Under the pieces are notes generated by a model. That model saw only the letters and a program-made list of their open reading frames with translations. It was not told the origin of the DNA and searched no databases. From Botryllus schlosseri (taxonomy: Eukaryota): a stretch of 64,000 bases of DNA. This document shows positions 1 to 64,000 of the stretch, in pieces; positions within the stretch are counted from its first letter, which is position 1, and every line of letters begins with the position of its first letter. The position numbers and the translations under genes were made by a program. The DNA is taken from the NCBI GenBank assembly GCA_051294905.1, contig CM119371.1:13766001-13830000 (forward strand). The letters run 5' to 3'.

Positions 1-336
1 CTCACCGAATTTGGCTCGCATATGACGACGGAGAGCCAATTGAAATTTCTGAATTCATTAAAAAAATTTGAATTTTTCAAATTTCACTGTCTACCCCGTG
101 AAATTGCTGAGCAGTGAACAAAACGATGCAAAACAGATTTGACTCGATTCCAACCCGTAGAAGCGAAGTTATTTAGATTTTCTTTCAAAATTCTGGGATT
201 TTCCACTTCTATGCTATTTTTGCAAATTCAAAACTTTCAACTGCAATAACTTGGCTTCTCCGGGAAAAGTTGTTTTTGAGCAACCCTACTACACACACAT
301 GTCCCCGGCGTAAATGAACACAAAGCTCGTGTAGAT

Positions 337-403
337 CAGTGGTTCTCAACCGCCGGTCCGCGGACCGGTGCCGGTCCGCGACGACCTTTCTGCCGGTCCG
401 CGA
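337..403 (+). mobile_element. 5' end of a hAT (Charlie/MER1-like) non-autonomous DNA transposon, truncated
   Basis: Begins CAGTGGTTCTCAACC, followed by three CCGGTCCGCG subterminal motifs. It is preceded by GTGTAGAT, which fits the Charlie-type 8-bp target with central TA. No matching 3' TIR was found. Confidence 0.65.
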
Positions 404-1475
404 GGTATATTAGGAAAATATATCTTAATTTCAATATGCAAGGTGTTGAAGGCTTGTCCATTGGTAAAATAAATAAAATTTCAAGTTTTAAACTGATGCA
501 GAACTTCATGAGGTAAGATCAGGCCCTGAAACATGTTCGATTTGACTTAAAGTCCAAGCTGTCTCTAGTGACGACATTTGACCGACCCGGTAAGTACGAC
601 CTGACTCGCTAAACCGCGCAATAGGCCTTTTGCAGGACTTCGATCACGTGACTAGATACGCGTAGCAACAACAAATTGGTTAGCAAGCTACTTTCTCGCG
701 CACCTGCTTCAGGGCTAAATTTCGCATAGTGTACTGTCGATTTCTGGTTGTAAACGTTTCGGAAATTTGTTGTAGAAGTCATCAGAGATTCACCTATGCT
801 AGATGTCAATCCTGTACAAAGCACATAGAATGATATCGTCAGAATTACGCATAAATCCGTCGTTAACGTAGACGTATTTCGGATACAGTATATTATCGTT
901 TTCGGGCTGTAAACGTTCGCAAGTGTCATGGAGATGCGCAAGGATTCAAATATGTTGGATGTCTTTGATTCATGAACTATGTAAACTCCTTGCGTCAAAA
1001 TGATCGACATTGTAGCCGTTATTTGGTAGTCAACTATGATTTTATGACACAAAATTCGACATTGCAGGACATTGACTGCGTGATATTTATTGCAGCATTA
1101 AGTTAGGTGTGGATAGTATACTATAGTTGTATTGTAGCGGTAGTTGGTAATCATTGCAGCATTTTGATGATTGATATCGATTGCAATATATATAGGATAC
1201 TGCTATTTTTAAGCATAAGAGACAATGACTGCCAGTGCCAGTACGTTGATGTGTTATGAATTCATGCAATGTGCTACATACCATAAATATATTAAATATC
1301 CTAAGCTATTGTATGACTTCTCAGTTAAACAATTAAAAATATTTAGACCTCTACACCTATATTACAAGTTATTGATCATTATGTCATGCTGCCAAGTGCC
1401 ACTACCCGAAGGAAAATGATCATCAGCTCCAATTGAGGGTGAAACGGTAATCTTATAGCTGGCGACCACAGCTCA

Positions 1476-1610
1476 AAATTTATTTAAACCGGTCTCAATC
1501 GAAAGATATTTTCACACTGATTCCGAAAATATAAATTAAAATCTGGTCAGGGCACTGGAACCCCCCTAAAATCGACCTCAAAGTTCGAAATTTCCATTGT
1601 TCTGAACAAT
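1476..1610 (+). mobile_element. Fragment of the foldback/MITE family also present at 3471-4061 and 60504-60858
   Basis: Shares ATCGAAAG-N10-ACTGATTCCGAAAATATAAA, CTGGAACCCCC and CATTGTTCTGAACAAT with the other copies. Only one arm is present. Confidence 0.65.
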
Positions 1611-2204
1611 AGGGGCGCCTGAGCTGAATGGTCGATTAACGCCTCGTACTCATTGTGACGCCATTGAGCGTCTCGGCGAAGTCGAGCCGTGTTCTCCGTG
1701 ACTCTCGGAGTATTTAGCGTCGTATGAAGCCGAATATTATCACCACATAAAATCTGGTCATGCGGTGGAAGGCAGCGTGGTTTCATGCCAACAGAAAATG
1801 TCAGCAGATGATCTGACCACTGACTAACTGTCCTGAACTTCTTTCCCGATGTTGATGTCTGCTTTGAAAATGATATTTTATTTCTGTACAGCAAGACAAG
1901 CGCTCTTCCGTGGATGCTATGAATATGTCTAGACAAGTGGCTATGGAGGTAGAGGAAAATACATAGGCATAACAGTCTCGGCAGTTATTGAACTTGATAA
2001 GGTTAACATCCATTTTTCTTCAACTATTTCTTATGCTCTGGGTATCGAATGCACAAAAATTAATAAATCGATCTTTTTTGCAAGTTTATTTGTAAATTCA
2101 ATGAATCAAAGAATATCATAAGTTCAGAATATTACCGAGTCAATGCGAAAGAAACAATGTTAGTCGTCTTTAGAGGATGTTTCTGAGTTGGTTGAGCCAA
2201 TACA

Positions 2205-2701
2205 CAGAGGGGGTCAGCAACGAAGTACTATTTTACCTGAGTACTAGCGTCATTATGAGTTTAGGCTACTATCACTTCTACTTGACACTTTTAAGGTAGT
2301 ACTTTTTTGTCAGGTTTGGGATTTTGTCAACTAGAAAGTAGCTTTGGCGCATGATTGCATCCCCTTCAAGCGTGAGGTTGTCATAACAACTGGGCAAAAT
2401 AGCCCCAGTACCACGGTAACTAAATTAATTTTTGAAAATTGCACTTATTTGTGGTGTCATCACCCTTTTGCGTTGATCAAGAAGATGCAACATCCAATGT
2501 TTACAGTTGTCACATGGCATCAATTTCTAAAACTAAGTGACCCTCAACCAAATCTACTTCATGTAACGAAATTCTTGACCGCTTTTCAGAAATTCATTTC
2601 TACTTCCACTTGAAGTACTTTGGACATGTTCTGGAAGTAATTAGTGCTACTTGTACTGGAGTATAAATTAAGGCATTACTTCTACTCGGTTCCCAACAAT
2701 G
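2205..2701. mobile_element. Possible degenerate hAT-type non-autonomous element nested in the TIR element
   Basis: Clusters of TACT/AGTA motifs (AAGTACT, CTACTTG, TACTTCTACT) near both ends and a CAG.../...CCCAACAATG terminus. The TIRs match poorly and there is no TSD. Confidence 0.3.
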
Positions 2702-3470
2702 ACCACGTTGACCACGTGTGGGTATAGGATGACCGATCTTGTCACTGCGTTTGAGCTGCTCTAAGAGTTATATGATAGTTACTTCCCTTAGTTCGCTAAA
2801 TATCGCACCTATGTGACATCAACTATTTATCAAAATCGAGTGTGATTTGCCAAATCCACTTCAATCGCAGTTGCGAAGTAGTGGTAATAAAATTGGCATT
2901 GTATAAGGCAACAATAAAGTGCACTGATTTGCTTAGTCTTGACGGCAGGTTCTCCCAAAATATACTTCCGATGTGTTCAGCGACATTTGTTTTATAGCAG
3001 CACGCCAGCACCCAAACCAGCAGACAGTATATCCTGATCCTTGCGGGTCCCGGCTGCTTCAGCCATATCTTCCATCCAAAATCAGGCTCCACAACAGACA
3101 AATAGTACTGCTTGAACTAACAAATACTCTTACCAGAATATAAGCCAATCGCTATACTTCAAATGCATAAATTTAAGTACATATGATCAGAGTTGAGTAC
3201 CGTAATACAACTACGTTACCGATGGATTTCTGCGTAATTCTGACGATATCATTCTAAATGCTTTGTACATGATTGACATCTAGCATAGGTGAATCTCTGA
3301 TGACTTCTACAACAAATTTCCGAAACGTTTACAACCAGAAATCAACAGTACACTATGCGATATTTAGCACTGAAGCAGGTGCGCGAGAAAGTAGCTTGCT
3401 AACCAATTTGTTGTTGCTATGCGTATCTAGTCACGTGATCGAAGTCCTGCAAAAGGCCTATTCGTACGAT

Positions 3471-4061
3471 TATCGAAATTAAACATGGAACGGCAACAAC
3501 CGATATTGCAGCTTCGTTCCGCTTCGCCGAGGCTGGAGTGGAGAGTTGTTTTGCGTAAGCGACTGTAGGAATTCTGGCAATCCAAAACCTATCTTCCCGA
3601 GCGCAGAAATTACTGAATTTGGTCTTGATCGAAAGTTACTATTGCACCGATTCCGAAAATATAAAATAAAATAATGATCATGCATTGATCCACCTAGAAT
3701 CCGTCCTCCAAGTCTGAAATATCGGCATTGTTCGAACAATCGGAGAGTCGCAATAGATCATTGTTATGGCCATTGTGTTGCAGTTACCCGATTGTTCTGA
3801 ACAATGCCGATATTTCAGACTTGGAGGACAGATTCTAGGTGGATCAGGGCCTGGTCATTATTTTAATTTATATTTTCGGAATCGGTGCAACAGTAGCTTT
3901 CGATCAAGACAAAATTCAGTAATTTCTGCGCTCGGGAAGATAGGTTTTGGATTGCCAGAAATCCTGCAGTCGCTTACGCAAAACAACTCTCCACTCCAGC
4001 CTCGGCGAAGCGGAACGAAGCTGCAAAATCGGTCGTTGCCGTTCCATGTTTAATTTCTATA
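3471..4061. mobile_element. 591-bp palindromic (foldback) MITE with 7-bp target site duplication GTACGAT
   Basis: Arms 3471-3743 and 3788-4061 are near-perfect reverse complements with a ~44-bp spacer. GTACGAT lies immediately outside both ends (3464-3470 and 4062-4068). Confidence 0.9.
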
Positions 4062-4410
4062 GTACGATCATTCGTTTTCGATTCATTAATTTTGTGGATG
4101 GCCAGGTATCGCTGCTGCCAGGTGTTTTCGTGCGGCGCATTGTACTCGTAGTAGACAAGATAGCTCAAACAAGTTGCTTGGTCCTACTCCAAAAAGCTTC
4201 ATCTCTAGATATTGTCGAAGAGAAGAATATTATTTGGGTTGGCGCGGTCGGTTATTCCACGGCCGTCGGCGCGAAATTAGCCTATGTTAATCTGGGCAAT
4301 TCAATTTTACATCGAATCAGCACTCAGTAGACACTACCGTCAAATCATATGAATACCATCATGAACGTATTTAATTACGAACAAAATCCTCATAAGGTCA
4401 CTCTCTAGTA

Positions 4411-4573
4411 CAGGCGTGGCCAACCTGCCGCCAGAGAAGGGAATTTGTGCGGCCGTGGACACGTAATTCAATTAGTATGTGTCGGCGGCCGTCGACATGA
4501 AAATTGAATTTAAAAATTGACCATTAAATTTTTGAGATATTTTAATTTATCTTGAAAACAATCGCCACCCTTG
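4411..4573 (+). mobile_element. Degenerate hAT (Charlie-like) MITE
   Basis: Starts CAGGCGTGGCCAACCTG after CTCTAGTA (Charlie-type target) and has two internal GCGGCCGT-GACA motifs. The candidate 3' TIR ATCGCCACCCTTG matches 9/13. The TSD is not repeated. Confidence 0.5.
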
Positions 4574-4934
4574 ACGTGATTCAATGCGACTTCATTTGGA
4601 TTTTATTTAAGTAGGAGCGCCCTTTGCAATCCGAGGCCCTCAGTACGGACAAGTGGGGAGCGGATCGACAAATTCTCTCGTCCTACTCCGATCCTGTTTT
4701 TAAAGCTCTGGTCCGGTTCCGGTCCGACTCCTAGGCCGGATTCTAGAAATGACCACGGTCCGATTGAGAAACTACGATACTGATTATCTACTCACAGGGT
4801 GGTATTGAATATTGACTGAAATAATGCAAACCTGACATTAAAAACTCAAAGATGATCAAACCCAACCCTTATCTGAAGTAAATATGCCAACTTGGACTTA
4901 GCATGTGGTTTATTTTCATGAATGTTACACTTAA

Positions 4935-7900
4935 ACAGTTACAACTCTGCTACCAGATTGTAGCAATTCAAAAGTTACACCGAATGAGCCTATCGGCGTA
5001 TTCCTGGCTATTGTAGTTTAGGAGATATTGGCAGATTTAGCCATTTTGGGGGGTATGGAAATTTATGAAAAGTTCAATTCCACCAAGATTTCTCTATTTT
5101 CCCGAGGGCCTACAGTTACAACTCTGCTACCAGATTGTAGCAATTCAAAAGTTACATCGAATGAGCCTATCGGCGTATTCCTGGCTATTGTAGTTTAGGA
5201 GATATTGGCAGATTTAGCCATTTTGGGGGGTATGAAAATTTATGAAAAGTTCAATTCCACCAAGATTTCTCTATGTTCCCGAGGGCCTACAGTTACAACT
5301 CTGCTACCAGATTGTAGCAATTCAAAAGTTACATCGAATAAGCCTATCGGCGTATTCCTGGCTATTGTAGTTTAGGAGATATTGGCAGATTTAGCCATTT
5401 TGGGGGGTATGAAAATTTATGAAAAGTTCAATTCCACCAAGATTTCTCTATGTTCCCGAGGGCCTACAGTTACAACTCTGCTACCAGATTGTAGCAATTC
5501 AAAAGTTACATCGAATGAGCCTATCGGCGTGTTCCTGGCTATTGTAGTTTAGGAGATATTGGCAGATTTAGCCATTTTGGGGGGTATGAAAATTTATGAA
5601 AAGTTCAATTCCACCAAGATTTCTCTATGTTCCCGAGGGCCTACAGTTACAGCTCTGCTACCAGATTGTAGCAATTCAAAAGTTACATCGAATGAGCCTA
5701 TCGGCGTATTCCTGGCTATTGTAGTTTAGGAGATATTGGCAGATTTAGCCATTTTGGGGGGTATGAAAATTTATGAAAAGTTCAATTCCACCAAGATTTC
5801 TCTATGTTCCCGAGGGCCTACAGTTACAACTCTGCTACCAGATTGTAGCAATTCAAAAGTTACATCGAATGAGCCTATCGGCGTATTCCTGGCTATTGTA
5901 GTTTAGGAGATATAGGCAGATTTAGCCATTTTGGGGGGTATGAAAATTTATGAAAAGTTCAATTCCACCAAGATTTCTCTATGTTCCCGAGGGCCTACAG
6001 TTACAACTCTGCTACCAGATTGTAGCAATTCAAAAGTTACATCGAATGAGCCTATCGGCGTATTCCTGGCTATTGTAGTTTAGGAGATATTGGCAGATTT
6101 AGCCATTTTGGGGGGTATGAAAATTTATGAAAAGTTCAATTCCACCAAGATTTCTCTATGTTCCCGAGGGCCTACAGTTACAACTCTGCTACCAGATTGT
6201 AGCAATTCAAAAGTTACATCGAATGAGCCTATCGGCGTATTCCTGGCTATTGTAGTTTAGGAGATATTGGCAGATTTAGCCATTTTGGGGGGTATGAAAA
6301 TTTATGAAAAGTTCAATTCCACCAAGATTTCTCTATGTTCCCGAGGGCCTACAGTTACAACTCTGCTACCAGATTGTAGCAATTCAAAAGTTACATCGAA
6401 TGAGCCTATCGGCGTATTCCTGGCTATTGTAGTTTAGGAGATATTGGCAGATTTAGCCATTTTGGGGGGTATGGAAATTTATGAAAAGTTCAATTCCACC
6501 AAGATTTCTCTATGTTCCCGAGGGCCTACAGTTACAACTCTGCTACCAGATTGTAGCAATTCAAAAGTTACATCGAATGAGCCTATCGCCGTATTCCTGG
6601 CTATTGTAGTTTAGGAGATATTGGCAGATTTAGCCATTTTGGGGGGTATGAAAATTTATGAAAAGTTCAATTCCACCAAGATTTCTCTATGTTCCCGAGG
6701 GCCTACAGTTACAACTCTGCTACCAGATTGTAGCAATTCAAAAGTTACATCGAATGAGCCTATCGGCGTATTCCTGGCTATTGTAGTTTAGGAGATATTG
6801 GCAGATTTAGCCATTTTGGGGGGCATGAAAATTTATGAAAAGTTCTATTCCACCAAGATTTCTCTATGTTCCCGAGGGCCTACAGTTACAACTCTGCTAC
6901 CAGATTGTAGCAATTCAAAAGTTACATCGAATGAGCCTATCGGCGTATTCCTGGCTATTGTAGTTTAGGAGATATTGGCAGATTTAGCCATTTTGGGGGG
7001 TATGAAAATTTATGAAAAGTTCAATTCCACCAAGATTTCTCTATGTTCCCGAGGGCCTACAGTTACAACTCTGCTACCAGATTGTACCAATTCAAAAGTT
7101 ACATCGAATGAGCCTATCAGCGTATTCCTGGCTATTGTAGTTCAGGAGATATTGGCAGATTTAGCCATTTTGGGGGGTATGAAAATTTATGAAAAGTTCA
7201 ATTCCACCAAGATTTCTCTATGTTCCCGAGGGCCTACAGTTACAACTCTGCTACCAGATTGTAGCAGTTCAAAAGTTACATCGAATGAGCCTATCGGCGT
7301 ATTCCTGGCTATTGTAGTTTTGGAGATATTGGCAGATTTAGCCATTTTGGGGGGTATGAAAATTTATGAAAAGTTCAATTCCACCAAGATTTCTCTATGT
7401 TCCCGAGGGCCTACAGTTACAACTCTGCTACCAGATTGTTGCAATTCAAAAGTTACATCGAATGAGCTTATCGGCGTATTCCTGGCTATTGTAGTTTAGG
7501 AGATATTGGCAGATTTAGCCATTTTGGGGGGTATGAAAATTTATGAAAAGTTCAATTCCACCAAGATTTCTCTATGTTCCCGAGGGCCTACAGTTACAAC
7601 TCTGCTACCAGATTGTAGCAATTCAAAAGTTACATCGAATGAGCCTATCGGCGTATTCCTGGCTATTGTAGTTTAGGAGATATTGGCAGATTTAGCCATT
7701 TTGGGGGGTATGAAAATTTATGAAAAGTTCAATTCCACCAAGATTTCTCTATGTTCCCGAGGGCCTACAGTTACAACTCTGCTACCAGATTGTAGCAATT
7801 CAAAAGTTACATCGAATGAGCCTATCGGCGTATTCCTGGCTATTGTAGTTTAGGAGATATTGGCAGATTTAGCCATTTTGGGGGGTATGGAAATTTATGA

Positions 7901-10900
7901 AAAGTTCAATTCCACCAAGATTTCTCTATTTTCCCGAGGGCCTACAGTTACAACTCTGCTACCAGATTGTAGCAATTCAAAAGTTACATCGAATGAGCCT
8001 AACGGCGTATTCCTGGCTATTGTAGTTTAGGAGATATTGGCAGATTTAGCCATTTTGGGGGGTATGAAAATTTATGAAAAGTTCAATTCCACCAAGATTT
8101 CTCTATGTTCCCGAGGGCCTACAGTTACAACTCTGCTACCAGATTGTAGCAATTCAAAAGTTACATCGAATAAGCCTATCGGCGTATTCCTGGCTATTGT
8201 AGTTTAGGAGATATTGGCAGATTTAGCCATTTTGGGGGGTATGAAAATTTATGAAAAGTTCAATTCCACCAAGATTTCTCTATGTTCCCGAGGGCCTACA
8301 GTTACAACTCTGCTACCAGATTGTAGCAATTCAAAAGTTACATCGAATGAGCCTATCGGCGTGTTCCTGGCTATTGTAGTTTAGGAGATATTGGCAGATT
8401 TAGCCATTTTGGGGGTATGAAAATTTATGAAAAGTTCAATTCCACCAAGATTTCTCTATGTTCCCGAGGGCCTACAGTTACAGCTCTGCTACCAGATTGT
8501 AGCAATTCAAAAGTTACATCGAATGAGCCTATCGGCGTATTCCTGGCTATTGTAGTTTAGGAGATATTGGCAGATTTAGCCATTTTGGGGGGTATGAAAA
8601 TTTATGAAAAGTTCAATTCCACCAAGATTTCTCTATGTTCCCGAGGGCCTACAGTTACAACTCTGCTACCAGATTGTAGCAATTCAAAAGTTACATCGAA
8701 TGAGCCTATCGGCGTATTCCTGGCTATTGTAGTTTAGGAGATATAGGCAGATTTAGCCATTTTGGGGGGTATGAAAATTTATGAAAAGTTTAATTCCACC
8801 AAGATTTCTCTATGTTCCCGAGGGCCTACAGTTACAACTCTGCTACCAGATTGTAGCAATTCAAAAGTTACATCGAATGAGCCTATCGGCGTATTCCTGG
8901 CTATTGTAGTTTAGGAGATATTGGCAGATTTAGCCATTTTGGGGGGTATGAAAATTTATGAAAAGTTCAATTCCACCACGATTTCTCTATGTTCCCGAGG
9001 GCCTACAGTTACAACTCTGCTACCAGATTGTAGCAATTTAAAAGTTACATCGAATGAGCCTATCGGCGTATTCCTGGCTATTGTAGTTTAGGAGATATTG
9101 GCAGATTTAGCCATTTTGGAAGTATGAAAATTTATGAAAAGTTCAATTCCACCAAGATTTCTCTATGTTCCCGAGGGCCTACAGTTACAACTCTGCTACC
9201 AGATTGTAGCAATTCAAAAGTTACATCGAATGAGCCTATCGGCGTATTCCTGGCTATTGTAGTTTAGGAGATATTGGCAGATTTAGCCATTTTGGGGGGT
9301 ATGGAAATTTATGAAAAGTTCAATTCCACCAAGATTTCTCTATGTTCCCGAGGGCCTACAGTTACAACTCTGCTACCAGATTGTAGCAATTCAAAAGTTA
9401 CATCGAATGAGCCTATCGCCGTATTCCTGGCTATTGTAGTTTAGGAGATATTGGCAGATTTAGCCATTTTGGGGGGTATGAAAATTTATGAAAAGTTCAA
9501 TTCCACCAAGATTTCTCTATGTTCCCGAGGGCCTACAGTTACAACTCTGCTACCAGATTGTAGCAATTCAAAAGTTACATCGAATGAGCCTATCGGCGTA
9601 TTCCTGGCTATTGTAGTTTAGGAGATATTGGCAGATTTAGCCATTTTGGGGGGCATGAAAATTTATGAAAAGTTCTATTCCACCAAGATTTCTCTATGTT
9701 CCCGAGGGCCTACAGTTACAACTCTGCTACCAGATTGTAGCAATTCAAAAGTTACATCGAATGAGCCTATCGGCGTATTCCTGGCTATTGTAGTTTAGGA
9801 GATATTGGCAGATTTAGCCATTTTGGGGGGTATGAAAATTTATGAAAAGTTCAATTCCACCAAGATTTCTCTATGTTCCCGAGGGCCTACAGTTACAACT
9901 CTGCTACCAGATTGTACCAATTCAAAAGTTACATCGAATGAGCCTATCAGCGTATTCCTGGCTATTGTAGTTCAGGAGATATTGGCAGATTTAGCCATTT
10001 TGGGGGGTATGAAAATTTATGAAAAGTTCAATTCCACCAAGATTTCTCTATGTTCCCGAGGGCCTACAGTTACAACTCTGCTACCAGATTGTAGCAGTTC
10101 AAAAGTTACATCGAATGAGCCTATCGGCGTATTCCTGGCTATTGTAGTTTTGGAGATATTGGCAGATTTAGCCATTTTGGGGGGTATGAAAATTTATGAA
10201 AAGTTCAATTCCACCAAGATTTCTCTATGTTCCCGAGGGCCTACAGTTACAACTCTGCTACCAGATTGTTGCAATTCAAAAGTTACATCGAATGAGCTTA
10301 TCGGCGTATTCCTGGCTATTGTAGTTTAGGAGATATTGGCAGATTTAGCCATTTTGGGGGGTATGAAAATTTATGAAAAGTTCAATTCCACCAAGATTTC
10401 TCTATGTTCCCGAGAGCCTACAGTTACAACTCTGCTACCAGATTGTAGCAATTCAAAAGTTACATCGAATGAGCCTATCGGCGTATTCCTGGCTATTGTA
10501 GTTTAGGAGATATTGGCAGATTTAGCCATTTTGGGGGGTATGAAAATTTATGAAAAGTTCAATTCCACCAAGATTTCTCTATGTTCCCGAGGGCCTACAG
10601 TTACAACTCTGCTACCAGATTGTAGCAATTCAAAAGTTACATCGAATGAGCCTATCGCCGTATTCCTGGCTATTGTAGTTTAGGAGATATTGGCAGATTT
10701 AGCCATTTTGGGGGGTATGAAAATTTATGAAAAGTTCAATTCCACCAAGATTTCTCTATGTTCCCGAGGGCCTACAGTTACAACTCTGCTACCAGATTGT
10801 AGCAATTCAAAAGTTACATCGAATGAGCCTATCGGCGTATTCCTGGCTATTGTAGTTTAGGAGATATTGGCAGATTTAGCCATTTTGGGGGGCATGAAAA

Positions 10901-13900
10901 TTTATGAAAAGTTCTATTCCACCAAGATTTCTCTATGTTCCCGAGGGCCTACAGTTACAACTCTGCTACCAGATTGTAGCAATTCAAAAGTTACATCGAA
11001 TGAGCCTATCGGCGTATTCCTGGCTATTGTAGTTTAGGAGATATTGGCAGATTTAGCCATTTTGGGGGGTATGAAAATTTATGAAAAGTTCAATTCCACC
11101 AAGATTTCTCTATGTTCCCGAGGGCCTACAGTTACAACTCTGCTACCAGATTGTAGCAGTTCAAAAGTTACATCGAATGAGCCTATCGGCGTATTCCTGG
11201 CTATTGTAGTTTTGGAGATATTGGCAGATTTAGCCATTTTGGGGGGTATGAAAATTTATGAAAAGTTCAATTCCACCAAGATTTCTCTATGTTCCCGAGG
11301 GCCTACAGTTACAACTCTGCTACCAGATTGTTGCAATTCAAAAGTTACATCGAATGAGCTTATCGGCGTATTCCTGGCTATTGTAGTTTAGGAGATATTG
11401 GCAGATTTAGCCATTTTGGGGGGTATGAAAATTTATGAAAAGTTCAATTCCACCAAGATTTCTCTATGTTCCCGAGAGCCTACAGTTACAACTCTGCTAC
11501 CAGATTGTAGCAATTCAAAAGTTACATCGAATGAGCCTATCGGCGTATTCCTGGCTATTGTAGTTTAGGAGATATTGGCAGATTTAGCCATTTTGGGGGG
11601 TATGAAAATTTATGAAAAGTTCAATTCCACCAAGATTTCTCTATGTTCCCGAGGGCCTACAGTTACAACTCTGCTACCAGATTGTAGCAATTCAAAGTTA
11701 CATCGAATGAGCCTATCGGCGTATTCCAGGCTATTGTAGTTTAGGAGATATTGGCAGATTTAGCCATTTTGGGGGGTATGAAAATTTATGAAAAGTTCAA
11801 TTCCACCAAGATTTCTCTATGTTCCCGAGGGCCTACAGTTACAACTCTGCTACCAGATTGTAGCAATTCAAAAGTTACATCGAATGAGCCTATCGGCGTA
11901 TTCCTGGCTATTGTAGTTTAGGAGATATTGGCAGATTTAGCCATTTTGGGGGGTATGAAAATTTATGAAAAGTTCAATTCCACCAAGATTTCTCTATGTT
12001 CCCGAGGGCCTACAGTTACAACTCTGCTACCAGATTGTAGCAATTCAAAAGTTACATCGAATGAGCCTATCGGCGTATTCCTGGCTATTGTAGTTTAGGA
12101 GATATTGGCAGATTTAGCCATTTTGGGGGGTATGAAAATTTATGAAAAGTTCAATTCCACCAAGATTTCTCTATGTTCCCGAGGGCCTACAGTTACAGCT
12201 CTGCTACCAGATTGTAGCAATTCAAAAGTTACATCGAATGAGCCTATCGGCGTATTCCAGGCTATTGTAGTTTAGGAGATATTGGCAGATTTAGCCATTT
12301 TTGGGGGTATGAAAATTTATGAAAAGTTCAATTCCACCAAGATTTCTCTATGTTCCCGAGGGCCTACAGTTACAACTCTGCTACCAGATTGTAGCAGTTC
12401 AAAAGTTACATCGAATGAGCCTATCGGCGTATTCCTGGCTATTGTAGTTTAGGAGATATTGGCAGATTTAGCCATTTTGGGGGTATGAAAATTTATGAAA
12501 AGTTTCAATTCCACCAAGATTTCTCTATGTTCCGAGGGCCTACAGTTACAACTCTGCTACCAGATTGTTGCAATTCAAACGTTACATCGAATGAGCTTAT
12601 CGGCGTATTCCTGGCTATTGTAGTTTAGGAGATATTGGCAGATTTAGCCATTTTGGGGGTATGAAAATTTATGAAAGTTCAATTCCACCAAGATTTCTCT
12701 ATGTTCCCGAGGGCCTACAGTTACAACTCTGCCTACCAGATTGTAGCAATTCAAAAGTTACATCGAATGAGCCTATCGGCGTATTCCTGGCCATTGTAGT
12801 TTAGGAGATATTGGCAGATTTAGCCATTTTGGGGGGTATGAAAATTTATGAAAAGTTCAATTCCACCAAGATTTCTCTATGTTCCCGAGGGCCTACAGTT
12901 ACAACTCTGCTACCAGATTGTAGCAATTCAAAAGTTACATCGAATGAGCCTATCGGCGTATTCCTGGCTATTGTAGTTTAGGAGATATTGGCAGATTTAG
13001 CCATTTTGGGGGGTATGAAAATTTATGAAAAGTTCAATTCCACCAAGATTTCTCTATGTTCCCGAGGGCCTACAGTTACAACTCTGCTACCAGATTGTAG
13101 CAATTCAAAAGTTACATCGAATGAGCCTATCGGCGTATTCCTGGCTATTGTAGTTTAGGAGATATTGGCAGATTTAGCCATTTTGGGGGGTATGAAAATT
13201 TATGAAAAGTTCAATTCCACCAAGATTTCTCTATGTTCCCGAGGGCCTACAGTTACAGCTCTGCTACCAGATTGTAGCAATTCAAAAGTTACATCGAATG
13301 AGCCTATCGGCGTATTCCTGGCTATTGTAGTTTAGGAGATATTGGCAGATTTAGCCATTTTGGGGGGTATGAAAATTTATGAAAAGTTCAATTCCACCAA
13401 GATTTCTCTATGTTCCCGAGGGCCTACAGTTACAACTCTGCTACCAGATTGTAGCAATTCAAAGTTACATCGAATGAGCCTATCGGCGTATTCCTGGCTA
13501 TTGTAGTTTAGGAGATATTGTCAGATTTAGCCATTTTGGGGGGTATGAAAATTTATGAAAAGTTCAATTCCACCAAGATTTCTCTATGTTCCCGAGGGCC
13601 TACAGTTACAACTCTGCTACCAGATTGTAGCAATTCAAAAGTTACATCGAATGAGCCTATCGGCGTATTCCTGGCTATTGTAGTTTAGGAGATATTGGCA
13701 GATTTAGCCATTTTGGGGGTATGAAAATTTATGAAAAGTTCAATTCCACCAAGATTTCTCTATGTTCCCGAGGGCCTACAGTTACAACTCTGCTACCAGA
13801 TTATAGCAATTCAAAAGTTACAGCGAATGAGCCTATCGGCGTATTCCTGGCTATTGTAGTTTAGGAGATATTGGCAGATTTAGCCATTTTGGGGGGTATG

Positions 13901-16900
13901 AAAATTTATGAAAAGTTCAATTCCACCAAGATTTCTCTATGTTCCCGAGGGCCTACAGTTACAACTCTGCTACCAGATTGTAGCAATTCAAAAGTTACAT
14001 CGAATGAGCCTATCGGCGTATTCCTGGCTATTGTAGTTTGGGCGATATCGGCAGATTTAGCCATTTTGGGGGGTATGAAAATTTATGAAAAGTTCAATTC
14101 CACCAAGATTTCTCTATGTTCCCGAGGGTCTACAGTTACAACTCTGCTACCAGATTGTAGCAATTCAAAAGTTACATCGAATGAGCCTATCGGCGTATTC
14201 CTGGCTATTGTAGTTTAGGAGATATTGGCAGATTTAGCCATTTTGGGGGGTATGAAAATTTATGGAAAGTTCAATTCCACCAAGATTTCTCTATGTTCCC
14301 GAGGGCCTACAGTTACAACTTTGCTACCAGATTGTAGCAATTCAAAAGTTACATCGAATGAGCCTATCGGCGTATTCCTGGCTATTGTAGTTTAGGAGAG
14401 ATTGGCAGATTTAGCCATTTTGGGGGGTATGAAAATTTATGAAAAGTTCAATTCCACCAAGATTTCTCTATGTTCCCGAGGGCCTACAGTTACAACTCTG
14501 CTACCAGATTGTAGCAATTCAAAAGTTACATCGAATGAGCCTATCGGCGTATTCCTGGCTATTGTAGTTTAAGAGATATTGGCAGATTTAGCCATTTTGG
14601 GGGGTATGAAAATTTATGAAAAGTTCAATTCCACCAAGATTTCTCTATGTTCCCGAGGGCCTACAGTTACAGCTCTGCTACCAGATTGTAGCAATTCAAA
14701 AGTTACATCGAATGAGCCTATCGGTGTATTTCTGGCTATAGTAGTTTAGGAGATATTGGCAGATTTAGCCATTTTGGGGGTTATGAAAATTTATGAAAAG
14801 TTCAATTCCACCAAGATTTCTCTATGTTCCCGAGGGCCTACAGTTACAACTCTGCTACCAGATTGTAGCAATTCAAAAGTTACATCGAATGAGCCTATCG
14901 GCGTATTCCTGGCTATTGTAGTTTAGGAGATATTGGCAGATTTAGCCATTTTGGGGGGTATGAAAATTTATGAAAAGTTCAATTCCACCAAGATTTCTCT
15001 ATGTTCCCGAGGGCCTACAGTTACAACTCTGCTACCAGATTGTAGCAATTCAAAAGTTACATCGAATGAGCCTATCGGCGTATTCCTGGCTATTGTAGTT
15101 TAGGAGATATTGGCAGATTTAGCCATTTTGGGGGGTATGAAAATTTATGAAAAGTTCAATTCCACCAAGATTTCTCTATGTTCTCGAGGGCCTACCGGTA
15201 CAACTCTGCTACCAGATTGTAGCAATTCAAAAGTTACATCGAATGAGCCTATCGGCGTATTCCTGGCTATTGTAGTTTAGGAGATATTGGCAGATTTAGC
15301 CATTTTGGGGGGTATGAAAATTTATGAAAAGTTCAATTCCACCAAGATTTCTCTATGTTCCCGAGGGCCTACAGTTACAACTCTGCTACCAGATTGTAGC
15401 AATTCAAAAGTTACATCGAAATGAGCCTATCGGCGTATTCCTGGCTATTGTAGTTTAGGAGATATTGGCAGATTTAGCCATTTTGGGGGGGTATGAAAAT
15501 TATGAAAAGTTCAATTCCACCAAGATTTCTCTATGTTCCCGAGGGCCTACAGTTACAACTCTGCTACCAGATTGTAGCAATTCAAAAGTTACATCGAATG
15601 AGCCTATCGGCGTATTCCTGGCTATTGTAGTTTAGGAGATATTGGCAGATTTAGCCATTTTGGGGGGTATGAAAATTTATGAAAGTTCAATTCCACCAAG
15701 ATTTCTCTATGTTCCCGAGGCCTACAGTTACAACTCTGCAACCAGATTGTAGCAATTCAAAAGTTACATCGAATGAGCCTATCGGCGTATTCCTGGCTAT
15801 TGTAGTTTAGGAGATATTGGCAAGATTTAAGCCATTTTTGGGGGTATGAAAATTTATGAAAAGTTCAATTCCCACAAGATTTCTCTATGTTCCCGAGGGC
15901 CTACAGTTACAACTCTGCCTACCAGATTGTAGCAATTCAAAAGTTACATCGAATGAGCCTATCGGCGTATTCCTGGCTATTTTAGTCTAGGAGATATTGG
16001 CAGATTTAGCCATTTTGGGGGGTATGAAAATTTATGAAAAGTTCAATTCCACCAAGATTTCTCTATGTTCCCGAGGGCCTACAGTTACAGCTCTGCTACC
16101 AGATTGTAGCAATTCAAAAGTTACATCGAATGAGCCTATCGGCGTATTCCTGGCTATTGTAGTTTAGGAGATATTGGCAGATTTAGCCATTTTGGGGGGT
16201 ATGAAAATTTATGAAAAGTTCAATTCCACCAAGATTTCTCTATGTTCCCGAGGGCCTACAGTTACAACTCTGCTACCAGATTGTAGCAATTCAAAAGTTA
16301 CATCGAATGAGCATATCGGCGTATTCCTGGCTATTGTAGTTTAGGAGATATTGGCAGATTTAGCCATTTTGGGGGGTATGAAAATTTATGAAAAGTTCAA
16401 TTCCACCAAGATTTCTCTATGTTCCCGAGGGCCTACAGTTACAACTCTGCTACCAGATTGTAGCAATTCAAAAGTTACATCGAATGAGCCTATCGGCGTA
16501 TTCCTGGCTATTGTAGTTTAGGAGATATTGGCAGATTTAGCCATTTTGGGGGTATGAAAATTTATGAAAAGTTCAATTCCACCAAGATTTCTCTATGTTC
16601 CCGAGGGCCTACAGTTACAACTCTGCTACCAGATTGTAGCAATTCAAAAAGTTACATCGAATGAGCCTATCGGCGTATTCCTGGCTATTGTAGTTTAGGA
16701 GATATTGGCAGATTTAGCCATTTTGGGGGGTATGAAAATTTATGAAAAGTTCAATTCCACCAAGATTTCTCCATGTTCCGAGGGCCTACAGTTACAACTC
16801 TGCTACCAGATTGTAGCAATTCAAAAGTTACATCGAATGAGCCTATCGGCGTATTCCTGGCTATTGTAGTTTGGAGATATTGGCAGATTTAGCCATTTTG

Positions 16901-19900
16901 GGGGGTATGAAAATTTATGAAAAGTTCAATTCCACCAAGATTTCTCTATGTTCCCGAGGCCAACAGTTACAACTCTGCTACCAGATTGTAGCAATTCAAA
17001 AGTTACATCGAATGAGCCTATCGGCGTATTCCTGGCTATTGTAGTTTAGGAGATATTGGCAGATTTAGCCATTTTGGGGGGTATGAAAATTTATGAAAGT
17101 TCAATTCCACCAAGATTTCTCTATGTTCCCGAGGGCCTACAGTTACAACTTTGCTACCAGATTGTAGCAATTCAAAAGTTACATCGAATGAGCCTATCGG
17201 CGTATTCCTGGCTATTGTAGTTTAGGAGAGATTGGCAGATTTAGCCATTTTGGGGGGTATGAAAATTTATGAAAAGTTCAATTCCACCAAGATTTCTCTA
17301 TGTTCCCGAGGGCCTACAGTTACAACTCTGCTACCAGATTGTAGCAATTCAAAAGTTACATCGAATGAGCCTATCGGCGTATTCCTGGCTATTGTAGTTC
17401 AAGAGATATTGGCAGATTTAGCCATTTTGGGGGGTATGAAAATTTATGAAAAGTTCAATTCCACCAAGATTTCTCTATGTTCCCGAGGGCCTACAGTTAC
17501 AGCTCTGCTACCAGATTGTAGCAATTCAAAAGTTACATCGAATGAGCCTATCGGCGTATTTCTGGCTATTGTAGTTTAGGAGATATTGGCAGATTTAGCC
17601 ATTTTGGGGGGTTATGAAAATTTATGAAAAGTTCAATTCCACCAAGATTTCTCTATGTTCCCGAGGGCCTACAGTTACAACTCTGCTACCAGATTGTAGC
17701 AATTCAAAAGTTACATCGAATGAGCCTATCGGCGTATTCCTGGCTATTGTAGTTTAGGAGATATTGGCAGATTTAGCCATTTTGGGGGGTATGAAAATTT
17801 ATGAAAAGTTCAATTCCACCAAGATTTCTCTATGTTCCCGAGGGCCTACAGTTACAACTCTGCTACCAGATTGTAGCAATTCAAAAGTTACATCGAATGA
17901 GCCTATCGGCGTATTCCTGGCTATTGTAGTTTAGGAGATATTGGCAGATTTAGCTATTTTGGGGGTATGAAAATTAATGAAAAGTTCAATTCCACCAAGA
18001 TTTCTCTATGTTCCCGAGGGCCTACGGTACAACTCTGCTACCAGATTGTAGCAATTCAAAAGTTACATCGAATGAGCCTATCGGCGTATTCCTGGCTATT
18101 GTAGTTTAGGAGATATTGGCAGATTTAGCCATTTTGGGGGGTATGAAAATTTATGAAAAAGTTCAATTCCACCAAGATTTCTCTATGTTCCCGAGGGCCT
18201 ACAGTTACAACTCTGCTACCAGATTGTAGCAATTCAAAAGTTACATCGAATGAGCCTATCGGCGTATTCCTGGCTATTGTAGTTTAGGAGATATTGGCAG
18301 ATTTAGCCATTTTGGGGGGTATGAAAATTATGAAAAGTTCAATTCCACCAAGATTTCTCTATGTTCCCGAGGGCCTACAGTTACAACTCTGCTACCAGAT
18401 TGTAGCAATTCAAAAGTTACATCGAATGAGCCTATCGGCGTATTCCTGGCTATTGTAGTTTGGGAGATATTGGCAGATTTAGCCATTTTGGGGGGTATGA
18501 AAATTTATGAAAAGTTCAATTCCACCAAGATTTCTCTATGTTCCCGAGGGCCTACAGTTACAACTCTGCTACCAGATTGTAGCAATTCAAAAGTTACATC
18601 GAATGAGCCTATCGGCGTATTCCTGGCTATTGTAGTTTAGGAGATATTGGCAGATTTAGCCATTTTGGGGGGTATGAAAATTTGTGAAAAGTTCTATTCC
18701 ACCAAGATTTCTCTATGTTCCCGAGGGCCTACAGTTACAACTCTGCTACAGATTGTAGCAATTCAAAAGTTACATCGAATGAGCCTATCGGCGTATTCCT
18801 GGCTATTGTAGTTTAGGAGATATTGGCAGATTTAGCCATTTTGGGGGGTATGAAAATTTATGAAAAGTTCAATTCCACCAAGATTTCTCTATGTTCCCGA
18901 GGGCCTACCGGTACAACTCTGCTACCAGATTGTAGCAATTCAAAAGTTACATCGAATGAGCCTATCGGCGTATACCTGGCTATTGTAGTTTAGGAGATAT
19001 TGGCAGATTTAGCCATTTTGGGGGGTATGAAAATTTATGAAAAGTTCAATTCCACCAAGATTTCTCTATGTTCCCGAGGGCCTACAGTTACAACTCTGCT
19101 ACCAGATTGTAGCAATTCAAAAGTTACATCGAATGAGCCTATCGGCGTATTCCTGGCTATTGTAGTTTAGGAGATATTGGCAGATTTAGCCATTTTGGGG
19201 GTATGAAAATTTATGAAAAGTTCAATTCCACCAAGATTTCTCTATGTTCCCGAGGGCCTACAGTTACAACTCTGCTACCAGATTGTAGCAATTCAAAAGT
19301 TACATCGAATGAGCCTATCGGCGTATTCCTGGCTATTGTAGTTTGGGAGTTATTGGCAGATTTAGCCATTTTGGGGGGTATGAAAATTTATGAAAAGTTC
19401 AATTCCACCAAGATTTCTCTATGTTCCCGAGGGCCTACAGTTACAACTCTGCTACCAGATTGTAGCAATTCAAAGTTACATCGAATGAGCCTATCGGCGT
19501 ATTCCTGGCTATTGTAGTTTAGGAGATATTGGCAGATTTAGCCATTTTGGGGGGTATGAAAATTTATGAAAAGTTCAATTCCACCAAGATTTCTCTATGT
19601 TCCCGAGGGCCTACAGTTACAACTCTGCTACCAGATTGTAGCAATTCAAAAGTTACATCGAATGAGCCTATCGGCGTATTCCTGGCTATTGTAGTTTAGG
19701 AGATATTGGCAGATTTAGCCATTTTGGGGGTATGAAAATTTATGAAAAGTTCAATTCCACCAAGATTTCTCTATGTTCCCGAGGGCCTACAGTTACAGCT
19801 CTGCTACCAGATTGTAGCAATTCAAAAGTTACATCGAATGAGCCTATCGGCGTATTCTGGCTATTGTAGTTTAGGAGATATTGGCAGATTTAGCCATTTT

Positions 19901-22900
19901 GGGGGGTATGAAAATTTATGAAAAGTTCAATTCCACCAAGATTTCTCTATGTTCCCGAGGGCCTACAGTTAAAACTCTGCTACCAGATTGTAGCAATTCA
20001 AAAGTTACATCGAATGAGCCTATCGGCGTATTCCTGGCTATTGTAGTTTAGGAGATATTGGTAGATTTAGCCATTTTGGGGGGTATGAAAATTTATGAAA
20101 AGTTCAATTCCACCAAGATTTCTCTATGTTCCCGAGGGCCTACAGTTAAAACTCTGCTACCAAATTGTAGCAATTCAAAAGTTACATCGAATGAGCCTAT
20201 CGGCGTATTCCTGGCTATTGTAGTTTAGGAGATATTGGTAGATTTAGCCATTTTGGGGGGTATGAAAATTTATGAAAAGTTCAATTCCACCAAGATTTCT
20301 CTATGTTCCCGAGGGCCTACAGTTACAACTCTGCTACCAGATTGTAGCAATTCAAAAGTTACATCGAATGAGCCTATCGGCGTATTCCTGGCTATTGTAG
20401 TTTAGGAGATATTGGCAGATTTAGCCATTTTGGGGGGTATGAAAATTTATGAAAAGTTCAATTCCACCAAGATTTCTCTATGGTCCCGAGGGCCTACAGT
20501 TACAACTCTGCTACCAGATTGTAGCAATTCAAAAGTTACATCGAATGAGCCTATCGGCGTATTCCTGGCTATTGTAGTTTAGGAGATATTGGCAGATTTA
20601 GCCATTTTGGGGGTATGAAAATTTATGAAAAGTTCAATTCCACCAAGATTTCTCTATGTTCCCGAGGGCCTACAGTTACAACTCTGCTACCAGATTGTAG
20701 CAATTCAAAAGTTACATCGAATGAGCCTATCGGCGTATTCCTGGCTATTGTAGTTTAGGAGATATTGGCAGATTTAGCGATTTTGGGGGGTATGAAAATT
20801 TATGAAAAGTTCAATTCCACCAAGATTTCTCTATGTTCCCGAGGGCCTACAGTTACAGACTCTGCGACCAGATTGTAGCAATTCAAAAGTTACAGCGAAT
20901 GAGCATATCGGCGTATTCCTGGCTATTGTAGTTTAGGAGTTATTGGCAGATTTAGCCATTTTGGGGGGTATGAAAATTTATGAAAAGTTCAATTCCACCA
21001 AGATTTCTCTATGTTCCCGAGGGCCTACAGTTACAAACTCTGCTACCAGATTGTAGCAATCAAAAGTTACATCGAATGAGCCTATCGGCGTATTCCTGGC
21101 TATTGTAGTTTAGGAGATATTGGCAGATTTAGCCATTTTGGGGGGTATGAAAATTTATGAAAAGTTCAATTCCACCAAGATTTCTCTATGTTCCCGAGGG
21201 CCTACAGTTACAACTCTGCTACCAGATTGTAGCAATTCAAAAGTTACATCGAATGAGCCTATCGGCGTATTCCTGGCTATTGTAGTTTAGGAGATATTGG
21301 CAGATTTAGCCATTTTTGGGGGGTATGAAAATTTATGAAAAGTTCAATTCCACCAAGATTTCTCTATGTTCCCGAGGGCCTACAGTTACAACTCTGCTAC
21401 CAGATTGTAGCAATTCAAAAGTTACATCGAATGAGCCTATCGGCGTATTCCTGGCTATTGTAGTTTAGGAGATATTGGCAGATTTAGCCATTTTGGGGGG
21501 TATGAAAATTTATGAAAAGTTCAATTCCACCAAGATTTCTCTATGTTCCCGAGGGCCTACAGTTACAACTCTGCTACCAGATTGTAGCAATTCAAAGTTA
21601 CAATCGAATGAGCCTATCGGCGTATTCCTGGCTATTGTAGTTTAGGAGATATTGGCAGATTTAGCCATTTTTGGGTGGTATGAAAATTTATGAAAACGTT
21701 CAATTCCACCAAGATTTCTCTGTTCCCGAGGGCCTACAGTTACAACTCTGCTACCAGATTGTAGCAATTCAAAGTTACATCGAATGAGCCTATCGGCGTA
21801 TTCCTGGCTATTGTAGTTTAGGAGATATTGGCAGATTTAGCCATTTTGGGGGGTATGAAAATTTATGAAAAGTTCAATTCCACCAGATTTCTCTATGTTC
21901 CCGAGGGCCTACAGTTACAGCTCTGCTACCAGATTGTAGCAATTCAAAAGTTACATCGAATGAGCCTATCGGCGTATTTCTGGCTATTGTAGTTTAGGAG
22001 ATATTGGCAGAATTTAGCCATTTTGGGGGGTATGAAAATTTATGAAAAGTTCAATTCCACCAAGATTTCTCTATGTTCCCGAGGGCCTACAGTTAAAACT
22101 CTGCTACCAGATTGTAGCAATTCAAAAGTTACATCGAATGAGCCTATCGGCGTAATTCCTGGCTATTGTAGTTTAGGAGATATTGGTAGATTTAGCCATT
22201 TTGGGGGGTATGAAAATTTATGAAAAGTTCAATTCCACCAAGATTTCTCTATGTTCCCGAGGCCCTACAGTTAAAACTCTGCTACAAATTGTAGCAATTC
22301 AAAGTTACATCGAATGAGCCTATCGGCGTATTCCTAGGCTATTGTAGTTTAGGAGATATTGGTAGATTTAGCCATTTTGGGGGGGTATGAAAATTTATGA
22401 AAAGTTCAATTCCACCAAGATTTCTCTATGTTCCGAGGGCCTACAGTTACAACTCTGCTACCAGATTGTAGCAATTCAAAAGTTACATCGAATGAGCCTA
22501 TCGGCGTATTCCTGGCTATTGTAGTTTAGGAGATATTGGCAGATTTAGCCATTTTGGGGGGTATGAAAATTTATGAAAAGTTCAATTCCACCAAGATTTC
22601 TCTATGGTCCCGAGGGCCTACAGTTACAACTCTGCTACCAGATTGTAGCAATTCAAAAGTTACATCGAATGAGCCTATCGGCGTATTCCTGGCTATTGTA
22701 GTTTAGGAGATATTGGCAGATTTAGCCATTTTGGGGGTATGAAAATTTATGAAAAGTTCAATTCCACCAAGATTTCTCTATGTTCCCGAGGGCCTACAGT
22801 TACAACTCTGCTACCAGATTGTAGCAATTCAAAAGTTACATCGAATGAGCCTATCGGCGTATTCCTGGCTATTGTAGTTTAGGAGATATTGGCAGATTTA

Positions 22901-25900
22901 GCGATTTTGGGGGGTATGAAAATTTATGAAAAGTTCAATTCCACCAAGATTTCTCTATGTTCCCGAGGGCCTACAGTTACAACTCTGCTACCAGATTGTA
23001 GCAATTCAAAAGTTACAGCGAATGAGCCTATCGGCGTATTCCTGGCTATTGTAGTTTAGGAGTTATTGGCAGATTTAGCCATTTTGGGGGTATGAAATTT
23101 ATGAAAAGTTCAATTCCACCAAGATTTCTCTATGTTCCCGAGGGCCTACAGTTACAACTCTGCTACCAGATTGTAGCAATTCAAAAGTTACATCGAATGA
23201 GCCTATCGGCGTATTCCTGGCTATTGTAGTTTAGGAGATATTGGCAGATTTAGCCATTTTGGGGGTATGAAAATTTATGAAAGTTCAATTCCACCAAGAT
23301 TTCTCTATGTTCCCGAGGGCCTACAGTTACAACTCTGCTACCAGATTGTAGCAAATCAAAAGTTACATCGAATGAGCCTATCGGCGTATTCCTGGCTATT
23401 TGTAGTTTAGGAGATATTGGCAGATTTAGCCATTTTTGGGGGTATGAAAATTTATGAAAAGTTCAATTCCACCAAGATTTCTCTATGTTCCCGAGGGCCT
23501 ACAGTTACAACTCTGCTACCAGATTGTAGCAATTCAAAAGTTACATCGATTGAGCCTATCCGGCGTATTCCTGGCTATTGTAGTTTAGGAGATATTGCAG
23601 ATTTAGCCATTTTTGGGGGTATGAAGAATTTCATGAAAAGTTCAATTCCACCAAGATTTCTCTATGTTCCCGAGGGCCTACAGTTACAAACTCTGCTACC
23701 AGATTGTAGCAATTCAAAAGTTACATCGAATGAGCCTATCGGCGTATATCCTGGCTATTGTAGTTTAGGAGATATGGCAGATTTAGCCATTTTTGGGGGT
23801 ATGAAATTTATGAAAAGTTCAATTCCACCAAGATTTCTACTGTTCCCGAGGGCCTACAGTTACAACTCTGCTACCAGATTGTAGCAATTCAAAAGTTACA
23901 TCGAATGAGCTATCGGCGTATTCCTGGCTATTGTAGTTTAGGAGATATTGGCAGATTTAGCCATTTTGGGGGGTATGAAAATTTATGAAAAGTTCAATTC
24001 CACCAAGATTTCTCTATGTTCCCGAGGGCCTACAGTTACAACTCTGCTACCAGATGTAGCAATTCAAAAGTTACATCGAATGAGCCTATCGGCGTATTCC
24101 TGGCTATTGTAGTTTAGGAGATATTGGCAGATTTAGCCATTTTGGGGGTATGAAAATTTATGAAAAGTTCAATTCCACCAAGATTTCTCTATGTTCCCGA
24201 GGGCCTACAGTTACAACTCTGCTACCAGATTGTAGCAATTCAAAAGTTACATCGAATGAGCTATCGGCGTATTCCTGGCTATTGTAGTTTAGGAGATATT
24301 GGCAGATTTAGGCCATTTTGGGGGTATGAAAATTTATGAAAAGTTCAATTCCACCAAGATTTCTCTATGTTCCCGAGGGCCTACAGTTACAACTCTGCTA
24401 CCAGATTGTAGCAATTCAAAAGTTACATCGAATGAGCCTATCGGCGTATTCCTGGCTATTGTAGTTTAGGAGATATTGGCAGATTTAGCCATTTTGGGGG
24501 TATGAAATTTATGAAAAGTTCAATTCCACCAAGATTTCTCTATGTTCCCGAGGGCCTACAGTTACAAACTCTGCTACCAGATTGTAGCAATTCAAAGTTA
24601 CATCGAATGAGCCTATCGGCGTATTCCTGGCTATTGTAGTTTAGGAGATATTGGCAGATTTAGCCATTTTGGGGGGTATGAAAATTTATGAAAAGTTCAA
24701 TTCCACCAAGATTTCTCTATGTTCCCGAGGGCCTACAGTTACAACTCTGCTACCCAGATTGTAGCAATTCAAAAGTTTACATCGAATGAGCCTATCGGCG
24801 TATTCCTGGCTATTGTAGTTTGGGATGATATTGGCATGATTTAGCCATTTTGTGGGGTATGAAAATTATGAAAAGTTCAATTCACACCAAGAGTTCTCTA
24901 TGTTTCCCGAGGGCCTACAGTTACAACTCTGCTACCAGATTTGTAGCAATTCAAAAGTTACATCGAATGAGCTATCGGCGTATTCCTGCTATTGTAGTTT
25001 AGGAGATATTGGTGCAGATTTAGCCATTTGGGGGGTATGAAAATTTATGAAAAGTTCAATTCCACAAGATTTCTCTATGTTCCCGAGGGCCTACAGTTAC
25101 AACTCGTGCTACCAGATTGTAGCATTTCAAAAGTTACATCGAATTGAAGCCTATCGGCGTATTCCTGGCTATTGTAGTTTTAGGAGATATTGGCAGATTT
25201 AGCCATTTTGGGGGGTATGAAAATTATGAAAAGTTCAATTCCGCCAAGATTTCTCGTATGTTCCCGAGGGCCTACAGTTTACAACTCTGCTACCAGATTG
25301 TAGCAATTCAAAGTTACATCGAATGAGCCTATCGGCGTATTCCTGCTATTGTAGTTTAGGAGATTATTGGCAGATTTAGCCATTTGGGGGGTATGAAAAT
25401 TTATGAAAAGTTCAATTCCACCAAGATTTCTTCTATGTTCCCGAGGGCCTACAGTTACAACCTCTGCTATCCAGGATTGCTAGCAATTCAAAAGTTACAT
25501 CGAATGAGCCTATCGGCGTATTCCTGGCTATTGTAGTTTAGGGAGATATTGGCAGATTTAGCCATTTTGGGGGGTATGAAAATTTATGAAAAGTTCAATT
25601 CCACCAAGATTCTCTATGTTCCCGAGGGCCTACAGTTACAAACTCTGCTACCAGATTGTAGCAATTCAAAAGTTAACATCGAATGAGCCTATCGCGTATT
25701 CCTGGCTATTGTAGTTTAGGAGATATTGGCAGATTTAGCCATTTTGGGGGGTATGAAAATTTATGAAAGTTCAATTCCACACAAGATTTCTCTATGTTCC
25801 CGAGGGCCTACAGTTACAACTCTGCTACCAGATTGTAGCAATTCAAAAGTGTACATCGAATGAGCCTATCGGCGTATTCCTGGCTATTGTAGTTTAGGAG

Positions 25901-26246
25901 ATATTGGCAGATTTAGCCATTTTGGGGGTATGAAAATTTATGAAAAGTTCAATTCCACCAAGATTTCTTCTTCTGTTCCCGAGGGCCTACAGTTACAACT
26001 CTGCTACGCAGATTGTAGCAATTCAAAAGTTACATCGAATGAGCCTATCGCGTATTCCTGGCTATTGTCGTTTAGGAGATATTGGCAGATTTAGCCATTT
26101 GGGGGGGTATGAAATTTATGAAAAGTTCAATTCCACCACAAAGATTTCTCTATGTTCCCGAGGGCCTACAGTTACAAACTCTGCTACCAGATTGTAGCAA
26201 TTCAAAAGTTACATCGAATGAGCCTATCGGCGTATTCCTGGCTATC
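4935..26246 (+). repeat. 177-bp tandem satellite array, left arm (~120 monomers)
   Basis: The monomer ACAGTTACAACTCTGCTACC...GTTCCCGAGGGCCT recurs at 4935, 5112 and onward with period 177. Most copies carry only 0-3 substitutions, and indels increase toward the gap. Confidence 0.99.
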
Positions 26247-26346
26247 NNNNNNNNNNNNNNNNNNNNNNNNNNNNNNNNNNNNNNNNNNNNNNNNNNNNNN
26301 NNNNNNNNNNNNNNNNNNNNNNNNNNNNNNNNNNNNNNNNNNNNNN
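26247..26346. other. Assembly gap (100 N, probably a placeholder length)
   Basis: Exactly 100 N; satellite orientation differs on the two sides. Confidence 0.99.
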
Positions 26347-29300
26347 TTCGGGAACATAGAGAAATCTTGGTGGAATTGAACTTTTCATAAATTTTCATAC
26401 CCCCCAAATTGGCTAAATCTGCCAATATCTCCTAAACTACAATAGCCAGGAATACGCCGATAGGCTCATTCGATGTAACTTTTGAATTGCTACAATCTGG
26501 TAGAAGAGTTGTAACTGTAGGCCCTCGGAAACATAGAGAAATCTTGGTGGAATTGAACTTTTCATAAATTTTCATACCCCCCAAAATGGCTAAATCTGCC
26601 AATATCTCCTAAACTACAATAGCCAGGAATACGCCGATAGGCTCATTCGATGTAACTTTTGAATTGCTACAATCTGGAAGCAGAGTTGTAACTGTAGGCC
26701 CTCGGGAACATAGAGAAATCTTGGTGGAATTGAACTTTTCATAAATTTTCATACCCCCCAAAATGGCTAAATCTGCCAATATCTCCTAAACTACAATAGC
26801 CAGAATACGCCGATAGGCTCATTCGATGTAACTTTTGAATTGCTACAATCTCGTAGCAGAGTTGTAACTGTAGGCCCTCGGGAACATAGAGAAATCTTGG
26901 TGGAATTGAACTTTTCATAAATTTTCATACCCCCCAAAATGGCTAAATCTGCCAATATCTCCTAAACTACAATAGCCAGGAATACGCCGATAGGCTCATT
27001 CGATGTAACTTTTGAATTGCTACAATCTGGTAGCAGAGTTGTAACTGTAGGCCCTCGGGAACATAGAGAAATCTTGGTGGAATTGAACTTTTCATAAATT
27101 TTCATACCCCCCAAAATGGCTAAATCTGCCAATATCTCCTAAACTACAATAGCCAGAATACGCCGATAGCTCATTCGATGTAACTTTTGAATTGCTACAA
27201 TCTGGTAGCAGAGTTGTAACTGTAGGCCCTCGGGAACATAGAGAAATCTTGGTTGGAATTGAACTTCTCATAAATTTTCATACCCCCCAAAATGGCTAAA
27301 TCTGCCAATATCTCCTAAACTACAATAGCCAGGAATACGCCGATAGGCTCATTCGATGTAACTTTTGAATTGCTACAATCTGGTAGCAGAGTTGTAACTG
27401 TAGGCCCTCGGGAACATAGAGAAATCTTGGTGGAATTGAACTTTTCATAAATTTTCATACCCCCCAAAATGGCTAAATCTGCCAATATCTCCTAAACTAC
27501 AATAGCCAGGAATACGCCGATAGGCTCATTCGATGTAACTTTTGAATTGCTACAATCTGGTAGCAGAGTTGTAACTGTAGGCCCCTCGGGAACATAGAGA
27601 AATCTTGGTGGAATTGAACTTTTCATAAATTTTCATACCCCCCAAAATGGCTAAATCTGCCAATATCTCCTAAACTACAATAGCCAGGAATACGCCGATA
27701 GGCTCATTCGATGTAACTTTTGAATTGCTACAATCTGGCAGCAGAGTTGTAACTGTAGGCCCTCGGGAACATAGAGAAATCTTGGTGGAATTGAACTTTT
27801 CATAAATTTTCATACCCCCCAAAATGGCTAAATCTGCCAATATCTCCTAAACTACAATAGCCAGGAATACGCCGATAGGCTCATTCGATGTAACTTTTGA
27901 ATTGCTACAATCTGGTAGCAGAGCTGTAACTGTAGGCCCTCGGGAACATAGAGAAATCTTGGTGGAATTGAACTTTTCATAAATTTTCATACCCCCCAAT
28001 ATGGCTAAATCTGCCAATATCTCCTAAACTACAATAGCCAGGAATACGCCGATAGGCTCATTCGATGTAACTTTTGAATTGCTACAATCTGGTAGCAGAG
28101 TTGTAACTGTAGGCCCTCGGGAACATAGAGAAATCTTGGTGGAATTGAACTTTTCATAAATTTTCATACCCCCCAAAATGGCTAAATCTGCCAATATCTC
28201 CTAAACTACAATAGCCAAGAATACGCCTATAGGCTCATTCGATGTAACTTTTGAATTGCTACAATCTGGTAGCAGAGTTGTAACTGTAGGCCCTCGGGAA
28301 CATAGAGAAATCTTGGTGGAATTGAACTTTTCATAAATTTTCATACTCCCCAAAATGGCTAAATCTGCCAATATCTCCTAAACTACAATAGCCAGGAATA
28401 CGCCGATAGGCTCATTCGATGTAACTTTTGAATTGCTACAATCTGGTAGCAGAGTTGTAACTGTAGGCCCTCGGGAACATAGAGAAATCTTGGTGGAATT
28501 GAACTTTTCATAAATTTTCATACCCCCCAAAATGGCTAAATCTGCCAATATCTCCTAAACTACAATAGCCAGGAATACGCCGATAGGCTCATTCGATGTA
28601 ACTTTTGAATTGCTACAATCTGGTAGCAGAGTTGTAACTGTAGGCCCTCGGAAACATAGAGAAATCTTGGTGGAATTGAACTTTTCATAAATTTTCATAC
28701 CCCCCAAAATGGCTAAATCTGCCAATATCTCCTAAACTACAATAGCCAGGAATACGCCGATAGGCTCATTCGATGTAACTTTTGAATTGCTACAATCTGG
28801 TAGCAGAGTTGTAACTGTAGGCCCTCGGGAACATAGAGAAATCTTGGTGGAATTGAACTTTTCATAAATTTTCATACCCCCCAAAATGGCTAAATCTGCC
28901 AATATCTCCTAAACTACAATAGCCAGGAATACGCCGATAGGCTCATTCGATGTAACTTTTGAATTGCTACAATCTGGTAGCAGAGCTGTAACTGTAGGCC
29001 CTCGGGAACATAGAGAAATCTTGGTGGAATTGAACTTTTCATAAATTTTCATACCCCCCAATATGGCTAAATCTGCCAATATCTCCTAAACTACAATAGC
29101 CAGGAATACGCCGATAGGCTCATTCGATGTAACTTTTGAATTGCTACAATCTGGTAGCAGAGTTGTAACTGTAGGCCCTCGGGAACATAGAGAAATCTTG
29201 GTGGAATTGAACTTTTCATAAATTTTCATACCCCCCAAAATGGCTAAATCTGCCAATATCTCCTAAACTACAATAGCCAAGAATACGCCTATAGGCTCAT

Positions 29301-32300
29301 TCGATGTAACTTTTGAATTGCTACAATCTGGTAGCAGAGTTGTAACTGTAGGCCCTCGGGAACATAGAGAAATCTTGGTGGAATTGAACTTTTCATAAAT
29401 TTTCATACCCCCCAAAATGGCTAAATCTGCCAATATCTCCTAAACTACAATAGCCAGGAATACGCCGATAGGCTCATTCGATGTAACTTTTGAATTGCTA
29501 CAATCTGGTAGCAGAGTTGTAACTGTAGGCCCTCGGGAACATAGAGAAATCTTGGTGGAATTGAACTTTTCATAAATTTTCATACCCCCCAAAATGGCTA
29601 AATCTGCCAATATCTCCTAAACTACAATAGCCAAGAATACGCCTATAGGCTCATTCCATGTAACTTTTTAATTGCTACAATCTGGTAGCAGAGTTGTAAC
29701 TGTAGGCCCTCGGGAACATAGAGAAATCTTGGTGGAATTGAACTTTTCATAAATTTTCATACCCCCCAAAATGGCTAAATCTGCCAATATCTCCTAAACT
29801 ACAATAGCCAGGAATACGCCGATAGGCTCATTAGATGTAACTTTTGAATTGCTACAATCTGGTAGCAGAGTTGTAACTGTAGGCCCTCGGAAACATAGAG
29901 AAATCTTGGTGGAATTGAACTTTTCATAAATTTTCATACCCCCCAAAATGGCTAAATCTGCCAATATCTCCTAAACTACAATAGCCAGGAATACGCCGAT
30001 AGGCTCATTCGATGTAACTTTTGAATTGCTACAATCTGGAAGCAGAGTTGTAACTGTAGGCCCTCGGGAACATAGAGAAATCTTGGTGGAATTGAACTTT
30101 TCATAAATTTTCATACCCCCCAAAATGGCTAAATCTGCCAATATCTCCTAAACTACAATAGCCAGGAATACGCCGATAGGCTTATTCGATGTAACTTTTG
30201 AATTGCTACAATCTGGTAGCAGAGTTGTAACTGTATGCCCTCGGGAACATAGAGAAATCTTGGTGGAATTGAACTTTTAATAAATTTTCATACCCCCCAA
30301 AATGGCTAAATCTGCCAATATCTCCTAAACTACAATAGCCAAGAATACGCCGATAGGCTCATTCGATGTAACTTTTGAATTGCTACCATCTGGTAGCAGA
30401 GTTGTAACTGTAGGCCCTCGGGAACATAGAGAAATCTTGGTGGAATTGAACTTTTCATAAATTTTCATACCCCCCAAAATGGCTAAATCTGCCAATATCT
30501 CCTAAACTACAATAGCCAGGAATACGCCGATAGCCTCATTCGATGTAACTTTTGAATTGCTACAATCTGGTAGCAGAGTTGTAACTGTAGGCCCTCGGGA
30601 ACATAGAGAAATCTTGGTGGAATTGAACTTTTCATAAATTTTCATATCCCCCAAAATGGCTAAATCTGCCAATATCACCTAAACTACAATAGCCAGGAAT
30701 ACGCCGATAGGCTCATTCGATGTAACTTTTGAATTGCTACAATCTGGTAGCAGAGCTGTAACTGTAGAACCTCGGGAACATAGAGAAATCTTGGTGGAAT
30801 TGAACTTTTCATAAATTTTCATACCCCCCAAAATGGCTAAATCTGCCAATATCTCCTAAACTACAATAGCCAGGAATACGCCGATAGGCTCATTCGATGT
30901 AACTTTTGAATTGCTACAATCTGGTAGCAGAGTTGTAACTGTAGGCCCTCGGGAACATAGAGAAATCTTGGTGGAATTGAACTTTTCATAAATTTTCATA
31001 CCACCCAAAATGGCTAAATCTGCCAATATCTCCTAAACTACAATAGCCAGGAATACGCCGATAGGCTCATTCGATGTAACTTTTGAATTGCTACAATCTG
31101 GTAGCAGAGTTGTAACTGTAGGCCCTCGGAAACATAGAGAAATCTTGGTGGAATTGAACTTTTCATAAATTTTCATACTCCCCAAAATGGCTAAATCTGC
31201 CAATATCTCCTAAACTACAATAGCCAGGAATACGCCGATAGGCTCATTCGATGTAACTTTTGAATTGCTACAATCTGGTAGCAGAGTTGTAACTATAGGC
31301 CCTCGGGAACATAGAGAAATCTTGGTGGAATTGAACTTTTCATAAATTTTCATACCCCCCAAAATGGCTAAATCTGCCAATATCTCCTAAACTACAATAG
31401 CCAGGAATACGCCGATAGGCTCATTCGATGTAACTTTTGAATTGCTACAATCTGGTAGCAGAGTTGTAACTGTATGCCCTCGGGAACATAGAGAAATCTT
31501 GGTGGAATTGAACTTTTCATAAATTTTCATACCCCCCAAAATGGCTAAATCTGCCAATATCTCCTAAACTACAATAGCCAGGAATACGCCGATAGGCTCA
31601 TTCGATGTAACTTTTGAATTGCTACAATCTGGCAGCAGAGTTGTAACTGTAGGCCCTCGGGAACATAGAGAAATCTTGGTGGAATTGAACTTTTCATAAA
31701 TTTTCATACCCCCCAAAATGGCTAAATCTGCCAATATCTCCTAAACTACAATAGCCAAGAATACGCCTATAGGCTCATTCGATGTAACTTTTGAATTGCT
31801 ACAATCTGGTAGCAGAGTTGTAACTGTAGGCCCTCGGGAACATAGAGAAATCTTGGTGGAATTGAACTTTTCATAAATTTTCATACCCCCCAAAATGGCT
31901 AAATCTGCCAATATCTCCTAAACTACAATAGCCAGGAATACGCCGATAGGCTCATTCGATGTAACTTTTGAATTGCTACAATCTGGTAGCAGAGTTGTAA
32001 CTGTAGGCCCTCGGGAACATAGAGAAATCTTGGTGGAATTGAACTTTTCATAAATTTTCATACCCCCCAAAATGGCTAAATCTGCCAATATCTCCTAAAC
32101 TACAATAGCCAAGAATACGCCTATAGGCTCATTCGATGTAACTTTTTAATTGCTACAATCTGGTAGCAGAGTTGTAACTGTAGGCCCTCGGGAACATAGA
32201 GAAATCTTGGTGGAATTGAACTTTTCATAAATTTTCATACCCCCCAAAATGGCTAAATCTGCCAATATCTCCTAAACTACAATAGCCAGGAATACGCCGA

Positions 32301-35300
32301 TAGGCTCATTAGATGTAACTTTTGAATTGCTACAATCTGGTAGCAGAGTTGTAACTGTAGGCCCTCGGAAACATAGAGAAATCTTGGTGGAATTGAACTT
32401 TTCATAAATTTTCATACCCCCCAAAATGGCTAAATCTGCCAATATCTCCTAAACTACAATAGCCAGGAATACGCCGATAGGCTCATTCGATGTAACTTTT
32501 GAATTGCTACAATCTGGAAGCAGAGTTGTAACTGTAGGCCCTCGGGAACATAGAGAAATCTTGGTGGAATTGAACTTTTCATAAATTTTCATACCCCCCA
32601 AAATGGCTAAATCTGCCAATATCTCCTAAACTACAATAGCCAGGAATACGCCGATAGGCTTATTCGATGTAACTTTTGAATTGCTACAATCTGGTAGCAG
32701 AGTTGTAACTGTATGCCCTCGGGAACATAGAGAAATCTTGGTGGAATTGAACTTTTCATAAATTTTCATACCCCCCAAAATGGCTAAATCTGCCAATATC
32801 TCCTAAACTACAATAGCCAAGAATACGCCGATAGGCTCATTCGATGTAACTTTTGAATTGCTACCATCTGGTAGCAGAGTTGTAACTGTAGGCCCTCGGG
32901 AACATAGAGAAATCTTGGTGGAATTGAACTTTTCATAAATTTTCATACCCCCCAAAATGGCTAAATCTGCCAATATCTCCTAAACTACAATAGCCAGGAA
33001 TACGCCGATAGCCTCATTCGATGTAACTTTTGAATTGCTACAATCTGGTAGCAGAGTTGTAACTGTAGGCCCTCGGGAACATAGAGAAATCTTGGTGGAA
33101 TTGAACTTTTCATAAATTTTCATATCCCCCAAAATGGCTAAATCTGCCAATATCACCTAAACTACAATAGCCAGGAATACGCCGATAGGCTCATTCGATG
33201 TAACTTTTGAATTGCTACAATCTGGTAGCAGAGCTGTAACTGTAGAACCTCGGGAACATAGAGAAATCTTGGTGGAATTGAACTTTTCATAAATTTTCAT
33301 ACCCCCCAAAATGGCTAAATCTGCCAATATCTCCTAAACTACAATAGCCAGGAATACGCCGATAGGCTCATTCGATGTAACTTTTGAATTGCTACAATCT
33401 GGTAGCAGAGTTGTAACTGTAGGCCCTCGGGAACATAGAGAAATCTTGGTGGAATTGAACTTTTCATAAATTTTCATACCACCCAAAATGGCTAAATCTG
33501 CCAATATCTCCTAAACTACAATAGCCAGGAATACGCCGATAGGCTCATTCGATGTAACTTTTGAATTGCTACAATCTGGTAGCAGAGTTGTAACTGTAGG
33601 CCCTCGGAAACATAGAGAAATCTTGGTGGAATTGAACTTTTCATAAATTTTCATACTCCCCAAAATGGCTAAATCTGCCAATATCTCCTAAACTACAATA
33701 GCCAGGAATACGCCGATAGGCTCATTCGATGTAACTTTTGAATTGCTACAATCTGGTAGCAGAGTTGTAACTATAGGCCCTCGGGAACATAGAGAAATCT
33801 TGGTGGAATTGAACTTTTCATAAATTTTCATACCCCCCAAAATGGCTAAATCTGCCAATATCTCCTAAACTACAATAGCCAGGAATACGCCGATAGGCTC
33901 ATTCGATGTAACTTTTGAATTGCTACAATCTGGTAGCAGAGTTGTAACTGTATGCCCTCGGGAACATAGAGAAATCTTGGTGGAATTGAACTTTTCATAA
34001 ATTTTCATACCCCCCAAAATGGCTAAATCTGCCAATATCTCCTAAACTACAATAGCCAGGAATACGCCGATAGGCTCATTCGATGTAACTTTTGAATTGC
34101 TACAATCTGGCAGCAGAGTTGTAACTGTAGGCCCTCGGGAACATAGAGAAATCTTGGTGGAATTGAACTTTTCATAAATTTTCATACCCCCCAAAATGGC
34201 TAAATCTGCCAATATCTCCTAAACTACAATAGCCAGGAATACGCCGATAGGCTCATTCGATGTAACTTTTGAATTGCTACAATCTGGTAGCAGAGTTGTA
34301 ACTGTAGGCCCTCGGGAACACAGAGAAATCTTGGTGGAATTGAACTTTTCATAAATTTTCATACCCCCAAAATGGCTAAATCTGCCAATATCTCCTAAAC
34401 TACAATAGCCAGGAATACGCCGATAGGCTCATTCGATGTAACTTTTGAATTGCTACAATCTGGTAGCAGAGCTGTAACTGTAGGCCCTCGGGAACATAGA
34501 GAAATCTTGGTGGAATTGAACTTTTCATAAATTTTCATACCCCCCAAAATGGCTAAATCTGCCAATATCTCCTAAACTACAATAGCCAGGAATACGCCGA
34601 TAGGCTCATTCGATGTAACTTTTGAATTGCTACAATCTGGTAGCAGAGTTGTAACTGTAGGCCCTCTGGAACATAGAGAAATCTTGGTGGAATTGAACTT
34701 TTCATAAATTTTCATACCCCCCAAAATGGCTAAATCTGCCAATATCTCCTAAACTACAATAGCCAAGAATACGCCTATAGGCTCATTCGATGTAACTTTT
34801 GAATTGCTACAATCTGGTAGCAGAGTTGTAACTGTAGGCCCTCGGGAACATAGAGAAATCTTGGTGGAATTGAACTTTTCATAAATTTTCATACCCCCCA
34901 AAATGGCTAAATCTGCCAATATCTCCTAAACTACAATAGCCAGGAATACGCCGATAGGCTCATTCGATGTAACTTTCGAATTGCTACAATCTGGTAGAAG
35001 AGTTGTAACTGTAGGCCCTCGGAAACATAGAGAAATCTTGGTGGAATTGAACTTTTCATAAATTTTCATACCCCCCAAAATGGCTAAATCTGCCAATATC
35101 TCCTAAACTACAATAGCCAGGAATACGCCGATAGGCTCATTCGATGTAACTTTTGAATTGCTACAATCTGGAAGCAGAGTTGTAACTGTAGGCCCTCGGG
35201 AACATAGAGAAATCATGGTGGAATTGAACTTTTCATAAATTTTCATACCCCCCAAAATGGCTAAATCTGCCAATATCTCCTAAACTACAATAGCCAGGAA

Positions 35301-38300
35301 TACGCCGATAAGCTCATTCGATGTAACTTTTGAATTGCTACAATCTGGTAGCAGAGTTGTAACTGTAGGCCCTCGGGAACATAGAGAAATCTTGGTGGAA
35401 TTGAACTTTTCATAAATTTTCATACCCCCCAAAATGGCTAAATCTGCCAATATCTCCTAAACTACAATAGCCAGGAATACGCCGATAGGCTCATTCGATG
35501 TAACTTTTGAATTGCTACAATCTGGTAGCAGAGTTGTAACTGTAGGCCCTCGGGAACATAGAGAAATCTTGGTGGAATTGAACTTTTCATAAATTTTCAT
35601 ACCCCCCAAAATGGCTAAATCTGCCAATATCTCCTAAACTACAATAGCCAGGAATACGCCGATAGGCTCATTCGATGTAACTTTTGAATTGCTACAATCT
35701 GGTAGCAGAGCTGTAACTGTAGGCCCTCGGGAACATAGAGAAATCTTGGTGGAATTGAACTTTTCATAAATTTTCATACCCCCCAAAATGGCTAAATCTG
35801 CCAATATCTCCTAAACTACAATAGCCAGGAATACGCCGATAGGCTCATTCGATGTTACTTTTGAATTGCTACAATCTGGTAGCAGAGTTGTAACTGTAGG
35901 CCCTCGGGAACATAGAGAAATCTTGGTGGAATTGAACTTTTCATAAATTTTCATACCCCCCAAAATGGCTAAATCTGCCAATATCTCCTAAACTACAATA
36001 GCCAAGAATACGCCTATAGGCTCATTCGATGTAACTTTTGAATTGCTACAATCTGGTAGCAGAGTTGTAACTGTAGGCCCTCGGGAACATAGAGAAATCT
36101 TGGTGGAATTGAACTTTTCATAAATTTTCATACCCCCCAAAATGGCTAAATCTGCCAATATCTCCTAAACTACAATAGCCAGGAATACGCCGATAGGCTC
36201 ATTCGATGTAACTTTTGAATTGCTACAATCTGGTAGCAGAGTTGTAACTGTAGGCCCTCGGAAACATAGAGAAATCTTGGTGGAATTGAACTTTTCATAA
36301 ATTTTCATACCCCCCAAAATGGCTAAATCTGCCAATATCTCCTAAACTACAATAGCCAGGAATACGCCGATAGGCTCATTCGATGTAACTTTTGAATTGC
36401 TACAATCTGGAAGCAGAGTTGTAACTGTAGGCCCTCGGGAACATAGAGAAATCTTGGTGGAATTGAACTTTTCATAAATTTTCATACCCCCCAAAATGGC
36501 TAAATCTGCCAATATCTCCTAAACTACAATAGCCAAGAATACGCCGATAGGCTCATTCGATGTAACTTTTGAATTGCTACAATCTGGTAGCAGAGTTGTA
36601 ACTGTAGGCCCTCGGGAACATAGAGAAATCTTGGTGGAATTGAACTTTTCATAAATTTTCATACCCCCCAAAATGGCTAAATCTGCCAATATCTCCTAAA
36701 CTACAATAGCCAGGAATACGCCGATAGGCTCATTCGATGTAACTTTTGAATTGCTACAATCTGGTAGCAGAGTTGTAACTGTAGGCCCTCGGGAACATAG
36801 AGAAATCTTGGTGGAATTGAACTTTTCATAAATTTTCATATCCCCCAAAATGGCTAAATCTGCCAATATCTCCTAAACTACAATAGCCAGGAATACGCCG
36901 ATAGGCTCATTCGATGTAACTTTTGAATTGCTACAATCTGGTAGCAGAGCTGTAACTGTAGAACCTCGGGAACATAGAGAAATCTTTGTGGAATTGAACT
37001 TTTCATAAATTTTCATACCCCCCAAAATGGCTAAATCTGCCAATATCTCCTAAACTACAATAGCCAGGAATACGCCGATAGGCTCATTCGATGTAACTTT
37101 TGAATTGCTACAATCTGGTAGCAGAGTTGTAACTGTAGGCCCTCGGGAACATAGAGAAATCTTGGTGGAATTGAACTTTTCATAAATTTTCATACCCCCC
37201 AAAATGGCTAAATCTGCCAATATCTCCTAAACTACAATAGCCAGGAATACGCCGATAGGCTCATTCGATGTAACTTTTGAATTGCTACAATCTGGTAGCA
37301 GAGTTGTAACTGTAGGCCCTCGGGAACATAGAGAAATCTTGGTGGAATTGAACTTTTCATAAATTTTCATATCCCCCATAATGGCTAAATCTGCCAATAT
37401 CTCCTAAACTACAATAGCCAGGAATACGCCGATAGGCTCATTCGATGTAACTTTTGAATTGCTACAATCTGGTAGCAGAGCTGTAACTGTAGAACCTCGG
37501 GAACATAGAGAAATCTTTGTGGAATTGAACTTTTCATAAATTTTCATACCCCCCAAAATGGCTAAATCTGCCAATATCTCCTAAACTACAATAGCCAGGA
37601 ATACGCCGATAGGCTCATTCGATGTAACTTTTGAATTGCTACAATCTGGTAGCAGAGTTGTAACTGTAGGCCCTCGGGAACATAGAGAAATCTTGGTGGA
37701 ATTGAACTTTTCATAAATTTTCATACCCCCCAAAATGGCTAAATCTGCCAATATCTTCTAAACTACAATAGCCAGGATTACGCCGATAGGCTCATTCGAT
37801 GTAACTTTTGAATTGCTACAATCTGGTAGCAGAGTTGTAACTGTAGGCCCTCGGAAACATAGAGAAATCTTGGTGGAATTGAACTTTTCATAAATTTTCA
37901 TACCCCCCAAAATGGCTAAATCTGCCAATATCTCCTAAACTACAATAGCCAGGAATACGCCGATAGGCTCATTCGATGTAACTTTTGAATTGCTACAATC
38001 TGGTAGCAGAGTTGTAACTGTAGGCCCTCGGGAACATAGAGAAATCTTGGTGGAATTGAACTTTTCATAAATTTTCATACCCCCCAAAATGGCTAAATCT
38101 GCCAATATCTCCTAAACTACAATAGCCAGGAATACGCCGATAGGCTCATTCGATGTAACTTTTGAATTGCTACAATCTGGTAGCAGAGTTGTAACTGTAG
38201 GCCCTCGGGAACATAGAGAAATCTTGGTGGAATTGAACTTTTCATAAATTTTCATATCCCCCAAAATGGCTAAATCTGCCAATATCTCCTAAACTACAAT

Positions 38301-41300
38301 AGCCAGGAATACGCCGATAGGCTCATTCGATGTAACTTTTGAATTGCTACAATCTGGTAGCAGAGCTGTAACTGTAGAACCTCGGGAACATAGAGAAATC
38401 TTTGTGGAATTGAACTTTTCATAAATTTTCATACCCCCCAAAATGGCTAAATCTGCCAATATCTCCTAAACTACAATAGTCGGGAATACGCCGATAGGCT
38501 CATTCGATGTAACTTTTGAATTGCTACAATCTGGTAGCAGAGTTGTAACTGTAGGCCCTCGGGAACATAGAGAAATCTTGGTGGAATTGAACTTTTCATA
38601 AATTTTCATACCCCCCAAAATGGCTAAATCTGCAAATATCTCCTAAACTACAATAGCCAGGAATACGCCGATTGGCTCATTCGATGTAACTTTTGAATTG
38701 CTACAATCTGGTAGCAGAGTTGTAACTGTAGGCCCTCGGAAACATAGAGAAATCTTGGTGGAATTGAACTTTTCATAAATTTTCATACTCCCCCAAAATG
38801 GCTAAATCTGCCAATATCTCCTAAACTACAATAGCCAGGAATACGCCGATAGGCTCATTCGATGTAACTTTTGAATTGCTACAATCTGGTAGCAGAGTTG
38901 TAACTGTAGGCCCTCGGGAACATAGAGAAATCTTGGTGGAATTGAACTTTTCATAAATTTTCATACCCCCCAAAATGGCTAAATCTGCCAATATCTACTA
39001 AACTACAATAGCCAGGAATACGCCGATAGGCTCATTCGATGTAACTTTTGAATTGCTAAAATCTGGTAGCAGAGTTGTAACTGTAGGCCCTCGGAAACAT
39101 AGAGAAATCTTGGTGGAATTGAACTTTTCATAAATTTTCATACCCCCCAAAATGGCTAAATCTGCCAATATCTCCTAAACTACAATAGCCAGGAATACGC
39201 CGATAGGCTCATTCGATGTAACTTTTAAATTGCTACAATCTGGTAGCAGAGTTGTAACTGTAGGCCCTCGGGAACATAGAGAAATCTTGGTGGAATTGAA
39301 CTTTTCATAAATTTTCATACCCCCCAAAATGGCTAAATCTGCCAATATCTCCTAAACTACAATAGCCAGGAATACGCCGATAGGCTCATTCGATGGAACT
39401 TTTGAATTGCTACAATCTGGTAGCAGAGTTGTAACTGTAGGCCCTCGGGAACATAGAGAAATCTTGGTGGAATTGAACTTTTCATAAATTTTCATACCCC
39501 CCAAAATGGCTAAATCTGCCAATATCTCCTAAACTACAATAGCCAGGAATACGCCGATAGGCTCATTCGATGTAACTTTTGAATTGCTACAATCTGGTAG
39601 CAGAGTTGTAACTGTAGGCCCTCGGGAACATAGAGAAATCTTGGTGGAATTGAACTTTTCATAAATTTTCATACCCCCCAAAATGGCTAAATCTGCCAAT
39701 ATCTCCTAAACTACAATAGCCAGGAATACGCCGATAGGCTCATTCGATGTAACTTTTGAATTGCTACAATCTGGTAGCAGAGTTGTAACTGTAGGCCCTC
39801 GGGAACATAGAGAAATCTTGGTGGAATTGAACTTTTCATAAATTTTCATACCCCCCAAAATGGCTAAATCTGCCAATATCTCCTAAACTACAATAGCCAG
39901 GAATACGCCGATAGGCTCATTCGATGTAACTTTTGAATTGCTACAATCTGGTAGAAGAGTTGTAACTGTAGGCCCTCGGGAACATAGAGAATTCTTGGTG
40001 GAATTGAACTTTTCATAAATTTTCATACCCCCCAAAATGGCTAAATCTGCCAATATCTCCTAAACTACAATAGCCAGGAATACGCCGATAGGCTCATTCG
40101 ATGTAACTTTTGAATTGCTACAATCTGGTAGCAGAGCTGTAACTGTAGGCCTTCGGGAACATAGGGAAATCTTGGTGGAATTGAACTTTTCATAAATTTT
40201 CATACCCCCCAAAATGGCTAAATCTGCCAATATCTCCTAAACTACAATAGCCAGGAATACGCCGATAGGCTCATTCGATGTAACTTTTGAATTGCTACAA
40301 TCTGGTAGCAGAGTTGTAACTGTAGGCCCTCGGGAACATAGAGAAATCTTGGTGGAATTGAACTTTTCAAAAATTTTCATACCTCCCAAAATGGCTAAAT
40401 CTGCCAATATCTCCTAAACTACAATAGCCAGGAATACGCCGATAGGCTCATTCGATGTAACTTTTGAATTGCTACAATCTGGTAGCAGAGTTGTAACTGT
40501 AGGCCCTCGGGAACATAGAGAAATCTTGGTGGAATTGAACTTTTCAAAAATTTTCATACCTCCCAAAATGGCTAAATCTGCCAATATCTCCTAAACTACA
40601 ATAGCCAGGAATACGCCGATAGGCTCATTCGATGTAACTTTTGAATTGCTACAATCTGGTAGCAGAGTTGTAACTGTAGGCCCTCGGGAACATAGAGAAA
40701 TCTTGGTGGAATTGAACTTTTCAAAAATTTTCATACCTCCCAAAATGGCTAAATCTGCCAATATCTCCTAAACTACAATAGCCAGGAATACGCCGATAGG
40801 CTCATTCGATGTAACTTTTGAATTGCTACAATCTGGTAGCAGAGTTGTAACTGTAGGCCCTCGGGAACATAGAGAAATCTTGGTGGAATTGAACTTTTCA
40901 TAAATTTTCATACCCCCCAAAATGGCTAAATCTGCCAATATCTCCTAAACTACAATAGCCAGGAATACGCCGATAGGCTCATTCGATGTAACTTTTGAAT
41001 TGCTACAATCTGGTAGCAGAGTTGTAACTGTAGGCCCTCGGAAACATAGAGAAATCTTGGTGGAATTGAACTTTTCATAAATTTTCATACCCCCCAAAAT
41101 GGCTAAATCTGCCAATATCTCCTAAACTACAATAGCCAGGAATACGCCGATAGGCTCATTCGATGTAACTTTTGAATTGCTACAATCTGGAAGCAGATTT
41201 GTAACTGTAGGCCCTCGGGAACATAGAGAAATCTTGGTGGAATTGAACTTTTCATAAATTTTCATACCCCCCAAAATGGCTAAATCTGCCAATATCTCCT

Positions 41301-44300
41301 AAACTACAATAGCCAGGAATACGCCGATAGGCTCATTCGATGTAACTTTTGAATTGCTACAATCTGGTAGCAGAGTTGTAACTGTATGCCCTCGGGAACA
41401 TAGAGAAATCTTGGTGGAATTGAACTTTTCATAAATTTTCATACCCCCCAAAATGGCTAAATCTGCCAATATCTCCTAAACTACAATAGCCAGGAATACG
41501 CCGATAGGCTCATTCGATGTAACTTTTGAATTGCTACAATCTGGTAGCAGAGTTGTAACTGTATGCCCTCGGGAACATAGAGAAATCTTGGTGGAATTGA
41601 ACTTTTTATAAATTTTCATACCCCCCAAAATGGCTAAATCTGCCAATATCTCCTAAACTACAATAGCCAGGAATACGCCGATAGGCTCATTCGATGTAAC
41701 TTTTGAATTGCTACAATCTGGTAGCAGAGTTGTAACTGTAAGCCCTCGGGAACATAGAGAAATCTTGGTGGAATTGAACTTTTCATAAATTTTCATACCC
41801 CCCAAAATGGCTAAATCTGCCAATATCTCCTAAACTACAATAGCCAGGAATACGCCGATAGGCTCATTCGATGTAACTTTTGAATTGCTACAATCTGGTA
41901 GCAGAGTTGTAACTGTATGCCCTCGGGAACATAGAGAAATCTTGGTGGAATTGAACTTTTCATAAATTTTCATACCCCCCAAAATGGCTAAATCTGCCAA
42001 TATCTCCTAAACTACAATAGCCAGGAAAACGCCGATAGGCTCATTCGATGTAACTTTTAAATTGCTACAATCTGGTAGCAGAGTTGTAACTGTAGGCCCT
42101 CGGGAACATAGAGAAATCTTGGTGGAATTGAACTTTTCATAAATTTTCATACCCCCCAAAATGGCTAAATCTGCCAATATCTCCTAAACTACAATAGCCA
42201 GGAATACGCCGATAGGCTCATTCGATGTAACTTTTGAATTGCTACAATCTGGTAGCAGAGTTGTAACTGTAGGCCCTCGGGAACATAGAGAAATCTTGGT
42301 GGAATTGAACTTTTCATAAATTTTCATATCCCCCAAAATGGCTAAATCTGCCAATATCTCCTAAACTACAATAGCCAGGAATACGCCGATAGGCTCATTC
42401 GATGTAACTTTTGAATTGCTACAATCTGGTAGCAGAGCTGTAACTGTAGAACCTCGGGAACATAGAGAAATCTTTGTGGAATTGAACTTTTCATAAATTT
42501 TCATACCCCCCAAAATGGCTAAATCTGCCAATATCTCCTAAACTACAATAGCCAGGAATACGCCGATAGGCTGATTCGATGTAACTTTTGAATTGCTACA
42601 ATCTGGTAGCAGAGTTGTAACTGTAGGCCCTCGGGAACATAGAGAAATCTTGGTGGAATTGAACTTTTCATAAATTTTCATACCCCCCAAAATGGCTAAA
42701 TCTGCCAATATCTTCTAAACTACAATAGCCAGGATTACGCCGATAGGCTCATTCGATGTAACTTTTGAATTGCTACAATCTGGTAGCAGAGTTGTAACTG
42801 TAGGCCCTCGGAAACATAGAGAAATCTTGGTGGAATTGAACTTTTCATAAATTTTCATACCCCCCAAAATGGCTAAATCTGCCAATATCTCCTAAACTAC
42901 AATAGCCAGGAATACGCCGATAGGCTCATTCGATGTAACTTTTGAATTGCTACAATCTGGTAGCAGAGTTGTAACTGTAGGCCCTCGGGAACATAGAGAA
43001 ATCTTGGTGGAATTGAACTTTTCATAAATTTTCATACCCCCCAAAATGGCTAAATCTGCCAATATCTCCTATACTACAATAGCCAGGAATACGCCGATAG
43101 GCTCATTCGATGTAACTTTTGAATTGCTACAATCTGGTAGCAGAGTTGTAACTGTAGGCCCTCGGGAACATAGAGAAATCTTGGTGGAATTGAACTTTTC
43201 ATAAATTTTCATATCCCCCAAAATGGCTAAATCTGCCAATATCTCCTAAACTACAATAGCCAGGAATACGCCGATAGGCTCATTCGATGTAACTTTTGAA
43301 TTGCTACAATCTGGTAGCAGAGCTGTAACTGTAGAACCTCGGGAACATAGAGAAATCTTTGTGGAATTGAACTTTTCATAAATTTTCATACCCCCCAAAA
43401 TGGCTAAATCTGCCAATATCTCCTAAACTACAATAGCCGGGAATACGCCGATAGGCTCATTCGATGTAACTTTTGAATTGCTACAATCTGGTAGCAGAGT
43501 TGTAACTGTAGGCCCTCGGGAACATAGAGAAATCTTGGTGGAATTGAACTTTTCATAAATTTTCATACCCCCCAAAATGGCTAAATCTGCCAATATCTCC
43601 TAAACTACAATAGCCAGGAATACGCCGATAGGCTCATTCGATGTAACTTTTGAATTGCTACAATCTGGTAGCAGAGTTGTAACTGTAGGCCCTCGGAAAC
43701 ATAGAGAAATCTTGGTGGAATTGAACTTTTCATAAATTTTCATACTCCCCCAAAATGGCTAAATCTGCCAATATCTCCTAAACTACAATAGCCAGGAATA
43801 CGCCGATAGGCTCATTCGATGTAACTTTTGAATTGCTACAATCTGGTAGCAGAGTTGTTACTGTAGGCCCTCGGGAACATAGAGAAATCTTGGTGGAATT
43901 GAACTTTTCATAAATTTTCATACCCCCCAAAATGGCTAAATCTGCCAATATCTACTAAACTACAATAGCCAGGAATACGCCGATAGGCTCATTCGATGTA
44001 ACTTTTGAATTGCTAAAATCTGGTAGCAGAGTTGTAACTGTAGGCCCTCGGAAACATAGAGAAATCTTGGTGGAATTGAACTTTTCATAAATTTTCATAC
44101 CCCCCAAAATGGCTAAATCTGCCAATATCTCCTAAACTACAATAGCCAGGAATACGCCGATAGGCTCATTCGATGTAACTTTTAAATTGCTACAATCTGG
44201 TAGCAGAGTTGTAACTGTAGGCCCTCGGGAACATAGAGAAATCTTGGTGGAATTGAACTTTTCATAAATTTTCATACCCCCCAAAATGGCTAAATCTGCC

Positions 44301-47300
44301 AATATCTCCTAAACTACAATAGCCAGGAATACGCCGATAGGCTCATTCGATGGAACTTTTGAATTGCTACAATCTGGTAGCAGAGTTGTAACTGTAGGCC
44401 CTCGGGAACATAGAGAAATCTTGGTGGAATTGAACTTTTCATAAATTTTCATACCCCCCAAAATGGCTAAATCTGCCAATATCTCCTAAACTACAATAGC
44501 CAGGAATACGCCGATAGGCTCATTCGATGTAACTTTTGAATTGCTACAATCTGGTAGCAGAGTTGTAACTGTAGGCCCTCGGGAACATAGAGAAATCTTG
44601 GTGGAATTGAACTTTTCATAAATTTTCATACCCCCCAAAATGGCTAAATCTGCCAATATCTCCTAAACTACAATAGCCAGGAATACGCCGATAGGCTCAT
44701 TCGATGTAACTTTTGAATTGCTACAATCTGGTAGCAGAGTTGTAACTGTAGGCCCTCGGGAACATAGAGAAATCTTGGTGGAATTGAACTTTTCATAAAT
44801 TTTCATACCCCCCAAAATGGCTAAATCTGCCAATATCTCCTAAACTACAATAGCCAGGAATACGCCGATAGGCTCATTCGATGTAACTTTTGAATTGCTA
44901 CAATCTGGTAGAAGAGTTGTAACTGTAGGCCCTCGGGAACATAGAGAATTCTTGGTGGAATTGAACTTTTCATAAATTTTCATACCCCCCAAAATGGCTA
45001 AATCTGCCAATATCTCCTAAACTACAATAGCCAGGAATACGCCGATAGGCTCATTCGATGTAACTTTTGAATTGCTACAATCTGGTAGCAGAGCTGTAAC
45101 TGTAGGCCTTCGGGAACATAGGGAAATCTTGGTGGAATTGAACTTTTCATAAATTTTCATACCCCCCAAAATGGCTAAATCTGCCAATATCTCCTAAACT
45201 ACAATAGCCAGGAATACGCCGATAGGCTCATTCGATGTAACTTTTGAATTGCTACAATCTGGTAGCAGAGTTGTAACTGTAGGCCCTCGGGAACATAGAG
45301 AAATCTTGGTGGAATTGAACTTTTCAAAAATTTTCATACCTCCCAAAATGGCTAAATCTGCCAATATCTCCTAAACTACAATAGCCAGGAATACGCCGAT
45401 AGGCTCATTCGATGTAACTTTTGAATTGCTACAATCTGGTAGCAGAGTTGTAACTGTAGGCCCTCGGGAACATAGAGAAATCTTGGTGGAATTGAACTTT
45501 TCAAAAATTTTCATACCTCCCAAAATGGCTAAATCTGCCAATATCTCCTAAACTACAATAGCCAGGAATACGCCGATAGGCTCATTCGATGTAACTTTTG
45601 AATTGCTACAATCTGGTAGCAGAGTTGTAACTGTAGGCCCTCGGGAACATAGAGAAATCTTGGTGGAATTGAACTTTTCAAAAATTTTCATACCTCCCAA
45701 AATGGCTAAATCTGCCAATATCTCCTAAACTACAATAGCCAGGAATACGCCGATAGGCTCATTCGATGTAACTTTTGAATTGCTACAATCTGGTAGCAGA
45801 GTTGTAACTGTAGGCCCTCGGGAACATAGAGAAATCTTGGTGGAATTGAACTTTTCATAAATTTTCATACCCCCCAAAATGGCTAAATCTGCCAATATCT
45901 CCTAAACTACAATAGCCAGGAATACGCCGATAGGCTCATTCGATGTAACTTTTGAATTGCTACAATCTGGTAGCAGAGTTGTAACTGTAGGCCCTCGGAA
46001 ACATAGAGAAATCTTGGTGGAATTGAACTTTTCATAAATTTTCATACCCCCCAAAATGGCTAAATCTGCCAATATCTCCTAAACTACAATAGCCAGGAAT
46101 ACGCCGATAGGCTCATTCGATGTAACTTTTGAATTGCTACAATCTGGAAGCAGATTTGTAACTGTAGGCCCTCGGGAACATAGAGAAATCTTGGTGGAAT
46201 TGAACTTTTCATAAATTTTCATACCCCCCAAAATGGCTAAATCTGCCAATATCTCCTAAACTACAATAGCCAGGAATACGCCGATAGGCTCATTCGATGT
46301 AACTTTTGAATTGCTACAATCTGGTAGCAGAGTTGTAACTGTATGCCCTCGGGAACATAGAGAAATCTTGGTGGAATTGAACTTTTCATAAATTTTCATA
46401 CCCCCCAAAATGGCTAAATCTGCCAATATCTCCTAAACTTCAATAGCCAGGAATACGCCGATAGGCTCATTCGATGTAACTTTTGAATTGCTACAATCTG
46501 GTAGCAGAGTTGTAACTGTATGCCCTCGGGAACATAGAGAAATCTTGGTGGAATTGAACTTTTCATAAATTTTCATACCCCCCAAAATGGCTAAATCTGC
46601 CAATATCTCCTAAACTACAATAGCCAGGAATACGCCGATAGGCTCATTCGATGTAACTTTTGAATTGCTACAATCTGGTAGCAGAGTTGTAACTGTAGGC
46701 CCTCGGGAACATAGAGAAATCTTGGTGGAATTGAACTTTTCATAAATTTTCATACCCCCCAAAATGGCTAAATCTGCCAATATCTCCTAAACTACAATAG
46801 CCAGGAATACGCCGATAGGCTCATTCGATGTAACTTTTGAATTGCTACAATCTGGTAGCAGAGTTGTAACTGTAGGCCCTCGGGAACATAGAGAAATCTT
46901 GGTGGAATTGAACTTTTCATAAATTTTCATACCCCCCAAAATGGCTAAATCTGCCAATATCTCCTAAACTACAATAGCCAGGAATACGCCGATAGGCTCA
47001 TTCGATGTAACTTTTGAATTGCTACAATCTGGTAGCAGAGTTGTAACTGTAGGCCCTCGGAAACATAGAGAAATCTTGGTGGAATTGAACTTTTCATAAA
47101 TTTTCATACCCCCCAAAATGGCTAAATCTGCCAATATCTCCTAAACTACAATAGCCAGGAATACGCCGATAGGCTCATTCGATGTAACTTTTGAATTGCT
47201 ACAATCTGGTAGCAGAGTTGTAACTGTAGGCCCTCGGGAACATAGAGAAATCTTGGTGGAATTGAACTTTTCATAAATTTCATACCCCCCAAAATGGCTA

Positions 47301-50300
47301 AATCTGACAAGATCTCCTAAACTACAATAGCCAGGAATACGCCGATAGGCTCATTCGATGCAACTTTTGAATTGCTACAATCTGGTAGCAGAGTTGTAAC
47401 TGTAGGCCCTCGGGAACATAGAGAAATCTTGGTGGAATTGAACTTTTCATAAATTTTCATACTCCCCAAAATGGCTAAATCTGCCAATATCTCCTAAACT
47501 ACAATAGCCAGGAATACGCCGATAGGCTCATTCGATGTAACTTTTGAATTGCTACAATCTGGTAGCAGAGTTGTAACTGTAGGCCCTCGGGAACATAGAG
47601 AAATCTTGGTGGAATTGAACTTTTCATAAATTTTCATACCCCCCAAAATGGCTAAATCTGCCAATATCTCCTAAACTACAATAGCCAGGAATACGCCGAT
47701 AGGCTCATTCGATGTAACTTTTGAATTGCTACAATCTGGTAGCAGAGTTGTAACTGTAGGCCCTCGGGAACATAGAGAAATCTTGGTGGAATTGAACTTT
47801 TCAAAAATTTTCATACCTCCCAAAATGGCTAAATCTGCCAATATCTCCTAAACTACAATAGCCAGGAATACGCCGATAGGCTCATTCGATGTAACTTTTG
47901 AATTGCTACAATCTGGTAGCAGAGTTGTAACTGTAGGCCCTCGGGAACATAGAGAAATCTTGGTGGAATTGAACTTTTCAAAAATTTTCATACCTCCCAA
48001 AATGGCTAAATCTGCCAATATCTCCTAAACTACAATAGCCAGGAATACGCCGATAGGCTCATTCGATGTAACTTTTGAATTGCTACAATCTGGTAGCAGA
48101 GTTGTAACTGTAGGCCCTCGGGAACATAGAGAAATCTTGGTGGAATTGAACTTTTCATAAATTTTCATACCCCCCAAAATGGCTAAATCTGCCAATATCT
48201 CCTAAACTACAATAGCCAGGAATACGCCGATAGGCTCATTCGATGTAACTTTTGAATTGCTACAATCTGGTAGCAGAGTTGTAACTGTAGGCCCTCGGAA
48301 ACATAGAGAAATCTTGGTGGAATTGAACTTTTCATAAATTTTCATACCCCCCAAAATGGCTAAATCTGCCAATATCTCCTAAACTACAATAGCCAGGAAT
48401 ACGCCGATAGGCTCATTCGATGTAACTTTTGAATTGCTACAATCTGGAAGCAGATTTGTAACTGTAGGCCCTCGGGAACATAGAGAAATCTTGGTGGAAT
48501 TGAACTTTTCATAAATTTTCATACCCCCCAAAATGGCTAAATCTGCCAATATCTCCTAAACTACAATAGCCAGGAATACGCCGATAGGCTCATTCGATGT
48601 AACTTTTGAATTGCTACAATCTGGTAGCAGAGTTGTAACTGTATGCCCTCGGGAACATAGAGAAATCTTGGTGGAATTGAACTTTTCATAAATTTTCATA
48701 CCCCCCAAAATGGCTAAATCTGCCAATATCTCCTAAACTTCAATAGCCAGGAATACGCCGATAGGCTCATTCGATGTAACTTTTGAATTGCTACAATCTG
48801 GTAGCAGAGTTGTAACTGTATGCCCTCGGGAACATAGAGAAATCTTGGTGGAATTGAACTTTTCATAAATTTTCATACCCCCCAAAATGGCTAAATCTGC
48901 CAATATCTCCTAAACTACAATAGCCAGGAATACGCCGATAGGCTCATTCGATGTAACTTTTGAATTGCTACAATCTGGTAGCAGAGTTGTAACTGTAGGC
49001 CCTCGGGAACATAGAGAAATCTTGGTGGAATTGAACTTTTCATAAATTTTCATACCCCCCAAAATGGCTAAATCTGCCAATATCTCCTAAACTACAATAG
49101 CCAGGAATACGCCGATAGGCTCATTCGATGTAACTTTTGAATTGCTACAATCTGGTAGCAGAGTTGTAACTGTAGGCCCTCGGGAACATAGAGAAATCTT
49201 GGTGGAATTGAACTTTTCATAAATTTTCATACCCCCCAAAATGGCTAAATCTGCCAATATCTCCTAAACTACAATAGCCAGGAATACGCCGATAGGCTCA
49301 TTCGATGTAACTTTTGAATTGCTACAATCTGGTAGCAGAGTTGTAACTGTAGGCCCTCGGAAACATAGAGAAATCTTGGTGGAATTGAACTTTTCATAAA
49401 TTTTCATACCCCCCAAAATGGCTAAATCTGCCAATATCTCCTAAACTACAATAGCCAGGAATACGCCGATAGGCTCATTCGATGTAACTTTTGAATTGCT
49501 ACAATCTGGTAGCAGAGTTGTAACTGTAGGCCCTCGGGAACATAGAGAAATCTTGGTGGAATTGAACTTTTCATAAATTTCATACCCCCCAAAATGGCTA
49601 AATCTGACAAGATCTCCTAAACTACAATAGCCAGGAATACGCCGATAGGCTCATTCGATGCAACTTTTGAATTGCTACAATCTGGTAGCAGAGTTGTAAC
49701 TGTAGGCCCTCGGGAACATAGAGAAATCTTGGTGGAATTGAACTTTTCATAAATTTTCATACTCCCCAAAATGGCTAAATCTGCCAATATCTCCTAAACT
49801 ACAATAGCCAGGAATACGCCGATAGGCTCATTCGATGTAACTTTTGAATTGCTACAATCTGGTAGCAGAGTTGTAACTGTAGGCCCTCGGGAACATAGAG
49901 AAATCTTGGTGGAATTGAACTTTTCATAAATTTTCATACCCCCCAAAATGGCTAAATCTGCCAATATCTCCTAAACTACAATAGCCAGGAATACGCCGAT
50001 AGGCTCATTCGATGTAACTTTTGAATTGCTACAATCTGGTAGCAGAGTTGTAACTGTAGGCCCTCGGGAACATAGAGAAATCTTGGTGGAATTGAACTTT
50101 TCATAAATTTTCATACCCCCCAAAATGGCTAAATCTGCCAATATCTCCTAAACTACAATAGCCAGGAATACGCCGATAGGCTCATTCGATGTAACTTTTG
50201 AATTGCTACAATCTGGTAGCAGAGTTGTAACTGTAGGCCCTCGGGAACATAGAGAAATCTTGGTGGAATTGAACTTTTCATAAATTTTCATACCCCCCAA

Positions 50301-53300
50301 AATGGCTAAATCTGCCAATATCTCCTAAACTACAATAGCCAGGAATACGCCGATAGGCTCATTCGATGTAACTTTTGAATTGCTACAATCTGGTAGCAGA
50401 GTTGTAACTGTAGGCCCTCGGGAACATAGAGAAATCTTGGTGGAATTGAACTTTTCATAAATTTTCATACCCCCCAAAATGGCTAAATCTGCCAATATCT
50501 CCTAAACTACAATAGCCAGGAATACGCCGATAGGCTCATTCGATGTAACTTTTGAATTGCTACAATCTGGTAGCAGAGTTGTAACTGTAGGCCCTCGGGA
50601 ACATAGAGAAATCTTGGTGGAATTGAACTTTTCATAAATTTTCATACCCCCCAAAATGGCTAAATCTGCCAATATCTCCTAAACTACAATAGCCAGGAAT
50701 ACGCCGATAGGCTCATTCGATGTAACTTTTGAATTGCTACAATCTGGTAGCGGAGTTGTAACTGTAGGCCGTCGGGAACATAGAGAAATCTTGGTGGAAT
50801 TGAACTTTTCATAAATTTTCATACCCCCCAAAATGGCTAAATCTGCCAATATCTTCTAAACTACAATAGCCAGGATTACGCCGATAGGCTCATTCGATGT
50901 AACTTTTGAATTGCTACAATCTGGTAGCAGAGTTGTAACTGTAGGCCCTCGGAAACATAGAGAAATCTTGGTGGAATTGAACTTTTCATAAATTTTCATA
51001 CCCCCCAAAATGGCTAAATCTGCCAATATCTCCTAAACTACAATAGCCAGGAATACGCCGATAGGCTCATTCGATGTAACTTTTGAATTGCTACAATCTG
51101 GAAGCAGATTTGTAACTGTAGGCCCTCGGGAACATAGAGAAATCTTGGTGGAATTGAACTTTTCATAAATTTTCATACCCCCCAAAATGGCTAAATCTGC
51201 CAATATCTCCTAAACTACAATAGCCAGGAATACGCCGATAGGCTCATTCGATGTAACTTTTGAATTGCTACAATCTGGTAGCAGAGTTGTAACTGTATGC
51301 CCTCGGGAACATAGAGAAATCTTGGTGGAATTGAACTTTTCATAAATTTTCATACCCCCCAAAATGGCTAAATCTGCCAATATCTCCTAAACTACAATAG
51401 CCAGGAATACGCCGATAGGCTCATTCGATGTAACTTTTGAATTGCTACAATCTGGTAGCAGAGTTGTAACTGTATGCCCTCGGGAACATAGAGAAATCTT
51501 GGTGGAATTGAACTTTTCATAAATTTTCATACCCCCCAAAATGGCTAAATCTGCCAATATCTCCTAAACTATAATAGCCAGGAATACGCCGATAGGCTCA
51601 TTCGATGTAACTTTTGAATTGCTACAATCTGGTAGCAGAGTTGTAACTGTAGGCCCTCGGGAACATAGAGAAATCTTGGTGGAATTGAACTCTTCATAAA
51701 TTTTTATACCCCCCAAAATGGCTAAATCTGCCAATATCTCCTAAACTACAATAGCCAGGAATACGCCGATAGGCTCATTCGATGTAACTTTTGAATTGCT
51801 ACAATCTGGTAGCAGAGTTGTAACTGTAGGCCCTCGGGAACATAGAGAAATCTTGGTGGAATTGAACTTGTCATAAATTTTCATATCCCCCAAAATGGCT
51901 AAATCTGCCAATATCTCCTAAACTACAATAGCCAGGAATACGCCGATAGGCTCATTCGATGTAACTTTTGAATTGCTACAATCTGGTAGCAGAGCTGCAA
52001 CTGTAGAACCTCGGGAACATAGAGAAATCTTGGTGGAATTGAACTTTTCATAAATTTTCATACCCCCCAAAATGGCTAAATCTGCCAATATCTCCTAAAC
52101 TACAATAGCCAGGAATACGCCGATAGGCTCATTCGATGTAACTTTTGAATTGCTACAATCTGGTAGCAGAGTTGTAACTGTAGGCCCTCGGGAACATAGA
52201 GAAATCTTGGTGGAATTGAACTTTTCATAAATTTTCATACCCCCCAAAATGGCTAAATCTGCCAATATCTCCTAAACTACAATAGCCAGGAATACGCCGA
52301 TAGGCTCATTCGATGTAACTTTTGAATTGCTACAATCTGGTAGCAGAGTTGTAACTGTAGGCCCTCGGAAACATAGAGAAATCTTGGTGGAATTGAACTT
52401 TTCATAAATTTTCATACCCCCCAAAATGGCTAAATCTGCCAATATCTCCTAAACTACAATAGCCAAGAATACGCCGATAGGCTCATTCGATGTAACTTTT
52501 GAATTGCTACAATCTGGTAGCAGAGTTGTAACTGTAGGCCCTCGGGAACATAGAGAAATCTTGGTGGAATTGAACTTTTCATAAATTTCATACCCCCCAA
52601 AATGGCTAAATCTGCCAATATCTCCTAAACTACAATAGCCAGGAATACGCCGATAGGCTCATTCGATGCAACTTTTGAATTTCTACAATCTGGTAGCAGA
52701 GTTGTAACTGTAGGCCCTCGGGAACATAGAGAAATCTTGGTGGAATTGAACTTTTCATAAATTTTCATACTCCCCAAAATGGCTAAATCTGCCAATATCT
52801 CCTAAACTACAATAGCCAGGAATACGCCGATAGGCTCATTCGATGTAACTTTTGAATTGCTACAATCTGGTAGCAGAGTTGTAACTGTAGGCCCTCGGGA
52901 ACATAGAGAAATCTTGGTGGAATTGAACTTTTCATAAATTTTCATACCCCCCAAAATGGCTAAATCTGCCAATATCTCCTAAACTACAATAGCCAGGAAT
53001 ACGCCGATAGGCTCATTCGATGTAACTTTTGAATTGCTACAATCTGGTAGCAGAGTTGTAACTGTAGGCCCTCGGGAACATAGAGAAATCTTGGTGGAAT
53101 TGAACTTTTCATAAATTTTCATACCCCCCAAAATGGCTAAATCTGCCAATATCTCCTAAACTACAATAGCCAGGAATACGCCGATAGGCTCATTCGATGT
53201 AACTTTTGAATTGCTACAATCTGGTAGCAGAGTTGTAACTGTAGGCCCTCGGGAACATAGAGAAATCTTGGTGGAATTGAACTTTTCATAAATTTTCATA

Positions 53301-56300
53301 CCCCCCAAAATGGCTAAATCTGCCAATATCTCCTAAACTACAATAGCCAGGAATACGCCGATAGGCTCATTCGATGTAACTTTTGAATTGCTACAATCTG
53401 GTAGCAGAGTTGTAACTGTAGGCCCTCGGGAACATAGAGAAATCTTGGTGGAATTGAACTTTTCATAAATTTTCATACCCCCCAAAATGGCTAAATCTGC
53501 CAATATCTCCTAAACTACAATAGCCAGGAATACGCCGATAGGCTCATTCGATGTAACTTTTGAATTGCTACAATCTGGTAGCAGAGTTGTAACTGTAGGC
53601 CCTCGGGAACATAGAGAAATCTTGGTGGAATTGAACTTTTCATAAATTTTCATAGCCCCCAAAATGGCTAAATCTGCCAATATCTCCTAAACTACAATAG
53701 CCAGGAATACGCCGATAGGCTCATTCGATGTAACTTTTGAATTGCTACAATCTGGTAGCAGAGTTGTAACTGTAGGCCCTCGGGAACATAGAGAAATCTT
53801 GGTGGAATTGAACTTTTCATAAATTTTCATACCCCCCAAAATGGCTAAATCTGCCAATATCTCCTAAACTACAATAGCCAGGAATACGCCGATAGGCTCA
53901 TTCGATGTAACTTTTGAATTGCTACAATCTGGTAGCAGAGTTGTAACTGTAGGCCCTCGGGAACATAGAGAAATCTTGGTGGAATTGAACTTTTCATAAA
54001 TTTTCATACCCCCCAAAATGGCTAAATCTGCCAATATCTCCTAAACTACAATAGCCAGGAATACGCCGATAGGCTCATTCGATGTAACTTTTGAATTGCT
54101 ACAATCTGGTAGCAGAGTTGTAACTGTAGGCCTTCGGGAACATAGAGAAATCTTGGTGGAATTGAACTTTTCATAAATTTTCATACCCCCCAAAATGACT
54201 AAATCTGCCAATATCTCCTAAACTACAATAGCCAGGAATACGCCGATAGGCTCATTCGATGTCACTTTTGAATTGCTACAATCTGGTAGCAGAGTTGTAA
54301 CTGTAGGCCCTCGGGAACATAGAGAAATCTTGGTGGAATTGAACTTTTCATAAATTTTCATACTCCCCAAAATGGCTAAATCTGCCAATATCTCCTAAAC
54401 TACAATAGCCAGGAATACGCCGATAGGCTCGTTCGATGTAACTTTTGAATTGCTACAATCTGGTAGCAGAGTTGTAACTGTAGGCCCTCGGGAACATAGA
54501 GAAATCTTGGTGGAATTGAACTTTTCATAAATTTTCATACCCCCCAAAATGGCTAAATCTGCCAATATCTCCTAAACTACAATAGCCAGGAATACGCCGA
54601 TAGGCTCATTCGATGTAACTTTTGAATTGCTACAATCTGGTAGCAGAGTTGTAACTGTAGGCCCTCGGAAACATAGAGAAATCTTGGTGGAATTGAACTT
54701 TTCATAAATTTTCATACCCCCCAAAATGGCTAAATCTGCCAATATCTCCTAAACTACAATAGCCAGGAATACGCCGATAGGCTCATTCGATGTAATTTTT
54801 GAATTGCTACAATCTGGTAGCAGAGTTGTAACTGTAGGCCCTCGGGAACATAGAGAAATCTTGGTGGAATTGAACTTTTCATAAATTTTCATACCCCCCA
54901 AAATTGCTAAATCTGCCAATATCTCCTAAACTACAATAGCCAGGAATACGCCGATAGGCTCATTCGATGTAACTTTTGAATTGCTACAATCTGGTAGCAG
55001 AGTTGTAACTGTAGGCCCTCGGGAACATAGAGAAATCTTGGTGGAATTGAACTTTTCTTAAATTTTCATACCCCCCAAAATGGCTAAATCTGCCAATATC
55101 TCCTAAACTACAATAGCCAGGAATACGCCGATAGGCTCATTCGATGTAACTTTTGAATTGCTACAATCTGGTAGCAGAGTTGTAACTGTAGGCCCTCGGG
55201 AACATAGAGAAATCTTGGTGGAATTGAACTTTTCATAAATTTTCATACCCCCCAAAATGGCTAAATCTGCCAATATCTCCCAAACTACAATAGCCAGGAA
55301 TACGCCGATAGGCTCATTCGATGTAACTTTTGAATTGCTACAATCTGGTAGCAGAGTTGTAACTGTAGGCCCTCGGGAACATAGAGAAATCTTGGTGGAA
55401 TTGAACTTTTCATAAATTTTCATACCCCCCAAAATGGCTAAATCTGCCAATATCTCCTAAACTACAATAGCCAGGAATACGCCGATAGGCTCATTCGATA
55501 TTACTTTTGAATTGCTACAATCTGGTAGCAGAGTTGTAACTGTAGGCCCTCGGGAACATAGAGAAATCTTGGTGGAATTGAACTTTTCATAAATTTTCAT
55601 ACCCCCCAAAATGGCTAAATCTGCCAATATCTCCTAAACTACAATAGCCAGGAATACGCCGATAGGCTCATTCGATGTAACTTTTGAATTGCTACAATCT
55701 GGTAGCAGAGTTGTAACTGTAGGCCCTCGGGAACATAGAGAAATCTTGGTGGAATTGAACTTTTCATAAATTTTCATACCCCCCAAAATGGCTAAATCTG
55801 CCAATATCTCCTAAACTACAATGGCCAGGAATACGCCGATAGGCTCATTCGATGTAATTTTTGAATTGCTACAATCTGGTAGCAGAGTTGTAACTGTAGG
55901 CCCTCGGGAACATAGAGAAATCTTGGTGGAATTGAACTTTTCATAAATTTTCATACCCCCCAAAATTGCTAAATCTGCCAATATCTCCTAAACTACAATA
56001 GCCAGGAATACGCCGATAGGCTCATTCGATGTAACTTTTGAATTGCTACAATCTGGTAGCAGAGTTGTAACTGTAGGCCCTCGGGAACATAGAGAAATCT
56101 TGGTGGAATTGAACTTTTCTTAAATTTTCATACCCCCCAAAATGGCTAAATCTGTCAATATCTCCTAAACTACAATAGCCAGGAATACGCCGATAGGCTC
56201 ATTCGATGTAACTTTTGAATTGCTACAATCTGGTAGCAGAGTTGTAACTGTAGGCCCTCGGGAACATAGAGAAATCTTGGTGGAATTGAACTTTTCATAA

Positions 56301-57914
56301 ATTTTCATACCCCCCAAAATGGCTAAATCTGCCAATATCTCCCAAACTACAATAGCCAGGAATACGCCGATAGGCTCATTCGATGTAACTTTTGAATTGC
56401 TACAATCTGGTAGCAGAGTTGTAACTGTAGGCCCTCGGGAACATAGAGAAATCTTGGTGGAATTGAACTTTTCATAAATTTTCATACCCCCCAAAATGGC
56501 TAAATCTGCCAATATCTCCTAAACTACAATAGCCAGGAATACGCCGATAGGCTCATTCGATATTACTTTTGAATTGCTACAATCTGGTAGCAGAGTTGTA
56601 ACTGTAGGCCCTCGGGAACATAGAGAAATCTTGGTGGAATTGAACTTTTCATAAATTTTCATACCCCCCAAAATGGCTAAATCTGCCAATATCTCCTAAA
56701 CTACAATAGCCAGGAATACGCCGATAGGCTCATTCGATGTAACTTTTGAATTGCTACAATCTGGTAGCAGAGTTGTAACTGTAGGCCCTCGGGAACATAG
56801 AGAAATCTTGGTGGAATTGAACTTTTCATAAATTTTCATACCCCCCAAAATGGCTAAATCTGCCAATATCTCCTAAACTACAATAGCCAGGAATACGCCG
56901 ACAGGCTCATTCGATGTAACTTTTGAATTGCTACAGTCTGGTAGCAAAGTTGTAACTGTAGGCCCTCGGGAACATAGAGAAATCTTGGTGGAATTGAACT
57001 TTTCATAAATTTTCATACCCCCCTAAATGGCTAAATCTGCCAATATCTCCTAAACTACGATAGCCAGGAATACGCCGATAGGCATATTCGATGTAACTTT
57101 TGAATTGCTACAATCTGGTAGCAGAGTTGTAACTGTAGGCCCTCGGGAACATAGAGAAATCTTGGTGGAATTGAACTTTTCATAAATTTTCATACCCCCC
57201 AAAATGGCTAAATCTGCCAATATCTCCTAAACTACAATAGCCATGAATACGCCGATAGGCTCATTCGATGTAACTTTTGAATTGCTACAATCTGGTAGCA
57301 GAGTTGTAACTGTAGGCCCTCGGGAACAAAGAGAAATCTTGGTGGAATTGAACTTTTCATAAATTTTCATACCCCCCAAAATGGCTAAATCTGCCAATAT
57401 CTCCTAAACTACAATAGCCAGGAATACGCCGATAGGCTCATTCGATGTAACTTTTGAATTGCTACAATCTGGTAGCAGAGTTGTAACTGTAGGCCCTCGG
57501 GAACATAGAGAAATCTTGGTGGAATTGAACTTTTCATAAATTTTCATACCCCCCAAAATGGCTAAATCTGCCAATATCTCCTAAACTACAATAGCCAGGA
57601 ATACGCCGATAGGCTCATTCGATGTAACTTTTGAATTGCTACAATCTGGTAGCAGAGTTGTAACTGTAGGCCCTCGGGTACATAGAGAAATCTTGGTGGA
57701 ATTGAACTTTTCATAAATTTTCATACGCCCCAAAATGGCTAAATCTGCCAATATCTCCTAAACTACAATAGCCAGGAATTGGCCGATAGGCTCATTCGAT
57801 GTAACTTTTGAATTGCTACAATCTGGTAGCAGAGTTGTAACTGTGGGTTCTCGGGAACATAGAGAAATCTTGGTGGAATTGAACTTTTCATAAATTTTCA
57901 TACCCCCCAAAATG
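26347..57914 (-). repeat. 177-bp tandem satellite array, right arm in reverse orientation (~178 monomers)
   Basis: Reverse complement of the same monomer (CGGGAACATAGAGAAATCTTGGTGG...) with period 177. Confidence 0.99.
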
Positions 57915-59136
57915 TCAAAGTATTCCAATATCTCTCTAAGTACAATAGCCAGGGAAAAGTTATTGCGTGCAATCGATGTAACTTTCAGAGTTAGACACTC
58001 TGATACCGGAATTGTAGTTCTAGGCCTTCGGGAACATAGAGAAATCTTGGTAAATTTCATACCCCCCAAAATGTCAAAGTATGCCAATATCTCTCTAAGT
58101 ACAATAGCCAGGGAAAAGTTATTGCGTGCAATCGATGTAACTTTCAGAGTTAGACACTCTGATACCGGAATTGTAGTTCTAGGCCTTCGGGAACATAGAG
58201 AAATCTTGGTAAATTTCATACCCCCCAAAATGTCAAAGTATGCCAATATCTCTCTAAGTACAATAGCCAGGGAAAAGTTATTGCGTGCAATCGATGTAAC
58301 TTTCAGAGTTAGACACTCTGATACCGGAATTGTAGTTCTAGGCCTTCGGGAACATAGAGAAATCTTGGTAAATTTCATACCCCCCAAAATGTCAAGGTAT
58401 GCCAATATCTCTCTAAGTACAATAGCCAGGGAAAAGTTATTGCGTGCAATCGATGTAATTTCAGAGTTAGACACTCTGATACCGGAATTGCAGTTCTAGG
58501 CCTTCGGGAACATAGAGAAATCTTGGTAAATTTCATACCCCCCAAAATGTCAAAGTATGCCAATATCTCTCTAAGTACAATAGCCAAGGAAAAGTTATTG
58601 CGTGCAATCGATGTAACTTTCAGAGTTAGACACTCTGATACCGGAATTGTAGTTCTAGGCCTTCGGGAACATAGAGAAATCTTGGTAAATTTCATACCCC
58701 CCAAAATGTCAAAGTATGCCAATATCTCTCTAAGTACAATAGCCAGGGAAAAGTTATTGCGTGCAATCGATGTAACTTTCAGAGTTGGACACTCTGATAC
58801 CGGAATTGTAGTTCTAGGCCTTCGGGAACATAGAGAAATCTTGGTAAATTTCATACCCCCCAAAATGTCAAAGTATTCCAATATCTCTCTAAGTACAATA
58901 ACCAGGGAAAAGTTATTGCGTGCAATCGATGTAACTTTCAGAGTTATACACTCTGATACCGGAATCGTAGTTCTAGGCCTTCGGGAACATAGAGAAATCT
59001 TGGTAAATTTCATACCCCCAAAAATGTCAAAGTATGCCAATATCTCTCTAAGTACAATAGCCAGGGAAAAGTTATTGCGTGCAATCGATGTAACTTTCAG
59101 AGTTAGACACTCTGATACCGGAATTGTAGTTCTAGG
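57915..59136 (-). repeat. 159-bp satellite variant, ~7.7 monomers, same orientation as the adjacent 177-bp arm
   Basis: ATGTCAAAG recurs at 57912, 58071 and onward (period 159). It is collinear with the 177-mer except that GGAATTGAACTTTTCATA is absent. Confidence 0.98.
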
Positions 59137-59137
59137 G

Positions 59138-59819
59138 CCTAGAACTACAATTCCGGTATCAGAGTGTCTAACTCTGAAAGTTACATCGATTGCACGCAAT
59201 AACTTTTCCCTGGCTTTTGTACTTAGAGAGATATTGGCATACTTTGACATTTTAGGGGGTATGAAATTTATCAAGATTTCTCTATGTTCCCGAAGGCCTA
59301 GAACTACAATTCCGGTATCAGAGTGTCTAACTCTGAAAGTTACATCGATTGCACGCAAGAACTTTTCCCTGGCTATTGTACTTAGAGAGATATTGGCATA
59401 CTTTGACATTTTGGGGGGTATGAAATTTACCAAGATTTCTCTATGTTCCCGAAGGCCTAGAACTACAATTCCGGTATCAGAGTGTCTAACTCTGAAAGTT
59501 ACATCGATTGCACGCAATAACTTTTCCCTGGCTATTGTAGTTAGAGAGATATTGGCATACTTTGACATTTTGGGGGGTATGAAATTTACCAAGATTTCTC
59601 TATGTTCCCGAAGGCCTAGAACTACAATTCCGGTATCAGAGTGTCTAACTCTGAAAGTTACATCGATCGCACGCAATAACTTTTCCCAGGCTATTGTACT
59701 TAGAGAGATATTGGCATACTTTGACATTTTGGGGGGTATGAAATTTACCAAGATTTCTCTATGTTCCCGAAGGCCTAGAACTACAATTCCGGTATCAGAG
59801 TGTCTAACTCTGAAAGTTA
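59138..59819 (+). repeat. 159-bp satellite variant, ~4.3 monomers, inverted (right arm of palindrome)
   Basis: Junction ...GTAGTTCTAGG-G-CCTAGAACTAC... centred on 59137; the array ends abruptly at ...CTGAAAGTTA. Confidence 0.98.
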
Positions 59820-59830
59820 TGATTTCAAAA

Positions 59831-59906
59831 TGACTCGACTTGACTATAAACTATTAAAGTAAGATTGACCCCTGACTCGGAGCCTTGTGACTTGTTTACA
59901 ACCCTG
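59831..59906. mobile_element. Probable terminal fragment of a hAT-type element abutting the satellite
   Basis: Repeated TGACT/GACTTG subterminal motifs ending in GTTTACAACCCTG (reverse complement CAGGGTTGTAAAC), a hAT-like terminus. No partner end was identified. Confidence 0.45.
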
Positions 59907-60503
59907 GCAGAAACCAATGCGATTTTCGAGCTCACCGTCCCTGATTTACCATAAAATCGTTCTCACCTACCATAATGAATTTTCGTTTTTTTCCAGTGTA
60001 ATAAGTGTATACTCAATATATTTCCAAGTATAGGCCTTACCCGAAAGGGATCTTCTATAAGTGCAGCAACTCATCATCATGAGGTCGCTAATCCTTTTAT
60101 CCAACAAAATAGTTAGAACCCAAATAGACACAATAGACATAGTGCCGTTAGAGACATGTGCGAACAAAAACAACTTTTTACAGTAACATCCTTGTTGTTG
60201 TCACGAATAGAAGGTTGCTCATCTGAATCTACTACTTCAACTGAACAACAGAACCATTGAGGAAAAGCATGACCGATGGGCGATGATGAATGATGATTCG
60301 GCCGAGGGAAATCCCACGCTTGTATTTCCCCTTATTCCCGCCATCTAGTGACGTGTGTGCAATGTACAATTGTACATGCATAGTGTCCTATTTATGGTGT
60401 CGACATAAGCAAATCTTACGACTCAGTGAAATTGAATCACGTCACAATTTCCATTTGGGTACAGGCAATTTGACGGTCATTTTTGACCGGCTTGCCGAGG
60501 ATT

Positions 60504-60858
60504 AAATTTGGTGAAACGGGTATCAATCGAAAGCTGACTCTGCACTGATTACGAAAATATAAATTTTATTTCGCTCGCGGCCCTGGAACCCCCACAATCA
60601 GCCTCGAATTTTTCATTGTTATGGAGATTGGCATTGAGACGCAACAATGCTGTCTGGCGAAACGAGCTCTCTCGTTTCGCAAAACAGCATTGTTGCGTCT
60701 CAATGCCAATCTCTCGTTTCGCCAGACAGCATTGTTGCGTCTCAATGCCAATCTCTCCTTTCGCCAGACAGAATTGTTGCGTCTCAATCCCAATCTCCAT
60801 AACAATGAAAAATTCGAGGCTGATTGTGAGGGTTCCAGGGCCGCGAGCGAAATAAAAT
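60504..60858. mobile_element. Foldback MITE with internal 42-bp minisatellite; right arm truncated
   Basis: 60563-60666 pairs in inverted orientation with sequence ending at 60858. The 42-bp unit occurs once inverted (60624-60666) and three times in tandem (60669-60794). The family core ATCGAAAG...ACTGATTACGAAAATATAAA is at ~60526-60563. Confidence 0.85.
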
Positions 60859-61072
60859 GCACGACGCACGTGATCAATTGGCGCCACCATATGGAAGAAA
60901 GATCAGTGTTAAATCGATAGCAATCATTCAGGACAAGGTCGCACTTACTTCATGACCATGGACCAACTTAGTTGAATTATTCAACAAAATTTGTTTTATT
61001 CTGCACTTATTAATATTATTGGATCAGTCGCTATAAGCCCGCCTGCAGAACTTGACTTTCTAAACGCTAACG

Positions 61073-61320
61073 AGCGAGATAGTGTAATGGTGATGCGTCC
61101 ATCTTCTTGGTCGGTTGGTTGTGGGTTCGATCCCCGGTCATACCAAAGACTTGAAAATTGGTATCCGCAGCTATCCTGCTAGGCGCTCAGCAATCACGGA
61201 CAGAATGGAAGAGAATAAAACGGGGGCACAGACTAGGTGACCTCACGGTCGTATCGTAACTCCGTAGTCCAAGCATCTTGATGGTGCATGCGAAAAAGAA
61301 TATCATCTCTCTATCTCTCT
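61073..61320 (+). mobile_element. tRNA-derived SINE, central region resembling the Meta/MESC domain
   Basis: Pol III A box TAGTGTAATGG (61080-61090) and B box GGTTCGATCCC (61124-61134). They are followed by GGTCATACCAAAGACTTGAAAATTGGTA...CCTGCTAGGCGCTCAGCA, recalled as MetaSINE-like but not searched. The 3' end is approximate (ATCTCTCT tail). Confidence 0.75.
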
Positions 61321-62721
61321 ACCGCTACGGATCTTCGACTTCTAAACTATCCCGGGAATTCCCTAAAGCGAGACTTGTTAATGTTTGCCGCAACATGGGA
61401 CCAAAGTCACTCAACTATGACAAGTCGTCCGAACGTATTTTCATGGAGCGAGAAACGTTGCACATCTTGATGTTATGTAGTATGGCGCCTTACGGCGAAC
61501 GCCGTTGTAGGTTGGATTATTTGGAGTTCGCGGCGCAAATATGACTGGATGTGCTGTGGAAGGTCAAGAAAATGAAGCATCAAGGAAGGATAGCTCAAGA
61601 AAGAAGCAAAATAGTGTCTGATAGAGACTGTCCTGTTCTATTTCGCTTCCCAATAAATCCAATCCTCAACGTCGTCACTTCAGAAGAAGTGGGATCAAAG
61701 GTACAGTACCGTAGTATTAGTAGTAAGTCTACTGTAGTACATGTAGCGTTCGAAAAATGTCAAATATAGAGATCTAGTGATATGATACGTTCATGGTTCA
61801 TCCTTCATGTCTTTATATTATCCTAATCATGGGTCATATTTTATGCAGCATATGATTTCACTGGGAGAAGTCCACCAATGGAGAGAAGACTATGGAATAT
61901 CACTCTTGAAATAATTATTCGCTTGCTAACAAACCGGTCAAGGTGGTTGCTGTTGTTTCGGATGAGTCTTCGTGCGGATGTGGAAAGCGGCTGGCTGGTA
62001 AGATTTAATGGTATACTGCTGAAGAGTACCATTGCTTAGCATTGTATAATTCCGTTTGCAGATTGGAATGAAATACCATCTGCTGATAATCTAAGATCAG
62101 CCATGAGTTACCCGTCAAGCATATTCAACCATCCATCACAAATCACGATACCATATGATGTTGCGAGGACAGCTGCACACTGCACAGGTAAGACATTGTT
62201 TGATCTTGATGCTACACAACCTTTTACTCATTGGAAACCTCATTAGTATTTTCACCTCGGTCATGGTACAGTGTCGGGGGTTGTCACAAAGCCTGAATTT
62301 CTTGAAGTGGCAATCTCATTTTCATCGTATTGTTGTACTTTGTCATTATCAGTGACCTTGAGCATTTTTCAAATGATTACATCTGTCAATAAATGAAATT
62401 TCCAATCATAGCCTACATGGAAACCAGTTGAAGCCGGCATTAGACTATATCGAGCATACTTTGTATTGTAGCCATAAGCAGTTGCTGTTGCCTGCAAAAC
62501 GCATCCTTGATTTTCTCTTGTTTTAGCAGTCCTCAAAGGGTGCACTCGCAAATATATTTAGTTTGGTACGAGATTAATTTTAGTGTATTTATTCATTTAG
62601 TATGTTATATTTTTATTCAGGTCTGCATGCGGGGAATTGTGGAAGAATTGTCCGAGAATGGACATTACCGGCAGTCGTCAAGCATGTCCAGGCCTACATG
62701 CAAGCTGCTTCTACTGAATGA
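61321..62721 (+). pseudogene. Possible degenerate intron-containing gene of unknown product
   Basis: Candidate exons are ~61321-61700 (one in-frame TGA at 61542), 61849-61997 (needs one frameshift), 62062-62187 (126 bp, open, TTTGCAG|...|GTAAGA) and 62621-62721 (TTTTTATTCAG|, ends TGA). The splice phases are compatible. No recognisable domain. Confidence 0.35.
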
Positions 62722-64000
62722 ACACTATTCAGCCTGCAGGACTGCGATATGATATGTCGACATTTTTATTGCTAGTCCTTTTTGTTATCTTTTCCTGGAC
62801 TGTATATGCCTCTTATTTACATGCTCTTGGTCAAGGTGGGGGACTGATTGAAATGACCGATCCTAATCATTTAGGCACTGTTCAATCGTTTTCCTTATAT
62901 TGCAATCTTGTGGTGTTTTGATCTGATGGAAATTTCAATAAAATGGATTGGACTACCTATATTTCGTGTCATCCAATTACATGGATATATCACAGAAAGC
63001 ACCCGTAAATTTGTTGTCAGATTTAAAATTGGTAAAGAGCAATGAAGAATCGTACGAGAGAGAAAACAGTATACTTGGAAATGTGCTGCAAGGTCAGGTA
63101 TAAGACGAAAAATAATAAAAAACTTATTTTCACATCTGAGGACTTTGAAGATAAGGTTTCTACATGTTAAGTTCTCGTCTATTGCAGAAAAGGTGCTGCA
63201 GACATGTGTTTAGACGCGGAGGCTAGTCGCAAATCCCGGTGCGAAGGGTGGTAGTTGTCTGCTTGCAGGTTGGTTGTCCAGTCAGTGAGTACTCCAGTTC
63301 CATTGGGCAATGATACCAGGTCATCGAATTCGTGCGGCTATGGTGGACTGTAAAACTGGACGGTCATGACCAGCAATAATCCTGCATCCCGACTAGTAAT
63401 AATTTCGATCTACGCCAAGATTGATATTGCAGCATATATAAGGTATATTTCGTTTGAAGGTCACCCATTTATAAATATTTCGTTTTAATGTCGTTGAAAT
63501 ACATACTGCAATCCTTGAAATCACACACAGCCAAATAATTCTCGAGAAATAACCGTTAAAAGTCGAAATATAAGGTCGGCAAGCAAGGATTTCCATTACC
63601 GCAGGTTAGCGCCGACGGACTTTTGTGCAACATTTTGCGCTCCAGTACTCTCGTAACATTGCGCTTATTAGTTGGACGACTTGTCATAGTTGAGTGACTT
63701 TGCATGGGACATCGTAATCGTCAATGGCGTGTCGTTGTTGATCGTTCGGAATATTCTTCACTTGCTACTTTAAACGCTAAGAAGTATTTATTAATCGTTT
63801 CCCAGTTCATAAAAAATTCATAGGGGGCCATAAAATAATGTAGTTTAGGGGACGTCAACCTTTTCTATGTAGCCTACAACTACAGTCTGCCAAATCTTAA
63901 AATGTCATCAACTCGCGTGACTCGACGCTCGGACGGCCAATACCTATATTTGACTGTAATTCAGTGGCTTGTGGCTCTGCGCCACGGGCGGAAGGCTACT

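Follow-up and report, generated by a model that had tools for sequence, protein, structure and literature searches.

A strand switch with a one-nucleotide centre in an assembled satellite array of Botryllus schlosseri

Changes of orientation inside satellite arrays have been described in several systems, of which the macro-dyads of Tribolium are the closest in layout to the locus considered here. In TfSat01/TfSat03 and TmSat1/TmSat2 one truncated monomer directly abuts another of reverse orientation (PMC12581902, PMC13081366), with no foreign DNA at the joint, arms of unequal length and two related satellites meeting at a sharp transition; truncated monomers joined directly and without inserted DNA are described for T. 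freemani (PMC12581902). These joints exist in thousands of conserved copies, were confirmed on raw HiFi reads and have loops of 9-27 nt, and in the available passages macro-dyads are documented so far exclusively in Tribolium (PMC13081366). Human centromeric satellites also switch orientation inside their arrays, HSat3B5 and beta satellite with over 200 breakpoints and the alpha array of chromosome 1 with a 1.7-Mb inversion, inversions being commoner in divergent flanks (10.1101/2021.07.12.452052). Among palindromes of other kinds, fold-back inverted duplications place an inverted copy beside its template at a short microhomology of 2-8 bp, with spacers of 766-70,466 bp and arms that are identical at birth (PMC3907307), and the human PATRRs are near-perfect, >90% AT palindromes of several hundred bp with little or no spacer, which can extrude cruciforms (PMC7999016).

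This work concerns a strand switch at position 59137 of a 64-kb stretch of DNA, referred to below as the window. Strand switches in satellites being already known, what is unusual here is likely only the very tight centre. The joint matches the Tribolium macro-dyads in anatomy, truncated and oppositely oriented monomers being joined directly without intervening DNA, with unequal arms and a second, related satellite at a sharp transition; membership of that class would need recurrence, and in contrast to the Tribolium joints there is here one joint, known from the assembly alone, with a 1-nt centre (3-nt minimal loop). Like the human switches it lies inside an array, whereas, the available passages giving no spacers for the human joints, it is distinguished from them by its place 682 bp from the array edge and at a self-complementary site. 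It resembles the fold-back duplications in that the inverted copy adjoins its template at short microhomology; however, the 1-nt spacer, the 1-bp overlap and the lack of any mirrored variant set it apart, and a loop of at least 3 nt with at least 2 bp of inverted microhomology, by which such duplications are recognized, was not found. The length of the arms and the near absence of a spacer recall the PATRRs, the likeness in cruciform extrusion being one of predicted fold, but the arms are 39% GC and built of tandem satellite units.

Layout of the satellite locus and its joint

The window consists mostly of one satellite locus, made of 177-bp arrays and a 159-bp block, with the following features.

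4935..26246, minus strand: 177-bp satellite array A, ~120 units
26247..26346, no strand: scaffold gap of 100 N at which the orientation of the 177-bp array changes; junction not sequenced
26347..57914, plus strand: 177-bp satellite array B, ~179 units, nearly indel-free
57896..57914, plus strand: 177-to-159 transition, in phase and hybrid, within a 19-bp block identical in both units
57896..59136, plus strand: whole plus-strand block of 159-bp units, 7.8 copies of the majority family type (start at 57891 according to TRF)
58455..59136, plus strand: left palindrome arm of 159-bp units, with 8 substitutions and one 1-bp deletion near 58459
59132..59142, no strand: head-to-head junction, centre G at 59137
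59136..59819, minus strand: reversed 159-bp array, 4.3 copies according to TRF
59138..59819, minus strand: right palindrome arm, 4.3 reversed 159-bp units with 7 substitutions

The two repeat units are related: their alignment shows 122 identities in 159 bases, apart from an 18-bp indel. Two orientation switches were detected in the window by a 21-mer strand scan, one at the gap (26247-26346) and one at 59137, which leaves a single sequenced strand switch in 55 kb of array. On the right, the reversed arm stops abruptly at unit position 111, and the DNA is unique from 59820 on. The possibility that the flanks are decayed satellite was rejected, their scores being no better than those of shuffles.

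Arrays A and B have the same consensus and different shared variants, with one recurrent variant in common among 17 and 23 in a comparison that covered 105 of the 112 A segments, 7 multi-unit ones being dropped. For these differences and the 100-N gap, the flip at 26.3 kb was rejected as a second giant palindrome or mirror copy; it reflects either the orientation chosen in scaffolding or a tail-to-tail inversion joint hidden in the gap. Both outer ends of the locus are on the minus strand and enclose a plus segment, a parity that one internal inversion would give, and the second joint of such an inversion would sit in the gap and require 159-bp units there. The reciprocal tail-to-tail joint expected from a simple inversion is absent from the sequenced window.

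Repeated variant patterns mark recent multi-unit duplications in both arrays, of ~16-unit blocks in array A (5300-11700) and of ~14, 28 and 13 units in array B (29000-53000). Several other inverted elements occur outside the arrays. Positions 3462-4067 hold a 606-bp palindromic MITE-like element, 90% self-complementary, that directly adjoins one copy of a 263-bp inverted pair (620-882 / 3200-3462, 95%); a ~300-bp foldback MITE-like element with an internal 42-bp tandem repeat is found at 60563-60858, its ends resembling sequence at 1476-1585 and 3628-3904; and a 29-bp perfect inverted pair, 61402-61430 and 63674-63702, lies ~2.3 kb apart and possibly represents DNA transposon ends. BLAST of both flanks found no shared foldback transposon termini beside the array ends; a partner end could lie in the gap.

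The ~1.36-kb palindrome of the preliminary description, with 682-bp arms and a 1-nt centre at 59137, was recovered by TRF together with an inverted-pair search, in which the longest ungapped pair measured 678 nt at 98% complementarity, its arms 1 nt apart. Aligned to each other, as had been proposed at the outset, the two arms differ in 14 mismatched columns besides the 1-bp deletion near 58459. The centre reads CTAGG-G-CCTAG and is flanked by a perfect stem of 78 bp. The left array breaks off at unit position 156 and the right one at 157; they overlap by 1 bp at 59136, so that the joint contains one G more than a clean symmetric crossover at AGGCCT, one of three 6-bp palindromes in the 159-bp unit. 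The reversal had been assigned to this motif; the site holds, whereas an intact AGGCCT centre does not, one extra G being present. Long arms arise of themselves whenever a homogeneous tandem array is inverted head-to-head, which leaves the tight centre as the one feature to be explained: of the 25,281 break pairs that are possible, 477 (1.9%) have an offset of at most 1 nt.

The central 81 nt are predicted to fold as a single strand into a 39-bp stem with a 3-nt loop (-44.5 kcal/mol), the GC content being 43% at the centre. Formation of a hairpin or cruciform at the joint is structurally possible according to this model, and such a capacity implies no function. As for coding, one frame of the 159-bp unit (53 codons) is free of stops on either strand, at 58523-59833 (plus) and 58375-59751 (minus), and the plus frame stays open across the joint with its extra G. 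Two stop-free frames were obtained in 22 of 3,000 shuffles; in the plus frame 5 of 7 common family alleles are synonymous, and 10 of 37 differences between the 177-bp and 159-bp units fall at third positions, which indicates no codon bias. No match to the 159-bp repeat was found in Rfam, none of its frames reached the curated cut-off of a Pfam family, no related protein was found for the unit frames, and a junction-spanning 70-aa peptide used as a probe for independent assemblies gave no candidate. A protein or RNA gene in the block is not supported by the Rfam, Pfam and codon-position evidence.

The repeat family and the authenticity of the joint

Contigs of sequencing runs were aligned to positions 59097-59305 (209 bp) for 4 of 21 runs, which come from two studies, three of them from one sample; runs with small word shares (X5-X13) were left out. 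The number of contigs on these 209 bp was 76,112, 5,878, 29,000 and 410 per run. The 159-bp repeat is a high-copy satellite family, arranged head-to-tail and homogeneous, with 98% matches between units. At five other polymorphic sites the majority allele of the family is present in all 12 159-bp units of the window, in keeping with a local origin of the block. Two of the changes in the arms correspond to alleles that are common in the family, and neither is mirrored: the base at 58947 matches an allele at 5-18% of the summed contig depth, a measure that is not an allele frequency, and at 59254 the consensus G reaches only 44-67% of that depth in three runs and 93% in the fourth. Position 59254 is a homopolymer edge and is recurrently mutated in the 177-bp array too (C58A, 5 times).

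Database and literature searches were also made for the repeat and its joint. The monomer motif had no match in prokaryote and viral collections. One match to the junction pattern in metagenome contigs, L001, was rejected, the similarity covering only 24-42 bp; at 465-508 this bacterial contig has a 44-bp palindrome just upstream of a long transposase-like ORF, a chance match. No description of the 159-bp/177-bp satellite was found in the literature searched, which mostly excluded subscription papers. PMC12448946 deals, in the passages available, only with large genic palindromes and putative centromeric monomers whose sequence is absent from those passages, and 'macro-dyad' occurs in PMC13427858 and PMC13277930 in the reference lists only.

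The joint itself is likely to be real, and this is held with considerable assurance. The contig is nearly free of indels and the right arm enters a unique flank, so the joint probably reflects the genome. The quality of the consensus can be judged by comparing the two arrays: indels in array A become more frequent towards the gap, from 0 to 3.3 per unit (in the same 105 segments), in contrast to 6 indels in 168 units of array B from 28 kb onward, and the consensus of the region is therefore good.

Unmirrored private substitutions had been put forward against a fold-back read chimera. They do exclude a single read copied from itself, the second half of which would mirror the first at one locus; they leave standing a misjoin of two loci that was subsequently polished. 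Under this explanation, which appears unlikely, a chimeric fold-back read linked 159-bp arrays from two places, and polishing each with the reads of its own locus erased the mirror signal. An extra G in a GG run is a typical read error. The contig of array A has the graded indel decay that is typical of noisy long-read consensus, and no independent contig among those listed crosses 59137. Fold-back reads make up ~0.55-0.6% of ONT genomic reads, whereas HiFi data are virtually free of them (PMC12870357). Against such an artefact, a self fold-back would mirror 1.2 kb of 159-bp units and then the 177-bp array, and the right arm instead reaches unique DNA after 682 bp; the centre falls on the unit's own palindrome and not at random phase; and the contig runs almost without indels for 30 kb through the region.

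Searches for independent copies of the joint in the four runs bear on both its authenticity and its recurrence. Among the rows listed, to which 197 between-letter, 159 loose-end and 4 indel rows do not belong, there was no G-less centre, and the strand-change joint was found in none of the three joint rows. None of the 32 pieces listed of 107,490 crosses 59137, a weak test: rare paths are dropped from contigs, and PCR may fail to retain hairpin joints (PMC5932611).

Origin of the joint

Relative to the unit consensus the left arm carries 8 substitutions and the right arm 7, and none of these 15 is mirrored or shared at any offset; the whole 159-bp block has 17 substitutions and 1 deletion in 1,925 bp (0.9%). 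The earlier statement that private substitutions are unmirrored was correct, with two of its positions off by one (58877 and 58947 are the true ones). One change recurs in two left units, and at 59020/59254 the mirrored position is changed in both arms, to different bases. As 0.86 same-site pairs are expected among the 17 changes and 2 were seen, such pairs are within chance, and the double change at 59020/59254 was rejected as a hairpin signature in favour of chance or a hot spot.

The best reading of these data, held at even confidence, is that the joint arose by break and rejoining between different monomers at the self-complementary AGGCCT and is probably a one-off rearrangement scar. After a break or a fork stalling inside the AGGCCT of the 159-bp satellite, the end would have been rejoined to another monomer of this satellite that lay in the opposite orientation, the register being set by annealing at the 6-bp palindrome or by two cuts one base apart in phase. 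The extra G may stem from end-joining, from a one-base slip in GG/CC, from later repair of the centre or from a base-calling error, and the long arms would follow automatically from the inversion of an array that is 99% homogeneous. Aligned to its own reverse complement, the unit has 11 registers with at least 6 bp of microhomology, 3 of which, including AGGCCT, are zero-spacer palindromes; the zero-spacer share is thus 3/11 among microhomology registers compared with 1.9% among random breaks. Annealing between strands is free of the limit that a hairpin centre imposes, which makes an inter-strand switch or end-joining at AGGCCT plausible. Inter-strand break and rejoining of different monomers explains both the tight centre and the unmirrored variants, the counts of 0/8 (left) and 0/7 (right) mirrored substitutions being those expected when different monomers are joined. 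The family-common, unmirrored alleles at 58947 and 59254 point weakly in the same direction (at least 2 of 17 changes falling on such alleles has a chance of ~0.025, computed post hoc). The overlap is 1 bp and not 6, so a microhomology step needs an extra one-base event.

The same variants fit equally well a copying of the block onto itself at its birth, which as a whole is regarded as possible and rather improbable. The right arm would have begun as an exact copy of the left, the differences arising later, either through a 1-nt 5' overhang that was sealed to a hairpin and replicated or through an inter-strand U-turn of the fork at GG/CC. A hairpin sealed over a 1-nt overhang would give exactly the one-base centre seen in the joint, palindromic duplications do arise from hairpin-capped ends (PMC7999016), and the variants are nearly star-like, with 17 substitutions in 1,925 bp and one repeated change, compatible with chance. 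However, with 0 of 15 variants mirrored, an arm duplicated by folding back must be early, the event falling within the first 29% or less of the mutation history of the block (95% bound); moreover, the family-common allele at 58947 is unmirrored at 59327, and a second break and join is needed 682 bp away. The preliminary description had called the inversion "not recent", a dating that requires one arm to be a copy of the other; in a joint between different monomers the variants say nothing about its age.

That description attributed the joint to fold-back priming or template switching at AGGCCT. In favour of a 3' end that folded on AGGCCT within one strand and primed a mirror arm is the coincidence of the centre with one of the unit's three 6-bp palindromes. 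The central 4-6 bases of a hairpin cannot pair, though, and a 3' end anywhere in unit positions 153-159 gives an unstable hairpin (+1.3 to +3.0 kcal/mol) or none, whereas position 135, ~20 nt away in the unit, offers -5.2 kcal/mol; fold-back priming at AGGCCT is disfavoured on these energies. Yeast fold-backs use 5-9-bp repeats with 3-12-nt spacers (PMC7999016), the human fold-back duplications in the available passages all have spacers of at least 766 bp (PMC3907307), and no variant is mirrored. Priming within one strand is therefore highly improbable, and template switching at the motif stays plausible if it took place between strands.

Lastly, the joint could belong to a propagated cassette of the Tribolium type, in which the 159-bp block, its inversion site and the 177 transition would recur at many loci and may play a structural role in heterochromatin; this is considered a slender prospect. 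The layout is like the major/minor arrangement of Tribolium, in which the points of inversion and of transition are fixed (PMC13081366). A loose end at 59266 in one contig of another study (run X14) is compatible with the 159/177 transition of the window; a pure 177-bp unit is only 82-86% alike there over 25-50 bases. The outer end of array A (4935) is unit position 171, directly before AGGCCC, the homologue of the AGGCCT inversion site; its distance from the phase of that site is 3 nt, with a chance of ~8% for one of two ends. Against a propagated cassette stand the single sequenced switch in 55 kb of array and the lack, among the rows listed, of a high-depth strand-change joint or a G-less centre. 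Also quite unlikely is the proposal that AGGCC(T/C) is a preferred cleavage or strand-switch point, at which spacer-less joints would recur as a macro-dyad cassette, with the 159-bp repeat as a minor block in 177-bp arrays.

Significance

As a one-off scar, the joint is a clean example of strand switching in a satellite array and puts to a test in nature whether the germ line of an animal retains a 1.4-kb palindrome that has no spacer and is not AT-rich. Recurrence of the joint would extend conserved satellite macro-dyads beyond Tribolium and would indicate a sequence-specific break site in the monomer. Were the AGGCC(T/C) cassette true, this would be the tightest such joint described, in a high-copy satellite family of a sea squirt, and a chordate parallel to the centromeric macro-dyads of Tribolium, stable despite a perfect stem of 78 bp.
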